Shown here: positions 1 through 64,000 of the stretch, one piece after another
How positions within the stretch are numbered: position 1 is the first letter of the stretch
Layout of the letters: the number at the start of each line of letters is the position of its first letter
Source: Escherichia coli
GTDB lineage: Bacteria; Pseudomonadota; Gammaproteobacteria; Enterobacterales; Enterobacteriaceae
DNA length: 64,000 nucleotides
Assembly (NCBI RefSeq): GCF_013122565.1
Contig: NZ_CP053258.1
Strand: one strand, 5' to 3'
Made by a program: the position numbers and the translations under genes
The notes under the pieces: model-generated
What the model was told of the DNA's origin: nothing
Seen by the model: the letters and a program-made list of their open reading frames with translations, nothing else
Databases searched by the model: none

Positions 1-39
1 AAAAATGACCAGATATCCGTCGCAAAGAGTTTGTCTCAT
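1..39 (-). CDS. hyfC: hydrogenase-4 subunit C, first 13 codons only (gene runs off the window start)
   Basis: ATG at 37..39 on minus strand shortly after hyfB stop; reads MRQTLCDGYLVIF; operon context hyfA-hyfB-hyfC. Confidence 0.45.
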   Translation of the reverse strand, partial: MRQTLCDGYLVIF

Positions 40-49
40 GGTGATTTCC

Positions 50-2068
50 TTAGACGGCAATAGCGATTAGCAGCACAACCAGTGCGGTAACCACATACAG
101 GCAATAGAGACGAAAGTCGCCGCTTTGCAGATGCTGTATTTCTTTGGCCAGCCGTTGGGTGGCGCTCACGATGGGGCGGATCACCCGCTCATCCCAGAAG
201 GGTTCTGTGCTCTGAGCCCTGGCGGTGACGTGCGCAAGACCTTTATTTAGCCTCAGCGTAGGGTCGAGCTGTTGTCGTAGACGGAATAGCGCAGAAAAGA
301 CCACACGCAGCGGCTGCATCACGCCATTGCCTGACGGAGCCATCGCGTTTTCCCAGCTGTAGCCGCATGCCCAGGCATCTCCTGTGTGACGAAACGCTGC
401 GCGGCGCGAACGACACCACAGCCAGTAAAGGCCAGGCAGCAAAGGCATCGCCAGTAGTAACAGCAACAGTAATAAGGGGGTGACCTGTGTATGAAACGTG
501 CCGGGTACAAGCGCCATTCCGCTGGCGACAGTGACGGGAGGGGTATCGGTAAACGCATGGGCAATATGCATTATCTTCGGTGCCAGCCAACTGGCACTAA
601 GCGCAATTAATACGCAGAGTGCCGCGAGCAGTAGCATGGCGACGATCATCGTATTTGGCACTTCCTGTGCCTCTTCAGCGTGTGTACTGCGCGGCGCACC
701 ACAGAAAGTAATACCGTACATTTTGACGAAGCACATTACTGCCAGCCCACCAGTGACTGCCAGCATCACCATAGCAATAGGGCCCGCAAGTTGTAGCGCT
801 ACGGCTTCCACACGACTTAGTGAGAACAGCGACTGCCAGGTGTACCATTCGCTGATAAAACCATTCAGCGGAGGAATGGCTGATATCGCGAGGCAACCAA
901 TCAGGCATGCTGCGGCTGTCCACGGCATCCGTTTTGCCAGTGCCCCCATTTTTTCCATGTCGTGGGTATGCAAACGCGAAATAATCGCACCCGCGCCGAG
1001 AAATAGCAGCCCTTTGAACAGCGCATGGTTGAGCAGATGAAACAGCGCGCCGAGCAGTCCAACCACGGTGAGCAGCGGGTCGTGCAGTGACAGACCAATC
1101 ATCGCCACACCGACCGCCAGCAAAATAATGCCGACGTTTTCGACGGTACTCCAGGCCAGCAGCCGTTTGATATCCTGTTCCGCCAGCGCATATAGCACGC
1201 CCAGGAGCGCGGAGATTGTGCCGATCGCCATCACCAGAATGCCCCACCACAGAGGCAAACCCGTTTGCGCCAGCAGATCCATCGCTACTTTCAGGATGCC
1301 GAAAATACCGATTTTGACCATTACACCAGACATCAACGCCGAAGCGTGCGATGGTGCGGCAGGGTGAGCGCGCGGCAACCAGCTGTGCAACGGCATCATC
1401 CCGGCTTTCGCGCCAAAACCGAAAAAGGCCAGCAGGAATACCGCCGACGCCAGCCCCGGAGAAAGTGAAAGCGTGCGGAAACTGGCAAAATCGAGGCTGC
1501 CGCTTTCGCGCCCCATCAGCAAGAAGGCGATCATAATCAGCACCGATCCGGCGTGGGCGATAAAAAAGTAGAGCATGCCAGCGTTGATTGACGTTTTATC
1601 CTGCCTGGCAATGACCAGAAACCAGGAAGACAGCGACATCATTTCAAACAGCACGATGAACCAAAAAGCGTTGTCCATCACCAGCAGGGCAACCATCGAT
1701 GCGATGAAAATATTCATAAAGAAGCCCATCGCCGCCGCGCCTTTGCCCTCGTATTCGCGCATATAAGTCAATGAATAGAGCGAACAAACTACCACTAGCA
1801 AGGAGATAACCAGCACCATAAATGCCGAGAGGCTATCTATTCGCAGAGTTAAATCGGCAAAGTCAAAAGGGGTGGCAAAACGGGCGACTAAAGTTACGCC
1901 TCCATGTAATTGCGTAATTCCGCTGATGATGCCAATCACGCCGCCCACCAGCGATGTGATGCCGGAAAGCTTAATAGCCAGTCTGTCCAGACCGAGTAAA
2001 AACAGCGAAGCCAGACTGGCAAACAGATAGAGGATCAGCGACCAGGTTAATAATTGCAGGGCATCCAT
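50..2068 (-). CDS. hyfB: hydrogenase-4 subunit B (NuoL/ND5-like membrane subunit)
   Basis: 672-aa ORF, highly hydrophobic polytopic protein, N-term MDALQLLTWSLILYLF; follows hyfA with 1-nt overlap. Confidence 0.92.
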   Translation of the reverse strand: MDALQLLTWSLILYLFASLASLFLLGLDRLAIKLSGITSLVGGVIGIISGITQLHGGVTLVARFATPFDFADLTLRIDSLSAFMVLVISLLVVVCSLYSLTYMREYEGKGAAAMGFFMNIFIASMVALLVMDNAFWFIVLFEMMSLSSWFLVIARQDKTSINAGMLYFFIAHAGSVLIMIAFLLMGRESGSLDFASFRTLSLSPGLASAVFLLAFFGFGAKAGMMPLHSWLPRAHPAAPSHASALMSGVMVKIGIFGILKVAMDLLAQTGLPLWWGILVMAIGTISALLGVLYALAEQDIKRLLAWSTVENVGIILLAVGVAMIGLSLHDPLLTVVGLLGALFHLLNHALFKGLLFLGAGAIISRLHTHDMEKMGALAKRMPWTAAACLIGCLAISAIPPLNGFISEWYTWQSLFSLSRVEAVALQLAGPIAMVMLAVTGGLAVMCFVKMYGITFCGAPRSTHAEEAQEVPNTMIVAMLLLAALCVLIALSASWLAPKIMHIAHAFTDTPPVTVASGMALVPGTFHTQVTPLLLLLLLLAMPLLPGLYWLWCRSRRAAFRHTGDAWACGYSWENAMAPSGNGVMQPLRVVFSALFRLRQQLDPTLRLNKGLAHVTARAQSTEPFWDERVIRPIVSATQRLAKEIQHLQSGDFRLYCLYVVTALVVLLIAIAV

Positions 2069-2685
2069 TAGCGTTGCTCCTGAGTGAGGGAAAGGGGATC
2101 CTCCCCGCCATTGGCAAACCAGCTTGCGGCAAGGCGCTGTTTTTCTTTCATCTGACGTTGCAGGCTATCGTCGGTGATCAGCCGTAACGCCTGATTCGGG
2201 CAAGCGCGAACGCAGGCCGGACCTTCTGGCAAGAAATCACACAGGTCGCATTTCACCGCGACGGTCTGGACACCCGGTTCCCAGCGCAGCAAAGCATGTT
2301 GTGTTGGCGCGTTTTCTTCGCCGTCTTTGAGTGAGCCTTCAGCCTGAAAAACATATTGCGCAGGGGCATTCACCGGACGGCTTCCTGAAGCGCTGATTGC
2401 GCCAAATGGGCAGACCACGGCGCAAAGCTTGCAGCCAATACAGAGGCTTTCGTTGAGTTGGATCGCATCATCCCTCTGGGAGATGGCATTGACCGGGCAG
2501 ACCTGCAGGCAAGGGGCTTCCTCACAGTGATGACACACGACAGGGGCAGTGAGTGTTGACGTCTTCGCCAGGGCCAGGCGCGGGTGTTGCTGTAAACCTT
2601 GCGTTTTATGCACGTCCGAACAGGCAGCGAGACAGGTATTACATCCTGTACACCACAGTGGTTCGGCCACCACAAAGCGGTTCAT
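2068..2685 (-). CDS. hyfA: hydrogenase-4 component A, 4Fe-4S ferredoxin-type subunit
   Basis: 205 aa from internal ATG (MNRFVVAEPLWCTGCNTC); multiple CxxCxxCxxxCP ferredoxin motifs; ORF-track N-terminal extension rejected. Confidence 0.88.
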   Translation of the reverse strand: MNRFVVAEPLWCTGCNTCLAACSDVHKTQGLQQHPRLALAKTSTLTAPVVCHHCEEAPCLQVCPVNAISQRDDAIQLNESLCIGCKLCAVVCPFGAISASGSRPVNAPAQYVFQAEGSLKDGEENAPTQHALLRWEPGVQTVAVKCDLCDFLPEGPACVRACPNQALRLITDDSLQRQMKEKQRLAASWFANGGEDPLSLTQEQR

Positions 2686-2730
2686 GTCGGCTCCTTGAAA
2701 ATGATATGAAACATTGCATTGCATTTCATA

Positions 2731-2748
2731 TTGCATAAAGGATGCCAG
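2731..2748 (-). promoter_or_regulatory. candidate sigma-54 (-24/-12) promoter for hyf operon
   Basis: minus strand reads CTGGCATCCTTTATGCAA (GG-N10-GC spacing) about 45 nt upstream of hyfA ATG; hyf operon is known to be sigma-54 dependent. Confidence 0.5.
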
Positions 2749-2942
2749 TCTGATTAATTTAATATATTCAATAAGTTATGAATTAACTGGATTCTGAACG
2801 GTACAAAAATGATGGTCATTAACGTTCAGCAAAAAATGGATTCGACACCCGTGTCGCAGGGGAAAGCGAGAATGTGATCTTGATCACGATAAGTGAAGTG
2901 TGCTGACCGCAAGCGCAGCCAGCACGGAATGGAGCAAAGTAA

Positions 2943-3413
2943 TCAGGCGTGTTCTTTCAGCCAGTTCAGCACAACGTCGTGGTGATTACTGGTTTTGAAA
3001 TCGTCAAAGACATGTTCGATTTTGCCATCAGCGTCAATCAGGAAGCTGATGCGATGAATACCATCGTAGGTTTTGCCCATGAAGGACTTTTCCCCCCAGA
3101 CGCCGAATTGCTCGCACACCTGGTGGTCTTCATCAGACAGGAGCGTAAAGTTAAGCAGCTCTTTTTCCGCAAAACGGGAGAGTTTTTCGGGTTTATCGGT
3201 GCTGATACCCAGCACATCAACGCCCGCTTTTTTCAACTCATCCATGTTATCGCGTAAGCCGCAGGCCTGTACGGTACAGCCGGGGGTCATGGCTTTCGGG
3301 TAGAAATAAACCAGAACACGCTGTCCCTGGAAGTCGGTCAAATTAACTTGTTCTCCGTCTTGATCCGGCAAGCTAAATTTCGGTGCGATATCACCGGCTT
3401 TCAGTGGATTCAT
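2943..3413 (-). CDS. bcp: thiol peroxidase Bcp (peroxiredoxin, bacterioferritin comigratory protein)
   Basis: 156 aa, MNPLKAGDIAPKFSLPDQDGE..., peroxiredoxin PGCT motif; start overlaps gcvR stop (TAATG). Confidence 0.95.
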   Translation of the reverse strand: MNPLKAGDIAPKFSLPDQDGEQVNLTDFQGQRVLVYFYPKAMTPGCTVQACGLRDNMDELKKAGVDVLGISTDKPEKLSRFAEKELLNFTLLSDEDHQVCEQFGVWGEKSFMGKTYDGIHRISFLIDADGKIEHVFDDFKTSNHHDVVLNWLKEHA

Positions 3414-3985
3414 TACTTAACTCCATCCTGTTCATCATGTTGGGAATAATTGACGACGTTAATACTGCCTTGTGCATTGAGTTCTGTACATAGGGCTTTG
3501 AACGCTTGCTCAATATTTGCTGCGTCCGCAGATGCGGGGCTGTGGGCAGTAATCTGAATATGCAACTGCGCAGCCCGTTCATTTTCAGCAGGTTGTGTGC
3601 GCGACACCAGCTCCGCAATGTTCATATGATGCGCGTCGAAAAGTGCTGTGAAGCGTTCAATTAAATGCGGGGAGTCTGCAACATCGACCTGAACCCAGAC
3701 AGATGCTGGCATTGGCGGACGCGGACGCGCCGTCGTGCGCTTCATCACGATTAAAAGATCCAGTTCGGCACCTTTCAACGGTAACGTTGATTCAATCAGA
3801 GTAATGGCATTCCATGAACCGGAAAGCAGCATGATAAACGTGAACTCTTCTCCCAGCATCGCCAGGCGACTGTCTTCAATATTACAGCCGCAACTACTGA
3901 CATGACGGGTGATGGTGTTCACAATTCCAGGGCGATCGGCACCCAACGCAGTGATCACCAGATAATGTTGCGATGACAGTGTCAA
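3413..3985 (-). CDS. gcvR: glycine cleavage system transcriptional repressor GcvR
   Basis: 190 aa from TTG start reading MTLSSQHYLVITALGADRPGIV (ACT-domain protein); ORF-track upstream extension rejected. Confidence 0.85.
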   Translation of the reverse strand: MTLSSQHYLVITALGADRPGIVNTITRHVSSCGCNIEDSRLAMLGEEFTFIMLLSGSWNAITLIESTLPLKGAELDLLIVMKRTTARPRPPMPASVWVQVDVADSPHLIERFTALFDAHHMNIAELVSRTQPAENERAAQLHIQITAHSPASADAANIEQAFKALCTELNAQGSINVVNYSQHDEQDGVK

Positions 3986-4130
3986 ACTGGTTATTCCTTT
4001 AAGGGGTGAGTTGTTCTTAAGGAAAGCATAAAAAAAACATGCATACAACAATCAGAACGGTTCTGTCTGCTTGCTTTTAATGCCATACCAAACGTACCAT
4101 TGAGACACTTGTTTGCACAGAGGATGGCCC

Positions 4131-5009
4131 ATGTTCACGGGAAGTATTGTCGCGATTGTTACTCCGATGGATGAAAAAGGTAATGTCTGTCGGGCTAGCT
4201 TGAAAAAACTGATTGATTATCATGTCGCCAGCGGTACTTCGGCGATCGTTTCTGTTGGCACCACTGGCGAGTCCGCTACCTTAAATCATGACGAACATGC
4301 TGATGTGGTGATGATGACGCTGGAGCTGGCTGACGGGCGCATTCCGGTGATTGCCGGAACCGGCGCTAACGCTACTGCGGAAGCCATTAGCCTGACGCAG
4401 CGCTTCAATGACAGCGGTATCGTCGGCTGCCTGACGGTAACCCCTTACTACAATCGTCCGTCGCAAGAAGGTTTGTATCAGCATTTCAAAGCCATCGCTG
4501 AGCATACTGACCTGCCGCAAATTCTGTATAATGTGCCGTCCCGTACTGGCTGCGATCTGCTCCCGGAAACGGTGGGCCGTCTGGCGAAAGTAAAAAATAT
4601 TATCGGAATCAAAGAGGCAACAGGGAACTTAACGCGTGTAAACCAGATCAAAGAGCTGGTTTCAGATGATTTTGTTCTGCTGAGCGGCGATGATGCGAGC
4701 GCGCTGGACTTCATGCAATTAGGCGGTCATGGGGTTATTTCCGTTACGGCTAACGTCGCAGCGCGTGATATGGCCCAGATGTGCAAACTGGCAGCAGAAG
4801 GGCATTTTGCCGAGGCACGCGTTATTAATCAGCGTCTGATGCCATTACACAACAAACTATTTGTCGAACCCAATCCAATCCCGGTGAAATGGGCATGTAA
4901 GGAACTGGGTCTTGTGGCGACCGATACGCTGCGCCTGCCAATGACACCAATCACCGACAGTGGTCGTGAGACGGTCAGAGCGGCGCTTAAGCATGCCGGT
5001 TTGCTGTAA
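4131..5009 (+). CDS. dapA: 4-hydroxy-tetrahydrodipicolinate synthase
   Basis: 292 aa from [19 protein letters not shown]...; ORF-track start 4113 is a 6-codon extension. Confidence 0.95.
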
Positions 5010-5025
5010 AGTTTAGGGAGATTTG

Positions 5026-6060
5026 ATGGCTTACTCTGTTCAAAAGTCGCGCCTGGCAAAGGTTGCGGGTGTTTCGCTTGTTTTATTGCTCGCTGCCTGT
5101 AGTTCTGACTCACGCTATAAGCGTCAGGTCAGTGGTGATGAAGCCTACCTGGAAGCGGCACCGCTTGCGGAGCTTCATGCCCCGGCTGGAATGATTTTGC
5201 CGGTGACCTCCGGTGATTATGCAATCCCGGTGACCAACGGTAGTGGTGCTGTCGGTAAGGCGCTGGACATTCGTCCACCAGCCCAGCCGCTGGCACTGGT
5301 TTCTGGCGCGCGTACCCAGTTCACGGGCGATACCGCTTCATTGCTGGTGGAAAATGGTCGTGGCAATACTCTGTGGCCGCAGGTGGTTAGCGTGCTGCAG
5401 GCGAAAAACTACACCATCACCCAACGTGATGATGCTGGTCAGACACTGACCACCGATTGGGTACAATGGAACCGTCTGGACGAAGACGAGCAGTATCGTG
5501 GTCGTTATCAAATCTCTGTTAAGCCGCAGGGTTATCAGCAGGCGGTTACGGTTAAACTGCTGAACCTGGAACAGGCGGGCAAACCGGTTGCAGACGCGGC
5601 TTCCATGCAGCGTTACAGCACGGAGATGATGAACGTTATTTCCGCCGGTCTGGATAAATCTGCCACTGACGCCGCGAACGCTGCGCAAAATCGTGCCTCC
5701 ACCACTATGGACGTACAAAGTGCAGCTGATGACACCGGTTTACCAATGCTGGTCGTACGCGGGCCGTTCAATGTGGTTTGGCAACGTCTGCCAGCGGCGC
5801 TGGAAAAAGTGGGCATGAAAGTGACCGACAGCACCCGTTCGCAGGGCAACATGGCCGTAACTTATAAGCCGCTGTCTGACAGCGACTGGCAGGAACTGGG
5901 CGCGAGCGATCCAGGCCTGGCATCCGGTGACTATAAACTGCAGGTTGGCGATTTAGATAACCGCAGCAGCCTACAGTTCATCGATCCGAAAGGTCATACT
6001 CTGACTCAGAGTCAGAACGACGCGCTGGTATCTGTCTTCCAGGCTGCGTTTAGCAAGTAA
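5026..6060 (+). CDS. bamC: outer membrane protein assembly factor BamC (lipoprotein NlpB)
   Basis: 344 aa, [27 protein letters not shown] lipoprotein signal with lipobox LAAC. Confidence 0.93.
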
Positions 6061-6066
6061 AAATAC

Positions 6067-6098
6067 AGGGCTGGAATCATCCGGCCCTTTTTTCTGAT
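6067..6098 (+). terminator. rho-independent terminator after bamC
   Basis: GGGCUGG-loop-CCGGCCC hairpin followed by TTTTTTCT immediately after bamC stop. Confidence 0.55.
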
Positions 6099-6103
6099 AT
6101 GAT

Positions 6104-6119
6104 ACGCAAACGTGTGCGT
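6104..6119. promoter_or_regulatory. PurR operator (PUR box) upstream of purC
   Basis: ACGCAAACGTGTGCGT, near-perfect match to the 16-bp PurR palindrome ACGCAAACGTTTGCGT. Confidence 0.7.
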
Positions 6120-6162
6120 CGGCAGGAAAACGCGATTTTAGCGGTAATTCGCACGAAATTTG

Positions 6163-6222
<60 letters not shown>

Positions 6223-6272
6223 CAGACAGCAAGAGATTTTAAAACGTTAATTCACACCCAGGAGTGATAAAG

Positions 6273-6986
6273 ATGCAAAAGCAAGCTGAGTTGTATCGTG
6301 GTAAAGCGAAAACCGTATACAGCACGGAAAACCCGGACCTGTTGGTGCTCGAATTCCGCAATGATACGTCAGCAGGGGATGGCGCGCGCATTGAGCAGTT
6401 TGATCGCAAAGGTATGGTGAACAACAAGTTCAACTACTTCATTATGAGCAAACTGGCTGAAGCGGGTATCCCGACTCAAATGGAGCGTCTGCTCTCCGAT
6501 ACCGAATGTCTGGTGAAAAAGCTGGATATGGTACCGGTTGAGTGTGTCGTGCGTAACCGTGCTGCGGGCTCTCTGGTGAAACGTCTTGGAATCGAAGAAG
6601 GTATTGAGCTGAACCCGCCGCTGTTCGATCTGTTTCTGAAAAACGACGCCATGCACGATCCGATGGTCAACGAATCTTACTGCGAAACCTTTGGCTGGGT
6701 AAGCAAAGAGAACCTGGCGCGTATGAAAGAGCTGACCTACAAAGCGAATGACGTGCTGAAAAAACTGTTCGATGATGCTGGTCTGATTCTGGTCGACTTC
6801 AAGCTGGAATTTGGTCTGTACAAAGGCGAAGTGGTACTGGGTGATGAGTTCTCCCCGGACGGTAGCCGCCTGTGGGACAAAGAAACGCTGGAGAAAATGG
6901 ACAAAGACCGTTTCCGCCAGAGCCTCGGTGGCCTGATCGAAGCCTATGAAGCCGTCGCCCGCCGCCTGGGTGTACAGCTGGACTGA
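6273..6986 (+). CDS. purC: phosphoribosylaminoimidazole-succinocarboxamide (SAICAR) synthase
   Basis: 237 aa from [28 protein letters not shown]. Confidence 0.95.
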
Positions 6987-7153
6987 TTTTTCTGTTCATC
7001 ATCTTGCCGTGCAGCTGGCACGGCAAGACAACCGCTCTCGGAAGATGTGCATTGAACGCTCATTCCTCCGCCATTTCATCCCGCTTTCCTGTGGTAATCT
7101 TCCTCTGAACCACCTACGATCATTTCTATAATGAATATATTGTTGAGGTATCT

Positions 7154-8017
7154 ATGCGTTGGCAAGGGCGACGTGAAAGTGACAATGTTGAAGACAGGCG
7201 CAACAGCTCTGGTGGTCCGTCTATGGGCGGTCCCGGTTTTCGCCTGCCGAGCGGTAAAGGCGGGCTGATTTTACTGATAGTCGTGCTGGTTGCAGGCTAC
7301 TATGGCGTTGATTTAACCGGGTTGATGACCGGACAGCCGGTTTCCCAACAGCAATCAACGCGGTCAATTAGCCCAAATGAAGACGAAGCTGCAAAATTCA
7401 CCTCGGTGATTCTGGCAACCACGGAAGACACCTGGGGACAACAGTTCGAAAAGATGGGTAAGACCTATCAGCAACCGAAGCTGGTCATGTACCGTGGAAT
7501 GACGCGCACCGGATGCGGGGCGGGCCAGTCCATTATGGGGCCGTTCTATTGCCCGGCGGATGGCACGGTTTATATCGATCTCTCCTTCTATGATGACATG
7601 AAAGACAAACTTGGCGCGGATGGCGATTTTGCCCAGGGGTACGTTATCGCCCATGAGGTCGGTCATCATGTGCAGAAACTGTTAGGCATCGAGCCGAAAG
7701 TTCGTCAACTGCAACAAAACGCGACGCAGGCGGAAGTAAACCGCTTATCTGTGCGTATGGAACTCCAGGCCGACTGTTTTGCCGGTGTCTGGGGGCATAG
7801 TATGCAGCAGCAAGGCGTTCTGGAAACCGGCGATCTGGAAGAGGCGCTGAACGCGGCGCAGGCCATCGGCGATGACCGTTTACAACAGCAAAGTCAGGGG
7901 CGAGTAGTACCAGACAGTTTCACTCATGGCACTTCTCAGCAACGCTACAGCTGGTTTAAACGTGGTTTCGACAGCGGCGATCCGGCACAATGCAATACTT
8001 TTGGTAAAAGCATTTAA
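7154..8017 (+). CDS. ypfJ: putative zinc metallopeptidase-like protein YpfJ
   Basis: 287 aa, one N-terminal TM segment, HEVGHH (HExxH) motif. Confidence 0.88.
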
Positions 8018-8031
8018 CTTCCGGGGCAGGG

Positions 8032-10047
8032 ATGGCTGAACTGACTGCGCTTCACACATTAACAGCGCAAATGAAACGTGAAGGGATCCGCCGCTTGCTG
8101 GTGTTGAGCGGGGAAGAGGGTTGGTGTTTTGATCATGCGCTTAAGTTGCGTGATGCCTTACCTGGCGACTGGCTGTGGATTTCGCCGCAGCCAGATGCTG
8201 AAAACCACTGTTTACCCTCGGCGCTACAAACTTTACTTGGGCGCGAGTTCCGGCATGCGGTATTCGACGCCCGCCACGGCTTTGATGCCGCTGCCTTTGC
8301 GGCACTTAGCGGAACGTTGAAAGCGGGAAGTTGGCTGGTTTTGTTACTCCCTGTATGGGAAGAGTGGGAAAACCAACCTGATGCCGACTCGCTGCGCTGG
8401 AGTGATTGCCCTGACCCTATTGCGACGCCGCATTTTGTCCAGCATCTCAAACGCGTACTTACGGCGGATAACGACGCTATTCTCTGGCGGCAAAACCAGC
8501 CGTTCTCGTTGGCGCATTTTACTCCCCGTACTGACTGGCACCCCGCGACCGGCACACCACAACCAGAACAACAGCAACTCTTACAGCAGTTACTGACCAT
8601 GCCGCCGGGCGTGGCAGCGGTAACTGCTGCGCGTGGGCGCGGTAAATCGGCGTTGGCAGGGCAACTCATTTCTCGTATTGCGGGCAGTGCGATTGTCACC
8701 GCGCCCGCAAAAGCGGCAACGGATGTACTGGCACAATTTGCGGGCGAGAAGTTTCGCTTTATTGCACCGGATGCCTTGTTAGCCAGCGATGAGCAAGCCG
8801 ACTGGCTGGTGGTCGATGAAGCCGCAGCCATACCTGCGCCGTTGTTGCATCAACTGGTATCGCATTTTCCTCGAACGTTGTTAACCACTACGGTGCAGGG
8901 CTACGAAGGCACCGGACGTGGTTTTTTGCTGAAATTTTGCGCTCGCTTTCCACATTTACACCGTTTTGAACTGCAACAGCCGATCCGCTGGGCACAGGGA
9001 TGCCCGCTGGAAAAAATGGTTAGTGAGGCACTGGTTTTTGACGATGAAAACTTCACCCATACACCACAAGGCAATATTGTCATTTCCGCATTTGAACAGA
9101 CGTTATGGCGAATCGAGCCAGAAACGCCGTTAAAGGTTTATCAGTTATTGTCTGGTGCGCACTACCGGACTTCGCCGCTGGATTTACGCCGCATGATGGA
9201 TGCACCAGGGCAACATTTTTTACAGGCGGCTGGCGACAACGAGATTGCCGGGGCGCTGTGGCTGGTGGATGAGGGGGGATTATCTCAACAACTCAGTCAG
9301 GCGGTATGGGCAGGTTTTCGTCGCCCTCGGGGTAATCTGGTGGCCCAGTCGCTGGCGGCGCACGGTAGCAATCCACTGGCGGCGACATTGCGTGGACGAC
9401 GGGTCAGCCGGATAGCAGTTCATCCGGCTCGTCAGCGGGAAGGCACAGGGCGGCAACTTATTGCTGGTGCTTTGCAATATACGCAAGACCTCGACTATCT
9501 TTCGGTAAGTTTTGGTTACACCGGGGAGTTATGGCGTTTCTGGCAACGCTGCGGTTTTGTGCTGGTGCGAATGGGTAATCATCGTGAAGCCAGCAGCGGT
9601 TGCTATACGGCGATGGCGCTGTTACCGATGAGTGATGCGGGTAAACAGCTGGCTGAACGTGAGCATTACCGTTTACGTCGCGATGCGCAAGCTCTCGCAA
9701 AGTGGAATGGCGAAACGCTTCCTGTTGATCCACTAAACGATGCCGTCCTTTCTGACGACGACTGGCTTGAACTGGCCGGTTTTGCTTTCGCTCATCGTCC
9801 GCTATTAACATCGTTAGGTTGCTTATTGCGTCTGCTACAAACCAGTGAACTGGCATTACCGGCGCTGCGTGGGCGTTTACAGAAAAACGCCAGTGACGCG
9901 CAGTTATGTACCACACTTAAACTTTCAGGCCGCAAGATGTTACTGGTCCGTCAGCGGGAAGAGGCCGCGCAGGCGCTGTTCGCACTTAATGATGTTCGCA
10001 CTGAGCGTCTGCGCGATCGCATAACGCAATGGCAATTTTTTCACTGA
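8032..10047 (+). CDS. tmcA: tRNA(Met) cytidine acetyltransferase TmcA
   Basis: 671 aa, MAELTALHTLTAQMKREGIRRLLVLSGEEGW; helicase-like N-domain plus GNAT-like C-domain. Confidence 0.92.
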   Translation: MAELTALHTLTAQMKREGIRRLLVLSGEEGWCFDHALKLRDALPGDWLWISPQPDAENHCLPSALQTLLGREFRHAVFDARHGFDAAAFAALSGTLKAGSWLVLLLPVWEEWENQPDADSLRWSDCPDPIATPHFVQHLKRVLTADNDAILWRQNQPFSLAHFTPRTDWHPATGTPQPEQQQLLQQLLTMPPGVAAVTAARGRGKSALAGQLISRIAGSAIVTAPAKAATDVLAQFAGEKFRFIAPDALLASDEQADWLVVDEAAAIPAPLLHQLVSHFPRTLLTTTVQGYEGTGRGFLLKFCARFPHLHRFELQQPIRWAQGCPLEKMVSEALVFDDENFTHTPQGNIVISAFEQTLWRIEPETPLKVYQLLSGAHYRTSPLDLRRMMDAPGQHFLQAAGDNEIAGALWLVDEGGLSQQLSQAVWAGFRRPRGNLVAQSLAAHGSNPLAATLRGRRVSRIAVHPARQREGTGRQLIAGALQYTQDLDYLSVSFGYTGELWRFWQRCGFVLVRMGNHREASSGCYTAMALLPMSDAGKQLAEREHYRLRRDAQALAKWNGETLPVDPLNDAVLSDDDWLELAGFAFAHRPLLTSLGCLLRLLQTSELALPALRGRLQKNASDAQLCTTLKLSGRKMLLVRQREEAAQALFALNDVRTERLRDRITQWQFFH

Positions 10048-10120
10048 CTCCTTCAATTTTCTCCCATGGTCATTGTGAGTCAGCGGCGTAAAATTAATGA
10101 CATCAGTTAAGGAGTTCGCC

Positions 10121-10819
10121 ATGAAACATGACCATTTTGTTGTTCAAAGCCCGGATAAACCTGCGCAACAGTTGTTACTGCTTTTCCACGGTGTCGGGGA
10201 TAACCCGGTGGCAATGGGGGAAATAGGCAGTTGGTTTGCGCCGCTATTTCCTGATGCGCTGGTGGTGAGTGTCGGAGGCGCGGAGCCGAGCGGTAATCCG
10301 GCGGGGCGTCAGTGGTTTTCGGTGCAGGGTATTACGGAAGATAATCGCCAGGCGCGTGTGGATGCCATCATGCCGACGTTTATTGAAACGGTGCGCTACT
10401 GGCAGAAACAGAGCGGAGTAGGGGCTAACGCCACGGCGCTAATCGGTTTCTCTCAAGGCGCGATTATGGCGCTGGAGAGCATTAAAGCCGAACCGGGCCT
10501 TGCCTCACGCGTCATTGCCTTTAACGGACGCTATGCGAGCCTGCCGGAAACCGCGTCTACAGCCACGACAATTCACCTGATTCATGGTGGTGAAGATCCG
10601 GTTATCGATCTGGCGCATGCGGTTGCGGCGCAGGAAGCGTTAATCAGTGCCGGTGGTGACGTGACGCTGGATATCGTGGAGGATTTAGGCCATGCGATCG
10701 ACAATCGCAGTATGCAATTTGCCCTGGATCACTTGCGTTATACCATTCCGAAACATTATTTCGACGAAGCGCTAAGTGGCGGTAAGCCTGGCGATGATGA
10801 TGTGATTGAAATGATGTAA
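10121..10819 (+). CDS. ypfH: esterase YpfH (alpha/beta hydrolase)
   Basis: 232 aa from MKHDHFVVQSPDKPAQQLLLLFHGVGDN; GFSQG serine-hydrolase motif. Confidence 0.88.
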   Translation: MKHDHFVVQSPDKPAQQLLLLFHGVGDNPVAMGEIGSWFAPLFPDALVVSVGGAEPSGNPAGRQWFSVQGITEDNRQARVDAIMPTFIETVRYWQKQSGVGANATALIGFSQGAIMALESIKAEPGLASRVIAFNGRYASLPETASTATTIHLIHGGEDPVIDLAHAVAAQEALISAGGDVTLDIVEDLGHAIDNRSMQFALDHLRYTIPKHYFDEALSGGKPGDDDVIEMM

Positions 10820-10823
10820 TAAT

Positions 10824-10894
10824 AGCCGGGTAGGCCTGATAAGACCGTATCAGGCATCATGGCCGGATGCGGCGTTAACGCCTTATCCGGCCAC
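10824..10894. repeat. REP/BIME element between convergent ypfH and ypfN
   Basis: GCCGGGTAGGCCTGATAAGAC...GCCGGATGCGGCGTTAACGCCTTATCCGGCC. Confidence 0.8.
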
Positions 10895-10899
10895 TTAGC

Positions 10900-11100
10900 T
10901 TACTTCTTCGGTTGATCCTTTTTCGGCCAGTCGTCGTCATCGTCCCACTTATCGTTGAAATCACGATGCGGGGGAAGCTCCGGCTTGTTGGCGAGAAATT
11001 TCTTATGGTCGACGCGCTTGAGATCTTTAATCACGTTCAGCAGGACGCCTACCAAAAAGACAATCACCAGAATCCACCAATATTTAGCCAGCCAGTCCAT
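10900..11100 (-). CDS. ypfN: small membrane protein YpfN (UPF0370)
   Basis: 66 aa from [22 protein letters not shown], single TM, acidic C-terminus. Confidence 0.85.
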
Positions 11101-11127
11101 GCTTATTTCCTCTTGCAGAACCACTCA

Positions 11128-12255
11128 TCAGGCGACGAGCTGTTCCATGATACGTTGATACATACGGGCAAGTAGCTGCAGGTCGGCAGCGTTCACACAT
11201 TCATTAATTTTATGAATAGTGGCATTGACCGGCCCGAGTTCCACCACCTGCGCCCCCATGCGAGCAATAAAGCGCCCGTCGGACGTTCCGCCTGTGGTCA
11301 GTAGCTGCGGTTTAATTTCATTATAGTGCTCAACCGCGTTAACGACCGCATCCACCAGTTTACCGCGCGCGGTCAAAAATGGCTGCCCGGAAAGCCACCA
11401 ATCCACCGTATAGCGCAGTTGATGTTTTTCAAGCAGGGCAAGCACCTGCGCTTTGATCATCTCATCAGTCAGTTCGGTGCTGAAGCGGAAGTTAAACTGC
11501 ACAAACAGTTCACCCGGAATAACGTTGTTACTGCCCGTTCCCGCCTGAATATTGGCAATCTGCATACTGGTCGCCGGGAAGAATTCATTGCCCTGATCCC
11601 ACTCAATAGCCACTAATTCATTAAGGAAAGGTGCTGCGCGATGTACCGGATTGTCAGCCAGATGTGGGTAGGCCACATGCCCCTGCACGCCATGAATGGT
11701 AAGGTTGCAGGTTAATGATCCGCGACGACCATTTTTCACCACATCACCTACCACTTCGATACTCGACGGTTCGCCGACCAGGCAGTAATCGAGACGCTCA
11801 TTACGCGCCATTAACGCTTCGACGACTTTTACCGTACCGTTGTGGGCACTGGCTTCTTCATCAGAAGTGATCAGAAATGCCAGTCGCCCCGTATGGTTGG
11901 GATGTTGTGCGACAAAACGTTCTGCCGCTACCACCATCGCCGCCAGCGAGCCTTTCATATCTGCCGCACCGCGCCCGAATAACATGCCGTCACGAATGGT
12001 TGGTTCAAACGGCGGATTGATCCAACGGTCGGCGTCGCCAGGCGGCACCACGTCGGTATGCCCGGCAAAGGCTAACGTTTCACCCTGCCCACGCCATGCC
12101 CAAAAATTCTGCGTATCGGCAAAGTCCATGCGTTCAACGGTAAAACCGATCGCCTGCAAACGTTCAATCAACAAAGCCTGGCATCCTGCGTCATCAGGAC
12201 TCAGGGAAGGGCGGCGAATAAGCTGTTGTGTCAGCTCAATAACCGGGCACGACAT
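11128..12255 (-). CDS. dapE: succinyl-diaminopimelate desuccinylase
   Basis: 375 aa, [27 protein letters not shown]20 peptidase family. Confidence 0.95.
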
Positions 12256-12258
12256 AGA

Positions 12259-12633
<375 letters not shown>

Positions 12634-12995
12634 TTATGAGAATAAATACTCATTTAAGAGTGAAAACATTTTGCCTGCAAATGATTATCAGGAAATATAA
12701 CATTATCGAAGTATTCAAATTAACAACTATTAAATAATATTAAACATTTTTAACGTAAACATTAAGAATATTCATCTTGTTATCTGTCTGTATTTTAACC
12801 AGAATTAAATAAGTATTAGATGCCGTATGAATATCTCGAAATGTTGCTGTGTATCACATACAAATCATCACCGCAGGACCATAGTATTTACATAAGGTTT
12901 GTCCCCCGGAGGTAGTCATCGCAGCAATCGAGTAAATTAGCTTCACCACGGTATATTGTTTCCGTAGAATACCCATAATTATAAGAGAGGTTGTT

Positions 12996-13055
12996 ATGAT
13001 TGAACGTGAACTGGGGAACTGGAAAGACTTTATCGAAGTTATGCTTCGTAAGTAA
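12996..13055 (+). CDS. ypfM: 19-codon small protein YpfM
   Basis: ATG preceded by AGAGAGG Shine-Dalgarno; encodes MIERELGNWKDFIEVMLRK; terminator downstream. Confidence 0.6.
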   Translation: MIERELGNWKDFIEVMLRK

Positions 13056-13115
13056 TTCCTGAGACAAAGTACAAACAGCAAGAACCCGCTGAGCAGGTTC
13101 TTAATCGGAAAGTTG

Positions 13116-13148
13116 AAAAAGGCGACACATTGGCATGTCGCCTTTTTT
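13116..13148. terminator. bidirectional rho-independent terminator (ypfM / acrD)
   Basis: AAAAA-GGCGACA-loop-TGTCGCC-TTTTTT lying between ypfM stop and acrD stop. Confidence 0.75.
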
Positions 13149-13153
13149 ATTGC

Positions 13154-16100
13154 TTATTCCGGGCGCGGCTTCAGCGGGAAGCGGCGGCGCACCAGCACAA
13201 AGAACAGCGGCACGAAGTAAATAGCCAGAATAGTAGCCGAAATCATCCCGCCCATTACGCCAGTACCCACCGCATGCTGACCACCGGAACCGGCACCCGT
13301 GCTGGTTGCCATTGGCAATACGCCGAAGATAAATGCCAGCGAGGTCATCAGAATCGGGCGTAAACGCTGACGGCAGGCGTGGAGCGTCGCTTCAAACAGG
13401 TCGTGGCCTTTTTGGTTCATCTCGTTAGCAAACTCGACGATCAGGATGGCGTTTTTCGCCGATAAACCAATGACCGTTAACAGGCCCACCTGGAAGTAAA
13501 CGTCGTTTTCCAGCCCGCGCATCCAGGTTGCCAGCAGCGCGCCGATAACCCCCAGCGGCACGACCAACATTACCGAGAACGGCACCGACCAGCTTTCATA
13601 CAATGCCGCCAGACACAGGAATACCACCAGCAAGGAAATGGCGTACAGCGCCGGAGCCTGCGCGCCGGAAAGCCGCTCCTGATACGACATCGCCGTCCAC
13701 TCCAGACCAAAGCCGTTTGGCAACTGCTTCACTAACGATTCCATAATATCCATCGCCGTACCGGTACTGACCCCCGGTGCGGCTTCCCCAACAATCTCAA
13801 CCGCAGAATAACCGTTATAGCGTTCCAGACGCGGCGAGCCTGTCTCCCAGCGTGAGGTCGCGAAAGCAGAGAAGGGCACCATGCCGCCATCTTTATTTCG
13901 GACATACCAGAGATTGATGTCATCTGGCAGCATGCGATACGGCGCAGCTGCCTGCACATAGACTTTCTTCACGCGACCGCGATCCATAAAGTCATTCACA
14001 TAGCTCGAACCCCAGGCGGTTTGCAGTGTGTCGTTAATATCGTCGATAGCAACGCCCAGCGCCTGAGCTTTACGCTGGTCGATATCAATCTGCAACTGCG
14101 GACTGTCGTCGAGGCCGTTATGGCGCACACGGGTTAGCTCCGGGTTTTCCGCCGCCAGCGCCAGCAACTGGTTACGTGCTGCCATCAGCGCATCGTGACC
14201 TGCTCCAGCGTGGTCCTGCAACTCCATATCAAAACCTGCAGAACTACCAAGACCGCTAATTGCTGGCGGGCTGCTGGCGATAACGCGAGCTTCTTTAATT
14301 TGGTTAAACGCCTTTGTTGCACGCTCGATAATGGCAAACGAGGTGCCGGTCTTACTGTCGCGTTCGCTCCAGTCTTTCAGGCGGATAAACATTCGCGCCA
14401 CGTTTTGCCCGTTGCCCCCAGGGCCAGAGCCAACGGTGGCAAACACCGACATGATGTTGTCTTTTTCATGGGTGAAGTAATATTTCTCGATTTGCTCAAC
14501 GACTTTCAGGGTCTGTTGTTGGGTTGAACCGCTGGGCAATTGTACCGAGGTAGTAAACATGCCACGGTCTTCCAGCGGTAAGAACGACGTCGGCAAACGC
14601 AGGAACAGGAACACCATGCCGCCAAGCAGCAGGACATAAATCACAATCCAGCGCAGGCTACGGTGGAGAATTTTCGCCACCCCTTTTTCGTAGCGTTCGG
14701 CGTTGCGGTTAAACATCTGGTTAAACCAGGCAAAAAAGCCTTTTTGCCCGTGATGCTCACCTTTTTTCAGTGGCTTAAGTAGCGTGGCACACAGAGCCGG
14801 AGTGAGGATCATCGCTACCAGTACTGACAGCACCATCGCCGCAACAATGGTAATAGAGAACTGGCGATAGATGGCACCGGTGGTGCCGCCGAAGAAGGCC
14901 ATTGGTACAAATACCGCCGAAAGCACCATCGCAATCCCGACCAGTGCCCCCTGGATCTGCCCCATCGATTTACGTGTGGCTTCGCGAGGAGTGAGTCCTT
15001 CCTCACTCATAATACGTTCGACGTTTTCCACCACCACGATGGCATCATCCACCAGCAGACCGATCGCCAGCACCATCGCGAACATGGTTAAGGTGTTGAC
15101 GCTGTAACCGAAGGCGTAAAGTACGGAGAAGGTTCCCATCAACACCACCGGCACGGCGATAGTGGGTATCAGCGTGGCGCGGAAGTTTTGCAGGAACAGA
15201 TACATAACGAGGAAAACCAGAGCGATAGCTTCCAGCAGCGTTTTCACCACGTCTTCAATGGAGGCTTTAACAAACGAGGTGGTTTCATATGCCACCTTGT
15301 ATTCCAGTCCGTGCGGGAAATACTGCGCCAGCTCGTCGAGACGATTGAGCACCAGCTCCGCTGTCGCCATTTCGTTAGCGCCGGAGGCCAGTTTTACCCC
15401 CAGCCCGGAGGCTGGCTTACCATTGAAGCGGCTAAGATAATCGTATTTCTCCGCCCCCATTTCGACGGTGGCGACATCGCCCAGCCTTACCTCTGAGCCG
15501 TCCTGATTCACCCGCAAGGTGATATCGCGGAACTGTTCTGGTGTTTGCAGCAGTGACTGGGCGTTAATGGTGGCGTTGAGCGCCTGCTTATCGACGGAAG
15601 GTGTACCCCCAAGTTGTCCAACCGCAATCTGCGCGTTCTGTGACTCAATGGCATCAGTGACATCTTTAGCCGTCATCTGGAAACTGTTGAGTTTCGCCGG
15701 GTCCAGCCAGATACGCATGGAATATTGCGAACCATAGGCATCGATATCCCCGACGCCATTCACGCGGCTTAACGGGTCCTGAATATTACTGGCAACATAA
15801 TCAGCAATATCCTGTTTATCCATCGAACCATCGGTAGAGACGAAGGCAATGGTCAGAATGTTGGTATCGCCGGTTTTACGCACCGTCACGCCCTGATTTT
15901 GCACCGCCTGCGGTAACTTTCGCATGGCTGATTGCAGCTGGTTTTGTACTTGCTGCACGGCTTCGTCCGGATCGGTGCCTGCTTTAAAACTTAAAGTGAC
16001 AGATGCCTGACCGGTGCCACTGCTCTGAGATGACATATACATGAGATTATCGAGGCCGGTCATATTTTGCTCGATAACCTGGGTCACGGTGTTTTCCAGC

Positions 16101-16267
16101 GTCTGGGCCGATGCGCCGGGATAGTTAGCGGTCACTCGCACATTCGGTGGCGCGAGATCGGGGTATTGTTCAACGGGCAATGAAAAAATCGCCAGGGTAC
16201 CTGTCAGACACAACAGGATTGCCAGCACCCAGGCAAAAATGGGGCGATCAATAAAGAAATTCGCCAT
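13154..16267 (-). CDS. acrD: RND-family aminoglycoside/multidrug efflux pump AcrD
   Basis: 1037 aa, [21 protein letters not shown], 12-TM RND transporter architecture. Confidence 0.96.
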
Positions 16268-16337
16268 TAAAAGAGGACCTCGTGTTTCTGCGTATCGTTG
16301 TAGGCTTGACTTGCTTCACTGTAGCGGCAAGGTACGA

Positions 16338-16356
16338 GCCAATCGTGGAGAAAAAA
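16338..16356 (-). promoter_or_regulatory. BaeR box upstream of acrD
   Basis: minus strand TTTTTTCTCCACGATTGGC matches BaeR consensus TTTTTCTCCATDATTGGC; about 75 nt upstream of acrD ATG. Confidence 0.6.
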
Positions 16357-16430
16357 AGGAGTTAATGTAAATTATCATGCCCTTTTATACTGAACCTTAA
16401 GTGCAAGTATTCTTTGGTCAGTAGGAGGCA

Positions 16431-18131
16431 TTACATCAACTGACTTTCCTCACCCTCCGCAGAGCGAAAGCTAATACTCACTAACGTGCCGCCGCCGGAA
16501 GGTTGTGAAAAAGTCAGCGTCCCACCTAGCCGTTCCGCGCGTTCGCGCATGATATTCAGACCATAATGACCTTCGGGTTCTTTCGGTTCACCGATACCAA
16601 TCCCGTTATCACGGATATAAACCGTGTGATTGCCGTCCGGCGCGGTGACGCAGCTAACGGCGATTTCGCTGGCGTTGGCGTGCTTCATCGCATTCAGCAC
16701 CGCTTCGCGAATAATTTGCAACAAATGCACCTGCATTTGCGCATCCAGTGCCAGGGTTGGCAGACGGCAGTCGAGGGTCAGTTTGGCGCTGGTTTGATTT
16801 TGTAACGTATCCAGCATTTCCCTCAACGCGGAGGGGAGATCCGCCTGCTGCAGCGTCAGGCGGAAAGTAGTCAACAGCTCGCGTAACTGCCGATAAGCAT
16901 CATTCAACGCCTGGGAAAAATCGGCCATGATACTTTGTGCGGTGGCGTTATCTTCCGGTATCGAACGCTTCAGTAACGTCAACTGGATACGTAAGTAAGA
17001 AAGTACCTGAGCCAGCGAGTCGTGCAGTTCGCGGGCGATGGTCGCACGTTCTTCCATCAACAATAACTGCTGAAAATGCTTCTGCGCCTGATTAAAGTAC
17101 AAACCGCGTCCCAGCATCGATGAAACACTGTTAAGCAGCGGTTCTGATGAGGAAACGTGACTATTTTGCCAGTGCAGTTCACCGTAAACCGTCTCTTGCA
17201 TTGTCACCGGTAAAATCTGCATCGGCAATTCCGGGTTTGGTTGCCCTTCGCTAATCCGCCAGTTTTCACCGACATTTAACTCCAGATATTCAGCCGCTTC
17301 ATTGTCGCGAACAATCTGCAAAATATGGCGGAAACAATGCACATCAATCTGGCTGGTGTTCAGCGCCTGCGAACATTGATACAACACCTCCAGACGACGC
17401 TTGGCCTCGTGGAGATCGCGAGTTTTTTCTTCTACCGACGCCTCCAGCGAACGGTACAATTTATGTAGCTCGCTCGACATCTGGTTAAAGGTTTTTGCAA
17501 GCAGGCCAAGCTCATTCGGCAGGCTGGTATCCAGCGGTGGCGAGTCGAACTGCCCGTGTTCAATACGCTGACTGGCGGTAACCAGCTGATTCAGCGGGGC
17601 AACCACCTGATGGCGTATGCGGCGCAAAGTAAAAAAGACCAGCGTGAAAATACCGATGCCGCCAGCCAGGGAAATCGCCACCACCAGCAGCATTTTGCGT
17701 TCAGCGTAGTGCTGTAAAGCCAGCACGAACAGGTCTATCTGATTAACATAATTATTAATATTGGCCTGATACCACGGCAAATCACCCTTGCTGAGCCGAT
17801 TATTCATCTCCAGCCAGTTGGCATTCAGATGCGCATAGCGGGTTTTTACTGCTTCTGGCACATACCAGACGTTGAGATTGGTTAATACTGGTGAATGCAG
17901 TGCCTGCTGAAATAACTGGCGATGTGCATTGAGTTGTGGACTGCCACTTTGCAAGTCGTAGCCCAGGCGGTAACTCTGCATACGCAGCGATCCGGCAATA
18001 TTGATAGCCTCAGCGTCGCGCAAACTGCTCGCCAGAGTTAGCAGAGCGATACCCGTGGAAAGAATCGACAGCAGCACAATGTAAAAAAAGGCCCGGGCCA
18101 GACTGGCCGAGACGGGTCGTTTAACAATCAC
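16431..18131 (-). CDS. narQ: nitrate/nitrite sensor histidine kinase NarQ
   Basis: 566 aa from GTG start (MIVKRPVSASLARAFFYIVLL); HAMP plus HisKA_3 plus ATPase domains. Confidence 0.92.
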   Translation of the reverse strand: MIVKRPVSASLARAFFYIVLLSILSTGIALLTLASSLRDAEAINIAGSLRMQSYRLGYDLQSGSPQLNAHRQLFQQALHSPVLTNLNVWYVPEAVKTRYAHLNANWLEMNNRLSKGDLPWYQANINNYVNQIDLFVLALQHYAERKMLLVVAISLAGGIGIFTLVFFTLRRIRHQVVAPLNQLVTASQRIEHGQFDSPPLDTSLPNELGLLAKTFNQMSSELHKLYRSLEASVEEKTRDLHEAKRRLEVLYQCSQALNTSQIDVHCFRHILQIVRDNEAAEYLELNVGENWRISEGQPNPELPMQILPVTMQETVYGELHWQNSHVSSSEPLLNSVSSMLGRGLYFNQAQKHFQQLLLMEERATIARELHDSLAQVLSYLRIQLTLLKRSIPEDNATAQSIMADFSQALNDAYRQLRELLTTFRLTLQQADLPSALREMLDTLQNQTSAKLTLDCRLPTLALDAQMQVHLLQIIREAVLNAMKHANASEIAVSCVTAPDGNHTVYIRDNGIGIGEPKEPEGHYGLNIMRERAERLGGTLTFSQPSGGGTLVSISFRSAEGEESQLM

Positions 18132-18336
18132 ACGCGTCTTCTCCACAAAAAATCATTAATGTTCCAGTTCGCTGAAACGCAATTTAGTCAGTGATGGGAT
18201 TATTTGATCTGCCACAGTTTATAGCGAAATAGTTACTTATTCTGGGCACATGAACATTGCCGATTCCCCTGTAAGTCGGGTAATAACAACACTCATATAA
18301 AGAATAAGGTTTTTACAACCAAAAAAGAAGGTCGTT

Positions 18337-20316
18337 ATGAATCGTTTTATTATGGCCAACAGTCAGCAATGTCTGGGTTGTCATGCTTGTGAAATCGCCT
18401 GTGTCATGGCTCACAATGATGAGCAACATGTCCTGAGCCAACACCATTTTCATCCCCGAATTACGGTTATCAAACATCAACAGCAACGTAGTGCAGTGAC
18501 CTGTCACCATTGTGAAGATGCGCCCTGCGCCCGTAGCTGCCCTAATGGCGCAATCAGCCACGTTGATGACAGCATTCAGGTCAATCAGCAAAAGTGTATT
18601 GGCTGTAAATCCTGCGTGGTGGCCTGTCCGTTTGGTACGATGCAAATCGTCCTGACACCCGTCGCGGCAGGAAAAGTAAAAGCCACGGCGCATAAATGCG
18701 ACCTTTGTGCAGGGCGCGAAAACGGTCCTGCCTGTGTTGAGAATTGCCCGGCGGACGCGCTGCAGCTGGTCACTGACGTCGCACTCTCCGGCATGGCGAA
18801 ATCCCGCCGCTTGCGCACCGCACGTCAGGAGCATCAACCGTGGCATGCCAGTACCGCTGCACAAGAAATGCCGGTAATGAGTAAAGTCGAACAAATGCAG
18901 GCAACGCCCGCGCGTGGCGAGCCGGATAAACTGGCGATTGAAGCGCGCAAAACCGGTTTTGATGAAATTTATCTGCCATTTCGCGCCGACCAGGCACAAC
19001 GGGAAGCCTCGCGCTGCCTTAAGTGCGGCGAGCACAGCGTTTGTGAATGGACCTGCCCGCTGCATAACCATATTCCGCAGTGGATTGAACTGGTGAAAGC
19101 CGGAAACATCGACGCCGCCGTCGAGCTTTCTCACCAGACCAACACCCTGCCGGAAATTACCGGACGCGTTTGTCCGCAAGACCGTTTGTGTGAAGGTGCC
19201 TGTACTATTCGCGATGAGCACGGCGCGGTAACTATCGGCAACATTGAACGCTATATTTCAGATCAGGCGTTGGCGAAAGGTTGGCGTCCTGACTTAAGTC
19301 ATGTCACCAAAGTGGACAAGCGGGTGGCGATTATCGGGGCAGGTCCGGCAGGGCTGGCCTGTGCGGATGTTCTGACCCGCAATGGCGTGGCGGTGACGGT
19401 GTACGATCGCCATCCAGAAATCGGTGGCTTGCTCACTTTCGGCATTCCTTCTTTCAAACTGGATAAATCCCTGCTGGCACGCCGTCGGGAAATCTTCAGC
19501 GCGATGGGGATTCACTTCGAACTCAATTGTGAAGTGGGTAAAGATGTCTCTTTGGATTCGCTTTTGGAACAATACGACGCGGTCTTCGTTGGCGTAGGCA
19601 CTTACCGTTCCATGAAAGCGGGTTTACCCAATGAAGATGCGCCGGGCGTTTATGACGCGCTGCCGTTCCTCATTGCCAACACTAAACAGGTGATGGGGCT
19701 CGAAGAGCTACCGGAAGAGCCGTTTATCAATACCGCCGGACTTAACGTCGTGGTACTGGGCGGCGGCGACACCGCGATGGACTGTGTGCGTACTGCGCTG
19801 CGCCACGGCGCGAGTAACGTCACCTGCGCTTATCGTCGTGATGAAGCTAACATGCCAGGCTCGAAGAAAGAAGTGAAGAACGCCCGCGAAGAGGGGGCCA
19901 ACTTCGAATTTAACGTCCAGCCGGTGGCGCTTGAGCTGAATGAACAAGGTCACGTCTGCGGGATTCGTTTCCTGCGCACGCGTCTTGGCGAGCCGGATGC
20001 CCAGGGGCGTCGGCGTCCAGTGCCGGTGGAAGGCAGTGAATTTGTCATGCCAGCCGACGCGGTGATTATGGCGTTTGGCTTCAATCCGCACGGGATGCCG
20101 TGGCTGGAGTCGCACGGTGTAACGGTAGACAAATGGGGCCGCATCATCGCGGATGTGGAAAGCCAGTACCGTTACCAGACCACCAATCCGAAAATCTTCG
20201 CCGGTGGCGACGCCGTGCGTGGTGCGGATCTGGTGGTTACCGCAATGGCAGAAGGACGTCATGCGGCACAGGGGATTATTGACTGGCTGGGGGTAAAATC
20301 AGTCAAATCTCACTGA
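18337..20316 (+). CDS. aegA: Fe-S / NAD(P)H-dependent oxidoreductase AegA (GltD-like)
   Basis: 659 aa; N-terminal 4Fe-4S ferredoxin motifs (CxxCxxCxxxCP repeated), C-terminal Rossmann VAIIGAGPAGL. Confidence 0.93.
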   Translation: MNRFIMANSQQCLGCHACEIACVMAHNDEQHVLSQHHFHPRITVIKHQQQRSAVTCHHCEDAPCARSCPNGAISHVDDSIQVNQQKCIGCKSCVVACPFGTMQIVLTPVAAGKVKATAHKCDLCAGRENGPACVENCPADALQLVTDVALSGMAKSRRLRTARQEHQPWHASTAAQEMPVMSKVEQMQATPARGEPDKLAIEARKTGFDEIYLPFRADQAQREASRCLKCGEHSVCEWTCPLHNHIPQWIELVKAGNIDAAVELSHQTNTLPEITGRVCPQDRLCEGACTIRDEHGAVTIGNIERYISDQALAKGWRPDLSHVTKVDKRVAIIGAGPAGLACADVLTRNGVAVTVYDRHPEIGGLLTFGIPSFKLDKSLLARRREIFSAMGIHFELNCEVGKDVSLDSLLEQYDAVFVGVGTYRSMKAGLPNEDAPGVYDALPFLIANTKQVMGLEELPEEPFINTAGLNVVVLGGGDTAMDCVRTALRHGASNVTCAYRRDEANMPGSKKEVKNAREEGANFEFNVQPVALELNEQGHVCGIRFLRTRLGEPDAQGRRRPVPVEGSEFVMPADAVIMAFGFNPHGMPWLESHGVTVDKWGRIIADVESQYRYQTTNPKIFAGGDAVRGADLVVTAMAEGRHAAQGIIDWLGVKSVKSH

Positions 20317-20383
20317 TAGCCTGCGCAGACAAACCCGACTTCACAGCGTAAGATAATTGTTCATTTCGCGCTGTGGAGTCGGT

Positions 20384-20959
20384 ATGACGCAACAAATCAC
20401 CCTCATTAAAGACAAAATTCTCTCCGATAACTATTTCACCCTGCACAACATTACCTACGATCTCACGCGCAAAGATGGCGAAGTTATCCGCCATAAACGT
20501 GAAGTTTACGATCGCGGTAATGGTGCGACGATCCTCCTGTACAACGCGAAGAAAAAGACCGTGGTTCTGATTCGTCAGTTCCGTGTCGCTACCTGGGTTA
20601 ATGGCAATGAAAGCGGGCTGCTGATTGAAACCTGCGCCGGGCTGCTGGATAACGACGAACCGGAAGTGTGCATTCGCAAAGAAGCGATTGAAGAGACGGG
20701 CTATGAAGTGGGCGAAGTGCGCAAATTATTTGAACTGTATATGTCGCCTGGCGGTGTGACTGAGCTAATCCACTTTTTTATCGCCGAATACAGTGACAAT
20801 CAGCGCGCTAACGCCGGTGGCGGTGTCGAAGATGAAGATATTGAAGTGCTCGAGCTGCCGTTCAGCCAGGCGCTGGAGATGATCAAAACCGGCGAGATAC
20901 GTGACGGTAAGACGGTGTTATTGCTTAACTATTTGCAAATGTCACATTTAATGGACTGA
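20384..20959 (+). CDS. nudK: GDP-mannose pyrophosphatase NudK (Nudix hydrolase)
   Basis: 191 aa from [21 protein letters not shown]; Nudix box region; ORF-track extension rejected. Confidence 0.9.
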
Positions 20960-21084
20960 AAAATAACAATAATATTTCGTTGTTTATTATTGGCTCAATC
21001 CGACAAATCCGATTGAGCCGCGCTACCTGCGCAACGAAGATACGACTTGTGCTGTTTGTTTGAACTTCTGGGGTCGTACCGTCC

Positions 21085-22128
21085 ATGCGCTATCGCATTT
21101 TCCTTCTCTTTTTTTTCGCTTTGTTGCCGACGTCTTTGGTGTGGGCGGCACCAGCGCAACGGGCGTTTTCCGACTGGCAGGTCACCTGTAATAACCAAAA
21201 CTTCTGCGTGGCGCGTAATACGGGCGATCATAATGGACTGGTGATGACCCTGAGCCGCAGCGCCGGGGCGCATACCGATGCCGTTTTACGTATTGAGCGC
21301 GGCGGGTTGAAGTCGCCGGATGCGTCTGAAGGGGAAATTGCGCCACGGCTGCTGTTAGATGGCGAGCCGTTGGCGTTAAGTGGTGACAAGTGGCGGATTT
21401 CACCATGGTTACTAGTAACCGATGATACGGCAACCATCACCGCGTTTTTGCAGCTGATTCAGGAAGGGAAGGCAATCACCTTACGCGATGGCGATCAGAC
21501 CATTTCTCTGAGTGGCTTAAAAGCAGCGTTGTTGTTTATTGATGCTCAGCAAAAGCGCGTTGGCAGTGAAACCGCGTGGATCAAGAAAGGGGACGAACCG
21601 CCGCTCAGCGTACCGCCCGCGCCTGCGCTGAAAGAGGTCGCGGTGGTTAATCCAACGCCGACACCACTCTCACTCGAAGAACGTAACGATTTGCTGGATT
21701 ATGGAAACTGGCGGATGAATGGTCTGCGCTGCTCGCTTGATCCATTGCGTCGAGAGGTGAATGTCACTGCGCTGACTGATGATAAAGCGCTGATGATGAT
21801 TAGCTGTGAGGCAGGGGCCTATAACACCATTGATTTGGCATGGATTGTGTCGCGTAAAAAGCCGCTGGCCTCGCGCCCGGTTCGGTTGCGTTTGCCGTTC
21901 AACAACGGTCAGGAGACGAATGAACTGGAACTGATGAACGCAACATTTGATGAGAAATCGCGTGAGCTGGTGACCTTAGCGAAAGGGCGCGGATTAAGCG
22001 ATTGTGGCATTCAGGCGCGCTGGCGCTTTGACGGTCAGCGTTTTCGCCTGGTGCGTTACGCCGCAGAACCCACCTGCGATAACTGGCATGGGCCAGACGC
22101 CTGGCCCACGCTGTGGATCACCCGTTAA
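21085..22128 (+). CDS. ypfG: DUF1176 periplasmic protein YpfG
   Basis: 347 aa, signal peptide MRYRIFLLFFFALLPTSLVWA. Confidence 0.88.
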   Translation: MRYRIFLLFFFALLPTSLVWAAPAQRAFSDWQVTCNNQNFCVARNTGDHNGLVMTLSRSAGAHTDAVLRIERGGLKSPDASEGEIAPRLLLDGEPLALSGDKWRISPWLLVTDDTATITAFLQLIQEGKAITLRDGDQTISLSGLKAALLFIDAQQKRVGSETAWIKKGDEPPLSVPPAPALKEVAVVNPTPTPLSLEERNDLLDYGNWRMNGLRCSLDPLRREVNVTALTDDKALMMISCEAGAYNTIDLAWIVSRKKPLASRPVRLRLPFNNGQETNELELMNATFDEKSRELVTLAKGRGLSDCGIQARWRFDGQRFRLVRYAAEPTCDNWHGPDAWPTLWITR

Positions 22129-22146
22129 ACAAAATAGCGGGGACAT

Positions 22147-22218
22147 GTAGACCGGATAAGACGCTGTAGGCCGGATAAGACGCGTCAGCGTCGCATCCGG
22201 CAATCAGCATCCGGCGAT
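22147..22218. repeat. REP/BIME element between ypfG and tktB
   Basis: CCGGATAAGACGCTGTAGGCCGGATAAGACGCG...CGCATCCGGC. Confidence 0.8.
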
Positions 22219-22223
22219 CACCA

Positions 22224-24227
22224 TCAGGCACCTTTCACTCCCAGCACCTTATGCGCTTTTGCCACAATATTCTCGGCGGTAAAGCCAAAGAACGGGAACA
22301 GCTTATCGGCCGGAGCAGATTCCCCGTAACCCGTCATCCCGACAATTGCCCCTTTCAGACCAACATATTTGTACCAGTAATCGGCGATGCCCGCTTCTAC
22401 CGCCACGCGAGCCGCAACGTTAGAAGGCAACACCGACTCCCGATATTCCTCATCCTGGGCGTCGAAAATATCGGTCGAGGGCAGGGAAACCACGCGAACA
22501 TTGCGACCTTCTCCCGCTAATTTCTCCGCCGCTTGCAGGGTGATTTCCATCTCTGAACCGGTGGCAATCAGAATAATATCCGGCTTGCCGCCGCTGTCTT
22601 TCAGCACATAACCGCCACGAGCAATCTCTTTAACCTGATCCGGCGTACGTTCTACCTGTGCCAGATTCTGCCTGGAGAGGATCAGTGCTGTCGGTCCGTT
22701 GTGGCGCTCAACCGCCAGCTTCCAGCCAACCGCCGCTTCCACCTGATCGCACGGTCGCCAGGTGCTGAAATTTGGCGTTAAGCGCAGACTAGCCAGTTGC
22801 TCAACAGCCTGGTGCGTCGGACCATCTTCGCCCAGACCAATTGAGTCGTGGGTATAAACCATAATCTGCCGCGCTTTCATCAGTGCCGCCATCCGCGCTG
22901 CGTTACGGGCGTATTCAACAAACATCAGGAACGTCGCGGTATACGGCACAAAGCCGCCGTGGTGCGCAATGCCGTTGGCGATAGCGGTCATGCCAAATTC
23001 ACGCACCCCGTAGTGAATGTAGTTGCCCGCCGGATCTTCCTTCAGCGAAACAGAACCTTTCCAGATGGTCAGGTTGCTGGGAGCCAGATCCGCCGAACCG
23101 CCGAGCAACTCAGGCAGCATCGGCCCGTAAGCGTTAAGCGTATTTTGCGAAGCCTTACGGGTAGCAATTTTCGCCGGATTTGCCTGTAACTCATTGATAT
23201 ATTTCTGAGTCGTTTTCTCCCAGTCCTTCGGTAAACCACCGCTCATCCGACGGGTAAACTCTTCTGCCAGTTGCGGATGGGCCTTTTTATAGGCGGCAAA
23301 CTTCTCATTCCAGCTCTGCTGCGCTTTTTCGCCTTTTTCGCGGGCATCCCAGGCGTGATAAATCTCTTTAGGGATCTCAAATGGCGGATGGTGCCAGCCC
23401 AGTTTTTGCCGTGCCAGCGCCACTTCTTCTTCCCCCAGCGGTGCGCCGTGCGCCTCTTCCTTACCTGCTTTATTCGGCGAACCAAAGCCAATCACCGTAC
23501 GGCAGATAATCAGCGACGGCTTATCTTTCACGCTTTGCGCTTCAAGGATCGCTTCCTTCACCGCCTGCGGATCGTGACCGTCGATTTCATGGATCACATG
23601 CCAGTGATAGGCTTCAAAACGTTTTGCCGTATCGTCGGTAAACCAGCCTTCGGTTTCTCCATCAATCGAAATACCGTTGTGATCGTAAAAACCAATCAGC
23701 TTGCCCAGTCCCAGCGTGCCCGCCAGCGAACAGACTTCGTGGGAAATACCTTCCATCAGGCAGCCGTCGCCCATAAACACATAGGTGAAGTGATCGACAA
23801 TTTCATGATCTGGCTGGTTAAACTGCGCCGCCAGCGTACGCTCTGCTATCGCCAGCCCGACGGCGTTCGCCAAACCTTGTCCAAGTGGACCGGTGGTGGT
23901 TTCAACACCAGGCGTATAGCCGATTTCCGGGTGGCCTGGGGTTTTTGAATGCAACTGACGGAAGTTCTTCAGTTCTTCCAGCGGCAGGTCGTAACCGGTC
24001 AGATGCAGCAAACTGTAGAGCAGCATCGACGCGTGACCGTTGGAAAGAATAAAGCGGTCGCGATCATACCAGGTTGGGTCGGTAGGATTATGTTTAAGAA
24101 AATCGTTCCACAGCACTTCGGCAATATCAGCCATGCCCATCGGCGCGCCGGGATGACCAGAATTGGCTTTTTGTACCGCATCCATACTGAGTGCGCGAAT
24201 CGCATTGGCAAGGTCTTTTCGGGACAT
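22224..24227 (-). CDS. tktB: transketolase 2
   Basis: 667 aa from [31 protein letters not shown]; ORF-track 21-codon extension rejected. Confidence 0.95.
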
Positions 24228-24246
24228 ATAACACTCCGTGGCTGGT

Positions 24247-25197
24247 TTATAGTTTGGCGGCAAGAAGATCTTCCAGTTTGCGTTGATCAACGGCGAACAG
24301 ACGAATGCCTTCAGACAGTTTTTCTACCGCCATCGCATCCTGATTGTGCTCCCAACGGAACTCCGCTTCGCTCATGGGAGCTGGGCGTGGGAACGTCTGA
24401 GAAGGTGGGATTAATTTACGTACCACTGGCGAAACTTTTTCCTGCAGCTCCTTCAGCAAATTCGGTGCGATAGTCAGTCGATCGCAGCCGGTTAAGGCGA
24501 GGATTTGTTCGGTGCGACGGAAGCTCGCGCCCATCACAATGGTTTCATAGTGGTGTTGCTTATAGTAGTCGTAGATATTGCGCACCGATTTAACGCCCGG
24601 ATCTTCTTCCACCACATACGGGTCCATCGGCTTGCGTGCCTGATACCAGTCATAAATACGCCCGACAAACGGCGAAATCAGAAAAACGCCCGCTTCTGCA
24701 CAGGCCCGCGCCTGGGCAAAAGAAAACAGCAGCGTCAGGTTGCAGTTAATACCTTCTTTTTCCAGCTCTTCGGCCGCGCGAATTCCTTCCCAGGTCGAAG
24801 CCAGTTTGATCAAAATGCGTGATTTCTCAACGCCTTGTTGCTGATACAAGTCCACCAGATGGCGCGCCTTCTCAATACTCTTTTCTTTATCAAAAGAGAG
24901 GCGTGCATCAACTTCTGTTGACACGCGACCGGGTACGATTTTGAGAATTTCAGCACCGAAATTGACTGCCAGTTTGTCACACGCTGCGACCACCTGTTGT
25001 TCCTGGGTCTTGCCATTTTTTTTACCCCAGGCGATAGCATCGTCTATTAAATGCTCATATTGTGATAATCCGGCAGCCTTGAGTAACAGCGAAGGATTGG
25101 TGGTGGCATCCTGGGGATGATAATGGCGAATGGACTCAATATCGCCGCTGTCTGCCACGACAGTGGTGAACTGTTTGATGCCGTCTAACTCGTTCAT
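24247..25197 (-). CDS. talA: transaldolase A
   Basis: 316 aa, [23 protein letters not shown]. Confidence 0.95.
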
Positions 25198-25485
25198 AGG
25201 AAATACTCCTTGAAAAGTAAAGTGTTAGATGAGTGCGTTAATTCACACTTCTGAGAAATTTCGCTAAACGCATCAAAAAAGCATAGCAGACAGGCATGGT
25301 ATTGCTGGATTAAGCAGGTAACATCAGTGTTATAGGATTATTACCAAAACATTATATTAATGGTGAGAGTTTGGACTTGCTCAAAGTCTGTAGACTCCGG
25401 CAAGGTAATAATGTGCGCCACGTTGTGGGCAGGGGCTGTGGCCCACACACTTTATTTGTGAACGTTACGTGAAAGGAACAACCAA

Positions 25486-27765
25486 ATGGATGACCAGTTA
25501 AAACAAAGTGCACTTGATTTCCATGAATTTCCAGTTCCAGGGAAAATCCAGGTTTCTCCAACCAAGCCTCTGGCAACGCAGCGCGATCTGGCGCTGGCCT
25601 ACTCACCAGGCGTTGCCGCACCTTGTCTTGAAATCGAAAAAGACCCGTTAAAAGCCTACAAATATACCGCGCGCGGTAACCTGGTGGCGGTGATCTCTAA
25701 CGGTACGGCGGTGCTGGGGTTAGGCAACATTGGCGCGCTGGCAGGCAAACCGGTGATGGAAGGCAAGGGCGTTCTGTTTAAGAAATTCGCCGGGATTGAT
25801 GTATTTGACATTGAAGTCGATGAACTCGACCCGGACAAATTTATTGAAGTCGTCGCTGCGCTCGAACCGACCTTCGGCGGAATCAACCTCGAAGACATTA
25901 AAGCGCCAGAATGTTTCTATATTGAACAGAAACTGCGCGAGCGGATGAATATTCCGGTATTCCACGACGATCAGCACGGCACGGCAATCATCAGCACTGC
26001 CGCCATCCTCAACGGCTTGCGCGTGGTGGAGAAAAACATCTCCGACGTGCGGATGGTGGTTTCCGGCGCGGGTGCCGCAGCAATCGCCTGTATGAACCTG
26101 CTGGTCGCGCTGGGGCTGCAAAAACATAACATCGTGGTTTGCGATTCAAAAGGCGTTATCTATCAGGGCCGTGAGCCAAACATGGCGGAAACCAAAGCCG
26201 CATATGCGGTGGTGGATGACGGTAAACGTACCCTCGATGATGTAATTGAAGGTGCGGATATTTTCCTCGGCTGTTCCGGCCCGAAAGTGCTGACCCAGGA
26301 AATGGTGAAGAAAATGGCTCGGGCACCAATGATCCTGGCGCTGGCGAATCCGGAACCGGAAATTCTGCCGCCGCTGGCGAAAGAAGTGCGTCCGGATGCC
26401 ATCATTTGCACCGGTCGTTCTGACTATCCAAACCAGGTCAACAACGTCCTTTGCTTCCCGTTTATCTTCCGTGGCGCGCTGGACGTTGGCGCAACGGCTA
26501 TCAATGAAGAGATGAAACTGGCGGCAGTACGCGCGATTGCGGAACTGGCCCACGCCGAACAGAGCGAAGTGGTGGCTTCTGCGTATGGCGATCAGGATCT
26601 TAGCTTTGGCCCTGAATACATCATTCCAAAACCGTTCGATCCGCGCTTGATCGTTAAGATCGCTCCTGCGGTCGCGAAAGCGGCGATGGAGTCGGGCGTG
26701 GCGACGCGTCCGATTGCTGATTTCGACGTCTACATCGACAAGCTGACTGAGTTCGTTTACAAAACCAACCTGTTTATGAAGCCGATTTTCTCCCAGGCTC
26801 GCAAAGCGCCGAAGCGCGTAGTTCTGCCGGAAGGGGAAGAGGCGCGCGTTCTGCATGCCACTCAGGAACTGGTAACGCTGGGACTGGCGAAACCGATCCT
26901 TATCGGTCGTCCGAACGTGATCGAAATGCGCATTCAGAAACTGGGCTTGCAGATCAAAGCGGGCGTTGATTTTGAGATCGTCAATAACGAATCCGATCCG
27001 CGCTTTAAAGAGTACTGGACCGAATACTTCCAGATCATGAAGCGTCGCGGCGTCACTCAGGAACAGGCGCAGCGGGCGCTGATCAGTAACCCGACAGTGA
27101 TCGGCGCGATCATGGTTCAGCGTGGCGAAGCCGATGCAATGATTTGCGGTACGGTGGGTGATTATCATGAACATTTTAGCGTGGTGAAAAATGTCTTTGG
27201 TTATCGCGATGGCGTTCACACCGCAGGTGCCATGAACGCGCTGCTGCTGCCGAGTGGTAACACCTTTATTGCCGATACATATGTTAATGATGAACCGGAT
27301 GCAGAAGAGCTGGCGGAGATCACCTTGATGGCGGCAGAAACTGTCCGTCGTTTTGGTATTGAGCCGCGTGTTGCTCTGTTGTCGCACTCCAACTTTGGTT
27401 CTTCTGACTGCCCGTCGTCGAGCAAAATGCGTCAGGCGCTGGAACTGGTCAGGGATAGTGCGCCAGATCTGATGATTGATGGTGAAATGCACGGCGATGC
27501 AGCGCTGGTGGAAGCGATTCGCAATGACCGTATGCCGGACAGCCCTTTGAAAGGTTCCGCCAATATTCTGGTAATGCCAAACATGGAAGCTGCCCGCATT
27601 AGTTACAACTTACTGCGCGTTTCCAGCTCGGAAGGTGTGACTGTCGGTCCGGTGCTGATGGGCGTGGCGAAACCGGTTCACGTGTTAACGCCGATCGCAT
27701 CGGTACGTCGTATCGTCAACATGGTGGCGCTGGCCGTGGTTGAAGCGCAAACCCAACCGCTGTAA
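25486..27765 (+). CDS. maeB: NADP-dependent malic enzyme (malic enzyme plus phosphotransacetylase-like domain)
   Basis: 759 aa, [27 protein letters not shown]. Confidence 0.96.
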
Positions 27766-27784
27766 TTCTTTTTTAACTCTCACG

Positions 27785-27815
27785 CTTACCCTGAATATTC
27801 AGGGTAAGCGGTTTA
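27785..27815 (+). terminator. hairpin terminator candidate after maeB
   Basis: GCTTACCCTG-AATATT-CAGGGTAAGC perfect 10-bp stem followed by GGTTT. Confidence 0.5.
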
Positions 27816-28055
27816 GCTGCAATATATTAGTAAAGCTTATTACTGAGTTTACGAATAATAAAAAAAGCAATATAAAATATCTCGATATTATTTTATTTAT
27901 ATTCATGCGTCGCATATGAAAGTTTATTCATAACAGTAAATATCTCTCCATTCTTAGTGATCTACCTCACCTTTTAAACGTGCTTGCCGAATTTTGTTAT
28001 TTACTCTGACGAAAAATTGTCACGATACACGAAAGTTTTTCACAGGCGGCGACTC

Positions 28056-28391
28056 ATGGATAAAGAACGCATCATTCAGGAATTTGTGCCCGGCAAACAG
28101 GTCACACTGGCGCATCTCATCGCGCATCCCGGCGAGGAACTGGCGAAGAAAATCGGCGTTCCGGATGCTGGCGCAATCGGCATTATGACGTTAACTCCTG
28201 GCGAAACGGCGATGATCGCCGGTGATTTAGCACTGAAAGCCGCCGATGTGCATATCGGTTTTCTCGACCGTTTTAGCGGCGCGCTGGTGATTTATGGCTC
28301 GGTGGGTGCAGTAGAAGAAGCGTTATCACAAACCGTCAGTGGTTTAGGTCGCTTATTAAATTATACGCTTTGTGAAATGACCAAAAGTTAA
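28056..28391 (+). CDS. eutS: ethanolamine-utilisation microcompartment shell protein EutS (permuted BMC domain)
   Basis: 111 aa from [26 protein letters not shown]. Confidence 0.9.
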
Positions 28392-28403
28392 TACGAGGCA
28401 TTC

Positions 28404-28883
28404 ATGAAACGAATTGCGTTTGTGGGTACCGTCGGGGCAGGGAAAACAACGTTATTTAATGCGTTGCAGGGGAATTATACCCTCGCCAGAAAAACACAGG
28501 CCGTGGAATTTAATGATAAGGGCGATATTGATACGCCGGGTGAATATTTTAGCCATCCCCGCTGGTATCACGCCTTAATTACCACGCTACAGGATGTGGA
28601 CATGCTGATCTATGTCCACGGCGCGAATGACCCGGAAAGTCGGTTGCCTGCCGGGTTGCTGGATATTGGCGTCAGCAAACGGCAAATCGCCGTCATCAGT
28701 AAAACGGACATGCCAGATGCTGACGTCGCCGCAACGCGAAAGTTATTGCTTGAGACGGGCTTCGAAGAGCCGATTTTCGAGCTAAACAGCCACGACCCGC
28801 AAAGCGTGCAGCAACTGGTGGATTATCTGGCATCTCTCACCAAACAGGAGGAAGCAGGTGAAAAAACTCATCACAGCGAATGA
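28404..28883 (+). CDS. eutP: ethanolamine-utilisation protein EutP (P-loop GTPase-like acetate kinase)
   Basis: 159 aa, MKRIAFVGTVGAGKTTLFNAL Walker A. Confidence 0.92.
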   Translation: MKRIAFVGTVGAGKTTLFNALQGNYTLARKTQAVEFNDKGDIDTPGEYFSHPRWYHALITTLQDVDMLIYVHGANDPESRLPAGLLDIGVSKRQIAVISKTDMPDADVAATRKLLLETGFEEPIFELNSHDPQSVQQLVDYLASLTKQEEAGEKTHHSE

Positions 28884-29547
28884 TATTCGTGAAGCACACG
28901 CGCGTGGCGAACAGGCAATGTCCGTGGTTCTGCGCGCCAGCATTATTACCCCGGAAGCCCGTGAAGTGGCGGACCTGCTGGGTTTTACCATCACTGAATG
29001 CGAGGAATCGACACCAGCAACGGTATCTGTGCCCGTAGAGAAAACCGAAAGCCAGCGCATCCGCGAAACCATCATTGCCCAGCTGCCGGAAGGCCAGTTT
29101 ACCGAAAGCCTGGTCGCGCAGTTGATGGAAAAAGTGATGAAGGAAAAACAGTCGCTGGAGCAGGGTGCAATGCAGCCGAGCTTTAAATCGGTGACCGGCA
29201 AAGGCGGCATCAAAGTTATTGATGGTAGCAGCGTCAAGTTTGGTCGCTTTGATGGCGCACAACCGCATTGCGTGGGCTTGACTGATCTTGTGACCGGAGA
29301 CGACGGCAGCAGCATGGCCGCCGGTTTTATGCAGTGGGACAACGCCTTCTTCCCGTGGACCCTGAACTACGACGAAATCGACATGGTGCTGGAAGGGGAG
29401 CTGCATGTTCGCCACGAAGGCGAAACCATGATCGCCAAAGCAGGCGACGTGATGTTTATCCCGAAAGGCTCCAGCATCGAATTTGGTACGACATCCAGCG
29501 TGAAATTCCTGTATGTCGCCTGGCCGGCTAACTGGCAATCCCTATGA
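28858..29547 (+). CDS. eutQ: ethanolamine-utilisation protein EutQ (cupin-type acetate kinase)
   Basis: 229 aa, MKKLITANDIREAHARGEQAMSVVL; overlaps eutP by 26 nt. Confidence 0.9.
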   Translation: MKKLITANDIREAHARGEQAMSVVLRASIITPEAREVADLLGFTITECEESTPATVSVPVEKTESQRIRETIIAQLPEGQFTESLVAQLMEKVMKEKQSLEQGAMQPSFKSVTGKGGIKVIDGSSVKFGRFDGAQPHCVGLTDLVTGDDGSSMAAGFMQWDNAFFPWTLNYDEIDMVLEGELHVRHEGETMIAKAGDVMFIPKGSSIEFGTTSSVKFLYVAWPANWQSL

Positions 29548-30347
29548 AAGATTTCATCACCGAAGCATGGCTAAGAGCGAACCATACGCTCAGCGAAGGC
29601 GCAGAGATCCATCTCCCTGCGGACAGTCGCCTGACGCCCTCTGCCCGGGAGTTGCTGGAAAGCCGCCATCTGCGCATCAAGTTTATTGACGAGCAGGGCC
29701 GCCTGTTTGTTGACGATGAACAGCAGCAGCCGCAGCCCGTTCATGGGCTGACCAGTAGCGATGAACATCCGCAGGCGTGCTGCGAACTGTGCCGCCAGCC
29801 GGTGGCAAAAAAGCCGGATACGCTGACTCACCTGTCGGCGGAAAAAATGGTCGCCAAAAGCGATCCGCGCCTGGGTTTTCGCGCGGTTCTCGACAGCACC
29901 ATTGCGCTGGCAGTGTGGCTGCAAATTGAACTGGCAGAACCGTGGCAGCCATGGCTGGCGGACATCCGCTCGCGTCTTGGCAACATTATGCGTGCCGATG
30001 CGCTGGGGGAACCGTTGGGCTGCCAGGCGATTGTCGGGCTTTCTGACGAAGATCTGCATCGGCTTTCTCACCAGCCGCTGCGCTATCTCGACCACGATCA
30101 TCTGGTGCCGGAAGCCAGCCACGGGCGCGATGCTGCGTTGCTGAATCTGCTACGCACCAAAGTGCGGGAAACCGAAACCGTAGCGGCGCAGGTGTTTATC
30201 ACCCGCAGCTTTGAAGTATTACGCCCGGACATCTTGCAGGCGCTGAACCGCCTTTCGAGCACGGTCTACGTGATGATGATCCTGAGCGTAACGAAGCAGC
30301 CGCTAACGGTGAAGCAGATCCAACAACGACTGGGGGAAACGCAATGA
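29544..30347 (+). CDS. eutT: ethanolamine-utilisation cobalamin adenosyltransferase EutT
   Basis: 267 aa, [32 protein letters not shown]; ATGA overlap with eutQ. Confidence 0.92.
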
Positions 30348-31360
30348 TTATTGAACGTTGTCGTGAACTGGCGTTGCGAGCGCCCGCCAGAGTGGTTTTT
30401 CCGGATGCGTTAGATCAACGTGTGCTGAAAGCTGCGCAATATTTACATCAACAAGGTCTGGCAACGCCCATTCTGGTCGCTAATCCGTTTGAACTTCGTC
30501 AGTTTGCGCTCAGTCATGGCGTAGCGATGGACGGGCTACAGGTGATTGATCCGCATGGCAACCTCGCAATGCGGGAAGAATTTGCTCATCGCTGGCTGGC
30601 CCGCGCGGGCGAAAAAACGCCGCCGGATGCGCTGGAAAAACTTACCGATCCGCTGATGTTCGCCGCCGCAATGGTCAGCGCCGGTAAAGCGGATGTCTGT
30701 ATCGCGGGCAATCTCTCTTCCACGGCGAATGTGCTGCGTGCCGGATTACGCATTATTGGCTTGCAGCCAGGCTGTAAAACGCTCTCATCCATTTTCCTGA
30801 TGCTGCCACAGTACAGCGGTCCGGCGTTGGGTTTTGCCGATTGCAGCGTGGTGCCACAGCCGACGGCGGCACAACTGGCGGATATCGCGCTTGCCAGCGC
30901 CGAAACCTGGCAGGCCATCACCGGAGAAGAACCGCGCGTGGCGATGCTGTCGTTTTCCAGCAATGGTAGCGCCCGTCACCCCTGCGTTGCCAACGTCCAG
31001 CAGGCGACAGAAATCGTCCGTGAGCGCGCACCAAAGCTGGTTGTCGATGGCGAGTTGCAGTTTGACGCCGCCTTCGTGCCGGAAGTGGCGGCGCAAAAAG
31101 CGCCTGCCAGCCCGCTACAAGGCAAAGCCAATGTGATGGTTTTTCCGTCGCTGGAGGCAGGAAATATTGGCTACAAAATCGCACAACGACTCGGCGGATA
31201 TCGTGCCGTCGGGCCATTGATACAAGGGCTTGCCGCGCCGATGCACGATCTCTCTCGTGGTTGTAGCGTGCAGGAAATTATCGAGCTGGCGCTGGTGGCA
31301 GCTGTGCCGCGTCAGACAGAAGTGAACCGCGAAAGCAGTTTACAAACACTGGTTGAATGA
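30344..31360 (+). CDS. eutD: phosphotransacetylase EutD (EutI)
   Basis: 338 aa, [34 protein letters not shown]. Confidence 0.93.
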
Positions 31361-31398
31361 ACGGTCCCGTTCTGGACCCTGATAAAGAGGAAAGCACA

Positions 31399-31692
31399 AT
31401 GGAAGCATTAGGAATGATCGAAACCCGGGGCCTGGTTGCACTGATTGAGGCTTCTGACGCGATGGTGAAAGCTGCGCGCGTCAAGCTGGTTGGTGTTAAG
31501 CAGATTGGCGGCGGCCTGTGTACTGCCATGGTTCGTGGTGATGTTGCAGCCTGTAAAGCAGCGACCGATGCCGGTGCCGCAGCGGCACAGCGTATCGGCG
31601 AGCTGGTATCTGTACACGTTATCCCGCGTCCGCACGGCGACCTGGAAGAAGTGTTCCCGATCGGCCTGAAAGGCGATAGCAGCAACCTGTAA
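31399..31692 (+). CDS. eutM: microcompartment major shell protein EutM (BMC-H)
   Basis: 97 aa from [28 protein letters not shown]. Confidence 0.93.
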
Positions 31693-31798
31693 TCACCCTG
31701 TGTGACGTCGATTCGGGCGTCACGCTCTCTCATTTTTCATTTTACCTTCCGCGGAGGGTAGGGGGAGCTTTTACCTGAAATACGCCACGGAGGCGGGT

Positions 31799-32086
31799 AT
31801 GAAACTGGCAGTCGTCACTGGACAAATTGTTTGTACCGTACGCCATCACGGACTGGCGCATGACAAATTGCTGATGGTGGAAATGATTGATCCACAAGGT
31901 AATCCTGACGGGCAATGCGCCGTCGCCATCGACAATATTGGCGCGGGAACCGGGGAGTGGGTGTTGCTGGTGAGTGGCAGTTCTGCCCGCCAGGCGCATA
32001 AAAGCGAAACGTCACCGGTCGATCTGTGCGTGATTGGCATCGTCGATGAGGTGGTGTCTGGCGGTCAGGTAATTTTCCACAAATAA
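31799..32086 (+). CDS. eutN: microcompartment vertex protein EutN (BMC-P)
   Basis: 95 aa, MKLAVVTGQIVCTVRHHGL. Confidence 0.92.
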   Translation: MKLAVVTGQIVCTVRHHGLAHDKLLMVEMIDPQGNPDGQCAVAIDNIGAGTGEWVLLVSGSSARQAHKSETSPVDLCVIGIVDEVVSGGQVIFHK

Positions 32087-32097
32087 GGCAGAACATC

Positions 32098-33501
32098 ATG
32101 AATCAACAGGATATTGAACAGGTGGTGAAAGCGGTACTGCTGAAAATGCAAAGCAGTGACACGCCGCCCGCCGCCGTTCATGAGATGGGCGTTTTCGCGT
32201 CCCTGGATGACGCCGTTGCGGCAGCCAAAATTGCCCAGCAAGGGTTAAAGAGCGTGGCAATGCGCCAGTTAGCCATTGCTGCCATTCGTGAAGCAGGCGA
32301 AAAACACGCCAGAGATTTAGCGGAACTTGCCGTCAGTGAAACCGGTATGGGCCGCGTTGAAGATAAATTTGCCAAAAACGTCGCTCAGGCGCGCGGCACG
32401 CCAGGCGTTGAGTGCCTCTCTCCGCAGGTGCTGACCGGTGACAACGGCCTGACTTTAATTGAAAACGCGCCCTGGGGCGTGGTGGCTTCGGTAACGCCGT
32501 CCACAAACCCGGCGGCAACCGTAATTAACAACGCCATCAGCCTGATTGCCGCGGGCAACAGCGTCATTTTTGCCCCGCATCCGGCGGCGAAAAAAGTCTC
32601 CCAGCGGGCGATCACGCTGCTCAACCAGGCGATTGTTGTCGCAGGCGGGCCGGAAAACTTACTGGTTACTGTGGCAAATCCGGATATCGAAACCGCGCAA
32701 CGTTTGTTCAAGTTTCCGGGCATCGGCCTTCTGGTGGTGACCGGCGGCGAAGCGGTAGTCGAAGCGGCGCGTAAACACACCAATAAACGTCTGATTGCCG
32801 CAGGCGCTGGCAACCCGCCGGTAGTGGTGGATGAAACCGCTGACCTCGCCCGTGCTGCTCAGTCCATCGTCAAAGGCGCGTCTTTCGATAACAACATCAT
32901 TTGTGCCGACGAAAAGGTACTGATTGTTGTTGATAGCGTAGCCGATGAACTGATGCGTCTGATGGAAGGCCAGCACGCGGTGAAACTGACCGCCGAGCAG
33001 GCGCAGCAGCTGCAACCGGTGTTGCTGAAAAATATCGACGAGCGCGGAAAAGGTACCGTCAGCCGTGACTGGGTTGGTCGCGATGCGGCGAAAATCGCGG
33101 CGGCAATCGGCCTGAACGTGCCGCAAGAAACGCGTTTGCTGTTTGTGGAAACCACCGCAGAACATCCGTTTGCTGTGACTGAACTGATGATGCCGGTGCT
33201 GCCCGTCGTGCGCGTCGCCAACGTGGCGGATGCCATTGCGCTGGCGGTGAAACTGGAGGGCGGTTGCCACCACACGGCGGCAATGCACTCGCGCAACATC
33301 GAAAACATGAACCAGATGGCGAACGCCATTGATACCAGCATTTTCGTTAAGAACGGACCGTGCATTGCCGGGCTGGGGCTGGGCGGGGAAGGCTGGACCA
33401 CCATGACCATCACCACGCCAACCGGTGAAGGGGTAACCAGCGCGCGGACGTTTGTCCGTCTGCGTCGCTGTGTATTAGTCGATGCGTTTCGCATTGTTTA
33501 A
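32098..33501 (+). CDS. eutE: CoA-acylating acetaldehyde dehydrogenase EutE
   Basis: 467 aa, MNQQDIEQVVKAVLLKMQSSDTPPAAVHEMGVF. Confidence 0.95.
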   Translation: MNQQDIEQVVKAVLLKMQSSDTPPAAVHEMGVFASLDDAVAAAKIAQQGLKSVAMRQLAIAAIREAGEKHARDLAELAVSETGMGRVEDKFAKNVAQARGTPGVECLSPQVLTGDNGLTLIENAPWGVVASVTPSTNPAATVINNAISLIAAGNSVIFAPHPAAKKVSQRAITLLNQAIVVAGGPENLLVTVANPDIETAQRLFKFPGIGLLVVTGGEAVVEAARKHTNKRLIAAGAGNPPVVVDETADLARAAQSIVKGASFDNNIICADEKVLIVVDSVADELMRLMEGQHAVKLTAEQAQQLQPVLLKNIDERGKGTVSRDWVGRDAAKIAAAIGLNVPQETRLLFVETTAEHPFAVTELMMPVLPVVRVANVADAIALAVKLEGGCHHTAAMHSRNIENMNQMANAIDTSIFVKNGPCIAGLGLGGEGWTTMTITTPTGEGVTSARTFVRLRRCVLVDAFRIV

Positions 33502-33511
33502 GGAGTAACCG

Positions 33512-34348
33512 ATGGCGCATGACGAACAATGGCTCACCCCACGTCTGCACATAGCGGCAACGCTGTGTAACCAGACGCCCGCCGCGACGGAATCCCCGCT
33601 GTGGCTGGGGGTGGATCTGGGCACCTGCGATGTGGTGTCGATGGTTGTCGACCACGACGGTCAGCCGGTGGCGGTATGCCTCGACTGGGCCGATGTGGTC
33701 CGCGACGGCATCGTCTGGGATTTCTTCGGTGCGGTCACCATTGTTCGTCGCCATCTCGACACCCTTGAGCAGCAATTCGGTCGCCGTTTTAGCCATGCGG
33801 CGACTTCATTTCCTCCGGGTACGGACCCGCGTATTTCCATCAACGTGCTGGAATCAGCCGGACTGGAAGTGAGCCATGTGCTGGATGAGCCAACCGCAGT
33901 CGCGGATCTGCTGCAACTGGATAACGCCGGTGTAGTGGATATCGGCGGCGGCACCACCGGCATTGCCATCGTGAAAAAGGGCAAGGTGACGTACTCGGCG
34001 GATGAAGCCACTGGCGGACATCACATCTCTCTGACTCTCGCCGGAAATCGTCGTATTTCGCTGGAAGAGGCGGAGCAGTACAAGCGCGGTCATGGTGAAG
34101 AGATTTGGCCCGCGGTGAAACCGGTGTACGAAAAAATGGCGGACATTGTCGCCCGGCATATTGAAGGGCAGGGCATTACTGATTTATGGCTGGCGGGCGG
34201 CTCCTGTATGCAACCGGGCGTGGCGGAACTGTTTAGCAAACAATTCCCGGCATTACAGGTGCATTTACCGCAGCACAGTTTGTTTATGACCCCGCTGGCG
34301 ATCGCCAGTAGTGGGCGAGAGAAAGCGGAGGGGATCTATGCAAAATGA
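33512..34348 (+). CDS. eutJ: ethanolamine-utilisation chaperone-like protein EutJ (actin/Hsp70 fold)
   Basis: 278 aa, MAHDEQWLTPRLHIAATLCNQ. Confidence 0.93.
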   Translation: MAHDEQWLTPRLHIAATLCNQTPAATESPLWLGVDLGTCDVVSMVVDHDGQPVAVCLDWADVVRDGIVWDFFGAVTIVRRHLDTLEQQFGRRFSHAATSFPPGTDPRISINVLESAGLEVSHVLDEPTAVADLLQLDNAGVVDIGGGTTGIAIVKKGKVTYSADEATGGHHISLTLAGNRRISLEEAEQYKRGHGEEIWPAVKPVYEKMADIVARHIEGQGITDLWLAGGSCMQPGVAELFSKQFPALQVHLPQHSLFMTPLAIASSGREKAEGIYAK

Positions 34349-35525
34349 ATTGCAGACCGCGCTCTTTCAGGCGTTCGATACCCTGAATCTGCAACGGGTA
34401 AAAACATTTAGCGTTCCACCGATGACGCTTTGCGGTCCGGGCGCGGTGAGCAGTTGTGGGCAGCAAGCGCAAACGCGTGGGCTGAAACATCTGTTCGTGA
34501 TGGCAGACAGCTTTTTGCATCAGGCGGGGATGACCGCCGGGCTGACGCGCAGCCTGGCCGTTAAAGGTATCGCCATGACGCTCTGGCCATGTCCGGTGGG
34601 CGAACCATGCATCACCGACGTATGTGCAGCCGTGGCGCAGCTGCGTGAATCAGGCTGTGACGGGGTGATCGCGTTTGGCGGCGGCTCGGTGCTGGATGCG
34701 GCGAAAGCCGTGGCGTTGCTGGTGACGAACCCCGATAGCACGCTGGCGGAAATGTCAGAAACCAGCGTTCTGCAACCGCGCCTGCCGTTGATTGCCATTC
34801 CAACGACCGCCGGAACCGGCTCTGAAACCACCAACGTAACGGTGATTATCGACGCGGTGAGCGAGCGCAAGCAGGTGTTAGCCCATGCCTCGCTGATGCC
34901 GGATGTGGCGATCCTCGACGCCGCATTGACCGAAGGTGTGCCGTCGCATGTCACGGCGATGACCGGTATCGACGCGTTAACTCATGCCATTGAAGCGTAC
35001 AGCGCGCTGAACGCCACACCGTTTACCGACAGTCTGGCGATTGGCGCTATTGCGATGATTGGCAAATCGCTGCCGAAAGCGGTGGGCTACGGTCACGACC
35101 TTGCCGCGCGCGAGAGCATGTTGCTGGCTTCATGTATGGCGGGAATGGCGTTTTCCAGTGCGGGGCTTGGGGTATGCCACGCGATGGCGCATCAGCCGGG
35201 GGCGGCGCTGCATATTCCGCACGGTCTGGCGAACGCCATGCTACTGCCAACGGTGATGGAGTTTAACCGGATGGTCTGTCGCGAACGCTTTAGTCAGATT
35301 GGTCGGGCACTGCGAACTAAAAAATCCGACGATCGTGACGCTATTAACGCGGTAAGTGAGTTGATTGCGGAGGTCGGGATCAACAAGCGGCTGGCAGACG
35401 TGGGCGCAACCACCGGACATTACGGCGCATGGGCGCAGGCCGCGCTGGAAGATATTTGTCTGCGCAGCAACCCGCGTACCGCCAGCCTGGAACAGATTGT
35501 CGGCCTGTACGCAGCGGCGCAATAA
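34338..35525 (+). CDS. eutG: iron-containing alcohol dehydrogenase EutG
   Basis: 395 aa from MQNELQTALFQAFDTLNLQRVKTF; overlaps eutJ 3' end. Confidence 0.9.
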   Translation: MQNELQTALFQAFDTLNLQRVKTFSVPPMTLCGPGAVSSCGQQAQTRGLKHLFVMADSFLHQAGMTAGLTRSLAVKGIAMTLWPCPVGEPCITDVCAAVAQLRESGCDGVIAFGGGSVLDAAKAVALLVTNPDSTLAEMSETSVLQPRLPLIAIPTTAGTGSETTNVTVIIDAVSERKQVLAHASLMPDVAILDAALTEGVPSHVTAMTGIDALTHAIEAYSALNATPFTDSLAIGAIAMIGKSLPKAVGYGHDLAARESMLLASCMAGMAFSSAGLGVCHAMAHQPGAALHIPHGLANAMLLPTVMEFNRMVCRERFSQIGRALRTKKSDDRDAINAVSELIAEVGINKRLADVGATTGHYGAWAQAALEDICLRSNPRTASLEQIVGLYAAAQ

Positions 35526-35526
35526 A

Positions 35527-35611
<85 letters not shown>

Positions 35612-35641
35612 ATAAATAACAACTAACAGGGAGTAAAGGCG

Positions 35642-36868
35642 ATGGGAATTAACGAAATCATCATGTACATCATGATGTTCTTTATGCTGATAGCTGCCGT
35701 AGACAGGATCCTGTCGCAGTTCGGCGGTTCTGCTCGTTTCCTCGGTAAGTTCGGTAAAAGTATCGAAGGATCAGGCGGTCAGTTCGAAGAAGGCTTTATG
35801 GCAATGGGCGCTCTGGGTCTGGCGATGGTCGGTATGACCGCGCTGGCACCGGTACTGGCTCACGTACTCGGGCCGGTAATTATCCCGGTTTACGAAATGC
35901 TCGGCGCAAACCCGTCAATGTTCGCCGGAACGCTGCTGGCGTGCGATATGGGCGGCTTCTTCCTCGCCAAAGAGCTGGCGGGCGGCGACGTAGCAGCGTG
36001 GCTATACTCTGGGTTAATTCTCGGGTCGATGATGGGGCCAACGATTGTGTTTTCCATTCCGGTGGCGCTCGGCATTATCGAACCTTCTGACCGTCGTTAT
36101 CTGGCGCTCGGCGTGCTGGCGGGCATTGTGACCATTCCGATTGGTTGTATCGCTGGTGGTCTGGTAGCTATGTACTCCGGTGTTCAGATCAACGGCCAGC
36201 CGGTGGAATTCACTTTCGCCCTGATCCTGATGAACATGATCCCGGTGATCATTGTTGCGATTCTGGTGGCGCTGGGGCTGAAATTCATCCCGGAAAAAAT
36301 GATCAACGGCTTCCAGATCTTCGCCAAATTCCTCGTTGCATTGATCACCCTCGGTCTTGCCGCTGCGGTAGTGAAATTCCTGCTTGGCTGGGAACTGATC
36401 CCCGGTCTGGATCCTATCTTTATGGCCCCTGGCGATAAACCCGGTGAGGTGATGCGCGCCATTGAAGTTATCGGTTCTATCTCCTGCGTGCTGTTAGGGG
36501 CGTATCCGATGGTGCTGCTGCTGACCCGTTGGTTTGAAAAACCGCTGATGAGCGTCGGTAAAGTGCTGAATATGAACAACATCGCGGCAGCCGGCATGGT
36601 GGCAACGCTTGCCAACAACATCCCGATGTTCGGCATGATGAAGCAGATGGATACCCGCGGCAAAGTCATCAACTGCGCCTTCGCCGTTTCCGCTGCTTTC
36701 GCCCTGGGCGACCACTTAGGCTTCGCCGCTGCCAACATGAACGCCATGATTTTCCCGATGATTGTCGGCAAGTTGATCGGCGGCGTAACGGCGATTGGCG
36801 TGGCGATGATGCTGGTGCCAAAAGAAGACGCGACCGCGGCTAAAACCGAAGCGGAGGCACAATCGTGA
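35642..36868 (+). CDS. eutH: ethanolamine permease EutH
   Basis: 408 aa, MGINEIIMYIMMFFMLIAAVDRIL, polytopic membrane protein. Confidence 0.95.
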   Translation: MGINEIIMYIMMFFMLIAAVDRILSQFGGSARFLGKFGKSIEGSGGQFEEGFMAMGALGLAMVGMTALAPVLAHVLGPVIIPVYEMLGANPSMFAGTLLACDMGGFFLAKELAGGDVAAWLYSGLILGSMMGPTIVFSIPVALGIIEPSDRRYLALGVLAGIVTIPIGCIAGGLVAMYSGVQINGQPVEFTFALILMNMIPVIIVAILVALGLKFIPEKMINGFQIFAKFLVALITLGLAAAVVKFLLGWELIPGLDPIFMAPGDKPGEVMRAIEVIGSISCVLLGAYPMVLLLTRWFEKPLMSVGKVLNMNNIAAAGMVATLANNIPMFGMMKQMDTRGKVINCAFAVSAAFALGDHLGFAAANMNAMIFPMIVGKLIGGVTAIGVAMMLVPKEDATAAKTEAEAQS

Positions 36869-38268
36869 ACACTCGCCAGCTACTGAGCGTCGGTATCGAT
36901 ATCGGCACTACCACCACCCAGGTGATCTTCTCCCACCTGGAGCTGGTTAACCGTGCGGCGGTGTCGCAGGTGCCGCGCTACGAATTCATCAAACGCGAAA
37001 TTAGCTGGCAAAGCCCGGTGTTCTTTACCCCTGTCGATAAACAGGGTGGTTTAAAAGAAGCGGAACTGAAAACCTTAATCCTCGAGCAATATCAGGCTGC
37101 GGGCATTGCGCCGGAAAGCGTTGATTCTGGTGCCATCATCATCACCGGTGAAAGCGCGAAAACCCGCAATGCTCGCCCGGCGGTGATGGCGCTCTCCCGG
37201 TCGCTGGGCGATTTTGTCGTCGCCAGCGCCGGGCCGCATCTCGAATCCGTGATCGCCGGTCACGGTGCCGGGGCGCAAACCCTTTCTGAACAACGGCTGT
37301 GTCGGGTCCTGAATATCGATATCGGCGGTGGCACCGCGAACTACGCCCTGTTCGATGCCGGAAAAATCAGCGGTACTGCCTGCCTCAACGTCGGCGGTCG
37401 CCTGCTGGAAACCGACAGCCAGGGGCGCGTGGTTTACGCTCATAAACCGGGGCAGATGATTGTGGATGAGTGCTTCGGCGCAGGCACCGACGCCCGTTCG
37501 CTGACCGGCGCGCAGCTGGTGCAGGTTACCCGGCGGATGGCAGAGCTGATTGTCGAAGTGATTGACGGAACGCTTTCGCCGCTCGCGCAGGCATTAATGC
37601 AAACCGGTTTGCTGCCCGCAGGTGTTACGCCCGAAATCATTACGCTTTCTGGCGGCGTGGGCGAATGTTATCGCCACCAGCCCGCCGACCCGTTCTGTTT
37701 TGCCGATATTGGCCCGCTGCTGGCAACGGCGCTGCATGACCATCCGCGCCTGCGTGAGATGAACGTGCAGTTTCCGGCGCAAACCGTGCGTGCCACGGTG
37801 ATTGGCGCGGGGGCACATACCCTTTCGCTCTCTGGCAGCACAATCTGGCTTGAGGGCGTACAACTGCCGCTGCGCAATTTGCCGGTGGCGATCCCGATTG
37901 ATGAAACGGATCTGGTGGGTGCCTGGCAACAGGCGCTGATTCAGCTGGATCTTGATCCCAAAACTGACGCGTACGTGCTGGCGCTTCCCGCCTCGCTGCC
38001 TGTGCGTTACGCCGCGGTACTGACGGTCATCAACGCGTTGGTCGATTTCGTCGCGCGTTTTCCGAATCCGCATCCCCTGCTGGTGGTGGCCGGGCAGGAC
38101 TTTGGTAAAGCTCTGGGCATGTTGTTGCGCCCACAGCTACAACAACTCCCGTTGGCAGTCATTGACGAAGTGATTGTCCGCGCGGGGGACTATATCGACA
38201 TTGGTACGCCTCTTTTTGGCGGATCGGTTGTGCCGGTGACGGTGAAATCACTCGCATTTCCTTCCTGA
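36865..38268 (+). CDS. eutA: ethanolamine ammonia-lyase reactivating factor EutA
   Basis: 467 aa, MNTRQLLSVGIDIGTTTTQVIFSHLEL. Confidence 0.95.
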   Translation: MNTRQLLSVGIDIGTTTTQVIFSHLELVNRAAVSQVPRYEFIKREISWQSPVFFTPVDKQGGLKEAELKTLILEQYQAAGIAPESVDSGAIIITGESAKTRNARPAVMALSRSLGDFVVASAGPHLESVIAGHGAGAQTLSEQRLCRVLNIDIGGGTANYALFDAGKISGTACLNVGGRLLETDSQGRVVYAHKPGQMIVDECFGAGTDARSLTGAQLVQVTRRMAELIVEVIDGTLSPLAQALMQTGLLPAGVTPEIITLSGGVGECYRHQPADPFCFADIGPLLATALHDHPRLREMNVQFPAQTVRATVIGAGAHTLSLSGSTIWLEGVQLPLRNLPVAIPIDETDLVGAWQQALIQLDLDPKTDAYVLALPASLPVRYAAVLTVINALVDFVARFPNPHPLLVVAGQDFGKALGMLLRPQLQQLPLAVIDEVIVRAGDYIDIGTPLFGGSVVPVTVKSLAFPS

Positions 38269-38279
38269 GGGAACGACTT

Positions 38280-39641
38280 ATGAAACTAAAGACCACATTG
38301 TTCGGCAATGTATATCAGTTTAAGGATGTAAAAGAGGTGCTGGCTAAAGCCAACGAACTGCGTTCGGGGGATGTGCTGGCGGGCGTCGCAGCGGCAAGCT
38401 CACAGGAGCGCGTGGCGGCAAAGCAGGTGTTGTCGGAAATGACCGTAGCGGACATCCGCAATAATCCGGTGATTGCCTATGAAGATGACTGCGTGACGCG
38501 GCTGATTCAGGACGATGTTAACGAAACGGCCTACAACCAGATTAAAAACTGGAGCATCAGCGAACTGCGTGAGTATGTGCTGAGCGATGAAACCAGCGTG
38601 GACGACATTGCCTTTACCCGCAAAGGGCTGACCTCGGAAGTGGTCGCGGCGGTAGCGAAGATTTGCTCCAACGCGGACCTGATTTACGGCGCGAAGAAAA
38701 TGCCGGTAATCAAAAAGGCCAATACCACCATCGGTATTCCGGGCACCTTCAGCGCCCGTTTGCAGCCAAATGACACCCGTGACGACGTGCAAAGTATCGC
38801 CGCGCAAATCTACGAAGGGCTTTCCTTCGGGGTGGGCGATGCGGTGATCGGCGTTAACCCGGTGACTGACGACGTGGAAAACTTAAGCCGCGTGCTGGAC
38901 ACCATCTATGGCGTGATCGACAAATTCAACATCCCAACTCAGGGCTGCGTACTGGCGCACGTCACCACCCAGATCGAAGCGATTCGTCGCGGCGCGCCTG
39001 GCGGACTGATTTTCCAGAGTATCTGTGGCAGCGAAAAAGGGCTGAAAGAGTTTGGCGTGGAACTGGCGATGCTCGACGAAGCGCGCGCAGTGGGTGCAGA
39101 GTTCAACCGTATCGCCGGGGAAAACTGCCTCTACTTCGAAACCGGACAAGGTTCAGCGCTATCCGCTGGCGCTAACTTCGGCGCAGACCAGGTGACGATG
39201 GAAGCACGTAACTATGGGCTGGCGCGTCATTACGATCCGTTTATCGTCAACACCGTGGTCGGCTTTATTGGGCCGGAGTATCTCTACAACGACCGCCAGA
39301 TTATCCGTGCGGGCTTAGAAGATCACTTTATGGGCAAGCTGAGCGGCATCTCTATGGGCTGTGACTGCTGTTACACCAACCACGCTGACGCTGACCAGAA
39401 CCTCAACGAAAACCTGATGATCCTGCTCGCCACCGCAGGCTGCAACTACATCATGGGGATGCCGCTGGGTGATGACATCATGCTCAACTACCAGACCACC
39501 GCATTCCACGATACCGCCACTGTGCGTCAGTTACTCAACCTGCGCCCGTCACCGGAGTTTGAACGCTGGCTGGAAAGCATGGGCATTATGGCAAACGGTC
39601 GCCTGACCAAACGGGCGGGCGATCCGTCACTGTTCTTCTGA
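38280..39641 (+). CDS. eutB: ethanolamine ammonia-lyase large subunit EutB
   Basis: 453 aa, MKLKTTLFGNVYQFKDVKEVLAKANELRSGD; directly follows eutA. Confidence 0.96.
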   Translation: MKLKTTLFGNVYQFKDVKEVLAKANELRSGDVLAGVAAASSQERVAAKQVLSEMTVADIRNNPVIAYEDDCVTRLIQDDVNETAYNQIKNWSISELREYVLSDETSVDDIAFTRKGLTSEVVAAVAKICSNADLIYGAKKMPVIKKANTTIGIPGTFSARLQPNDTRDDVQSIAAQIYEGLSFGVGDAVIGVNPVTDDVENLSRVLDTIYGVIDKFNIPTQGCVLAHVTTQIEAIRRGAPGGLIFQSICGSEKGLKEFGVELAMLDEARAVGAEFNRIAGENCLYFETGQGSALSAGANFGADQVTMEARNYGLARHYDPFIVNTVVGFIGPEYLYNDRQIIRAGLEDHFMGKLSGISMGCDCCYTNHADADQNLNENLMILLATAGCNYIMGMPLGDDIMLNYQTTAFHDTATVRQLLNLRPSPEFERWLESMGIMANGRLTKRAGDPSLFF

Positions 39642-39661
39642 TGACGCGGAGATAACACATC

Positions 39662-40549
39662 ATGGATCAAAAACAGATTGAAGAAATTGTACGCAGCGTG
39701 ATGGCGTCAATGGGACAAGCGGCCCCCGCGCCGTCAGAAGCAAAGTGCGCCACTACCACCTGTGCGGCACCGGTGACCTCGGAAAGCTGCGCGCTGGATT
39801 TAGGTTCTGCGGAAGCAAAAGCGTGGATTGGTGTTGAAAACCCGCATCGCGCAGACGTATTAACAGAACTGCGCCGCAGCACCGTGGCCCGCGTTTGTAC
39901 CGGTCGTGCCGGTCCGCGTCCGCGTACCCAGGCGTTGCTGCGTTTCCTGGCCGATCACTCTCGTTCGAAAGATACCGTACTTAAAGAAGTGCCGGAAGAG
40001 TGGGTGAAAGCGCAGGGCTTGCTGGAAGTCCGCTCCGAAATTAGCGACAAAAATCTCTACCTGACTCGCCCGGATATGGGCCGCCGCCTGTGTGCAGAAG
40101 CTGTTGAAGCGCTGAAAGCACAGTGTGTTGCTAATCCGGACGTACAGGTCGTTATTTCTGATGGCCTGTCAACTGATGCCATCACCGTGAACTACGAAGA
40201 GATCCTGCCGCCGCTGATGGCGGGCCTGAAACAGGCCGGGCTGAAAGTCGGTACACCATTCTTTGTTCGTTATGGTCGCGTGAAGATTGAAGATCAGATC
40301 GGTGAGATCCTCGGCGCGAAAGTAGTGATCCTGCTGGTGGGCGAACGTCCGGGGTTGGGTCAGTCAGAAAGCCTCTCCTGCTACGCCGTTTACTCGCCGC
40401 GTATGGCGACCACCGTTGAGGCCGATCGCACCTGTATCTCTAACATTCACCAGGGCGGCACGCCGCCGGTTGAAGCCGCAGCCGTCATTGTGGATTTGGC
40501 GAAACGTATGCTGGAGCAGAAAGCATCCGGCATCAACATGACCCGATAA
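39662..40549 (+). CDS. eutC: ethanolamine ammonia-lyase small subunit EutC
   Basis: 295 aa, [24 protein letters not shown]. Confidence 0.95.
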
Positions 40550-40558
40550 GGAGGCATC

Positions 40559-41218
40559 ATGCCAGCTTTAGATTTGATTCGACCGTCTGTCACCGCTATG
40601 CGGGTGATTGCCTCCGTTAACGCCGATTTTGCGCGTGAACTGAAATTGCCGCCGCATATTCGTAGCCTCGGTCTGATTTCTGCTGATTCCGATGACGTCA
40701 CCTACATTGCCGCTGATGAAGCGACCAAGCAGGCGATGGTGGAAGTGGTGTATGGCCGCTCGCTGTATGCGGGCGCTGCACACGGCCCGTCACCGACTGC
40801 CGGTGAAGTGCTGATTATGCTTGGTGGGCCAAACCCGGCGGAAGTGCGTGCAGGTCTGGATGCGATGGTTGCGCATATTGAAAATGGCGCTGCTTTCCAG
40901 TGGGCTAATGATGCGCAAGATACGGCATTCCTGGCACATGTGGTTTCGCGTACCGGTTCTTATCTTTCATCAACCGCCGGGATCACGCTTGGCGATCCGA
41001 TGGCGTATCTGGTGGCACCGCCGCTGGAAGCGACCTACGGCATTGATGCAGCGTTGAAATCTGCCGACGTACAGCTGGTGACCTATGTCCCGCCACCGTC
41101 TGAAACTAACTACTCGGCAGCATTTTTAACCGGTAGCCAGGCAGCGTGTAAAGCGGCCTGTAACGCCTTTACCGATGCAGTGCTGGAAATCGCGCGTAAT
41201 CCAATCCAGCGTGCGTAA
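40559..41218 (+). CDS. eutL: microcompartment shell protein EutL (tandem BMC domain, trimer)
   Basis: 219 aa, [31 protein letters not shown]. Confidence 0.95.
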
Positions 41219-41230
41219 TGGAGGTTGCCG

Positions 41231-41731
41231 ATGATCAATGCACTGGGATTGCTGGAAGTGGACGGCATGGTCGCTGCGATAGATGCAGCGGATGCCATGC
41301 TCAAAGCAGCTAACGTTCGTCTGCTCAGTCACGAAGTGCTTGACCCTGGTCGCTTAACGCTGGTGGTGGAAGGCGATCTGGCGGCGTGTCGTGCTGCGCT
41401 GGACGCAGGTTGTGCTGCCGCGATGCGTACCGGGCGTGTCATCAGCCGCAAGGAGATCGGTCGGCCAGACGATGACACCCAGTGGCTGGTTACTGGCTTT
41501 AACCGCCAGCCGAAGCAACCCGTAAAGGAACCCGACGCGCCAGTTATCGTCGCGGAATCTGCTGACGAGTTGTTGGCGCTGTTAACATCAGTACGTCAGG
41601 GAATGACGGCAGGAGAAGTGGCTGCCCACTTTGGCTGGCCGCTGGAAAAAGCCAGAAATGCGCTCGAACAGCTCTTTTCTGCAGGGACGTTACGTAAACG
41701 CAGTAGTCGTTATCGTCTCAAGCCCCATTAA
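41231..41731 (+). CDS. eutK: microcompartment shell protein EutK (BMC domain plus C-terminal nucleic-acid-binding-like domain)
   Basis: 166 aa from MINALGLLEVDGMVAAIDAADAMLKAANV. Confidence 0.9.
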   Translation: MINALGLLEVDGMVAAIDAADAMLKAANVRLLSHEVLDPGRLTLVVEGDLAACRAALDAGCAAAMRTGRVISRKEIGRPDDDTQWLVTGFNRQPKQPVKEPDAPVIVAESADELLALLTSVRQGMTAGEVAAHFGWPLEKARNALEQLFSAGTLRKRSSRYRLKPH

Positions 41732-41776
41732 CCTGTCGGAGGTGCCGGGTGTCCTACAACACCCGGCATTAACATC

Positions 41777-42829
41777 ATGAAAAAGACCCGTACAGCCAAT
41801 TTGCACCATCTTTATCATGAACCCTTACCCGAAAACCTGAAGCTCACGCCGAAGGTCGAAGTGGATAATGTTCATCAACGACAGACAACGGATGTCTATG
41901 AACATGCTTTAACGATTACCGCCTGGCAGCAGATTTACGATCAGCTGCATCCGGGCAAGTTTCATGGTGAATTTACGGAAATTCTACTCGATGATATTCA
42001 GGTTTTTCGTGAATACACCGGTCTGGCGCTGCGTCAGTCGTGCCTGGTCTGGCCGAACTCGTTCTGGTTTGGCATTCCGGCGACGCGCGGTGAGCAGGGA
42101 TTTATCGGTTCGCAATGTCTGGGAAGCGCAGAAATAGCGACGCGCCCCGGTGGCACTGAGTTTGAATTAAGTACGCCGGACGATTACACGATCCTGGGCG
42201 TAGTGCTTTCTGAAGATGTCATCACCCGTCAGGCTAACTTTTTGCATAATCCGGATCGGGTATTACATATGCTGCGTAGCCAGTCGGCGCTGGAAGTGAA
42301 AGAGCAGCATAAAGCCGCGCTGTGGGGCTTTGTCCAACAGGCGCTGGCGACGTTTTGCGAGAACCCGGAAAATCTCCATCAGCCTGCAGTGCGAAAAGTG
42401 CTGGGGGATAATTTGCTCATGGCGATGGGGGCGATGCTGGAAGAAGCGCAACCAATGGTGACGGCGGAAAGCATCAGTCATCAGAGTTACCGTAGATTAC
42501 TTTCCCGCGCCCGTGAATATGTGCTGGAAAACATGTCCGAACCGGTGACGGTGCTGGATTTGTGTAATCAACTGCATGTCAGCCGCCGCACGCTACAAAA
42601 CGCGTTTCACGCTATTTTAGGCATTGGCCCGAACGCGTGGCTGAAACGCATTCGCCTGAACGCCGTACGCCGCGAACTGATAAGCCCGTGGTCGCAAAGC
42701 ACAACGGTAAAAGACGCCGCCATGCAGTGGGGATTCTGGCATCTGGGGCAATTTGCCACGGATTACCAGCAGCTGTTTTCCGAGAAGCCGTCGTTGACGT
42801 TGCATCAGCGGATGCGGGAATGGGGGTGA
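41777..42829 (+). CDS. eutR: AraC-family transcriptional activator of the eut operon EutR
   Basis: 350 aa, [26 protein letters not shown]; C-terminal AraC HTH. Confidence 0.93.
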
Positions 42830-42834
42830 GGGGG

Positions 42835-43737
<903 letters not shown>

Positions 43738-44607
43738 TTATCGCTTTTTCGAATGTGCTTTCTGGTTGTCGAACCAGTGGAAATAACTGATCACGCCTTC
43801 AGCAATCGCTGTGGCGATTTTCTGACGAAACGCCGCCGTGCCTAACAGTCGCTCTTCTTCCGGGTTGGTGATAAACGAGGTTTCCACCAGCACCGAAGGA
43901 ACCGACGGCGATTTCAACACCACAAACGCGGCTTGTTCGGTGTTGCGGCTGTGCAGTTTATGCACCGGCTTAATCTTCTTCAGAATATGCGAGCCAAGCG
44001 TCAGACTGTTTTTAATAGTATCGGTTTGCACCAAATCAAACAGCACTTGTTGCAATAGGTGATCCTTGTCAGTTGCCTTTTTACCGGCAACTTCATCAGC
44101 GCGGTTTTCGCGTTCAGACAGGTACTTCGCCATTGCGCTACTTGCCCCACGGTTAGAAAGGGCAAAAACCGAAGCGCCTGCTGCTTTTGGGTTAGTAAAA
44201 CCGTCGGCGTGAATTGACATAAACAGATCTGCTCGATGCTTATGGGCGATTTCAACACGATCGTAAAGGGGGATAAACGTATCGCCAGAACGCGTTAAAC
44301 GTGCATCAATGCCGTGATTGCGCAAAATGGAACGAACATTTTTGGCGATCGCCAGCACCACATGTTTTTCTTTCGAACCGTTGCGGCCAATCGCTCCGGT
44401 ATCAATCCCGCCATGACCAGGATCGAGAACGACTATCCGTTTGCTCCCGGCTTTTTTGGCTTTCGGCTTACTGTGTCCGTTGCTGGTTTTTAAAGGTTCG
44501 TCTTTGGCGATGGCTTGCGACATTCCTGACAACGTCAGGGCAGCCAAACCGGCTTTCAGCACCTGGCGGCGCGAAGTGAGTGTTTTTAGTGGTTTAAAAG
44601 TGCTCAT
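43738..44607 (-). CDS. amiA: N-acetylmuramoyl-L-alanine amidase AmiA
   Basis: 289 aa, MSTFKPLKTLTSRRQVLKAGLAALTLSGMSQA twin-arginine signal. Confidence 0.95.
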   Translation of the reverse strand: MSTFKPLKTLTSRRQVLKAGLAALTLSGMSQAIAKDEPLKTSNGHSKPKAKKAGSKRIVVLDPGHGGIDTGAIGRNGSKEKHVVLAIAKNVRSILRNHGIDARLTRSGDTFIPLYDRVEIAHKHRADLFMSIHADGFTNPKAAGASVFALSNRGASSAMAKYLSERENRADEVAGKKATDKDHLLQQVLFDLVQTDTIKNSLTLGSHILKKIKPVHKLHSRNTEQAAFVVLKSPSVPSVLVETSFITNPEEERLLGTAAFRQKIATAIAEGVISYFHWFDNQKAHSKKR

Positions 44608-44820
44608 ACGGCCTGAGTTGTAATAATAAAGTTCCAGATGTTATATCGTATCGCGTAATCCGTTACGACGGTTTGATGTTGAGAATTGTTTTACTTTTCA
44701 TTTCAATAGTTGACAACTCCCCATTATGCCACTTTTTCAACCTATTTTCGTCAGATATTGGCTAATTCGACCGTTCACGCCATAATCAGCCTTTTAACCC
44801 GCAAAAAGGTAACGAATACC

Positions 44821-45246
44821 ATGGAGATACGCGTATTTCGCCAGGAAGATTTCGAAGAGGTCATCACCCTTTGGGAACGTTGCGACTTGCTGCGTCCGTG
44901 GAACGATCCGGAAATGGACATCGAGCGTAAGATGAACCATGACGTCAGTTTGTTTTTGGTCGCTGAGGTGAACGGTGAAGTGGTCGGAACGGTGATGGGC
45001 GGTTATGACGGGCATCGCGGGTCTGCTTATTATCTTGGCGTGCATCCAGAGTTTCGTGGGCGTGGGATTGCCAATGCGTTGCTTAACCGGCTGGAGAAAA
45101 AGCTGATTGCTCGCGGCTGCCCGAAAATTCAGATCAACGTGCCGGAAGATAACGACATGGTGCTCGGAATGTATGAACGCCTGGGATATGAACACGCCGA
45201 CGTGCTGAGTCTGGGTAAGCGTTTGATTGAAGATGAAGAGTACTGA
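44821..45246 (+). CDS. ypeA: GNAT-family acetyltransferase YpeA
   Basis: 141 aa from [29 protein letters not shown]; ORF-track 37-codon extension rejected. Confidence 0.88.
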
Positions 45247-45682
45247 GTTTCATCCTGTCCATTATGATGCGCACGGTCGCCTGCGTTTACCCTTGCTCTT
45301 CTGGCTTGTGCTATTGCTTCAGGCGCGAACCTGGGTGCTGTTTGTCATTGCCGGTGCGTCGCGCGAGCAGGGTACTGCGCTGCTAAATCTGTTTTATCCC
45401 GATCACGATAATTTCTGGCTGGGGCTGATTCCTGGCATTCCGGCGGTGCTGGCGTTTTTGTTGAGCGGTCGGCGGGCTACGTTTCCTCGCACCTGGCGTG
45501 TACTCTATTTTCTGTTGCTGTTGGCGCAGGTGGTTTTACTTTGCTGGCAACCGTGGCTGTGGCTGAACGGTGAATCCGTTAGCGGTATCGGTCTGGCGCT
45601 GGTAGTGGCGGATATTGTGGCGTTAATCTGGCTGCTGACCAATCGACGTTTACGCGCTTGTTTTAATGAAGAAAAAGAATAA
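45233..45682 (+). CDS. yfeZ: inner-membrane protein YfeZ (DUF2919)
   Basis: 149 aa from [29 protein letters not shown]. Confidence 0.85.
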
Positions 45683-45703
45683 CGCAGAGGTGCGCTTTGT
45701 TTA

Positions 45704-45803
45704 TGCCGGATGCGGCGTGAACGCCTTATCCGGCCTACAAAACATCGAAAATTCAATATATTGCAGGAGAAAGTAGGCCTGATAAGCGTAGCGCATCAGG
45801 CAA
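45704..45803. repeat. REP/BIME element (two PUs with linker) after yfeZ
   Basis: GCCGGATGCGGCGTGAACGCCTTATCCGGCCTAC ... linker AATTCAATATATTGCAG ... GTAGGCCTGATAAGCGTAGCGCATCAGGC. Confidence 0.85.
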
Positions 45804-45888
45804 TTTTGTGTTTGTCATCAACCTTTAACGGCACTTTTTGGTGAATTTGAACTCCAAGCAACGTTATTGAATAACCAAAGGAAGTGAC

Positions 45889-46464
45889 ATGAAATCGCTG
45901 CGTTTAATGTTATGCGCTATGCCGTTGATGCTGACCGGCTGTTCCACGATGTCGTCAGTTAACTGGTCTGCCGCTAACCCGTGGAACTGGTTTGGGTCGT
46001 CCACCAAAGTGAGCGAGCAGGGCGTTGGTGAATTAACGGCGTCCACACCACTGCAAGAACAAGCCATTGCCGATGCGCTTGATGGCGATTATCGCCTGCG
46101 CAGCGGAATGAAAACCGCGAACGGCAACGTGGTGCGCTTTTTTGAAGTGATGAAGGGCGACAACGTGGCGATGGTGATTAACGGCGATCAAGGCACGATC
46201 AGTCGCATTGACGTGCTGGATAGCGATATTCCTGCTGACACCGGTGTTAAAATCGGTACACCGTTTAGCGACCTTTACAGCAAAGCATTTGGCAATTGCC
46301 AAAAAGCTGATGGTGATGATAATCGTGCCGTCGAATGTAAAGCCGAAGGCAGTCAACATATTAGCTACCAGTTCAGCGGGGAATGGAGTGGTCCTGAAGG
46401 GTTAATGCCTTCGGACGATACCCTGAAAAACTGGAAAGTCAGTAAAATTATCTGGCGGCGTTAA
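45889..46464 (+). CDS. yfeY: lipoprotein YfeY (DUF1131)
   Basis: 191 aa, MKSLRLMLCAMPLMLTGCS lipobox. Confidence 0.9.
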   Translation: MKSLRLMLCAMPLMLTGCSTMSSVNWSAANPWNWFGSSTKVSEQGVGELTASTPLQEQAIADALDGDYRLRSGMKTANGNVVRFFEVMKGDNVAMVINGDQGTISRIDVLDSDIPADTGVKIGTPFSDLYSKAFGNCQKADGDDNRAVECKAEGSQHISYQFSGEWSGPEGLMPSDDTLKNWKVSKIIWRR

Positions 46465-46475
46465 TTTGCGTCTGA

Positions 46476-47459
<984 letters not shown>

Positions 47460-47516
47460 GCGTTTCTGATTCGATGATGAAAGGCCAGGCAGTAACATTA
47501 CTGACTGGCCTTTTTA

Positions 47517-48818
47517 TTACTGCTTTAACGCCGCATATACCTGATCAACAACCCAACCATAAGTTGCAATCGGCAACTGACCGCTTTCGAACATATTGGG
47601 ATTTTTTTGTGGATCGGCAACGGGTGAATGTGGCTTGTTGCTTAACATCACAATCGCCATATGATTCACCGGATCGATAACGGTTACCGTCCCGGTCCAA
47701 CCTGTGTGACCGTAGGTTTGCGGGCTTGCCAGCGTGCCAAACGTCGGCGTCATGGTGGCATTACCATTCACGCGCCAGCCGAGGCCAAAAGTGGCATCTT
47801 CCTTAGAGCTGGTGGTGAACATCTTCACCGTTTCCGCACTGAACAGCTGCACATCGCCATAGCCACCGCCGTTCAGCATCGTTTGCATTAACACCGCAAT
47901 ATCGCCGGTATTGGAAAACAAACCTGCGTGCCCGGAAACGCCGCCCATCGAATAAAAGGCTTTTTCATCGTGCACCTGACCCCAGAGAGTGGAGGTGCGG
48001 ATATTCGGGAAGTGGATCACGCCATCGCGGGTATTGCCGTTCAATTCTGTGGCGGCAATTTGTTGCGGTTTAAAGCCTTTCAGTAGCGGATTAAACACCG
48101 TATGCGTCAGACCGAGCGGGCGATAAATCGACTCTTCAACATAGCGGTCAAGCGGCTGACCGGTGACCGACTCGACGATAAATCCAAGCAGCATATAATC
48201 GACATCACTGTAAATATGCTTGCTGCCGGGCTGATACTCCAGCGGCGTGCGCTTGATCATCTCCAGCGTCTGGCCTTTATCCTGGGAATATAACGCGCCC
48301 GCGACCGCTTTATTCGGGTATTGCGGGTCCGCCGGGAAACCGCCGCTGTGATGCAGCAGATCAGAAATCCGCAGGGTGTTTTTGCCTTTAATCGCATCGT
48401 TCGCGCCATCGGCAAATCCCGGAATATATTTCGCAATCAGATCGTCAGGATGCAGCTTGCCTTCGCTCATTAGCTTTTGCAGAGCGAAGTTAGTGGCGTA
48501 CATCTTGGTGTTTGAGGCTAGATCATACAGCGTCCCGGTGGTGGCTTTTACCGGCTGCGCCATCAATACGCTGCCATCGTACTTTTTCGCCGCGCCCCAG
48601 GCTTTGCGATACACAATCTGATTATCTTTAATAATCAGCAGGTTTACGCCGGGATAACCGGCATCAACTTGCTGGCTTATCCAGCGATCCATCTGGTTAA
48701 GCCGTTCGACGTTGAACCCTGCTTTCTCTGGCGAACTTTCTGTCAGAACAGGGTATTTTGCGGCGCTGACGCTACAACTAACAGCCAGCAGAGAAAGATA
48801 GAGCATTGTCCGTTTCAT
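47517..48818 (-). CDS. yfeW: penicillin-binding protein 4B / beta-lactamase-family protein YfeW
   Basis: about 433 aa from MKRTMLYLSLLAVSCSVSA signal peptide; SxxK motif (SNTK); exact start codon uncertain. Confidence 0.85.
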   Translation of the reverse strand: MKRTMLYLSLLAVSCSVSAAKYPVLTESSPEKAGFNVERLNQMDRWISQQVDAGYPGVNLLIIKDNQIVYRKAWGAAKKYDGSVLMAQPVKATTGTLYDLASNTKMYATNFALQKLMSEGKLHPDDLIAKYIPGFADGANDAIKGKNTLRISDLLHHSGGFPADPQYPNKAVAGALYSQDKGQTLEMIKRTPLEYQPGSKHIYSDVDYMLLGFIVESVTGQPLDRYVEESIYRPLGLTHTVFNPLLKGFKPQQIAATELNGNTRDGVIHFPNIRTSTLWGQVHDEKAFYSMGGVSGHAGLFSNTGDIAVLMQTMLNGGGYGDVQLFSAETVKMFTTSSKEDATFGLGWRVNGNATMTPTFGTLASPQTYGHTGWTGTVTVIDPVNHMAIVMLSNKPHSPVADPQKNPNMFESGQLPIATYGWVVDQVYAALKQ

Positions 48819-48822
48819 AATA

Positions 48823-50247
<1,425 letters not shown>

Positions 50248-50250
50248 GGG

Positions 50251-51147
50251 TTATTCCTTGTCTAAAACCTGACGAATAAAGCCGCCGTGTTGATCCAGGC
50301 GTTTTTTAGCTTCTGCTGCATCGAGATTTTTCAGCACCATCACAATGGCCGTTTTACAGTTGCGCTCGCAGGCAATTAACGCCGCTTCCGCTTGCTCTGC
50401 GCTACATCCGGTAGCGTTTTTGACGATATTGACCTGGCGCACGTGCAGTTTTTCGTTGGTGGCGACCACATCGACCATCAGGTTGCCGAACACTTTGCCG
50501 GATTTAATCATCAGCCCGGTGGAGAGCATATTGAGCACCAGTTTCTGCGCTGTGCCTGCTTTCATTCGCGAAGAACCAGTGACCACTTCGGCACCTACAA
50601 TCGGTGTAATGGCAAACTCGGCGGTGGTTGAAACGGCACTCCCCGGATTACAGGAAATTCCCACTGTGCGGCAGCCGAGCTGGCGTGCGTATTCCAGTCC
50701 GGCAATTACATACGGCGTGCGACCACTGGCCGCAATACCAACCACCACATCCTGCGCGGTTAAACCGATGTTTTTCAGATCGTTAACGCCGCCTTCCCGG
50801 CTATCTTCCGCGCCTTCCACCGCGTGCTGAATGGCATATTCGCCGCCAGCAATTAATCCAACTACCAGGCCTGGTTTCACGCCGTAGGTGGGCGGACATT
50901 CGCTGGCATCCAGAATCCCCAGACGACCGGATGTTCCCGCACCGAGATAAATCAGACGACCGCCGCCGCTTACCTGGGCGTGGATAACATCGATCGCCGC
51001 GGCGATATCCGGCAGGACGCGCTCAACAGCAAGCGGTACGGCTTTATCTTCATCGTTGATAATCCGGCACATTTCCAGCGTCGATACGCGGTCAATTTCA
51101 GCCGAAGCGGCGTTTGAGCCTTCAGTAATCATCTTTTCAAGTTGCAT
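50251..51147 (-). CDS. murQ: N-acetylmuramic acid 6-phosphate etherase
   Basis: 298 aa, [34 protein letters not shown] domain. Confidence 0.95.
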
Positions 51148-51250
51148 CGGTGGTGACCTTACTATTTACGATCAAATAATTGCAGATGTATGGAATCATA
51201 TATCCCGAATTGACAGACTTAAAGGAATCATTGAGTCTACACTCGCAGAG

Positions 51251-51266
51251 TGTGAAGAGCGTCATA
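51251..51266. promoter_or_regulatory. CRP-like site in murQ-murR divergent control region
   Basis: TGTGA-AGAGCG-TCATA (consensus TGTGA-N6-TCACA). Confidence 0.45.
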
Positions 51267-51310
51267 AGAACTTAAGCGGAATTTATGCTGCCAGCCCAGG
51301 AGAGTGGAAG

Positions 51311-52168
51311 ATGTTGTACCTGACGAAAATACGCAATGCGGAAAGTGAATTTACCGGGAACGAGCAAAAAATTGCTGACTTTCTGCGGGCCAACGTGAGT
51401 GAGCTGAAATCCGTCTCTTCTCGCAAGATGGCGAAACAGCTCGGCATCAGCCAGTCGAGTATTGTGAAGTTTGCCCAGAAGCTCGGCGCTCAAGGTTTTA
51501 CCGAATTGCGTATGGCGTTAATTGGCGAATACAGTGCCAGCCGGGAGAAAACGAATGCCACGGCGCTGCACCTGCACAGTTCGATTACCAGTGATGATTC
51601 GCTGGAAGTGATTGCCCGCAAACTGAATCGCGAAAAAGAGCTGGCGCTGGAGCAAACCTGCGCGTTGTTCGACTACGCACGGCTGCAAAAAATCATTGAT
51701 GTCATCAGTAAAGCGCAATTTATCCAGATAACGGGCCTGGGCGGATCGGCGCTGGTGGGGCGCGATCTGTCGTTCAAACTGATGAAAATTGGATATCGCG
51801 TGGCCTGCGAAGCCGACACGCACGTACAAGCCACCGTTTCCCAGGCGTTGAAAAAAGGCGATGTACAAATCGCTATCTCTTACAGCGGCAGTAAAAAAGA
51901 GATTGTCTTGTGCGCAGAAGCGGCACGAAAGCAGGGGGCAACGGTGATTGCCATTACTTCTCTGGCTGACTCTCCGCTGCGGCGGCTGGCGCATTTCACG
52001 CTCGATACCGTTTCCGGTGAAACCGAATGGCGTAGCTCGTCGATGTCTACCCGCACGGCGCAAAATTCTGTTACCGATTTACTGTTTGTTGGTCTTGTGC
52101 AACTCAATGATGTGGAGTCATTGAAAATGATTCAGCGCAGCAGTGAGCTAACACAACGCCTGAAATGA
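51311..52168 (+). CDS. murR: RpiR/SIS-family transcriptional repressor MurR
   Basis: 285 aa from [25 protein letters not shown]; HTH plus SIS domain; 370-aa ORF-track version overlaps murQ and is rejected. Confidence 0.9.
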
Positions 52169-52296
52169 TGCATAAAGCAGCGACTGGATTGAGATTTTCC
52201 TGAATTAGTGAGCTGATCCGCAGCAATATTTTGTTTATCCTGTATTTTCAGAGGGAATGGAGTGTAACGCTCTGTATTAACAAGGAGAGCATTAAA

Positions 52297-53088
52297 ATGG
52301 GTAAACTCACGGGCAAGACAGCACTGATTACGGGCGCATTGCAGGGAATTGGCGAAGGAATTGCCAGAACTTTTGCGCGTCATGGCGCAAACCTAATCTT
52401 GCTGGATATCTCCCCTGAGATCGAAAAGCTGGCGGACGAACTGTGTGGTCGTGGTCATCGCTGTACGGCGGTTGTCGCCGATGTGCGTGACCCGGCGTCG
52501 GTAGCCGCAGCTATCAAACGCGCGAAGGAAAAAGAAGGGCGCATTGATATCCTGGTGAATAACGCAGGCGTTTGTCGTCTGGGCAGTTTCCTCGATATGA
52601 GCGATGAAGATCGCGATTTCCATATTGATATCAATATTAAAGGCGTATGGAACGTCACGAAGGCGGTGCTGCCGGAGATGATTGCGCGCAAAGATGGTCG
52701 CATTGTGATGATGTCTTCGGTCACTGGCGATATGGTGGCCGATCCGGGTGAAACGGCGTACGCGTTAACGAAAGCGGCAATTGTTGGCCTGACTAAATCG
52801 CTGGCGGTAGAGTACGCGCAGTCGGGGATTCGCGTTAACGCCATCTGCCCGGGATACGTCCGCACGCCAATGGCGGAAAGCATTGCCCGCCAGTCGAACC
52901 CGGAAGATCCAGAATCGGTGCTGACTGAAATGGCGAAAGCAATCCCGCTGCGTCGCCTCGCCGATCCGCTGGAAGTTGGCGAACTGGCGGCCTTCCTCGC
53001 ATCGGATGAATCCAGCTATTTAACCGGTACACAGAATGTGATTGATGGCGGCAGCACACTGCCAGAGACGGTTAGCGTCGGTATCTGA
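52297..53088 (+). CDS. ucpA: short-chain dehydrogenase/reductase UcpA
   Basis: 263 aa from MGKLTGKTALITGALQGIGEGIA (TGxxxGxG). Confidence 0.9.
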   Translation: MGKLTGKTALITGALQGIGEGIARTFARHGANLILLDISPEIEKLADELCGRGHRCTAVVADVRDPASVAAAIKRAKEKEGRIDILVNNAGVCRLGSFLDMSDEDRDFHIDINIKGVWNVTKAVLPEMIARKDGRIVMMSSVTGDMVADPGETAYALTKAAIVGLTKSLAVEYAQSGIRVNAICPGYVRTPMAESIARQSNPEDPESVLTEMAKAIPLRRLADPLEVGELAAFLASDESSYLTGTQNVIDGGSTLPETVSVGI

Positions 53089-53391
53089 TTCACTTCTGTT
53101 TCCTCCCTGCATTTGTGGGGAGGATTTCGTCTTGAACTACGTTCACCAGGCTATTTTATTTGTCATTTTGGCCCCGGGCAGTGCTCGAAATCCTCACGTA
53201 CTATGTGTACGCCCCGGTTTCTCCGCGCTGTTCGTGTCCAAACTGACTGCAACAATTACGCCTGTTGAACCAAGTTCTTATTCCCTTTTCAACTTCCAAA
53301 TCACCAAACGGTATATAAAACCGTTACTCCTTTCACGTCCGTTATAAATATGATGGCTATTAGAAAGTCATTAAATTTATAAGGGTGCGCA

Positions 53392-54408
53392 ATGGCCGTT
53401 AACTTACTGAAAAAGAACTCACTCGCGCTGGTCGCTTCTCTGCTGCTGGCGGGCCATGTACAGGCAACGGAACTGCTGAACAGTTCTTATGACGTCTCCC
53501 GCGAGCTGTTTGCCGCCCTGAACCCGCCGTTTGAACAGCAATGGGCCAAAGATAATGGCGGCGACAAACTGACGATAAAACAATCTCATGCCGGGTCATC
53601 AAAACAGGCGCTGGCAATTTTGCAGGGCTTAAAAGCCGACGTTGTCACTTATAACCAGGTGACCGACGTACAAATTCTGCACGATAAAGGCAAGCTTATC
53701 CCGGCGGACTGGCAGTCGCGCCTGCCGAATAATAGCTCGCCGTTCTACTCCACCATGGGCTTCCTGGTGCGTAAGGGCAACCCGAAGAATATCCACGACT
53801 GGAACGACCTGGTGCGCTCCGACGTGAAGCTGATTTTCCCGAACCCGAAAACGTCGGGTAACGCGCGTTACACCTATTTAGCCGCGTGGGGCGCAGCGGA
53901 TAAAGCTGACGGTGGCGACAAAGCCAAAACCGAACAGTTTATGACCCAGTTCCTGAAAAACGTTGAAGTGTTCGATACCGGCGGTCGTGGCGCGACCACC
54001 ACTTTTGCCGAGCGCGGCCTGGGCGATGTGCTGATCAGCTTCGAGTCGGAAGTGAACAACATCCGCAAACAGTATGAAGCGCAGGGCTTTGAAGTGGTGA
54101 TTCCGAAAACCAACATTCTGGCGGAATTCCCGGTGGCGTGGGTTGATAAAAACGTGCAGGCCAACGGTACGGAAAAAGCCGCCAAAGCCTACCTGAACTG
54201 GCTCTACAGCCCGCAGGCGCAAACCATTATCACCGACTATTACTACCGCGTGAATAACCCGGAAGTCATGGACAAACTGAAAGATAAATTCCCGCAGACC
54301 GAGCTGTTCCGCGTGGAAGACAAATTTGGCTCCTGGCCGGAAGTGATGAAAACCCACTTCACCAGCGGCGGCGAGTTAGACAAGCTGTTAGCGGCGGGGC
54401 GTAATTAA
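53392..54408 (+). CDS. cysP: thiosulfate/sulfate-binding periplasmic protein CysP
   Basis: 338 aa, [25 protein letters not shown] signal peptide. Confidence 0.95.
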
Positions 54409-55241
54409 TGTTTGCAGTTTCTTCAAGACGCGTGCTGCCGGGCTTTACTTTAAGCCTTGGCACCAGTCTGCTGTTTGTGTGCCTGATATTGCTGCTGCCG
54501 CTCTCTGCGCTGGTGATGCAGCTTTCTGAGATGAGCTGGGCGCAGTACTGGGAGGTGATCACCAACCCGCAGGTGGTCGCGGCCTACAAAGTGACGCTGC
54601 TGTCGGCGTTTGTGGCATCGATTTTTAACGGCGTTTTCGGTCTGCTGATGGCGTGGATCTTAACCCGCTATCGCTTTCCGGGTCGCACGCTGCTTGATGC
54701 GCTGATGGATTTACCCTTTGCGCTGCCAACGGCAGTCGCCGGTTTAACGCTGGCCTCGCTCTTTTCCGTAAACGGTTTTTACGGTGAATGGCTGGCGAAG
54801 TTTGATATCAAAGTCACCTATACCTGGCTTGGTATTGCGGTGGCGATGGCCTTTACCAGCATTCCGTTTGTGGTGCGTACCGTGCAGCCGGTGCTGGAAG
54901 AGTTAGGCCCGGAATATGAAGAAGCGGCAGAAACGCTCGGTGCAACGCGCTGGCAGAGTTTCTGCAAAGTGGTGCTGCCGGAACTTTCTCCGGCGCTGGT
55001 GGCGGGCGTGGCGTTGTCGTTTACCCGTAGTCTTGGTGAGTTTGGCGCGGTGATTTTTATCGCCGGGAACATCGCCTGGAAGACGGAAGTGACGTCGCTG
55101 ATGATTTTTGTGCGCTTGCAGGAGTTTGATTACCCGGCGGCGAGTGCGATTGCTTCGGTGATCCTCGCGGCATCTCTGCTGCTGCTGTTCTCAATTAACA
55201 CTCTGCAAAGTCGCTTTGGTCGGCGTGTGGTAGGTCATTAA
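54408..55241 (+). CDS. cysU: sulfate/thiosulfate ABC transporter permease CysU (CysT)
   Basis: 277 aa, [24 protein letters not shown]. Confidence 0.95.
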   Translation: MFAVSSRRVLPGFTLSLGTSLLFVCLILLLPLSALVMQLSEMSWAQYWEVITNPQVVAAYKVTLLSAFVASIFNGVFGLLMAWILTRYRFPGRTLLDALMDLPFALPTAVAGLTLASLFSVNGFYGEWLAKFDIKVTYTWLGIAVAMAFTSIPFVVRTVQPVLEELGPEYEEAAETLGATRWQSFCKVVLPELSPALVAGVALSFTRSLGEFGAVIFIAGNIAWKTEVTSLMIFVRLQEFDYPAASAIASVILAASLLLLFSINTLQSRFGRRVVGH

Positions 55242-56116
55242 TGGCGGAAGTTACCCAATTGAAGCGTTATGACGCGCGCCCGATTAACTGGGGCAAATGG
55301 TTTCTGATTGGCATCGGGATGCTGGTATCGGCGTTCATCCTGCTGGTGCCGATGATTTACATCTTCGTGCAGGCGTTCAGCAAAGGGCTGATGCCGGTTT
55401 TACAGAATCTGGCCGACCCGGACATGCTGCACGCCATCTGGCTGACGGTGATGATTGCGCTGATTGCCGTACCGGTAAACCTGGTGTTCGGTATTCTGCT
55501 GGCCTGGCTGGTGACGCGCTTTAACTTCCCCGGACGCCAGTTACTGCTGACGCTACTGGACATTCCTTTTGCCGTGTCACCGGTGGTTGCCGGTCTGGTG
55601 TATCTGCTGTTCTACGGCTCCAACGGCCCGCTCGGCGGCTGGCTGGATGAACATAATCTGCAAATTATGTTCTCCTGGCCCGGAATGGTGCTGGTCACGA
55701 TCTTCGTGACGTGTCCGTTTGTGGTGCGCGAACTGGTGCCGGTGATGTTAAGCCAGGGCAGCCAGGAAGACGAAGCGGCGATTTTGCTTGGCGCATCCGG
55801 CTGGCAGATGTTCCGCCGTGTCACATTGCCGAACATCCGCTGGGCGCTGCTTTATGGCGTAGTGCTGACCAACGCCCGCGCGATTGGCGAGTTTGGCGCG
55901 GTATCGGTGGTTTCCGGCTCGATTCGTGGCGAAACACTTTCGCTGCCGTTACAGATTGAATTGCTGGAGCAGGACTACAACACCGTCGGCTCCTTTACCG
56001 CCGCCGCGTTGTTGACGCTGATGGCGATTATCACCCTGTTTTTAAAGAGTATGTTGCAGTGGCGCCTGGAGAATCAGGAAAAACGCGCACAGCAGGAGGA
56101 ACATCATGAGCATTGA
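55241..56116 (+). CDS. cysW: sulfate/thiosulfate ABC transporter permease CysW
   Basis: 291 aa, [26 protein letters not shown]. Confidence 0.95.
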
Positions 56117-57203
56117 GATTGCCAATATTAAGAAGTCTTTTGGTCGCACCCAGGTGCTGAACGATATCTCACTGGATATTCCTTCAGGTCAGATGGTCGC
56201 GTTGCTGGGGCCGTCTGGTTCCGGGAAAACCACGCTGCTGCGCATTATTGCCGGGCTGGAGCATCAAACCAGTGGGCATATTCGCTTTCACGGTACCGAC
56301 GTCAGCCGTCTGCACGCGAGGGACCGCAAGGTCGGTTTCGTGTTCCAGCATTACGCGCTGTTCCGTCATATGACGGTGTTCGACAATATCGCTTTTGGTC
56401 TGACGGTGCTGCCGCGTCGCGAGCGCCCGAATGCCGCGGCGATCAAAGCGAAAGTGACAAAATTGCTGGAAATGGTCCAGCTTGCTCATCTGGCGGATCG
56501 TTATCCGGCACAGCTTTCCGGCGGCCAGAAACAGCGCGTGGCGCTGGCGCGCGCGCTGGCTGTGGAACCGCAAATTCTGCTGCTTGATGAACCGTTTGGC
56601 GCGCTGGATGCGCAGGTGCGTAAAGAGCTGCGTCGCTGGCTGCGTCAACTGCATGAAGAGCTGAAATTCACCAGCGTGTTTGTGACCCACGACCAGGAAG
56701 AGGCGACCGAAGTAGCCGATCGTGTAGTGGTGATGAGCCAGGGCAATATTGAACAGGCTGATGCGCCGGATCAGGTATGGCGCGAACCAGCGACCCGTTT
56801 TGTACTCGAATTTATGGGCGAAGTGAACCGCCTGCAGGGAACCATTCGAGGCGGGCAGTTCCACGTCGGCGCACATCGCTGGCCGCTGGGCTACACACCT
56901 GCTTATCAGGGGCCGGTGGATCTCTTCCTGCGCCCGTGGGAAGTGGATATCAGCCGCCGTACCAGCCTCGATTCGCCGCTGCCGGTACAGGTACTGGAAG
57001 CCAGCCCGAAAGGTCACTACACCCAATTAGTGGTGCAGCCGCTGGGGTGGTACAACGAACCGCTGACGGTCGTGATGCATGGCGACGATGCCCCGCAGCG
57101 TGGCGAGCGTTTATTCGTTGGTCTGCAACATGCGCGGCTGTATAACGGCGACGAGCGTATCGAAACCCGAGATGAGGAACTTGCTCTCGCACAAAGCGCC
57201 TGA
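56106..57203 (+). CDS. cysA: sulfate/thiosulfate ABC transporter ATP-binding protein CysA
   Basis: 365 aa, [43 protein letters not shown] Walker A. Confidence 0.95.
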
Positions 57204-57224
57204 TAGGTTGAGTGAATGTTAAAC

Positions 57225-57258
57225 GCCCGGAGGCGCTTCCAGCGATCCGGGTTTTTTA
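57225..57258 (+). terminator. hairpin plus T-run after cysA
   Basis: CCCGGAGGCGCTTCCAGCGATCCGGG followed by TTTTTT. Confidence 0.55.
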
Positions 57259-57277
57259 ATGGCAAGGTTTGTAACCT

Positions 57278-57315
57278 GTAGGCCTGATAAGACGCGCAAG
57301 CGTCGCATAAGGCAA
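57278..57315. repeat. REP-like palindromic unit just upstream of cysM
   Basis: GTAGGCCTGATAAGACGCGCAAGCGTCGCATAAGGC. Confidence 0.7.
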
Positions 57316-57336
57316 CACCACGTATGGACAGAGATC

Positions 57337-58248
57337 GTGAGTACATTAGAACAAACAATAGGCAATACGCCTCTGGTGAAGTTGCAGCGAATGGGGCCGA
57401 ATAACGGCAGTGAAGTGTGGTTAAAACTGGAAGGCAATAACCCGGCAGGTTCGGTGAAAGATCGTGCGGCGCTTTCGATGATCGTCGAGGCGGAAAAGCG
57501 CGGGGAAATTAAACCGGGTGATGTGTTAATCGAAGCCACCAGTGGTAACACCGGCATTGCGCTGGCAATGATTGCCGCGCTTAAAGGCTATCGCATGAAA
57601 TTGCTGATGCCCGACAACATGAGCCAGGAACGCCGTGCGGCGATGCGTGCTTATGGTGCGGAACTGATTCTTGTCACCAAAGAGCAGGGCATGGAAGGTG
57701 CGCGCGATCTGGCGCTGGAGATGGCGAATCGTGGTGAAGGAAAGCTGCTCGATCAGTTCAATAATCCCGATAACCCTTATGCGCATTACACCACCACCGG
57801 GCCGGAAATCTGGCAGCAGACTGGCGGGCGCATTACCCATTTTGTCTCCAGCATGGGAACAACCGGTACTATCACCGGCGTTTCACGCTTTATGCGCGAA
57901 CAATCCAAACCGGTGACCATTGTTGGCCTGCAGCCGGAAGAGGGTAGCAGCATTCCCGGCATTCGCCGCTGGCCTGCGGAATATCTGCCGGGGATTTTCA
58001 ACGCTTCTCTGGTGGATGAGGTGCTGGATATTCATCAGCGCGATGCGGAAAACACCATGCGCGAACTGGCAGTGCGGGAAGGAATATTCTGTGGCGTCAG
58101 CTCCGGCGGCGCGGTTGCCGGAGCATTGCGGGTGGCAAAAGCTAACCCTGGTGCGGTGGTGGTAGCGATCATCTGCGATCGTGGCGATCGCTACCTCTCC
58201 ACCGGAGTGTTTGGGGAAGAGCATTTTAGCCAGGGAGCGGGGATTTAA
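57337..58248 (+). CDS. cysM: cysteine synthase B (O-acetylserine sulfhydrylase B)
   Basis: 303 aa from GTG start reading MSTLEQTIGNTPLVKLQRMGP; PLP enzyme. Confidence 0.93.
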   Translation: MSTLEQTIGNTPLVKLQRMGPNNGSEVWLKLEGNNPAGSVKDRAALSMIVEAEKRGEIKPGDVLIEATSGNTGIALAMIAALKGYRMKLLMPDNMSQERRAAMRAYGAELILVTKEQGMEGARDLALEMANRGEGKLLDQFNNPDNPYAHYTTTGPEIWQQTGGRITHFVSSMGTTGTITGVSRFMREQSKPVTIVGLQPEEGSSIPGIRRWPAEYLPGIFNASLVDEVLDIHQRDAENTMRELAVREGIFCGVSSGGAVAGALRVAKANPGAVVVAIICDRGDRYLSTGVFGEEHFSQGAGI

Positions 58249-58277
58249 GGATTAATAGCATTGGAGACTGATGACAA

Positions 58278-58371
58278 ACGCAAAACTGCCTGATGTGCCA
58301 CGCTTATCAGGCCTACAAGGTTTCTGCAATATATTGAATTAGCACGATTTTGTAGGCCGGATAAGGCGTTT
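58278..58371. repeat. BIME: intact PU plus left half of a second PU that is split by the IS
   Basis: TGCCTGATGTGCCACGCTTATCAGGCCTAC ... CTGCAATATATTGAATT ... GTAGGCCGGATAAGGCGTTT. Confidence 0.8.
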
Positions 58372-59277
<906 letters not shown>

Positions 59278-59778
59278 TTTCCAGGAGATGCTCCTGCATG
59301 GCTTTCAGATATGCATTTTCTGCGCGAAGATAACGCAGCTCATTCTTCATCTCTTCCGGCGTCATGTTTGCCTCGTTTTCATGGGTATCATCAGAACGGG
59401 TCATGCTTTTCTCCTTCCTGCGCCTGATAAAGGCCTCATTACCAGATTTGCGGTAGCCTTTTATCCAGTTTTTAACCATGTTGTGGCTGGGAATGTTAAA
59501 CCGGGCAGCTACCCGGGGTAGAGACTCAGAATGCCCGAGAGCATAAAGAACCACGCAAAGTTTATCTTCAGGAGAATAGCTACGCTTGTGTCTGCAATCC
59601 AGTGCCTGAGGACCGTGAAGAAGAAAAAGATTAATCCAGTGTGAGAGGCTGGTGTGAGAAAGTTGAAAGAGTTTTGCCGTAGAAAGGATGCCTGCATGAC
59701 CGGCCAGGTAATGATTTACAGCGGCAAGTTTTACTTCAAATGAATGTTTCATAAACTGCACCTTCAGATGTCAGATTA

Positions 59779-59803
59779 TGTCCAACATTTGGGGTGCAGT
59801 TCA
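59779..59803. repeat. IS terminal inverted repeat (orfA-proximal end)
   Basis: reverse complement TGAACTGCACCCCAAATGTTGGACA. Confidence 0.8.
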
Positions 59804-59822
59804 GTTTACGCCGCATCCGGCA
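59804..59822. repeat. right half of REP palindromic unit split by the IS (includes GTTT direct repeat)
   Basis: GTTTACGCCGCATCCGGCA; with 58350..58371 reconstitutes GTAGGCCGGATAAGGCGTTTACGCCGCATCCGGCA. Confidence 0.8.
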
Positions 59823-59872
59823 TAAACAAAGCGCACTTTGTCAACAGTTGTTGCTGCCGACAAATGCAGTAT

Positions 59873-60607
59873 TTAATTTTCGTGAGGAAAAGCCGTAAGG
59901 TCATCAATCATTTTTTGAAGTATTGGTGAGTCCTGACCGTCACCCCATTGAAGAATTTTTGCGGTAAGCTGATGACGTTCTAGCGCATTGAGTCCCATCT
60001 TTTTAAGTTTAAGGGAGATTTTACCCATGACTTTAATCTGACCGAATGCAGTTGCGTAGGTAATCATATTGCTCTGGATAGTGCTCATTTCATCGACTAG
60101 TAATTGCGCACGAACATCCTCTTCAAGAATACTGTCCATAGCGATGTATTTCATACCCCACATAGTTTCAATTAACATTTGAGGGAAATCAGCACAGTCC
60201 AGATCCGGCTCTTTACGGAGGCTATTTTCAAGAACGTTTAGAGCATCAGCACCTTCATCGCTGCCAAAAGGAGATTCTTCATCCCAGCAACACATATAAA
60301 GTGGATCAGTAAAATGGCACTGGAAGTTTGGGTGTGACGTTTTAACATGTAACCCAATTTCTTCATCATCAAAATAGTAGCGATCCATGAAGTTAAACTT
60401 TGGATCTTCTTGATATCCTTTTTTCATTTTTGCGGCAATCAATTTACTGGCTTCTTTCAGACACTGTTCTTCATTATCGAATTCTTTTGTATGGAATTTA
60501 CCAATACTACCTACCTTGCCATAGTTGACAGCTAAACTATCCCCTTCGTAATCTATCCACCAAAATTTATTCGATTTTTCATCGTGATAAATAAAGCATT
60601 TTTTCAT
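59873..60607 (-). CDS. yfeS: WGR-like domain protein YfeS
   Basis: 244 aa, MKKCFIYHDEKSNKFWWIDYEGDSLAVNYGKVGSIGKF. Confidence 0.88.
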   Translation of the reverse strand: MKKCFIYHDEKSNKFWWIDYEGDSLAVNYGKVGSIGKFHTKEFDNEEQCLKEASKLIAAKMKKGYQEDPKFNFMDRYYFDDEEIGLHVKTSHPNFQCHFTDPLYMCCWDEESPFGSDEGADALNVLENSLRKEPDLDCADFPQMLIETMWGMKYIAMDSILEEDVRAQLLVDEMSTIQSNMITYATAFGQIKVMGKISLKLKKMGLNALERHQLTAKILQWGDGQDSPILQKMIDDLTAFPHEN

Positions 60608-60639
60608 GTTACCTCCTGTAAATGCCTTACCAAAGCGGA

Positions 60640-61105
<466 letters not shown>

Positions 61106-61118
61106 GAGAAAAAATTAA

Positions 61119-61970
61119 ATGAGTAGTTTGTTGTTGTTTAACGATAAGAGTAGGGCGCTGCAGGCGGATATCGTCGCCGTGCAGTCGCAGGTAGTGTACG
61201 GCAGCGTAGGCAACAGCATTGCAGTGCCTGCTATAAAACAGAACGGCCTGAATGTCTTTGCCGTGCCGACGGTATTGCTGAGCAATACACCGCATTATGA
61301 CACTTTCTACGGTGGTGCGATTCCGGACGACTGGTTTAGCGGCTATTTGCGTGCGCTTCAGGAGCGTGATGCGCTGCGCCAACTTCGTGCTGTAACCACG
61401 GGCTATATGGGAACGGCATCGCAAATCAAAATCCTTGCCGAGTGGCTGACTGCGCTACGCAAAGACCATCCTGACCTATTGATCATGGTCGATCCGGTGA
61501 TTGGCGATATTGATAGCGGAATTTATGTCAAACCTGACCTTCCCGAGGCGTATCGACAATATTTACTGCCGCTGGCGCAGGGAATTACCCCCAATATCTT
61601 TGAGCTGGAAATCCTGACCGGTAAAAATTGCCGCGATCTCGACAGTGCCATTGCTGCCGCAAAAAGTCTGCTTTCAGACACATTAAAATGGGTGGTGATT
61701 ACCAGCGCCTCCGGTAATGAAGAAAATCAGGAGATGCAGGTGGTGGTGGTCACTGCCGACAGCGTGAATGTCATTTCCCATTCACGGGTAAAAACCGACC
61801 TGAAAGGGACTGGCGACCTGTTTTGTGCTCAGCTTATCAGTGGTTTGCTGAAAGGGAAGGCATTAAACGATGCGGTGCACCGCGCGGGGTTGCGCGTACT
61901 GGAAGTGATGCGCTACACCCAGCAGCATGAGAGCGATGAATTGATTTTGCCGCTGCTGGCGGAAGCATAA
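61119..61970 (+). CDS. pdxK: pyridoxal/pyridoxine/pyridoxamine kinase
   Basis: 283 aa, [35 protein letters not shown]. Confidence 0.95.
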
Positions 61971-61999
61971 AAAAATGGCGCCGATGGGCGCCATTTTTC
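61970..61999. terminator. bidirectional rho-independent terminator (pdxK / crr)
   Basis: AAAAA-ATGGCGCC-GATG-GGCGCCAT-TTTTT. Confidence 0.8.
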
Positions 62000-62012
62000 A
62001 CTGCGGCAAGAA

Positions 62013-62522
62013 TTACTTCTTGATGCGGATAACCGGGGTTTCACCCACAGTCACGCTACCGGACAGTTTGATCAGTTCTTTGATTTCGTCCATGTTGGAG
62101 ATAACAACCGGAGTCAGGGTAGACTTGGCTTTCTCTTCCAGCAGCGGCAGATCAAATTCAATGACAGTATCGCCAACTTTCACGCGCTGACCTTCTTCAG
62201 CAATACGCTTGAAGCCTTCGCCTTTCAGTTCAACGGTGTCGATACCGAAGTGGACGAACAGTTCAACGCCGCTATCAGATTCGATAGAGAATGCGTGGTT
62301 GGTTTCAAAGATTTTACCAATGGTGCCGTCTACAGGCGCGACCATTTTGTTACCCGTTGGTTTGATAGCAATACCATCACCAACGATTTTTTCCGCAAAA
62401 ACGACATCCGGCACGTCTTCGATATTGACGATCTCGCCAGAGAGCGGAGCAATGATCTCAATAGTTCCGGTATCCTTCTTGTCGTCGGAAACCAGAGATT
62501 TCAGTTTATCGAACAAACCCAT
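62013..62522 (-). CDS. crr: PTS glucose-specific EIIA component (EIIA-Glc)
   Basis: 169 aa, [39 protein letters not shown]. Confidence 0.96.
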
Positions 62523-62562
62523 GATCTTCTCCTAAGCAGTAAATTGGGCCGCATCTCGTGGA

Positions 62563-64000
62563 TTAGCAGATTGTTTTTTCTTCAATGAACTTGTTAACCA
62601 GCGTCATTAACTCGTCCGTTGTCGGTTGAGCAAGAGCCTGCTCTGCTAACACCTTCGCATCTTCGAAGTTCGTGTTACGGATAATCTTCTTAATGCGCGG
62701 GATAGAAATGGCGCTCATAGAGAATTCGTCCAGACCCATCCCCAGCAACAGAAGTGTAGCACGTTCATCGCCAGCAAGCTCACCACACATGCCAGTCCAT
62801 TTGCCTTCAGCATGAGAAGCATCAATAACTTGCTTGATCAAGTTCAGCACGGACGGTGACATTGGCTGGTAAAGGTGTGAAATCATATCATTACCACGGT
62901 CAACTGCCAGAGTGTACTGCGTTAAATCATTGGTGCCGATACTAAAGAAATCAACTTCTTTGGCTAAATGACGTGCAATTGTTGCGGCAGCCGGTGTTTC
63001 CACCATTACGCCGATTTCAATTGACTCGTCAAACGCTTTACCTTCGTCGCGCAGTTCCTGTTTGTAGATTTCAATCTCTTTGCGCAGTGTACGCACTTCT
63101 TCAACAGAGATGATCATCGGGAACATAATGCGCAATTTACCGAAAGCCGAGGCACGCAGGATAGCGCGGAGCTGATCGCGCAGGATCTCTTTACGATCCA
63201 TCGCGATACGGATAGCGCGCCAGCCGAGGAACGGGTTCTCTTCTTTCGGGAAGTTCATGTATGGCAGCTCTTTGTCGCCGCCGATGTCCATGGTACGAAC
63301 GATAACCGCCTGCGAGCCACACGCTTCAGCCACTGCTTTGTAAGCAGCAAACTGTTCTTCTTCAGTGGGCAGCGCGTCGCGGTCCATGAACAGGAACTCA
63401 GTACGATACAGACCAACGCCTTCAGCGCCGTTACGCTCTGCACCTTCAACGTCACGAACCGTACCAATGTTTGCGCACACTTCTACCTGGTGACCGTCCA
63501 GCGTAATAGCTGGCAGATCTTTCAGTTTAGCAAGCTCTGCTTTTTCAGAAGCCACTTGCTCCTGAACAGCGCGCATTTTATCAATAACTTCGTTGGTTGG
63601 ATTGACGTAAACCTGATTATTTACGGCATCCAGAATCAGATAGTCGTCATTTTTCACCTGAGAGGTGACGCTACCGGTACCCACGATAGCAGGCAGTTCC
63701 AGAGAACGCGCCATGATAGAGGTGTGGGAAGTACGGCCACCCGCGTCGGTGATGAAACCCAGCACCTTCTTCAGGTTCAGCTGTGCGGTTTCGGACGGCG
63801 TCAGGTCAGCGGCAACCAGAATGACTTCATCCTGAATGGCGCTCAGGTCGATAATCTTCAGGCCCAGGATGTTGCGCAGCAGGCGCTTACCGATATCACG
63901 TACGTCAGCCGCACGTTCTTTCAGGTATTCATCATCCAACTCTTCCAGGGCAGAAGCCTGACCTTCGATAACTTCATGAGCAGCTGCGTCAGCTGTCATG
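62563..64000 (-). CDS. ptsI: PTS enzyme I (phosphoenolpyruvate-protein phosphotransferase), 3' portion; 5' end beyond window
   Basis: C-terminal 479 codons ending ...[11 protein letters not shown]; PEP-utilising enzyme motifs. Confidence 0.95.

Follow-up and report, generated by a model that had tools for sequence, protein, structure and literature searches.

An uninterrupted 17-gene eut operon with an unoccupied CPZ-55 integration site in Escherichia coli

Ethanolamine is a gut and urinary-tract nutrient tied to the competitive fitness of E. coli, and in K-12 the eut operon is split between eutA and eutB by the cryptic prophage CPZ-55. The locus studied here lies in a 64,000-nt window, the whole stretch of E. 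coli contig NZ_CP053258.1 that was analysed, and it raises the question of whether eutA and eutB are truly contiguous and whether the operon is in its ancestral and presumably functional arrangement, as an original prediction from the letters alone had proposed. We confirmed the contiguity without a prophage: eutA ends at 38268 and eutB starts at 38280, in exact agreement with the open reading frame (ORF) list, and neither that list nor the sequence places any integrase or phage gene in the 11-nt gap between them. The features of the junction are as follows.

36865 to 38268, + strand: eutA, ethanolamine ammonia-lyase reactivase, 467 aa, GTG start (ORF; NCBIfam equivalog NF007991, 1072 bits vs cut-off 799; 98.9% to K-12)
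38261 to 38268, + strand: unoccupied attB core CTTCCTGA of the CPZ-55/IntZ element family, including the eutA stop codon TGA (K-12 junction comparison)
38269 to 38279, + strand: eutA-eutB spacer GGGAACGACTT, 11 nt (sequence; identical in 35/35 species loci)
38280 to 39641, + strand: eutB, ethanolamine ammonia-lyase large subunit, 453 aa, ATG start (ORF; NCBIfam NF011649, 665 bits vs cut-off 554; 100% aa to K-12)

By local megablast against 85 kb of K-12, the window is collinear with the reference, and positions 2511091-2517861 of the K-12 record (~6.8 kb) have no counterpart in it. This alignment had been put forward as the check on the prediction, and it finds inserted DNA at the junction in K-12 and none in the window. 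The K-12 HMS174 annotation reads eutA, a 126-nt hypothetical ORF, yffS-yffR-yffQ-yffP-yffO-yffN-yffM-yffL, intZ, eutB, with the ~6.8 kb insert (126-nt ORF, yffS to yffL, intZ) in opposite orientation between two core copies; annotation and junction comparison thus agree that CPZ-55 (intZ to yffS) separates the two genes there, as the prediction had stated. The window agrees with the left K-12 junction as far as 38268 and with the right one from 38261 onwards, and the shared CTTCCTGA flanks the elements of both K-12 and E. coli SLK172. The published 8-bp target duplication of CPZ-55, 5'-TCAGGAAG-3', reported together with a prevalence of 8% (PMC6379469), is the reverse complement of CTTCCTGA. 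In one respect the prediction was inexact: it denied any att site, yet the unoccupied core sits once at 38261-38268. As expected of an unoccupied attB, the conserved spacer and then the eutB ATG come directly after this single copy at the eutA stop, with no element genes; intZ, yffL-yffS and a duplicated core, which mark a CPZ-55-bearing locus, are found in K-12 and not in the window. The spacer and the preceding GA also hold GAGGGAA, which would serve as a Shine-Dalgarno-like sequence for eutB.

The remainder of the operon is likewise intact. In tblastn searches with the K-12 products, all 17 genes named in the prediction, eutSPQTDMNEJGHABCLKR, were recovered at full length and collinear between 28056 and 42829 on the + strand, in the order of an EUT1-type operon, each with a proper start and stop and with 94-100% amino acid identity. 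Overlooked frameshifts, which the prediction had named as a way in which it could fail, are absent, all 17 genes aligning end to end; the sole length difference from K-12 is 4 aa, in frame, in EutQ. The other 15 genes are as follows.

28056 to 28391, + strand: eutS, shell protein, 111 aa (100% to K-12, full length, ATG start, TAA stop)
28404 to 28883, + strand: eutP, 159 aa (98.1% to K-12, full length)
28858 to 29547, + strand: eutQ, 229 aa against 233 aa in K-12 (94.4%; 4-aa in-frame deletion in a repetitive linker, K-12 ...TASVPASVP...)
29544 to 30347, + strand: eutT, corrinoid adenosyltransferase, 267 aa (100% to K-12)
30344 to 31360, + strand: eutD, phosphotransacetylase, 338 aa (99.7% to K-12)
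31399 to 31692, + strand: eutM, shell protein, 97 aa (100% to K-12)
31799 to 32086, + strand: eutN, shell vertex protein, 95 aa (100% to K-12)
32098 to 33501, + strand: eutE, acetaldehyde dehydrogenase, 467 aa (98.9% to K-12; NCBIfam NF011927, 737 bits)
33512 to 34348, + strand: eutJ, 278 aa (98.2% to K-12; NCBIfam EutJ, 399 bits)
34338 to 35525, + strand: eutG, alcohol dehydrogenase, 395 aa (97.5% to K-12; NCBIfam EutG, 881 bits)
35642 to 36868, + strand: eutH, ethanolamine permease, 408 aa (99.8% to K-12; NCBIfam EutH, 873 bits)
39662 to 40549, + strand: eutC, lyase small subunit, 295 aa (99.7% to K-12; NCBIfam EutC, 340 bits vs cut-off 230)
40559 to 41218, + strand: eutL, shell protein, 219 aa (99.1% to K-12)
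41231 to 41731, + strand: eutK, shell protein, 166 aa (99.4% to K-12)
41777 to 42829, + strand: eutR, AraC-type activator and last gene, 350 aa (99.4% to K-12; NCBIfam equivalog, 789 bits vs cut-off 319)

In K-12 BW25113, eutB is not induced (PMC7617246) and ethanolamine cannot be used as a nitrogen source, and growth on it is regained after scarless removal of the prophage (PMC11334477). Without an insert, eutB, eutC, eutL, eutK and eutR would stay on the eutS-eutA transcript, which would be driven by an EutR-activated promoter upstream of eutS; the strain would therefore be expected to use ethanolamine in the presence of cobalamin. The operon is thus presumably functional, as originally worded, a reading consistent with the growth of prophage-cured BW25113 (PMC11334477), and ethanolamine results have been published for other E. 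coli with uninterrupted operons (PMC11334477, PMC7617246). It would nevertheless be possible for a contiguous operon to be inactive through a change invisible to ORF inspection, whether missense, regulatory or in a linker. The alleles do differ from K-12, with 10 substitutions in EutG, 5 each in EutA, EutE and EutJ, and 9 in EutQ besides its 4-residue deletion, and the lineage has no close relative among complete genomes (best match 97.6-98.8%), so that its alleles are less vouched for by tested strains. None of these changes appears obviously disabling, however, and the one in EutQ sits in a repetitive, variable linker. Given also that all 17 ORFs are full length at 94-100% identity, that EutB, EutT, EutS, EutM and EutN are 100% identical to the K-12 proteins, and that EutR and the promoter-proximal region are conserved (the region upstream of eutS is ~97% identical to K-12, without a large indel), we consider such a hidden defect improbable.

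The contiguous junction is also the prevailing state of the species: of 5426 complete E. coli genomes, 4964 (91.5%) have it and only 394 have an intZ-eutB junction. All 35 representatives of other species, drawn from 9 genera and including Escherichia spp., Salmonella, Citrobacter, Klebsiella, Yokenella, Pluralibacter, Pseudocitrobacter and Intestinirhabdus, carry eutA, an 11-nt spacer and eutB, and four metagenomic operons that are more distant, as well as one S. enterica fragment, show eutA and then eutB with the same spacer length. Because most E. coli and all outgroups examined share it, the contiguous arrangement is ancestral, as the prediction had held. An IntZ-family element could still have occupied this particular site and been lost by precise excision, leaving the arrangement secondarily restored rather than continuously ancestral: precise excision is traceless, and an empty site alone fits a history of excision or removal as well as one in which it was never occupied. 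Such restored sites may exist, since NZ_CP107553.1 carries K-12 eut alleles (eutA and eutB 100% to HMS174) without CPZ-55 and with a scarless junction identical to that of the window, through either engineering or excision, and Jallet et al. found laboratory W3110 to be natively eut+ whereas BW25113 has the insert (PMC11334477). The window, however, is not K-12, with ~98% nucleotide identity and 5 residue differences in EutA, and with 91.5% of E. coli and every outgroup species empty, parsimony favours a site that was never occupied; we therefore regard past occupancy as a slim prospect. An assembly artefact, with an inserted element collapsed or dropped, has nothing specific in its favour beyond the generic possibility that attends any assembly, and is very improbable given that the junction is base for base the canonical empty site of thousands of genomes and 34 of the 35 other species and that collapse over an 8-bp repeat is untypical of assemblers.

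The best overall explanation, to which we assign a probability of about 0.93, is therefore a standard uninterrupted 17-gene eut operon with its CPZ-55 site unoccupied, from which ethanolamine use is expected. Gene content, junction sequence and phylogenetic distribution enter this reading as direct observations, whereas co-transcription and the growth phenotype are carried over from published work on other strains. A contiguous eut operon is the common, ancestral and documented state, so the original observation is correct but ordinary: earlier publications cover the CPZ-55 insertion with its 8-bp duplication, its prevalence of ~8%, the naming of the site as a 'hot spot', and both the loss and the restoration of ethanolamine use in BW25113. 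The finding itself matters little, as the uninterrupted operon is the usual wild type and K-12 the exception. K-12 is accordingly a poor reference for ethanolamine metabolism, and ethanolamine use predicted by gene-content models from K-12 annotation is misleading (PMC7617246).

Comparison of the junction across Enterobacteriaceae genera brought out a second feature, defined by its synonymous diversity.

38184 to 38380, + strand: block of near-frozen synonymous sites, ~197 nt

The block has sharp edges and takes in ~85 nt at the end of eutA, the spacer and ~100 nt at the start of eutB, with the attB core near its middle. Within it, synonymous codon diversity is 0.066, compared with 0.344 outside; 70% of degenerate codons are monomorphic inside vs 9% outside (20 species), and no permutation out of 20,000 matched the observed value. 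In the 12.7-kb profile, conservation over 90 nt also peaks in the block (0.996 vs a mean of 0.83, sd 0.05). Ascertainment bias was rejected as a cause, as the pattern used to find the species loci constrained nothing but the residues encoded by the first 56 nt of eutB, and the independently found S. enterica fragment shows the same block, with 2 differences in 193 nt vs 84.9% overall. In the more distant operons the block is still visible but weaker.

We considered several further causes. Six-frame stop-codon maps show every alternative frame to be interrupted somewhere in the block, which argues against an overlapping gene. A 32-aa antisense ORF (ATG at 38257 to a stop at 38161, with the Shine-Dalgarno-like GGAAGGAA) is open in most species, and it was rejected because its C-terminus is radically altered where the DNA varies (RGQSLRQ, PGQPPHR, TERSLRQ). 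Upstream of eutB its frame stays open for 114 nt, at -1 relative to eutA, and a programmed -1 frameshift to an EutA-EutB fusion was likewise set aside, as inspection found no canonical X XXY YYZ heptamer, only a T5 run. Homogenisation of the junction by elements with a long homologous attP, as at icd/e14, was also discarded: CPZ-55 and the SLK172 island share with the target the 8-bp core and a few scattered matches only. In the phage and plasmid records searched, the block was absent as an isolated attP and occurred only inside complete eutA-eutB, the single viral-contig match showing the end of eutA, the same 11-nt spacing and then a 453-aa ORF. Sites 38312 and 38345 within the block are saturated with substitutions, which points to old divergence plus constraint.

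Searches of the block for sigma-70 promoters gave no promoter-like sites, and terminator-like sites occur in it at chance level. An Rfam E-value search of 37800-38800 returned chance-level matches only (E >= 2.9), and an Rfam gathering search of the whole window gave nothing at the block. RNAalifold predicted hairpins there, one of them, at 38257-38273, pairing the eutB Shine-Dalgarno sequence. A stable fold drew no clear support, with a minimum free energy z-score of 0.01 vs shuffled controls and covariation measures that between 43 and 108 of 500 shuffles equalled among 14 diverse sequences, in which the key hairpin is invariant. A literature search for a described element at the eutA-eutB junction found nothing relevant.

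We tentatively suggest, at rather less than even odds, that the block may be an undescribed cis-acting element whose invariance makes it a portable, cross-genus target for IntZ-family integration. In the mRNA it might couple or gate translation of eutB, or it might act as an internal processing or start site, or as a platform to which a protein or sRNA binds. If so, the K-12 insertion would split this element besides parting eutB from its promoter. Such a coincidence of synonymous constraint with an integration hot spot could, if confirmed, matter more than the state of the operon, as it would mean that expression of the signature enzyme EutBC is controlled at a further, so far overlooked level, and would show in a specific case what leads a mobile element to a given intragenic target.

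The eutA-eutB site has been named a 'prophage insertion hot spot' (PMC6652756), and the same attB holds further integrative islands of the IntZ family, for example in E. coli SLK172 and UPEC U71. These have an identical core CTTCCTGA and ends homologous to those of CPZ-55, but their integrase has only ~84% DNA identity to K-12 intZ and they bring other cargo (gadC-, murI- and decarboxylase-like genes, IS1), none of which the window carries. A more distant parallel is e14, a tyrosine-integrase element at the 3' end of icd, a conserved metabolic gene whose reading frame is regenerated (PMC6379469). CPZ-55 likewise enters such a gene at its 3' end and leaves the frame intact; e14, however, brings a 163-bp replacement icd end, whereas CPZ-55 has only 8 bp in common with its target. 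The K-12 MG1655/BW25113 locus resembles the window in its flanking genes, in eutA and eutB (98.9% and 100% aa) and in the 8-bp core at the eutA stop, and differs in its ~6.8 kb insert and two cores, where the window has one core and no insert. The closest match is the EUT1-type operon of Salmonella enterica LT2 and most E. coli, which has the same genes in the same order, with eutA followed by eutB and eutR last; without any structural difference, the window departs from it in alleles only, including an EutQ linker that is 4 aa shorter.

eutA and eutB lie directly beside each other in the window, as read from its ORF list:

36865-38268, plus strand: eutA, GTG start, 467 aa
38280-39641, plus strand: eutB, ATG start, 453 aa

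These coordinates are exactly those of the original prediction, and the contiguity it described is confirmed by the ORF list, which has no integrase or phage-like ORF between the two genes, and by the 11-nt spacer that separates them, GGGAACGACTT. EutA, EutB, EutC, EutH, EutG, EutJ, EutE and EutR match their NCBIfam families, all above the curated cut-offs. Every one of the 17 Eut proteins of K-12 aligns over its full length with the window, in the order eutSPQTDMNEJGHABCLKR and at 94–100% identity, and each gene has proper start and stop codons. A check against the K-12 proteins for missed frameshifts found none in the 17 window genes, so that the operon is intact and ordered as claimed. EutQ (28858-29547) alone differs in length, with 229 aa vs 233 in K-12; it has lost four residues from a repetitive linker (K-12 ...TASVPASVP...) and is also the most divergent Eut protein of the window, with 94.4% identity and 9 substitutions relative to K-12. 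The 290 nt upstream of eutS are about 97% identical to K-12, and the proximal 150 nt are almost identical. We also observed that the eutB frame stays open for 114 nt 5′ of its ATG (38166-38279); it is −1 to the frame of eutA, lacks a canonical start in that stretch and has a T5 run around 38212-38216. Pfam domains of EutA and EutB occur together in two 792-aa proteins predicted from metagenomes (P0091 and P0094), and these may be assembly noise.

In the annotation of K-12 substr. HMS174, the order is eutH, eutA, a 126-nt hypothetical ORF, yffS-yffR-yffQ-yffP-yffO-yffN-yffM-yffL, intZ (a tyrosine recombinase) and eutB, with the genes of the inserted element oriented opposite to eut. When the whole window was compared with 85 kb of K-12 by local megablast, the two were collinear from hyfB to ptsI, and about 6.8 kb, at K-12 record positions 2511091-2517861, were without a counterpart in the window. 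Annotation and alignment thus agree that K-12 carries an insert between eutA and eutB, the cryptic prophage CPZ-55, that is absent here, so the refuting case named in the original prediction, an equally uninterrupted K-12 junction, does not hold. When the window junction was aligned with both K-12 junctions, the left one followed the window up to 38268 (...CTTCCTGA) and the right one followed it from 38261 on (CTTCCTGAGGG...), leaving the 8-bp core CTTCCTGA in one copy in the window and two in K-12. Because this core includes the eutA stop codon, EutA is still 467 aa in K-12. The original prediction of no att site therefore stands for attL and attR, which are absent, but not for attB, which is present and empty as the single 8-bp core (38261-38268).

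Three further differences from K-12 lie elsewhere in the window:

58372-59803, 1432 bp: IS1397 (IS3 family), cysM-yfeS intergenic region
45685-45825: small REP-like indel, yfeZ/yfeY
47482-47511: small REP-like indel, yfeX/pbp4b

The two transposase ORFs of the IS1397 copy overlap and are on the minus strand, and only 2 of 5,426 complete E. coli genomes carry it at this position. Adjoining it is the only Rfam gathering-level match of the window, ES036 (40.9 bits, 58309-58351). The REP-like piece of about 140 bp is similar, at 85–90% identity, to repeats found at other places in the K-12 region.

Scored as a single contiguous match to a 1.2-kb junction query, the uninterrupted junction was found in 4,964 of the 5,426 complete E. 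coli genomes (91.5%), whereas a K-12 query running from intZ through the start of eutB was covered by at least 80% in 394 (7.3%). These 394 appear to fall into two classes by identity band, one near-identical to K-12 and the other about 84% identical. The remaining ~1% of genomes include IS insertions and rearrangements, such as that of strain 102651. Two islands other than CPZ-55 that occupy attB, with intZ at about 84% DNA identity, are:

SLK172 (compared record L002), 1719-12032: attB-occupying island
102651 (compared record L003), 8426-16320: attB-occupying island

Cargo across these islands includes genes for a gadC-like antiporter and a murI-like racemase, decarboxylase pseudogenes and IS elements. 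The SLK172 element, with cargo (gadC-, murI- and decarboxylase-like genes, IS1) that differs from that of CPZ-55, has the same 8-bp core and ends homologous to those of CPZ-55, which makes the two members of a single element family with a single target site. The SLK172 annotation marks eutR as frameshifted; in 102651, IS903B additionally truncates eutA.

To polarize the two states, we searched a single genome of each species using a degenerate pattern that coded only the EutB N-terminus. All 35 outgroup loci (Citrobacter, Klebsiella, Salmonella arizonae, other Escherichia, Yokenella, Pluralibacter, Pseudocitrobacter and Intestinirhabdus) show the same order, in which the 3′ end of eutA is followed by an identical 11-nt spacer and eutB, and four farther metagenomic operons (EutA 77–80% identical) keep the same spacing. 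Since outgroups and distant operons are all contiguous, the arrangement was rightly called ancestral, and the insert, with its integrase and bounding target duplication, is on this comparison the derived state. An empty site is nevertheless no proof that it was never occupied, because NZ_CP107553.1, ‘MG1655_insertion’ (compared record L044, 6500-6600), has the K-12 eutA and eutB alleles but lacks CPZ-55, and its junction is scarless and matches that of the window exactly. K-12 sublines lacking CPZ-55 thus exist, through excision or engineering; a laboratory W3110 is natively eut+, according to Jallet et al. (PMC11334477). The window is not K-12 (nucleotide identity is about 98%), and in its case a site that was never occupied is the more parsimonious reading. 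The window has no close relative among the 5,426 complete genomes: the best identities of its large segments, 97.6% (27800-52700) and 98.8% (1-24000), are similar to the distance of the window from K-12, so that the lineage of the source strain is either mosaic or poorly represented there.

The junction itself proved unusually conserved. In a profile of 23 sequences (82–97% identical overall), a sharp-edged peak at about 38184-38380 marks a block of ~197 nt in which synonymous sites are nearly frozen across genera of Enterobacteriaceae. It runs from the 3′ end of eutA over the spacer into the 5′ end of eutB and is roughly centred on the attB core; invariant columns make up 87–97% of this block vs 30–70% elsewhere, and 34 of 35 species share the 23-nt string TTTCCTTCCTGAGGGAACGACTT without a difference. 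Measured codon by codon, synonymous diversity is 0.066 within the block vs 0.344 outside, 70% vs 9% of degenerate codons are monomorphic across 20 species, and none of 20,000 permutations matched the observed run. When 30 non-Escherichia loci were profiled over the 12.7 kb from eutE to amiA, the most conserved 90-nt stretch fell in the block (0.996 vs a mean of 0.83, s.d. 0.05), and the remaining gene junctions were raised only slightly. Farther operons, 75–78% identical outside, are 86–92% identical within it, and one distant operon is 100% identical over 38184-38279. The synonymous-site constraint is real. We rejected recent exchange, as positions 38312 and 38345 are saturated with substitutions, and an ascertainment artefact, as the eutA side was untouched by the search pattern and an independent S. 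enterica fragment shows 2 differences in 193 nt vs 84.9% identity overall. In three assemblies, C. koseri NCTC10786 (L038), C. amalonaticus (L024) and K. michiganensis DSM 25444 (L033), 1-base G-run indels in or beside the block throw eutA or eutB out of frame; these are likely homopolymer sequencing errors, the other reading being real pseudogenisation.

Our leading guess, held with low confidence, is that the block could be an mRNA-level element for eutB translation or processing. RNAalifold predicted a 74-nt hairpin within the eutA end and, at 38257-38273, a small hairpin (UUUCCUU-CCU-GAGGGAA) in which the eutB Shine-Dalgarno sequence would be paired, with the eutA stop across the loop-stem boundary and the attB core on the hairpin. 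Fold stability of the block is at the level of shuffled sequences (z = 0.01); covariation over 14 diverse sequences is not above shuffled controls, the small hairpin being invariant. The invariance of such an element would also account for an integrase family having settled here, on a target available across many genera. The block matched no Rfam family, no sigma-70-like promoter was found in it, and no phage or plasmid was found bearing it as attP. GenBank OR850921.1, ‘Salmonella phage S.Kent 1-2-1’ (L043), is a 4.9-kb UNVERIFIED_ORG record filed as phage; at least its first 3.9 kb are collinear with window eutA-eutB-eutC at 84.9% identity, and it is probably bacterial host DNA rather than phage sequence. 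An antisense 32-aa ORF evolves like a non-coding frame and was rejected. We offer the block as a lead, not as a result.

The gene arrangement is observed directly, whereas we infer co-transcription of eutBCLKR and the ethanolamine phenotype: without the opposite-oriented 6.8-kb insert, eutBCLKR would remain on the EutR-activated transcript starting upstream of eutS, and the lyase and late shell proteins would be made. The intact operon is a correct, ordinary and already known finding, and the functional effect of the insertion is likewise published. In BW25113, eutS and eutR respond to ethanolamine, eutB does not, and microcompartments are not formed (PMC7617246); with ethanolamine as nitrogen source this strain behaves like a delta-eut strain, and scarless prophage removal returns growth to the level of eut+ W3110 (PMC11334477). 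CPZ-55 has been placed directly past the eutA stop, with eutA and eutB unchanged and an 8-bp duplication published as TCAGGAAG, the reverse complement of the window core CTTCCTGA (PMC6379469). The site has been termed a prophage insertion hot spot, and a UPEC strain carries a novel prophage there (PMC6652756); the insert prevalence counted here, 7.3–8.5%, agrees with the published 8% among 638 genomes (PMC6379469).

Follow-up and report, generated by a model that had tools for sequence, protein, structure and literature searches.

The window analysed here, a 64,000-nucleotide stretch of the Escherichia coli chromosome, contains the 3′ end of the eut operon and the convergent genes amiA and hemF. 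The gene identities are firm. EutR is matched over residues 1–350 by the NCBIfam equivalog NF007522 (789 bits), HemF by the equivalog NF003727 for oxygen-dependent coproporphyrinogen oxidase (475 bits), AmiA by NF007652 (579 bits), and EutK, the product of the gene upstream of eutR, by an NCBIfam model with 362 bits. The elements of the junction are as follows.

41777..42829, plus strand: eutR coding sequence, the final gene of the eut operon (ORF list, NF007522)
42830..42834, no strand: 5-bp spacer GGGGG (sequence)
42835..43734, minus strand: hemF coding sequence (ORF list, NF003727)
43738..44607, minus strand: amiA, 3 nt upstream of hemF and on the same strand (ORF list, NF007652)

The eutR gene (41777..42829, plus strand; 350 amino acids) ends with TGA at 42827–42829, and hemF (43734..42835, minus strand; 299 amino acids) ends with TAA at 42835–42837, which appears as tta on the plus strand. 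The five base pairs between the two stop codons, GGGGG at 42830–42834, give a plus-strand junction that reads ...gaa tgg ggg TGA GGGGG TTA cac cca atc.... A preliminary description of this DNA had placed the convergent eutR and hemF stop codons 5 bp apart, and this is exact, as read from both the sequence and the ORF list. From their layout, amiA and hemF are probably co-transcribed. Transcription of amiA-hemF is OxyR-inducible besides being constitutive. The eutR gene of Salmonella also closes its operon and is served by an inducible promoter, P1, and a weak constitutive promoter, P2, located just upstream of the gene (review PMC5821096).

The same arrangement is found in nearly all records of the species. 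The annotation of K-12 MG1655 places the end of hemF at 2554124 and eutR at 2554130..2555182, an identical 5-bp gap; strain EC1515 has the 5-bp gap too, and the 85-nt junction of strain FORC_069 is identical to that of the window. A 1-kb query from the window was matched in 5,424 of 5,426 complete E. coli genomes. Of 5425 E. coli records, 5396 (~99.5%) matched an 85-nt junction probe in a single piece with at least 80% coverage, and about 29 are without an intact match. Among the matches listed, 39 rows span the junction, and in all of them the span in the record equals that in the query, giving zero indels across the junction. The near-invariant 5 bp in E. coli could mean constraint; the rarity of indels over such a short divergence explains it equally well.

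The base rate of tight convergent ends was estimated from three 50-kb sections of the annotated K-12 genome (150 kb), which hold 24 convergent pairs of coding sequences. Six of the 24 pairs (~25%; binomial range roughly 10–47%) are no more than 5 bp apart or overlap: yadE/panD (gap 3 bp), ycaM/ycaN and ydhK/sodC (0 bp each), and amiD/ybjS, ybjD/ybjX, and purR/punR (−4 bp each). Because about one-quarter of the sampled convergent pairs are equally tight, the spacing of eutR and hemF is unremarkable in itself. E. coli as a whole has 704 convergent pairs, 207 of which (~30%) carry a REP element and 306 a bidirectional terminator (10.64898/2026.03.23.713779); many pairs therefore have neither. The eutR-hemF junction is an ordinary one, and both annotation and data that show it are already public.

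A consensus scan of both strands of 41500–45000 detected no intrinsic terminator at the junction or close to it. Two terminator-like motifs, both weak, were present in this interval, against 5.2 expected from shuffled sequences. Inspection of the sequence revealed no T run after either the eutR or the hemF stop codon, no Rfam family matched 41000–45000 at E values up to 1, and a repeat finder reported no inverted repeat at the junction. The earlier statement that the gap leaves no room for an intrinsic terminator is thus correct: the gap is only 5 bp long, and the scan also found no terminator embedded nearby.

Published data indicate how transcription from hemF ends. Adams et al. 2021 (PMC7815308) defined Rho termination regions in MG1655 from read coverage with and without bicyclomycin in 800-nt windows, and their Supplementary file 2 lists such a region at MG1655 2554640 (+), labelled ‘antisense, eutR’. 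In this single data set, which has low read counts here and relies on a coarse 800-nt window method, the upstream/downstream reads at 2554640 (+) change from 78/18 in untreated cells to 102/106 under bicyclomycin, with a Rho score of 4.50 (p 8.9e-8; PMC7815308). The corresponding position and the hemF-sense tracts upstream of it are listed below.

42319, minus strand: published Rho termination region inside eutR, hemF-sense (MG1655 2554640 (+), mapped by sequence match)
42755..42834, minus strand: C-rich, G-poor tract in the first 80 nt after the hemF stop, candidate Rho loading region (C 32, G 17)
42395..42474, minus strand: second C-rich, G-poor hemF-sense tract, offsets 361–440 (C 31, G 13)

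Position 42319 of the window lies 516 nt beyond the hemF stop codon, hemF being on the plus strand in K-12. Read-through increases when Rho is inhibited in these published K-12 data, which bear on the hemF-sense strand only and come from a strain other than that of the window and from LB, where the eut operon is uninduced. The overlap of transcripts predicted in the preliminary description is therefore supported in the hemF direction, in which hemF-sense RNA of K-12 covers the final 0.5 kb or so of eutR until Rho acts. Untranslated, C-rich and G-poor RNA of approximately 80 nt is found upstream of the termination zone on this strand. A C−G excess of at least +15, as in the tract at 42755..42834, occurs in 1.4% of the 80-nt windows of the whole stretch, and one of at least +18, as in the tract at 42395..42474, in 0.3%; the latter tract precedes the mapped Rho termination region by 76–155 nt. 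The curated Term-seq tables of Adams et al. contain no 3′ end in MG1655 2554000–2555199, where expression is low. This absence fits diffuse, factor-dependent termination; hemF is weakly expressed, and low coverage alone may also account for the missing 3′ end. In the SMRT-Cappable-seq supplements, hemF, eutR, and amiA are absent. Most likely, hemF transcription reads into eutR and is ended there by Rho.

It is unlikely that the bicyclomycin-sensitive RNA antisense to eutR arises instead from a promoter inside eutR, with the hemF transcripts ending elsewhere. Rho-terminated antisense RNAs do form the largest class of Rho termination regions (51.5%; PMC7815308), and the 800-nt upstream window pools hemF reads with antisense-eutR reads. 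However, a scan with strict settings detected no promoter-like (sigma-70-like) site on the minus strand within eutR, and no terminator lies between the hemF stop codon and 42319, so that polymerases leaving hemF must cross this stretch.

A weak hairpin followed by a T-rich tail (GCGGCTTTATGCTGC TCTTTCACTT; 42318..42294, minus strand) begins 1 nt past the mapped Rho coordinate. Its position next to that coordinate is probably a coincidence: such motifs are rarer here than in shuffled sequences, the hairpin is downstream of the coordinate and cannot protect a 3′ end there, and the coordinate itself derives from an 800-nt window statistic.

In the opposite direction, the first 200 nt past the eutR stop codon show a mild C excess (C/G 1.2–1.5), and the consensus scan found no plus-strand terminator-like site beyond eutR up to 45000. 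The most pronounced tract on this strand is located far into hemF.

43550..43669, plus strand: strongest C-rich, G-poor eutR-sense tract, antisense to the 5′ part of hemF (C 35, G 15)

A C−G excess of at least +20, as in this tract, occurs in 0.07% of windows, and its composition makes the tract a candidate for Rho action on eut transcripts. Transcripts of the eut operon would run into the antisense strand of hemF and be ended by Rho within hemF or amiA.

The history of the gap was followed by a scan for the EutR protein with one genome per species, which yielded 63 loci, and the eutR and hemF stop codons were located in each. The 5-bp gap is present in E. coli K-12 and EC1515 (L001 and L002), in Escherichia loci L004, L005, and L037, and in L003. 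The 5-bp spacers of Escherichia read GGGGG, GGGAG, ATAAA, or GGTAA, and the stop codons vary as well (TGA/TAA and TAA/TGA). Citrobacter, the Klebsiella oxytoca group, Salmonella enterica subsp. arizonae, and Pseudocitrobacter have eutR-hemF gaps of 54–150 bp, and at a few loci the gap widens to 425–973 bp. Gaps without REP are found in a ‘Pluralibacter’ MAG (8 bp) and in Intestinirhabdus alba (19 bp). In more distant Enterobacterales, such as Morganella, Dickeya, and Pectobacterium, hemF is not the neighbour of eutR.

Some of these loci call for separate comment. In L037 (Escherichia sp. MOD1-EC7003), eutR is apparently disrupted: the match to the protein is broken beyond residue 215 and that to the locus covers 905 nt versus 1050, with the 5-bp gap retained and the spacer GGTAA. 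A ‘Citrobacter sp.’ MAG has both an E. coli-like locus with the 5-bp gap (L003) and a Citrobacter-like locus with a 54-bp gap (L035), and is likely chimeric. Loci L059, L060, and L061 are enterobacterial eutR fragments with 95–99% protein identity to EutR of the window on contigs of approximately 0.4 kb; they come from assemblies labelled Bacillus hominis and Prolixibacteraceae and are likely contamination.

The 54–150 bp spacers of the relatives consist of REP-type palindromes that vary in number and order, from one to several per gap. The motifs in the orthologous gaps are GCCGGATG...CTTATCCGGCCTAC and TAGGCCTGATAAGCG...CATCAGGCA, and the spacers also hold the REP-type palindromes GCCGGATGCGACGC...GCGTCTTATCCGGCCTAC and TAGGCCTGATAAGCGTAGCGCCATCAGGCA. 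We regard these motifs as REP elements because they are also dispersed in other gaps of the window. Within the eut operon, a REP pair at 35528–35590 occupies the gap between the ORFs 34311–35525 and 35642–36868, which by gene order are probably eutG and eutH. More copies are located at ~10830, 22147–22201, 45725–45786, 57278, and 58303–58365. REPs occupy at least six gaps of the window other than that of eutR and hemF, and three of its six convergent gaps contain them. A pattern search found no REP at the eutR-hemF junction of the window, where 5 bp is too short to hold a palindrome of approximately 35 nt. The 93-bp REP spacer of Citrobacter youngae (L012 3554–3646) forms strong hairpins (z −4.9 and −6.3) with no U-tract, and no terminator-like site was found in three relatives. 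On these sequences, the junction appears never to have carried a classical intrinsic terminator in the clade.

Gene cassettes have also entered the junction. In Escherichia whittamii, a 1.8-kb insertion lies exactly between eutR and hemF (L006 3560–5343) and encodes a TacA-like antitoxin (Pfam PF08681, 88.6 bits) and a 223-amino-acid ORF without a family; the protein beside the antitoxin resembles GNAT proteins weakly, with a score under the Pfam cut-off, and the insertion probably encodes a TacAT-type toxin-antitoxin pair. The eutR gene of this species is two codons longer, with a REP-like hairpin after the new stop codon. Another 1.8-kb insertion, distinct from that of E. whittamii, separates eutR from hemF in E. 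coli N96 (L069 2167–4000); it contains a hypothetical gene and one for a DUF1963-domain protein. The junction thus changes freely between lineages and accepts both REPs and gene cassettes, and the tight form is one of several tolerated states.

We consider it likely that the locus is a terminator-less junction of two convergent units at which Rho ends the read-through from hemF, and that the 5-bp gap is not a selected regulatory device. The amiA-hemF unit and the eut operon would meet with no intrinsic terminator in either. A polymerase passing the hemF stop codon would keep going antisense through eutR, and Rho would load on this hemF-sense RNA because it is untranslated and C-rich; transcription would then be ended approximately 0.5 kb inside eutR, at the place given by the published K-12 data. 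Transcripts of eut would likewise enter the antisense strand of hemF, to be ended by Rho somewhere in hemF or amiA. The 5-bp spacing would simply be the state of the gap that holds neither a REP element nor a gene cassette.

A selected excludon or cis-antisense coupling, in which read-through from hemF damps eutR and sets the threshold of autoinduction while the induced eut operon represses hemF, is very unlikely. It could draw on the hemF-sense RNA that covers approximately 0.5 kb of eutR, on the near-invariant 5-bp spacing across E. coli, and on the Salmonella system, where basal eutR expression from the weak P2 promoter feeds a positive loop, so that small changes could matter (PMC5821096). 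However, a literature search gave no expression link between eutR and hemF; nothing relevant was found in it that links eutR with hemF, or hemF with antisense RNA or bicyclomycin. The free variation of the spacer sequence also speaks against coupling. Selection is further disfavoured because tight ends are as common as in one-quarter of the sampled convergent pairs, because REP elements separate the same genes in sister genera, and because Escherichia tolerates 1.8-kb insertions in E. whittamii and E. coli N96. The interference or antisense effects suggested in the preliminary description may arise incidentally, from polymerase collisions or duplex RNA under strong eut induction.

The two coding ends can be drawn as a stem.

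42816..42848, no strand: imperfect 12-pair interrupted palindrome over both stop codons (folding, shuffles)

The fold energies of this palindrome are −17.8 and −15.6 kcal/mol on the two strands, with z values of −0.60 (plus) and −0.92 (minus), and 48 and 36 of 200 shuffled sequences, respectively, fold as well. No T or A tracts lie beside it. EutR ends in E-W-G-stop (GAA TGG GGG TGA) and HemF in D-W-V-stop (GAT TGG GTG TAA). The palindrome follows from the C-terminal Trp codons, which are conserved in both proteins, and from convergent stop codons, which are nearly complementary anyway. The wobble position of the hemF Val codon varies among relatives (GTG, GTT, GTA) without a compensating change in eutR. 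As a hairpin terminator, the palindrome was rejected, with z values of −0.6 and −0.9, no inverted repeat, no U-tract, and uncompensated wobble changes; we judge it to be a by-product of the coding ends and not a terminator.

It is accordingly most improbable that the palindrome serves as an overlapping bidirectional terminator that pauses both polymerases, so that head-on collisions end the transcripts at the boundary. In its favour, both strands allow an interrupted stem of 12 pairs, and the complementarity of the ends (TGGGNGTGA / TYACACCCA) is found again in other genera and forms the outer helix of the Citrobacter youngae fold. The collision model moreover requires a hairpin and makes a U-tract unnecessary (10.1101/2022.10.23.513370). 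Against it, the fold is at the level of shuffled sequences, the conserved Trp codons account for the complementarity, and the wobble of hemF goes uncompensated in eutR. The Term-seq tables have no 3′ end at the gene boundary, and the hemF-sense signal extends 0.5 kb beyond it and is bicyclomycin-sensitive. The collision model also suits highly expressed pairs best, and both units are weak without induction. A further reading, in which the REP-free junction of Escherichia lets hemF antisense RNA lower the basal level of EutR and the induced eut operon silence HemF, has very little probability; were it true, the P2-driven level of EutR would tune the threshold of eut autoinduction, and the coupling would be absent from Salmonella and Citrobacter, whose units would be insulated by REPs.

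Four known systems come closest to the junction. In Peters et al. 2012, as cited by Adams et al. 2021, and in the data of the latter (PMC7815308), Rho-ended 3′ extensions run antisense into a convergent neighbour, and the eutR-hemF locus is alike throughout: untranslated RNA after the stop codon, C-rich and G-poor tracts, bicyclomycin-sensitive read-through, and no sharp 3′ end listed. Nothing distinguishes it from these extensions, and it is documented in K-12 in the hemF-sense direction only. In relatives, the orthologous gap resembles the REP/BIME elements between convergent genes (10.64898/2026.03.23.713779), whereas the junction of the window has no REP. With overlapping bidirectional terminators (Ju et al. 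2019; 10.1101/2022.10.23.513370), the locus shares a convergent pair and a weak boundary palindrome. However, its hairpin is non-significant (z values of −0.60 and −0.92), where such terminators have a stable one within the overlap; the listed 3′ ends include none at a defined position here, and hemF-sense termination is Rho-dependent. The long 3′ extension antisense to a neighbour of unrelated function recalls an excludon, but the eutR-hemF pair is without a known reciprocal expression effect, and the arrangement is not conserved beyond Escherichia.

A second Rho termination region concerns the interior of the operon. At MG1655 2558053 (+), antisense to eutB, the published signal is much stronger (Rho score 23.4; reads of 523/24 without and 371/399 with bicyclomycin; PMC7815308), which implies an active antisense transcript inside the K-12 eut operon. 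By homology rather than mapping, this position corresponds to approximately 38.9 kb of the window. At 36865–39641 of the window, an ORF matching eutA (467 amino acids, ending at 38268) adjoins one matching eutB (453 amino acids, starting at 38280), both identified by length and order only. At this point between eutA and eutB, K-12 carries the CPZ-55 prophage; the eut operon of the strain of the window seems uninterrupted there.

Both elements of the junction are already known, the gap from the K-12 reference annotation and the Rho region antisense to eutR from a row of a published table. What the present analysis adds is modest and comparative: one junction occurs in REP-insulated, cassette-separated, and uninsulated versions. 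These versions form a natural set that can be used for testing whether REPs shield convergent neighbours from read-through.

Follow-up and report, generated by a model that had tools for sequence, protein, structure and literature searches.

The window, the 64-kb stretch of Escherichia coli DNA analysed here, carries two short repeat elements of the BIME kind. Element 1 begins 8 nt past the yfeZ stop codon when its conserved outer flank is counted, upstream of yfeY; element 2 begins ~20 nt past the cysM stop codon, in the opposite orientation to element 1, and faces yfeS. The gene names agree with K-12 and RefSeq annotation, yfeZ being named already in a preliminary description of the window, and the extents proposed there for the two BIMEs (45704-45803 and 58278-58371) are essentially correct. 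Both loci align as flank-Y-L-Z1-flank over ~125 nt. They share one mosaic order: an outer flank, GTGCGCTTTGTTTAT, a 34-nt Y unit, a linker of 34-35 nt, an inverted 29-nt Z1 unit, and a second outer flank that reads (A/G)TTTTG(T/C)GTTTGTCATC in both. The Y unit of element 2 is split by an insertion sequence. The features are as follows.

45685-45830, no strand: 146-nt block made up of element 1 and its outer flanks GTGCGCTTTGTTTAT and ATTTTGTGTTTGTCATC; missing in K-12
45705-45738, plus strand: Y-type palindromic unit of element 1, GCCGGATGCGGCGTGAACGCCTTATCCGGCCTAC; intact, no insertion sequence
45739-45772, plus strand: L linker of element 1 (34 nt), between the Y tail CTAC and the Z1 tail GTAG
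45750-45766, plus strand: first copy of the shared 17-mer, AATTCAATATATTGCAG, located by sequence search
45751-45763: IHF-consensus-like ATTCAATATATTG within the first 17-mer copy, by consensus match
45773-45801, minus strand: Z1-type (short) palindromic unit of element 1
58270-58286: outer flank of element 2 on the Z1 side, GATGACAAACGCAAAAC
58288-58316, plus strand: Z1-type palindromic unit of element 2
58317-58351, minus strand: L linker of element 2 (35 nt)
58324-58340, minus strand: second copy of the 17-mer (reverse complement on the plus strand), located by sequence search
58352-58371, minus strand: tail half of the Y unit of element 2, ending in one copy of the GTTT duplication (58368-58371)
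58372-59803, minus strand: IS1397, 1432 bp, IS3 family, with TG...CA inverted-repeat ends, identified from RefSeq-annotated relatives
58404-59752, minus strand: IS1397 transposase orfA/orfB
59804-59821, minus strand: head half of the Y unit of element 2, beginning with the second GTTT (59804-59807)
59822-59836: outer flank of element 2 on the Y side, ATAAACAAAGCGCAC

This anatomy is that of BIME-1, in which a long linker, L, lies between z1 and y units (Ton-Hoang et al.). One Y and one Z1 unit stand inverted at either locus with their GTAG/CTAC tails toward the linker, and the linkers, at 34 and 35 nt, have the length of the L family (~32-35 nt) and are not the short S linker of BIME-2. Each locus holds a single Y-L-Z1 with no tandem array, and both copies are extragenic and 3' of genes. 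The assignment of the two elements to one BIME subfamily, made in the preliminary description, is thus upheld, and the subfamily can be named from the anatomy at both loci. Folded as single strands, Y and Z1 each give a hairpin, and the complete element is able to form one long hairpin with the linker as its loop; an inverted-repeat search with the default seed recovered only the pairing of the palindromic-unit tails.

The two linkers have in common the 17-mer listed above, which is found in exactly two copies by exact and near-exact search of the window, with no further match at two or fewer mismatches in the 64 kb. That both BIMEs contain this sequence had been claimed before and is confirmed, the chance expectation being a mean of 0.01 matches over 100 dinucleotide shuffles, none of which reached two. 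The position first assigned to it, 45735-45760, is ~6 nt off and takes in only the first 11 bases of the 17-mer plus part of the linker. Identity between the copies extends over exactly 17 nt, the flanking base differing at either side, and an alignment of both loci finds mismatches at most linker positions outside it. An inner stretch of 10 nt, CAATATATTG, equals its reverse complement, so the copies take their relative orientation solely from the bases outside it and from the order in which Y and Z1 flank the linker. Positions 2-14, ATTCAATATATTG, fit eight of the nine specified positions of the IHF consensus WATCAANNNNTTR in both linkers.

The insertion sequence downstream of cysM is IS1397, as had been proposed. 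It is 99.7% identical to RefSeq copies whose annotation reads "IS3-like element IS1397 family transposase" and notes a programmed frameshift, and its length (~1.43 kb), its TG...CA ends (TGAACTGAACCCC... and ...GGGGTGCAGTTCA), and its orfA (HTH) and orfB (DDE/rve) are those of the family. So is its insertion into a palindromic unit at the central loop, with 3-4 bp duplicated. K-12 MG1655 retains the uninterrupted BIME-1 between cysM and yfeS, reading ...GTAGGCCGGATAAGGCGTTTACGCCGCATCCGGCA... and including the exact 17-mer, with a single GTTT at the empty site, GGATAAGGCGTTTACGCCGCATCC. In the window the borders of the insertion read ...GGCGTTT and GTTTACGCC..., so that GTTT is duplicated (4 bp). 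The intact K-12 site proves both the insertion point and the 4-bp duplication, and its unbroken Y unit bears out the statement that the BIME on the cysM side is the one struck. Folding of the Y unit places GTTT at the loop apex of the hairpin.

Of 5426 complete E. coli genomes, 3496 contain IS1397 sequence, and 1707 of these hold a full copy. The cysM junction with IS1397 occurs in two of the 5426, the duck isolates HYM1 and T-HYM1 (NZ_CP141767.1, 1469656-1473455), where nucleotide, orientation and GTTT duplication are the same as in the window (58072-59900 compared). A 600-nt junction of HYM1/T-HYM1 is 96.7% identical to the window, and the IS differs at 10 of 1432 nt. The shared site could reflect recurrent insertion or an old insertion carried by recombination.

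Linkers of this kind are numerous in E. coli. Searching 5426 complete genomes with a 53-nt linker query locates such places in 5425 of them, at a median of no fewer than 31 per genome; this median is a lower bound, since 1944 records reach 40 or more pieces. The best conserved part of the linker is the TCAATATATTGCA core, and linkers sampled independently of the exact 17-mer (those of IS-targeted BIME-1s and a K-12 copy between yfeX and yfeW) differ from it by one to four mismatches. A scan for the exact 17-mer covered one genome per species (298 Gb). Among the matches listed, it lies at no fewer than 14 loci in E. albertii, at 15 or more loci with 16 copies in E. whittamii, at four loci in each of two further Escherichia genomes, and at 13 and eight loci in two Pseudocitrobacter genomes. 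Each of the 63 exact 17-mers listed for Escherichia and Pseudocitrobacter belongs to a Y-L-Z1, intact or decayed, as does each of two further exact copies on contigs that resemble E. coli contamination. Elsewhere (Firmicutes, Bacteroidetes, cyanobacteria and others), the matches listed are single copies with no palindromic units near, as expected by chance in 298 Gb. The possibility, raised in the preliminary description, that the 17-mer is ubiquitous and unrelated to REP elements is therefore not what the species scan finds: the sequence is multi-copy but tied to REP/BIME-1 in enterobacteria, and it can serve as an exact tag for BIME-1 in Escherichia and close relatives.

On contig NZ_BBMY01000001.1 of E. 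albertii, four or more BIME-1-like units stand in tandem, all with AATTCAATATAATGCAA as their linker core, whereas BIME-1 is described as occurring in single units. An E. coli-type Y-L-Z1 is also found in a 262-nt contig of Desulfosporosinus sp. OT and in a Bacteroides MAG contig, probably through contamination or mis-binning.

Element 1 is polymorphic in E. coli. The 146-nt block between yfeZ and yfeY is missing in K-12 and present in 307 of 5426 complete genomes. It is bordered by a 5-nt direct repeat, TAACG, at 45680-45684 and 45826-45830, and K-12 retains one TAACG. Conversely, K-12 has a BIME-1 between yfeX and yfeW, with the linker core AATTCAATATATTGTGG, that is missing in the window (~47480-47510); this element lies between two copies of a 26-nt terminator hairpin, one of which is retained in the window. 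E. whittamii holds both the yfeZ-yfeY and the yfeX-yfeW elements with the same bordering repeats, and because both are present in this outgroup, the absences look like losses and not like recent insertion. They look like deletions between flanking direct repeats, resembling the precise excision of transposons.

The shared 17-mer is the long-known L motif of BIME-1, and the two copies are ordinary members of an already known family. Such elements reportedly received the name RIB from Boccard and Prentki in 1993 and the name RIP from Oppenheim et al. in 1993, and Gilson, Bachellier and Hofnung are said to have worked on BIME-1 and its L motif. The linker is described as conserved and IHF-binding (PMC3333891, PMC2817692); the inter-REP sequence of BIME-1 interacts with IHF (Nunvar et al., PMC2817692), and BIMEs with an IHF site are recorded elsewhere (PMC3184786). 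An IHF ChIP paper (PMC3333857) makes no mention of REP or BIME. From the consensus match and the published family work, IHF would be expected to bind both copies described here. If they behave as the family literature describes, the linker, placed at the 3' end of a transcription unit between two units that form hairpins, would be bound and bent by IHF. The same literature suggests that the palindromic units might form RNA or DNA hairpins at transcript 3' ends and might serve as binding sites for gyrase and Pol I. All in all, it is very probable that the 17-mer forms the conserved core of the L linker in BIME-1, with a near-consensus IHF site, and that IS1397 targeting is a separate matter, governed by the palindromic unit.

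Three other accounts of the shared linker have to be weighed against this one. The two copies might be identical through recent duplication or gene conversion between these loci, or by chance. The loci are only ~12.5 kb apart and their outer flanks are similar too, yet the linkers differ at most positions beyond the 17-mer, and the exact 17-mer recurs in several species, in dozens of BIME-1 copies that are not linked. The cysM copy is moreover orthologous in K-12 and the yfeZ copy in E. whittamii, and the shuffles, with 0.01 matches expected, exclude a chance origin. Unlinked copies, orthology and shuffles together effectively refute chance, local duplication and gene conversion as sources of the shared sequence, whose probability is negligible. 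The copies are identical because both belong to a repeat family that numbers dozens of copies and has a constrained linker core, with no tie to the IS.

The linker could alternatively be primarily an sRNA gene, with the 17-mer kept for an RNA-level function and not for IHF binding. Rfam release 15 contains a covariance model, RF02751 (ES036, also CssrF), with a gathering score of 37.6 bits. The cysM linker exceeds that score (58309-58351, minus strand, 40.9 bits) and the yfeZ linker falls below it (45740-45780, plus strand, 28.1 bits); both copies also lie directly past stop codons and are likely co-transcribed. Against an sRNA gene, the model hairpin is poorly supported, its stem being mostly unpaired in both copies (six of eight pairs non-canonical in each alignment). 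The consensus of the model (43 nt), AAAuUUGUGCAAAUUCAAUAAAUUGCAGGAaAUACGUAGGCCU, joins the BIME-1 linker to the beginning of Z1 (GTAGGCCU). It is one section of a DNA repeat dispersed in 31 or more copies per genome, which lie in either orientation relative to neighbouring genes. A literature search on ES036/CssrF returned unrelated papers only. A primary sRNA gene is accordingly unlikely here; an sRNA reading does not exclude IHF binding of the linker, the two being mutually compatible. The ES036 "sRNA" family is in effect a model of the BIME-1 linker, which calls for caution among annotators. A second RNA model, naRNA4 (RF02564), partially matches the Y unit at 45699-45735.

The third account is that the L linker, or IHF on it, steers IS1397, so that BIME-1s with the linker are preferred targets; this is the reading behind the earlier suggestion that the shared linker might mark such targets. 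Natural insertion sites bear on it directly. IS1397 sites were gathered from public assemblies with five common orfA variants, the window's own orfA and one orfB variant; two RefSeq matches were added and orthologous places collapsed, leaving ~36 distinct sites, some of them known by one flank only owing to metagenome contigs that are chimeric across IS copies. In the public assemblies, the variant of orfA that the window carries was found on one short contig only. Eight of the ~36 sites are BIME-1 with an L-like linker (22%, 95% CI 10-39%), the linker cores showing 0, 0, 1, 2, 2, 2, 3 and 4 mismatches to the 17-mer. At a further 27 the IS lies in a unit of the Y, Z2 or Y/Z2-hybrid type that belongs to a BIME-2 array or an atypical BIME or stands on its own, with no L-like sequence; in one of the 27, Y stands beside Z1 with the linker deleted. 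The last site, inside a DUF554 gene, has no palindromic unit. At all eight BIME-1 sites the Y unit, and never Z1, holds the IS (p = 0.5^8 = 0.004 against 50:50).

Whether eight sites exceed expectation depends on the share of eligible long units that lies in BIME-1, which is bracketed at ~6-30%. The floor of ~6% comes from comparing the linkers of a genome (31 or more) with the REPs of K-12 (584; PMC3333891), and the range of ~7-30% from counts, with few units, in two sets of sequence, one roughly unbiased (269 kb) and one made up of loci centred on the 17-mer (292 kb). Binomial tails for 8 of 36 are 0.001, 0.02, 0.16, 0.43 and 0.89 at backgrounds of 6, 10, 15, 20 and 30%. In favour of steering, the observed 22% would be a ~2-3-fold excess if BIME-1 Y units made up 6-10% of those eligible (p = 0.001-0.02), and BIME-1::IS1397 junctions occur at other loci in many genomes (matches over query positions 189-600). 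At 15-30% the excess vanishes (p = 0.16-0.89), so that the BIME-1 share counts as an excess only if BIME-1 Y units are 10% or less of eligible units; a simpler cause for any excess is that the best-consensus Y units reside in BIME-1. Overall, the observed share is compatible with no preference as well as with a preference of up to ~2-fold.

Other evidence speaks against steering more plainly. The 28 of 36 sites without L-like sequence include solitary units, BIME-2 arrays and the one without a palindromic unit. The yfeZ BIME-1, with the identical 17-mer, carries no IS1397 in the window, and only 2 of 5426 complete genomes have one in the cysM BIME-1. The linker is thus neither necessary nor sufficient for insertion, and its role as a requirement is ruled out by the 28 natural sites that lack it. 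Set against the 6-30% background, the presence of the linker at 8 of 36 distinct sites lends the proposed marker no support. Since the IS is always in Y and never in Z1 within BIME-1, the determinant is the type of palindromic unit. Published work reports that IS1397 inserts specifically in REPs and ascribes this specificity to the transposase (PMC1525189; PMC3184786), which recognises palindromic units (PMC1525189). Steering by the linker is very unlikely. A weaker version, in which IHF bending of the L linker raises insertion into the neighbouring Y unit ~2-fold without the linker being required, is likewise improbable.

The target of IS1397 is the palindromic unit, Y or Z2, and not the linker. 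In mechanistic terms, the transposase would recognise long palindromic units of the Y or Z2 type, insert at the loop apex and duplicate 3-4 bp. At the locus described here, it struck the Y unit of the BIME-1 downstream of cysM, with the linker lying beside the target and presumably outside what is recognised. The 17-mer is consequently unfit for predicting IS1397 sites, since what the IS targets is a Y or Z2 unit. Elsewhere in the window, four REP/BIME loci (10825-10891, 22147-22201, 35528-35610 and 57282-57313) consist of Y, Z2 and hybrid units and carry neither L nor IS1397.

In the E. coli record CP025716.1 (~3158069-3161990), IS1397 lies in the DUF554 gene with junctions free of any palindromic unit, an insertion independent of such units. 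The 24-nt end pattern of IS1397, TGAACTGMACCCCAAAWSYTGGAC, was also searched in metagenome contigs, where palindromic-unit flanks were found at 2 of 120 loci among the matches listed. Harvesting junctions by this pattern is nearly useless because the terminal repeat is common to many unrelated IS3-family elements of non-enteric bacteria; it occurs, among others, at the ends of IS3-family elements with AT-rich Firmicutes-like flanks or with Neisseria-type "GGTCGTCTGAAA" flanks. Several IS1397 copies have left and right flanks from different chromosomal loci, which reflects either recombination between IS copies or chimeric metagenome assembly across the repeat.

What was noticed here rediscovers, from raw sequence, the BIME-1 L motif with its IHF site and a known habit of IS1397, and as such matters little. 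Compared with the BIME-1 (RIB/RIP) elements already described, the two copies show no material difference. They share the inverted pair of Y and Z1, the one long linker, conserved and with an IHF-consensus site, the extragenic 3' position, the many genome copies and the presence/absence polymorphism between strains, and their linkers vary outside the 17-mer core as those of other members do. The core of RF02751 ES036 (CssrF) is one base off the 17-mer. The insertion downstream of cysM likewise has no differences from IS1397 of the IS3 family, matching it in its 1432 bp, TG...CA ends, orfA/orfB frameshift and apex insertion with a 4-bp duplication. REPINs, which are REP doublets forming hairpins (PMC3116915), and MITE-like elements resemble both BIME-1s in the inverted two-REP doublet with a spacer, the long-hairpin fold and the discrete presence/absence alleles between short direct repeats, but for the copies described here the outgroup comparison suggests loss by deletion over recent insertion.

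What the first reader, a model, noticed from the sequence alone, without database searches (positions are those of the whole stretch)
51148..51310. Divergent murQ-murR control region with CRP-like half-sites
The 163-bp spacer between murQ (minus) and murR (plus) contains TGTGAAGAGCGTCATA (51251..51266), a single-mismatch CRP site, in an AT-rich region that should also hold MurR operators. The ORF track's 370-aa murR frame would overlap murQ; the real start is the internal ATG at 51311.
Basis: partly seen in the sequence, partly recalled or inferred. Interest (0 to 1): 0.15.

Follow-up and report, generated by a model that had tools for sequence, protein, structure and literature searches.

The report
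Known murQ–murR control region
This is the already characterised genetic switch between two Escherichia coli genes for recycling the cell-wall sugar MurNAc, with the known CRP activator site and the MurR repressor sites where expected, so it is correct but ordinary.

Summary
The 163-bp spacer 51148..51310 separates murQ (minus) from murR (plus). TGTGAAGAGCGTCATA sits at 51251..51266, one mismatch from TGTGA-N6-TCACA. The spacer is 162/163 identical to E. coli K-12.

This 16-mer is the annotated CRP site of promoter murQp1. A table built from RegulonDB/EcoCyc places CRP at -71.5 from TSS 2545733, which maps to window 51187 and site centre 51258.5. An independent K-12 SMRT-Cappable-seq TSS maps to window 51188.

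In 16 orthologous loci from seven genera, the CRP core and two GGAAT-N5-ATTCC-like boxes (51192..51206 and 51224..51238) keep their spacing to within 1 bp. These boxes fit the two adjacent MurR operators reported by Jaeger & Mayer (2008). They cover the murQp1 -10 and the stretch between the -35 and CRP.

MurR starts at ATG 51311. K-12 annotation, Pfam and NCBIfam models, and in-frame stops in relatives all agree. The 370-aa ORF is an artefact.

Verdict: already known, low interest. Still open is the murR promoter position, because the primary paper was not readable here.

Side finding: 1047 of 5426 complete E. coli genomes carry one deletion allele that removes murR and the right half of the CRP site.

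The parts
50251..51147 (-). murQ coding sequence (MurNAc-6-phosphate etherase, 298 aa); first gene of the murQ-murP-yfeW operon
   Evidence: ORF. NCBIfam TIGR00274 equivalog, 511.6 bits. RefSeq annotation of matching E. coli loci.
51153..51180 (+). Candidate murR promoter reading rightwards through the operators and the CRP site: -35 GTGACC at 51153..51158, 16-bp spacer, -10 AATAAT at 51175..51180, predicted TSS about 51187. Not verified.
   Evidence: Consensus scan only. It is placed here because my recollection of the Jaeger & Mayer 2008 abstract describes face-to-face promoters. The region is conserved within Escherichia but not in Citrobacter.
51187..51188 (-). Transcription start of murQp1, giving a murQ leader of 40-41 nt
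   Evidence: K-12 TSS 2545733 (RegulonDB/EcoCyc via PMC12360894 Table S3) maps to window 51187. The SMRT-Cappable-seq murQ-murP operon TSS 2545732 (PMC6131387 Suppl. Data 2) maps to window 51188. Mapping uses K-12 coordinate = 2596920 - window coordinate, which is valid because the spacers align without gaps.
51195..51200 (-). murQp1 -10 hexamer TATGAT (5/6 to consensus); lies inside MurR box O1
   Evidence: Sequence and position -13..-8. Agrees with the 'CRP to -10 = 59' column of PMC12360894 Table S3.
51191..51207 (.). MurR operator O1: T-GGAAT-CATAT-ATCCC-G. It matches GGAAT-N5-ATTCC at 9 of 10 arm positions and covers -20..-4 of murQp1.
   Evidence: The left arm is conserved in all 16 orthologous loci at a fixed distance from the CRP site. 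It is a perfect 7-bp-arm palindrome in S. enterica arizonae (AAGGAAT-CATAT-ATTCCTT). The assignment to MurR is my inference plus the literature statement that there are two repeats.
51217..51222 (-). murQp1 -35 hexamer TTAAGT (TTAAGC in K-12; 3/6 to consensus); a weak -35, as expected of an activator-dependent promoter
   Evidence: A 16-bp spacer from the -10 and a 36.5-bp distance from the CRP centre match Table S3 ('16' and '37'). The only window/K-12 difference in the spacer (51217, A versus G) falls at its last position.
51223..51239 (.). MurR operator O2: A-GGAAT-CATTG-AGTCT-A (8 of 10 arm positions). Its centre is 32 bp from the O1 centre. It covers -52..-36 of murQp1, between the -35 and the CRP site.
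   Evidence: GAATCATTGAGTCT is invariant across Escherichia and two Citrobacter loci.
51227..51227 (-). Second, upstream start site recorded for murQ-murP-yfeW transcripts in K-12. It lies inside O2, with a possible -10 TAGACT at 51239..51234.
   Evidence: SMRT-Cappable-seq TSS 2545693 (PMC6131387 Suppl. Data 2), mapped. PMC3141248 notes that murQ is reported to have multiple promoters.
51248..51269 (.). CRP (CAP) site: 22-mer GAGTGTGAAGAGCGTCATAAGA, core 16-mer 51251..51266, centre 51258.5 = -71.5 from murQp1 (class I position)
   Evidence: Table S3 of PMC12360894 gives -71.5. TGTGA and TCA.A are invariant in 16 of 16 orthologous loci.
51277..51293 (+). Conserved block TATGCTGC (51284..51291) inside a weak third GGAAT-N5-ATTCC look-alike (CGGAATTTATGCTGCCA). 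It may be a -10-like element of a murR-proximal promoter and/or the remnant of a third MurR operator. Function unresolved.
   Evidence: TAT(G/C)CTGC lies 18-21 nt after the CRP 16-mer in Escherichia, Citrobacter and Salmonella. The look-alike matches 7 of 10 arm positions (GGAAT-N5-ATTCC); counted over the 17-mer TGGAAT-N5-ATTCCA it has 3 mismatches.
51299..51302 (+). murR Shine-Dalgarno GGAG, 8 nt before the ATG
   Evidence: Sequence. G(G/A)GAGTGGAAG-ATG is conserved in Escherichia.
51311..52168 (+). murR coding sequence (285 aa, HTH_6 + SIS domains); true start is ATG 51311
   Evidence: K-12 b2427 annotation. Pfam HTH_6 profile position 1 aligns to residue 86 of the 370-aa ORF. NCBIfam NF012026 matches 1-285 of 285. 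In-frame stops lie 6-63 nt upstream in 8 relatives.

Best explanation
This is the known divergent murQ/murR control region of E. coli and works as a dual-input switch.

cAMP-CRP binds the imperfect palindrome centred at 51258.5. From there, at -71.5, it activates the leftward promoter murQp1 as a class I activator. murQp1 has -35 TTAAGT, -10 TATGAT and a TSS at 51187/51188.

MurR is an RpiR-family HTH+SIS repressor encoded on the right. It binds two GGAAT-N5-ATTCC-like inverted repeats whose centres are 32 bp, about three helical turns, apart. O1 covers the -10 and the start site. O2 fills the DNA between the -35 and CRP, where the RNA polymerase alpha-CTD would have to sit. MurR therefore both occludes the promoter and blocks CRP-dependent activation. 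MurNAc-6-phosphate releases MurR.

murR transcription has to cross the same operators and the CRP site, so MurR autoregulates and CRP also influences murR.

What is shown here: sequence identity to K-12, the element coordinates, the TSS and CRP-position match to public K-12 data, cross-genus conservation, and the MurR start codon.

What is taken from the literature: CRP and MurR binding, and the inducer.

What is inferred: the exact operator boundaries, the alpha-CTD exclusion by O2, and the position of the murR promoter.
For: The spacer is 162/163 identical to K-12 MG1655 2545610..2545772, with no gaps.

PMC12360894 Table S3, built from RegulonDB/EcoCyc, lists murQp1 with CRP at -71.5, TSS 2545733, CRP-to--35 of 37, CRP-to--10 of 59 and a spacer of 16. 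These values reproduce exactly the window elements 51187, 51222, 51200 and 51258.5. An independent SMRT-Cappable-seq TSS at 2545732 maps to window 51188.

PMC9177960 states that MurR binds two neighbouring repeats in the murR-murQ intergenic region, represses murQP and itself, and is released by MurNAc-6-P. It also shows EMSA with the MG1655 fragment. PMC3141248 lists murP as regulated by 'CRP, MurR'.

Conservation: in 16 loci from Escherichia, Citrobacter, Salmonella arizonae, Pluralibacter, Enterobacter, Lelliottia and Huaxiibacter, TGTGA-N6-TCA(T/A)A and two GGAAT boxes keep the spacing 32 bp + 27 bp to within 1 bp. Meanwhile the CRP-to-murR-ATG distance varies from 60 to 115 bp. Perfect palindromes TGGAAT-N5-ATTCCA in relatives define the half-site.

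Three of the window's 33 matches to GGAAT-N5-ATTCC at two or fewer mismatches lie in this 163-bp spacer, where about 0.07 is expected.

The spacer differs from K-12 at 1 of 163 positions, against 42 of 302 fourfold-degenerate sites in the flanking genes (Fisher p = 8e-8).

MurR identity and start.
Against: The primary paper (Jaeger & Mayer 2008) could not be read here. The footprint boundaries and the murR TSS are therefore not checked against it, and my operator boundaries are comparative inferences.

In PMC12360894 the murQp1 row carries no asterisk and murQ does not appear in the ChIP-seq list. So no CRP peak was called at this site in EAEC 042 under their conditions.

The site is imperfect: 9 of 10 core positions and only 11 of 22 to the full consensus, counted by hand.

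A second TSS at window 51227 would place CRP at about -31.5. That is not an activating position, so CRP may act differently on that promoter.

The right arms of O1 and O2 are degenerate in E. coli and poorly conserved across genera.
Confidence: 0.9

Rival explanations
1. The CRP site acts mainly on murR rather than murQ. In this reading it is a class II-like activator, or a -35-overlapping repressor, of a murR-proximal promoter whose -10 is the conserved TATGCT at 51284..51289.
For: TAT(G/C)CTGC is conserved 18-21 nt downstream of the CRP 16-mer in Escherichia, Citrobacter and Salmonella. In Citrobacter and Salmonella a perfect MurR palindrome follows it at a position expected for an autoregulatory operator just downstream of such a start.
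Against: The implied CRP centre is about -37.5 to -38.5, not the canonical -41.5 (my arithmetic). No murR TSS appears in the SMRT-Cappable-seq operon table. In the distant genera the -10-like elements on the murR side are not at a fixed distance from CRP, whereas the leftward elements are. The RegulonDB-derived annotation assigns the site to murQp1. As I recall the 2008 abstract, the murR promoter lies on the murQ side and CRP acts on murR as a roadblock. This rival is not exclusive of the main explanation.
Confidence: 0.15
2. The TGTGA-N6-TCATA match is a chance occurrence in an AT-rich spacer and has no regulatory role.
For: One-mismatch matches do occur by chance, with 1.67 expected per 64 kb. 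No CRP ChIP-seq peak was called in EAEC 042.
Against: About 0.004 matches are expected in 163 bp. TGTGA and TCA.A are invariant in 16 of 16 orthologous loci, down to 54% MurR identity, and sit at a fixed distance from the MurR boxes. The site is curated as a CRP site at -71.5. The title and citations of Jaeger & Mayer 2008 also point the same way.
Confidence: 0.02
3. MurR is the 370-aa protein starting at TTG 51056, overlapping murQ, and the 'spacer' is coding sequence.
For: In the window and in K-12 the frame is open for 360 nt upstream of the ATG, with a TTG at -255.
Against: Pfam HTH_6 and the NCBIfam MurR equivalog begin at profile position 1 on the ATG at 51311. K-12 annotation gives 285 aa. 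Spacer length differs by amounts that are not multiples of 3 (163, 171, 193 and 195 bp). An in-frame stop lies 6-63 nt upstream of the ATG in 8 relatives. A GGAG Shine-Dalgarno sits 8 nt before 51311.
Confidence: 0.01
4. The palindrome is an FNR site rather than a CRP site. This would explain the FNR-dependent anaerobic induction of murQP reported in Shigella flexneri.
For: PMC4229854 reports FNR-dependent murQP expression in S. flexneri. FNR and CRP motifs are related.
Against: On the same centre the sequence reads GTGAA....GTCAT, only 6 of 10 to TTGAT-N4-ATCAA, and it has the CRP-type GTGA/TCA core (hand comparison). The best other FNR-like stretch, TTGACAGACTTAAA, is 7 of 10 and is not conserved in other Escherichia. 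The FNR effect may be indirect.
Confidence: 0.03

Closest known systems
E. coli K-12 murQp1 / murR regulatory region (Jaeger & Mayer 2008, J Bacteriol 190:6598; RegulonDB/EcoCyc murQp1, CRP at -71.5)
   Same: It is the same locus. The spacer is 163 bp and 162/163 identical. The CRP 16-mer, the -10, both GGAAT boxes, the Shine-Dalgarno and the start codons are all identical.
   Different: There is one substitution, at 51217 (A versus G), in the last position of the weak -35. The flanking genes are about 4.5% diverged from K-12. No functional difference is expected.
Vibrio cholerae PmurQP (Walker et al. 2023, eLife; PMC10328515)
   Same: [quoted passage not shown] A second DNA-binding protein counteracts CRP activation.
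   Different: In V. cholerae the antagonist is the quorum-sensing regulator HapR, which shares the CRP site itself and contacts a CRP surface that normally touches RNA polymerase. Here the antagonist is the pathway-specific repressor MurR, which acts at separate operators downstream of a class I site.
Classical repressor plus class I CRP promoters such as lac (CRP at -61.5, LacI operator over the start site); stated from general knowledge
   Same: A weak -35, an upstream CRP site on the class I face, and a pathway-specific repressor whose operator overlaps the core promoter and which is released by a pathway metabolite.
   Different: CRP is one helical turn further upstream (-71.5). There are two tandem operators, one of them between CRP and the -35. 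The regulator gene is divergent, and by report it is transcribed across the same operators and the CRP site.
Other RpiR/AlsR-family (HTH_6 + SIS) sugar-phosphate-sensing repressors, for example HexR, AlsR/RpiR, and NanR of Vibrio vulnificus (PDB 4ivn)
   Same: The same two-domain architecture. Palindromic operators lie in the promoter of an adjacent catabolic operon, and a phosphosugar is the inducer.
   Different: The half-site found here, GGAAT-N5-ATTCC, is specific to the MurR orthologues examined. I did not compare it with operators of the other family members.

Membership tests
CRP (CAP) binding site, class I activating configuration | Two-fold symmetric core TGTGA-N6-TCACA | tested here: met
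   TGTGA-AGAGCG-TCATA matches 9 of 10 core positions. About 0.004 such matches are expected in 163 bp.
CRP (CAP) binding site, class I activating configuration | Site centre near -61.5, -71.5, -82.5 or -92.5 from a mapped transcription start | tested here: met
   The centre at 51258.5 is -71.5 from TSS 51187 (K-12 2545733). It is -70.5 from the SMRT-Cappable-seq TSS at 51188.
CRP (CAP) binding site, class I activating configuration | The dependent promoter has a defective core element (a weak -35) | tested here: met
   The -35 TTAAGT matches 3 of 6 and the -10 TATGAT matches 5 of 6.
CRP (CAP) binding site, class I activating configuration | Conservation of the site in orthologous regulatory regions | tested here: met
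   TGTGA and TCA.A are invariant in 16 of 16 loci from seven genera, always with the same single mismatched position.
CRP (CAP) binding site, class I activating configuration | Physical binding of cAMP-CRP and cAMP/CRP-dependent transcription | not testable with these tools
   Reported for K-12 by Jaeger & Mayer 2008, known here only from its title and from citations; the paper itself was not readable. No CRP ChIP-seq peak was called at murQ in EAEC 042.
MurR (RpiR/AlsR-family) operator pair | Two adjacent inverted repeats in the murR-murQ intergenic region | tested here: met
   GGAAT-CATAT-ATCCC at 51192..51206 and GGAAT-CATTG-AGTCT at 51224..51238, with centres 32 bp apart. PMC9177960 states that there are two neighbouring repeats. 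The default repeat finder reported only the direct 8-mer GGAATCAT and no inverted pair, because the arms are short and imperfect.
MurR (RpiR/AlsR-family) operator pair | Operators overlap the regulated promoter | tested here: met
   O1 spans -20..-4 and contains the -10. O2 spans -52..-36 and contains the second TSS.
MurR (RpiR/AlsR-family) operator pair | Conserved wherever a MurR orthologue is present | tested here: met
   The left arms (GGAAT) are conserved at fixed spacing in all 16 loci, and perfect palindromes occur in Salmonella and Citrobacter. The right arms are degenerate.
MurR (RpiR/AlsR-family) operator pair | MurR binding that is weakened by MurNAc-6-phosphate | not testable with these tools
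   Shown by EMSA for the MG1655 intergenic fragment in PMC9177960. That fragment differs from the window's spacer at one base.
MurR protein (NCBIfam NF012026 equivalog) | Full-length match above the curated cut-off, with HTH_6 and SIS domains | tested here: met
   637.6 bits against a cut-off of 408, residues 1-285 on profile 1-285. HTH_6 and SIS hits are above Pfam thresholds. The PDB MurR SIS domains 7en5, 7en6 and 7en7 are nearly identical.

The most novel reading that the evidence does not exclude
The most novel reading the evidence leaves open is that the module is a fixed-geometry nucleoprotein switch rather than a set of independent sites. Across seven genera the spacing O1 - 32 bp - O2 - 27.5 bp - CRP is held to within 1 bp. 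The CRP right half-site always carries the same single defect. O2 sits exactly where the alpha-CTD must bind. This suggests that MurR acts chiefly as an anti-activator of CRP, possibly through direct MurR-CRP contact. It also suggests that Escherichia has simplified an ancestral three-operator design, since Citrobacter and Salmonella keep a perfect third palindrome at the murR start. A natural test exists: 19% of complete E. coli genomes carry one deletion allele that lacks murR and the CRP right half-site but retains O1, O2 and murQp1.
Probability: 0.2. Interest if true: 0.3.

Novelty: already known. Interest (0 to 1): 0.08.

Why it matters
It matters little for discovery. The region, its CRP site and its MurR operators were characterised in E. 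coli K-12 in 2008 and are curated in RegulonDB/EcoCyc.

The check is still useful for annotation. It confirms that murR starts at 51311 and that the 370-aa ORF is an artefact. It also places the curated promoter, CRP site and probable operators on window coordinates.

The comparative work adds three small points:
- a cross-genus half-site for MurR (GGAAT-N5-ATTCC);
- evidence that the whole spacer is under much stronger constraint than synonymous sites in the flanking genes;
- the observation that about one fifth of complete E. coli genomes have lost murR and the intact CRP site in a single deletion. This predicts MurR-independent, and probably CRP-independent, murQP expression in those strains.

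Tried and rejected
- **Primary paper.** I tried to read Jaeger & Mayer 2008 by PMC id and by DOI. It is not held. Details of that paper beyond what other papers cite are from my memory of its abstract and are marked as such.
- **Supplements.** Those of PMC9177960 and PMC3141248 are not held.
- **Sequence searches in papers.** Full-text searches for the CRP 16-mer and for the operator sequences found nothing relevant.
- **Wasted searches.** A search on 'roadblock/face-to-face' returned noise. Searches for 'murRp/murQp' gave no promoter coordinates.
- **TSS datasets.** The Cappable-seq supplement (PMC4782308) had no entry for this locus in the stored text. Thomason et al. 2015 is not held. No dataset available here gave a murR TSS.
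- **Inverted repeats.** The repeat finder with a 6-nt seed reported none. The operators only emerged from cross-species alignment.
- **RNA elements.** Rfam found no family in 51000..51450 at E <= 1. The putative murR leader and the murQ leader fold no better than shuffles, with z-scores of +0.52 and -0.18. An RNA-structure explanation for the high conservation is therefore rejected.
- **FNR.** An FNR-site reading was considered because of the Shigella data and rejected on sequence grounds.
- **CRP weight matrix.** I did not score the site with a CRP weight matrix, because I had no verifiable matrix. I used consensus mismatches, shuffles and conservation instead.

Full report
**1. The observation**

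The window sequence shows the murQ ORF on the minus strand at 50251..51147 and an in-frame ATG for murR at 51311. That leaves a 163-bp spacer, 51148..51310. TGTGAAGAGCGTCATA lies at exactly 51251..51266. It departs from TGTGA-N6-TCACA at one position.

In the whole 64-kb window there are six matches with at most one mismatch, against 1.67 expected from shuffles. About 0.004 would therefore be expected in any given 163 bp. The spacer has GC 0.42, against 0.54 and 0.52 for the two genes. TGTGA at 51251 is the only exact TGTGA or TCACA in the spacer. 'One two-fold site' describes it better than 'half-sites'.

**2. Identity of the locus**

The 551 bp around the spacer match 5425 of 5426 complete E. 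coli genomes. In the listed hits the features under the match are annotated murQ and murR.

In K-12 MG1655, murR (b2427, 285 aa) and murQ (b2428) are divergent, with a 163-bp spacer at 2545610..2545772. The window's spacer aligns to it without gaps and differs at one base, 51217 (A versus G).

The proteins match the NCBIfam equivalogs for MurR (NF012026, 637.6 bits, residues 1-285 on profile 1-285) and MurQ (TIGR00274, 511.6 bits). The solved E. coli MurR SIS domain (7en5, 7en6, 7en7) is nearly identical.

**3. The MurR start**

The mechanical ORF list extends murR to a TTG at 51056 (370 aa), overlapping murQ. Four lines of evidence place the start at 51311:
- The K-12 annotation.
- Pfam HTH_6 profile position 1 aligns to residue 86 of the long ORF, which is the ATG at 51311.
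- The NCBIfam equivalog aligns end to end with the 285-aa form.
- In eight relatives from other Escherichia lineages, Citrobacter and Salmonella arizonae, an in-frame stop lies 6-63 nt upstream of the conserved ATG. Spacer lengths also differ by amounts that are not multiples of three: 163, 171, 193 and 195 bp.

A GGAG Shine-Dalgarno lies 8 nt upstream of the ATG.

**4. The CRP site is the curated one**

Table S3 of PMC12360894 compares CRP-dependent promoters of K-12 and EAEC 042. According to its footnote, its sequences are taken from RegulonDB and EcoCyc. It lists murQp1 with CRP at -71.5, CRP-to--35 of 37, CRP-to--10 of 59, a spacer of 16 and TSS 2545733.

The gap-free mapping is K-12 coordinate = 2596920 - window coordinate. 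With it, the TSS is window 51187, an A on the minus strand. The site centre 51258.5 is then exactly -71.5. The -10 is TATGAT at 51200..51195, and the -35 is TTAAGT at 51222..51217 (TTAAGC in K-12).

An independent experiment agrees. SMRT-Cappable-seq (PMC6131387, Suppl. Data 2) records a murQ-murP operon start at 2545732, which is window 51188. It also records a second start for murQ-murP-yfeW at 2545693, which is window 51227. PMC3141248 lists murP as regulated by 'CRP, MurR' and notes that murQ is reported to have more than one promoter.

One caveat applies. The murQp1 row has no asterisk and murQ is absent from the ChIP-seq list. So no CRP peak was called there in EAEC 042 under their conditions.

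**5. MurR operators and comparative evidence**

[quoted passage not shown] It states that MurR represses murQP and itself and is released by MurNAc-6-P, and it shows EMSA on the MG1655 fragment. I could not read the 2008 paper, so I located the repeats independently.

A scan of GTDB representative genomes with MurR returned 21 loci. Fourteen of them encode MurR at 54-98% identity and were used. These came from Escherichia, Citrobacter, Salmonella enterica arizonae, Pluralibacter, Enterobacter, Lelliottia and Huaxiibacter. The other seven, at 27-30% identity, were not used. With the window and K-12, this gives 16 loci.

I anchored the 16 upstream regions on TGTGA-N6-TCA.A. This showed three things:
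- The CRP core is present in all 16, always with the same single mismatched position: TCA(T/A)A instead of TCACA.
- Two GGAAT-led boxes lie 59 and 27 bp to the left of the CRP 16-mer, within 1 bp, in every locus.
- The distance from CRP to the murR ATG varies from 60 to 115 bp.

The CRP site is therefore in register with the leftward elements, not with murR.

Perfect palindromes in relatives define the half-site as (T)GGAAT-N5-ATTCC(A). Examples are AAGGAAT-CATAT-ATTCCTT at box 1 of S. arizonae, and TGGAATTAATGATTCCA or TGGAATTTTTGATTCCA close to the murR start in Citrobacter and Salmonella.

In the window, O1 is GGAAT-CATAT-ATCCC at 51192..51206 (9 of 10 arm positions). O2 is GGAAT-CATTG-AGTCT at 51224..51238 (8 of 10). 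Their centres are 32 bp apart.

On its own the pattern is weak, with 33 matches in the window against 27 expected. But three of the matches fall within this 163-bp spacer, where about 0.07 is expected.

**6. Mechanism**

Relative to murQp1, O1 covers -20..-4, which includes the -10. O2 covers -52..-36, the stretch between the weak -35 and the CRP site at -71.5, and it contains the second TSS.

The best-supported reading is this. cAMP-CRP at a class I position recruits RNA polymerase to a promoter with a poor -35. MurR bound to O1 and O2 occludes the core promoter and the DNA that the alpha-CTD needs. MurNAc-6-P releases MurR.

The positions are shown here. Binding and induction are taken from the literature. 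The alpha-CTD exclusion is my inference.

As I recall the abstract of Jaeger & Mayer 2008, murR and murQ are expressed from non-overlapping face-to-face promoters. MurR also interferes with its own transcription, and CAP affects murR as a roadblock. That implies a murR start on the murQ side of the operators. The only scan hit there is -35 GTGACC (51153) with -10 AATAAT (51175).

I could not verify this, and no murR TSS is in the datasets I could search. A conserved TAT(G/C)CTGC block 18-21 nt right of the CRP site (51284..51291) could be a second, proximal murR promoter. I keep that as a rival or additional reading.

**7. Constraint**

The spacer differs from K-12 at 1 of 163 positions. Fourfold-degenerate sites in murQ and murR differ at 42 of 302 (Fisher p = 8e-8). 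Against two further Escherichia lineages it is 1/163 and 3/163, compared with 19% and 25% at fourfold sites.

Across complete E. coli genomes, 3975 of the 4339 that carry this spacer type are at least 99% identical to the window. No genome reaches 99% for the body of murR.

Divergence resumes in the flanking coding sequence on both sides of the spacer. This argues for selection rather than a recombination tract. No Rfam family and no unusually stable RNA fold accounts for it. Dense overlapping DNA signals are the likelier cause.

**8. Comparison with known systems and novelty**

This is the K-12 murQp1/murR region itself, not merely a relative of it.

The Vibrio cholerae murQP promoter is also CRP-dependent. 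There it is antagonised by HapR sharing the CRP site. Here a pathway-specific repressor uses separate operators.

In logic the region resembles lac-type promoters with a repressor plus class I CRP (general knowledge). The differences are that CRP is one helical turn further upstream, an operator lies between CRP and the -35, and the regulator gene is divergent.

Novelty: already known. Interest: low (0.08).

**9. Side observations**

- **murR deletion allele.** The murR body is found in 4378 of 5426 complete E. coli genomes. The other 1047 all carry one junction allele, as in Nissle 1917. In it, murQ is followed by ucpA. O1, O2 and the murQp1 core remain. The sequence changes at the TGTGA of the CRP site and continues into the last approximately 60 nt of murR. 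This leaves TGTGATGTCACTGAAA, two mismatches with the key C lost, in the same register. I found no paper on this in the held library.
- **Third operator.** Citrobacter and Salmonella arizonae have a third, perfect MurR palindrome near the murR start, which Escherichia lacks.
- **Different first gene.** In S. arizonae, one Citrobacter and Enterobacter chuandaensis, murQ lies about 1.7-1.9 kb from the control module. In S. arizonae the intervening DNA encodes a DUF2057 protein.
- **Divergent lineage.** Over 12 kb the window is at most 97.2% identical to any complete E. coli genome, so it comes from a somewhat divergent Escherichia lineage.

Noticed in passing
window 51238..52110 (region absent in the variant); L023 (E. 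coli Nissle, NZ_CP172017.1) 401..680: 1047 of 5426 complete E. coli genomes (19%) share one deletion allele that removes murR. murQ is then followed directly by ucpA. MurR boxes O1 and O2 and the murQp1 core are retained. The junction sits at the TGTGA of the CRP site and leaves TGTGATGTCACTGAAA in the same register, which looks like a microhomology-mediated deletion. It predicts MurR-independent murQP expression in those strains. I found no paper on it in the held library.
   Followed up: partly
L006 3001-40, L007, L009, L010 (about 20-40 nt upstream of murR ATG); window 51277..51293: Citrobacter and Salmonella enterica arizonae carry a third, perfect 17-bp palindrome (TGGAATTAATGATTCCA or TGGAATTTTTGATTCCA) between the CRP site and the murR start. 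Escherichia has a roughly 30-bp gap there and only a weak look-alike, CGGAATTTATGCTGCCA, overlapping a conserved TATGCTGC block.
   Followed up: partly
L009, L010, L012 (positions about 1080..2800): In S. arizonae, one Citrobacter and Enterobacter chuandaensis, the gene abutting the conserved O1-O2-CRP module is not murQ, which lies about 1.7-1.9 kb further on. In S. arizonae (L010) the first gene appears to begin with a signal-peptide-like sequence (hand translation, not checked with a tool), and the next ORF has a DUF2057 domain. The same control module therefore seems to drive a longer operon there.
   Followed up: partly
window 51148..51310 versus 50251..51147 and 51311..52168: The spacer is far more conserved than the flanking genes. 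It differs from K-12 at 1 of 163 positions, against 14% at fourfold-degenerate sites (p = 8e-8). 3975 E. coli genomes are at least 99% identical in the spacer, and none is for the murR body. Divergence resumes in the flanking coding sequence on both sides of the spacer.
   Followed up: yes
window 51227 (minus strand): K-12 SMRT-Cappable-seq records a second murQ-murP-yfeW start (2545693) inside MurR box O2, with a possible -10 TAGACT at 51239..51234. CRP would be centred at about -31.5 from it, so its relation to CRP is unclear.
   Followed up: partly
window 2873..2888, 3908..3923, 18400..18415, 39360..39375, 59112..59127: Five other one-mismatch matches to TGTGA-N6-TCACA occur in the window, making 6 found against 1.67 expected. 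TGTGATCTTGATCACG at 2873 is the closest to the full consensus. I did not check their gene context.
   Followed up: no
window 52231..53088 (+): The ORF list gives ucpA as 285 aa from a TTG at 52231, whereas K-12 ucpA (b2426) is annotated as 792 nt (263 aa). This is probably another over-extended ORF, with the real start at the internal MGKLTGK.
   Followed up: no
window 44000..56000: The best identity to any of 5426 complete E. coli genomes over this 12 kb is 97.2%. MurR is closest (98%) to a gut MAG labelled Citrobacter sp. (DXKH01000041.1), which carries the same 163-bp Escherichia-type spacer (1 difference from the window). The window seems to come from a divergent Escherichia lineage not represented among the complete genomes.
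   Followed up: no

What the first reader, a model, noticed from the sequence alone, without database searches (positions are those of the whole stretch)
59273..59279. A_AAA_AAG slippery heptamer at the orfA/orfB overlap of the IS
On the minus strand the orfA frame reads CTG GAA AAA AAG CGC. orfB lies in the -1 frame relative to orfA, as expected for OrfAB transposase production by programmed -1 ribosomal frameshifting in IS3-family elements. Both reading frames and the HSDQG DDE motif are intact, so the copy is probably transposition-competent.
Basis: partly seen in the sequence, partly recalled or inferred. Interest (0 to 1): 0.3.

Follow-up and report, generated by a model that had tools for sequence, protein, structure and literature searches.

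The report
Known IS1397 transposase frameshift site
The flagged A_AAA_AAG is the already-catalogued ribosomal frameshift site of the E. coli insertion sequence IS1397, sitting in an intact copy inserted in a REP palindrome between yfeS and cysM; it is a correct but ordinary call.

Summary
On the minus strand, 59279-59273 reads A_AAA_AAG in the orfA frame (CTG GAA AAA AAG CGC), and orfB lies in the -1 frame and stays open to its stop.

The element is IS1397 (IS3 family, IS150 group). It is 1432 bp (58372-59803) with 25-nt inverted repeats and a 4-bp AAAC target duplication, inserted in the centre of a REP palindrome between yfeS and cysM.

The fused 449-aa product matches the NCBIfam IS3 transposase model end to end (2e-116) and has an intact DD(35)E triad. 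RefSeq annotates other copies of this element as "programmed frameshift".

Sharma et al. 2014 (NAR) already list IS1397 as a "safely inferred" -1 frameshift case, with an upstream SD-like sequence and a 38-nt hairpin after a 3-nt spacer. I recovered the same two elements independently: AGGAG 11 nt upstream and a hairpin at 59269-59232.

The heptamer is invariant in six distant clade members. Two of them have a -1-frame stop 3 nt upstream, which pins the site.

Minor additions:
- The slip site lies one zipper heptad downstream of its position in IS150-like relatives.
- The hairpin has no covariation support.
- This copy carries T92M at an invariant HTH residue, but that allele occurs at five or more loci.

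Novelty: already known. Interest: low.

The parts
58372..59803 (-). Complete IS1397 copy (IS3 family, IS150 group), 1432 bp
   Evidence: 99.7% identical over 1432/1432 nt to a RefSeq-annotated 'IS3-like element IS1397 family transposase' locus. Full-length copies occur in 1707 of 5426 complete E. coli genomes. It is the only copy in the window.
59779..59803 (-). Left inverted repeat (IRL), begins 5'-TGAACTGCACCCCAAA
   Evidence: Inverted-repeat pair I1: 25 nt, 84% complementary. Identical in seven other copies.
58372..58396 (-). Right inverted repeat (IRR), ends ...TTTGGGGTTCAGTTCA-3'
   Evidence: Inverted-repeat pair I1.
59804..59807 (-). Target-site duplication AAAC, upstream copy
   Evidence: Flanks read ...GGCGTAAAC|IS|AAACGCC.... 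The empty site in strain JNE151685 reads GCGGCGTAAACGCCTTATCC with a single AAAC.
58368..58371 (-). Target-site duplication AAAC, downstream copy
59808..59829 (.). Half of the split REP/PU palindrome (GCCGGATGCGGCGT...)
   Evidence: Inverted repeat I3 pairs it with 58348-58369 across the IS. The uninterrupted palindrome is present at the empty site.
58348..58369 (.). Other half of the split REP/PU palindrome (...ACGCCTTATCCGGCCTACAAAA)
59231..59752 (-). orfA (173 aa plus stop): two HTH motifs and a leucine zipper (L-x6-L heptads LRAENAY/LKAMQEH/LLEKKRQ)
   Evidence: ORF list and translation. Pfam HTH_28 and HTH_Tnp_1. 98% identical to a 2287-member E. coli protein cluster. The zipper is read from the heptad spacing of leucines, not tested.
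59291..59295 (-). SD-like AGGAG; its GGAG core ends 11 nt before the heptamer
   Evidence: Read directly from the sequence. Predicted duplex with the 16S 3' end is -6.6 kcal/mol. GGAG at the same 11-nt spacing occurs in 5 of 6 distinct clade relatives and 32 of 47 IS150-like relatives. Sharma et al. score the SD as present in 100% of 59 IS1397 sequences. A stimulatory role is inferred.
59273..59279 (-). Slippery heptamer A_AAA_AAG (orfA codons GAA AAA AAG); proposed site of the -1 shift
   Evidence: Listed as cluster A_AAA_AAG_5 'IS1397 [true]' in Sharma et al. 2014 Table S4.
59232..59269 (-). Predicted 38-nt stem-loop 3 nt after the heptamer: CAGG-AG-CUGGAG...loop...C-UCCAG-AG-CCUG
   Evidence: It is the minimum-free-energy structure in 60-, 73- and 121-nt contexts. 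It folds at -13.1 kcal/mol on its own; z-scores are -1.9 to -2.5. Size, spacer and first stem are identical to Sharma et al. Table S8 (38 nt, spacer 3, first stem 4 bp). There is no covariation support.
58404..59279 (-). orfB reading frame (-1 relative to orfA) from the slip site to its TAA stop; encodes HTH_21 plus the rve integrase core
   Evidence: Uninterrupted 291-codon translation. Pfam HTH_21, rve and rve_2.
59231..59339 (-). Frameshift window: the stretch where both the orfA frame and the -1 frame are open
   Evidence: A -1-frame TGA at 59342-59340 and the orfA TGA at 59233-59231.
58869..58871 (-). Catalytic D295 (WVTDITEF)
   Evidence: the codon was checked.
58689..58691 (-). Catalytic D355 (HSDQG)
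   Evidence: 59 residues after D295.
58581..58583 (-). Catalytic E391 (NAVMENFF), 35 residues after D355, with K at E+7
59252..59258 (-). Second A-run, G_AAA_AAA (orfA codons GAG AAA AAA): a near-cognate alternative slip site inside the hairpin
   Evidence: Read directly from the sequence. It is not an X_XXY_YYZ motif in the orfA frame. It is conserved as GAGAAAAA(A/G) in most of the clade.
59300..59308 (-). Position homologous to the slip site of IS150-like relatives (ENAYL|KK); here it reads CTG AAA GCC (L K A) and is not slippery
   Evidence: all 47 distinct relatives place the heptamer right after ENAYL, whereas IS1397 places it 7 codons later.
59477..59479 (-). Codon 92 of orfA, ATG (Met), where most IS1397 copies and all relatives have Thr

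Best explanation
The heptamer is the programmed -1 ribosomal frameshift site of IS1397.

Most ribosomes that translate orfA terminate at the TGA at 59233-59231. They produce the 173-aa OrfA, a protein with two HTH motifs and a leucine zipper.

A minority shift frame while the single E. coli tRNA-Lys occupies the P site (AAA) and the A site (AAG). Both tRNAs re-pair one base back on AAA AAA, and decoding then continues with GCG CCA GGA. This produces the 449-aa OrfAB (...LLEKK-APGAGEKTKVIQSL...), which joins the OrfA DNA-binding and zipper part to the HTH_21 and DD(35)E catalytic part. OrfAB is the transposase.

Two flanking elements probably raise the shift frequency. One is an AGGAG 11 nt upstream that can pair with the anti-SD of the translating ribosome, as in dnaX and IS911. 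The other is a 38-nt hairpin that starts 3 nt downstream.

Shown here: the sequence, the reading frames, the conservation, the homology of the fused product, and the predicted signals. Inferred: that shifting happens at all, how efficient it is, and that the SD-like sequence and the hairpin stimulate it.
For: Frames and open -1 frame.

Fused product: it matches NF033516 over 1-369/369 in a single stretch across the junction, E = 2e-116. It has Pfam HTH_28, HTH_21, rve and rve_2 and DD(35)E plus K at E+7.

Annotation: RefSeq/PGAP marks the same-site copy and nine other copies as 'programmed frameshift' joins of the same 1349-nt span.

Conservation:
- The heptamer plus the following CGCC are invariant in 6 distinct clade members with 53-59% OrfA identity.
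- In L084 and L086 a TGA closes the -1 frame 3 nt before the heptamer and orfA stops 34-37 nt after it. The shift must therefore occur in a ~40-nt window that begins at the heptamer.
- Between the two A-runs, the -1-frame peptide APG(A/S/T)GEK is better conserved than the 0-frame peptide R(Q/R)xxEKK, as expected if the -1 frame is read from the first site.
- 54 of 62 more distant -1-frame relatives have an in-frame A_AAA_AAG, and 4 have A_AAA_AAA.

Stimulators:
- AGGAG at -11.
- The hairpin.
- In IS150-like relatives the positionally overlapping 10-bp helix is 96% paired with 3 compensatory pairs, and 0 of 500 shuffles reach its covariation score.

Literature:
- A_AAA_AAG is among the most efficient -1 motifs in E. 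coli (PMC4066793).
- The IS3-family OrfAB fusion is the transposase (PMC5009743).
- IS1397 is listed as a 'safely inferred' PRF case with SD 1.00, hairpin 1.00, 38 nt, spacer 3 (PMC4066793 Tables S4 and S8).
Against: - Frameshifting in IS1397 is described as 'safely inferred', not demonstrated, in the only source I could read. The primary IS1397 papers were not available.
- The hairpin lacks comparative support. RNAalifold gives a positive covariation term across the clade. Its outer stem consists of invariant, dual-coding positions. The inner stem is only about 3/5 paired in relatives. One IS1397 copy (L094) has an uncompensated A-to-U change in the outer stem.
- Z-scores are modest, -1.9 for the 60-nt and 73-nt downstream stretches.
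- The 3-nt spacer is shorter than the usual 5-9 nt, so the outer stem would be partly unwound when the ribosome is on the heptamer.
- The GGAG is confounded with coding (caG GAG = Q-E).
- No Rfam frameshift-element family matches.
Confidence: 0.9

Rival explanations
1. The fusion is made at the transcription step. RNA polymerase slips on the run of seven A's (59280-59274) and adds one A. The resulting mRNA encodes GAA AAA AAA GCG..., which gives exactly the same OrfAB protein without any ribosomal slip.
For: The run is A7 in IS1397 and is invariant across the clade. One extra A gives the identical E-K-K-A-P-G junction (deduced). Transcriptional slippage is used by some IS elements according to the review PMC5009743 (title and scope seen). 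My recollection that efficient slippage needs runs of about 9 or more is from memory and was not checked.
Against: - More distant relatives keep A6G rather than longer A-runs; the base before the run is T in most.
- The terminal G, which matters for tRNA-Lys slippage but not for polymerase slippage, is conserved in 54 of 58 relatives that have a heptamer.
- The flanking SD-like sequence and hairpin are features of ribosomal signals.
- A_AAA_AAG is a proven, efficient ribosomal motif in E. coli.
Confidence: 0.04
2. The ribosome shifts mainly at the second A-run, G_AAA_AAA (59258-59252), not at the flagged heptamer. This would give ...LLEKKRQELEKK-TKVIQ..., a product of the same length.
For: The second run lies inside the two-frame window. 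It is conserved as GAGAAAAA(A/G) in most of the clade. In L082 and L087 it reads G_AAA_AAG, which contains the shift-prone A_AAG tetramer (tetramers are discussed).
Against: - It is not an X_XXY_YYZ motif, because the P-site tRNA would re-pair on GAA.
- It sits in the 5' arm and loop of the hairpin, with no structure at a stimulatory distance downstream.
- L086 has GAGACAAAA there, which breaks the run, yet keeps the first heptamer.
- The -1-frame peptide between the two sites is the better conserved one.
Confidence: 0.04
3. No recoding takes place. The heptamer is just two Lys codons in a charged zipper tail, and OrfB is made separately (internal start or coupling) and acts alone or together with OrfA.
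For: Gene callers start orfB of the clade relatives at a GTG that overlaps the orfA TAG stop. AAAAAAG is common in this window (26 copies).
Against: - In IS1397 that GTG is replaced by ATC. The first in-frame start listed for orfB is a GTG at 59126, 50 codons into the conserved region.
- Conservation of the -1 frame extends upstream to the heptamer itself (KKAPG...).
- The single-stretch full-length match to the IS3 OrfAB model spans the junction.
- Heptamer conservation at the nucleotide level across 53-59%-identical proteins is far beyond what two Lys codons would need.
- Four Pseudomonas asuensis relatives have hard-wired the same fusion at the homologous point.
Confidence: 0.02

Closest known systems
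IS1397 of Escherichia coli (IS3 family, IS150 group)
   Same: The identity is 99.7% over the full 1432 bp to RefSeq-annotated IS1397 copies. It has the same inverted repeats and the same REP/PU-centre insertion with a 3-4 bp duplication (REP targeting of IS1397 is stated in PMC1525189). The frameshift cassette is the one tabulated by Sharma et al. 2014: A_AAA_AAG, SD, and a 38-nt hairpin with a 3-nt spacer.
   Different: Only allelic differences. There are three private substitutions (I23L, G243S, one synonymous), the minority T92M allele, and a minority variant of the 76-nt frameshift region that matches exactly in 38 of 1672 records.
IS150-type frameshift cassette (IS150 and the Bacillales, Pseudomonas and Burkholderia relatives found here)
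   Same: Shared features are the A_AAA_AAG in the leucine-zipper tail of OrfA, GGAG 11 nt upstream in most members, and a downstream stem whose 3' arm lies in the conserved V-I-x-x-L-(R/K) codons at the start of OrfB. Sharma et al. list IS150 with a 48-nt hairpin, 6-nt spacer and 10-bp first stem.
   Different: - In IS1397 and its clade the heptamer is 7 codons (one heptad) further downstream (ENAYLKAMQEHLLE|KK against ENAYL|KK).
- The linker to the conserved OrfB start is 10 residues shorter.
- The spacer is 3 nt rather than 6-7 nt.
- The stem is a 4+5-bp interrupted helix with a 16-nt loop, not a continuous 10-bp helix with a ~46-nt loop.
IS911 and E. coli dnaX tripartite -1 frameshift signals
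   Same: The arrangement is the same: an SD-like sequence upstream, then A_AAA_AAG, then a downstream stem-loop (described in PMC4066793 and PMC5009743). In Table S4, IS1397 and IS911 are the only two IS clusters scored Y/Y for SD and structure.
   Different: There is no sequence homology of the signals. IS911 uses a three-way-junction structure and belongs to the IS3 group. The signals of IS911 and dnaX were tested experimentally; those of IS1397 were not, as far as I could establish.

Membership tests
IS3 family insertion sequence | Two consecutive, partly overlapping ORFs with orfB in the -1 frame relative to orfA | tested here: met
   orfA codons start at 59281 and 59278; orfB codons start at 59279. 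The overlap window is 59339-59231.
IS3 family insertion sequence | The fused OrfAB matches the curated IS3-family transposase model above its cut-off | tested here: met
   NF033516: 389 bits against a 160-bit cut-off, profile positions 1-369 of 369, one stretch.
IS3 family insertion sequence | DD(35)E catalytic triad with K/R seven residues after E | tested here: met
   D295, D355 and E391, spacings 59 and 35, with K398 at E+7. Pfam rve E = 1.9e-21.
IS3 family insertion sequence | Imperfect terminal inverted repeats ending 5'-TG...CA-3' | tested here: met
   The ends read TGAACTGCACCCC... and ...GGGGTTCAGTTCA; 25 nt, 84% complementary.
IS3 family insertion sequence | Short (3-4 bp) target-site duplication | tested here: met
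   AAAC is present on both sides and only once at the empty site of strain JNE151685.
IS3 family insertion sequence | OrfAB is actually produced by -1 frameshifting and catalyses transposition | not testable with these tools
   This needs a reporter assay, protein analysis and a transposition assay. Sharma et al. call it 'safely inferred' for IS1397.
IS1397 (the specific element) | Near-identity over the full length to reference or annotated IS1397 | tested here: met
   96.9-99.7% identity over 1432/1432 nt to loci annotated 'IS3-like element IS1397 family transposase'.
IS1397 (the specific element) | Insertion into the central part of REP/palindromic units | tested here: met
   The split palindrome GCCGGATGCGGCGTAAAC|IS|AAACGCCTTATCCGGC. 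Four other copies examined are also inside REPs. Target specificity is stated in PMC1525189.
IS150 group frameshift cassette | Heptamer immediately after the conserved ENAYL motif, followed after 6-7 nt by a continuous ~10-bp covarying helix | tested here: not met
   The heptamer is 7 codons downstream of ENAYL, and the hairpin has a different geometry with no covariation. Sharma et al. assign IS1397 to grpIS150 on the basis of the whole element. The cassette is therefore a variant within the group, not grounds for exclusion.
dnaX/IS911-type SD-stimulated -1 PRF | SD-like sequence about 10-14 nt upstream of the slippery heptamer | tested here: met
   AGGAG at 59295-59291 with its GGAG core 11 nt before the heptamer; predicted duplex with the anti-SD is -6.6 kcal/mol. 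Sharma et al. score SD 1.00. The 10-14 nt optimum is recalled from Larsen et al. 1994, which is cited but not read. Stimulation itself was not tested.
Curated Rfam frameshift elements (e.g. IS1222_FSE, ALIL pseudoknot, DnaX FSE) | A covariance-model match in the frameshift region | tested here: not met
   There are no such hits at E <= 10 in 58300-59900.

The most novel reading that the evidence does not exclude
The IS1397 clade may show a recoding site that has moved. Compared with 47 IS150-like relatives, which all shift right after ENAYL, the IS1397 clade (E. coli, Erwinia and metagenomic members) has lost the slippery sequence there (CTG AAA GCC). It shifts exactly one leucine-zipper heptad (21 nt) further on. 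It keeps a GGAG at the same 11-nt distance and uses a new, compact hairpin in place of the long-range covarying helix. This would be a small natural example of how a frameshift cassette can be relocated and rebuilt without losing the two-protein output. The alternative is that the pattern is only an alignment effect of a 7-codon insertion.
Probability: 0.5. Interest if true: 0.2.

Novelty: already known. Interest (0 to 1): 0.08.

Why it matters
It matters little beyond correct annotation. The window holds an apparently intact IS1397, a REP-targeting IS3-family element whose transposase needs a -1 frameshift. A gene caller that ignores recoding will split the transposase into two ORFs or label it a pseudogene. 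The frameshift cassette (heptamer, SD-like sequence, hairpin) is already tabulated in the literature, so nothing here changes current understanding. The comparative details are footnotes of interest mainly to people who study recoding signals: the heptad-shifted slip site, the lack of covariation in the hairpin, and the Met-92 allele.

Tried and rejected
- I tried to read the three primary IS1397/ISKpn1 papers (PMC94167, PMC95333, PMC169884). None is held. Whether frameshifting or a fused orfAB construct was tested in them remains unchecked.
- The Rfam scan of the IS at E <= 10 found no frameshift-element family.
- RNAalifold on the 8-sequence IS1397-clade alignment did not recover a supported consensus hairpin; the covariation term was +1.09. 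Folding each member separately gave z-scores of only -0.1 to -0.9 in five of six relatives. I therefore do not claim that the hairpin is conserved across the clade.
- I looked by eye for a pseudoknot between the hairpin loop (GAAAAAACGAAAGUCA) and the next ~120 nt. At most 4-5 complementary bases turned up (GUCA/UGAC), so I dropped it. No pseudoknot-capable program was run.
- An alternative hairpin places the heptamer in its loop (59290-59281 paired with 59270-59261, 9 of 10 bp, I24). An upstream hairpin CAGGAG/CUCCUG (-8.3 kcal/mol) is also possible. I set both aside as stimulators: these segments lie inside or behind the ribosome when it sits on the heptamer, and the complementarity is not kept in the clade.
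- The plasmid search for closer relatives found almost nothing beyond E. coli copies.
- I considered that T92M might mark a dead copy. It does not, because the allele occurs at five or more different REP loci.

Full report
**1. The observation**

These codons belong to a 173-aa orfA (ATG at 59752, stop TGA at 59233-59231) whose tail reads ...LRAENAYLKAMQEHLLEKKRQELEKKRKSSRA.

The orfB frame has a codon starting at 59279, one base 5' of the orfA codon at 59278, so it is the -1 frame. It opens after a TGA at 59342-59340 and runs without a stop to the TAA at 58406-58404.

The bare heptamer is common in this window: 26 copies against 13.2 expected. It counts as a signal because of its register and conservation, not because it is present.

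**2. What the element is**

- **Identity.** The 1432 bp from 58372 to 59803 are 96.9-99.7% identical to loci that RefSeq annotates as "IS3-like element IS1397 family transposase". Full-length copies occur in 1707 of 5426 complete E. coli genomes, almost all on chromosomes. It is the only copy in the window.
- **Ends.** The ends are 25-nt imperfect inverted repeats, TGAACTG...CAGTTCA.
- **Insertion site.** The flanks are the two halves of a REP/PU palindrome with AAAC on each side. I rebuilt the empty site by joining the flanks and removing one AAAC. It exists uninterrupted next to yfeS in 1372 genomes, and in strain JNE151685 it reads GCCGGATGCGGCGTAAACGCCTTATCCGGC. This confirms the boundaries and a 4-bp duplication.
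- **Neighbours.** The neighbours are yfeS and cysM, and strain T-HYM1 has an IS1397 at the same site. Insertion into REPs is the known habit of IS1397 (PMC1525189). Four other copies I examined are also inside REPs, with 3-4 bp duplications.

**3. The fused product**

Joining the orfA frame through AAG to the -1 frame gives 449 aa (...LLEKK-APGAGEKTKVIQSL...). Its coding span equals the two-piece "programmed frameshift" CDS of RefSeq, 1349 nt.

- It matches NCBIfam NF033516 (IS3 family transposase) over profile positions 1-369 of 369, in a single stretch that crosses the junction, at 2e-116.
- It carries Pfam HTH_28, HTH_21, rve and rve_2.
- D295, D355 (in HSDQG) and E391 give DD(35)E, with K at E+7.

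**4. Is the shift really at this heptamer?**

- **Distant relatives.** The genome scan returned 80 loci at about 40-57% amino-acid identity to the query. In 62 non-IS1397 loci orfB is in the -1 frame. Of these, 54 have an in-frame A_AAA_AAG in the overlap, 4 have A_AAA_AAA, and 4 have neither.
- **Closer clade.** A search with OrfA found a closer clade (53-59% OrfA identity; Erwinia and metagenomic contigs) that shares the IS1397-type tail ENAYLKAMQEHLLEKK. Their DNA shows GGAAAAAAAGCGCC invariant in all six distinct members.
- **Flanking stops.** In two of these (L084, L086) a TGA closes the -1 frame 3 nt before the heptamer and orfA stops 34-37 nt after it. The shift must therefore occur in a ~40-nt window that starts at the heptamer.
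- **The second A-run.** A second A-run, G_AAA_AAA (59258-59252), lies in that window. It is not in X_XXY_YYZ register, and it is interrupted in L086. The -1-frame peptide between the two runs, APG(A/S/T)GEK, is better conserved than the 0-frame peptide. This favours the first site.

**5. Stimulatory elements**

- **Upstream.** AGGAG sits at 59295-59291, with its GGAG core ending 11 nt before the heptamer. The predicted duplex with the 16S 3' end is -6.6 kcal/mol. The same GGAG at the same distance occurs in 5 of 6 distinct clade relatives and 32 of 47 IS150-like relatives. It is confounded with a Glu codon, though.
- **Downstream.** Three nucleotides after the heptamer, a 38-nt hairpin (59269-59232; CAGG-AG-CUGGAG...C-UCCAG-AG-CCUG) is the minimum-energy fold in every context tried. 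It folds at -13.1 kcal/mol alone, with z-scores of -1.9 to -2.5.
- **Comparative support for the hairpin is lacking.** RNAalifold finds no covariation across the clade. The outer stem consists of invariant dual-coding bases. Within IS1397 there is one wobble-preserving change and one disruptive change.
- **Positive control.** In the IS150-like relatives a 10-bp helix starts 6-7 nt after the heptamer. It is 96% paired with three compensatory pairs, and no shuffle or slid control approaches it. Its 3' arm overlaps the same OrfB codons as the IS1397 3' arm.
- **Rfam.** No Rfam frameshift family matches.

**6. What is already known**

Sharma et al. 2014 (PMC4066793) list cluster A_AAA_AAG_5 as "Fam IS3/grpIS150/IS1397 [true]", with 59 sequences.

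- A footnote says that -1 frameshifting there "can be safely inferred".
- Table S8 gives SD 1.00, hairpin 1.00, hairpin size 38 nt, spacer 3 nt and first stem 4 bp. That is the same SD and the same hairpin I derived independently.
- The same paper shows A_AAA_AAG to be among the most efficient -1 motifs in E. coli.
- The review PMC5009743 states that in the IS3 family the frameshift fusion is the transposase.

The finding is therefore a correct identification of a catalogued feature. I could not read the primary IS1397 papers.

**7. Is this copy competent?**

Both ORFs, both inverted repeats, the heptamer and the duplication are intact.

- Against seven other copies it has three private substitutions: I23L and G243S, both at positions that vary among relatives, and one synonymous change.
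- It also has Met at OrfA residue 92. Most IS1397 copies have Thr there, as do all six clade relatives and the more distant OrfAs. Residue 92 lies in the second HTH.
- The Met allele matches exactly in only 23 of 1723 records. However, it sits in REPs at yjjV-yjjW, yjcO-gltP, speB-loiP and rof-tilS as well as at yfeS-cysM, three times with the identical protein accession. The lineage has therefore moved, either on its own or with help in trans.

"Probably competent" is reasonable but untested.

**8. Small additions**

In all 47 distinct IS150-like relatives the heptamer follows ENAYL directly. In IS1397 and its clade that position reads CTG AAA GCC, and the heptamer lies exactly 7 codons (one zipper heptad) downstream. 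The linker to the conserved start of OrfB is correspondingly shorter. This could be a relocated slip site or the effect of a 7-codon insertion; I could not decide which.

**9. Verdict**

- Observation: confirmed.
- Interpretation: supported.
- Mechanism: programmed -1 ribosomal frameshifting at A_AAA_AAG, probably helped by an upstream SD-like sequence and a downstream hairpin. Confidence is about 0.9, with the stimulators less certain.
- Rivals: transcriptional slippage on the A7 run, a shift at the second A-run, or no recoding at all. Together these are worth about 0.1.
- Novelty: already known.
- Interest: low.

Noticed in passing
window 59300-59308 versus 59273-59279; loci L005-L081 and L082-L088: The slip site of IS1397 and its clade lies exactly one leucine-zipper heptad (7 codons) downstream of the position used by all 47 distinct IS150-like relatives (ENAYL|KK). 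The old position reads CTG AAA GCC and is no longer slippery. GGAG sits 11 nt upstream in both arrangements.
   Followed up: partly
window 59477-59479 (orfA codon 92): This copy has Met where most IS1397 copies and every relative examined have Thr, in the second HTH. The allele matches exactly in 23 of 1723 E. coli records but is found in REPs at five or more different loci.
   Followed up: yes
window 58309-58351 (-): Rfam ES036 (CssrF sRNA) matches above its gathering score (40.9 against 37.6 bits, E = 2e-06). The match lies in the REP/BIME sequence just outside the right end of the IS and looks REP-derived.
   Followed up: no
E. coli K-12 MG1655 NZ_CP010439.1 4344363-4344427 and many other genomes (H71-H84): A 65-bp fragment 96.9% identical to the right end of IS1397 (IS positions 1368-1432) is present in strains that have no full-length IS1397, including K-12. 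It may be a solo end remnant.
   Followed up: no
L002, L003, L004, L015 (Pseudomonas asuensis), L039 (P. oryzihabitans): In these relatives orfA and orfB form one continuous ORF with no frameshift. In the four P. asuensis loci the reading passes through the old slip position as the -1 product would (ENAYLK(K/Q/R)A(R/K)SLGS...), and the heptamer has decayed in three of them. This looks like a hard-wired OrfAB. The junction of L039 was not displayed.
   Followed up: partly
L048 (E. coli SCPM-O-B-8794, NZ_JAATUR010000049.1): This IS1397 copy has an internal deletion that removes roughly OrfAB residues 140-204, including the zipper tail and the frameshift window, and joins the two parts in one frame.
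   Followed up: no
L084 positions ~541-543 and L086 ~1974-1976: Two clade members carry a TGA in the -1 frame only 3 nt upstream of the heptamer. This narrows the possible shift window to about 40 nt.
   Followed up: yes
L082-L088, at the orfA stop: In the clade relatives the orfA stop TAG overlaps a GTG (TAGTG), and gene callers start orfB there. That would allow separate OrfB synthesis by coupling. In IS1397 this GTG is ATC, and orfA runs 4 codons longer.
   Followed up: partly
whole window: AAAAAAG occurs 26 times on both strands against 13.2 expected from dinucleotide shuffles; 0 of 100 shuffles reach 26. The other 25 sites were not examined.
   Followed up: no
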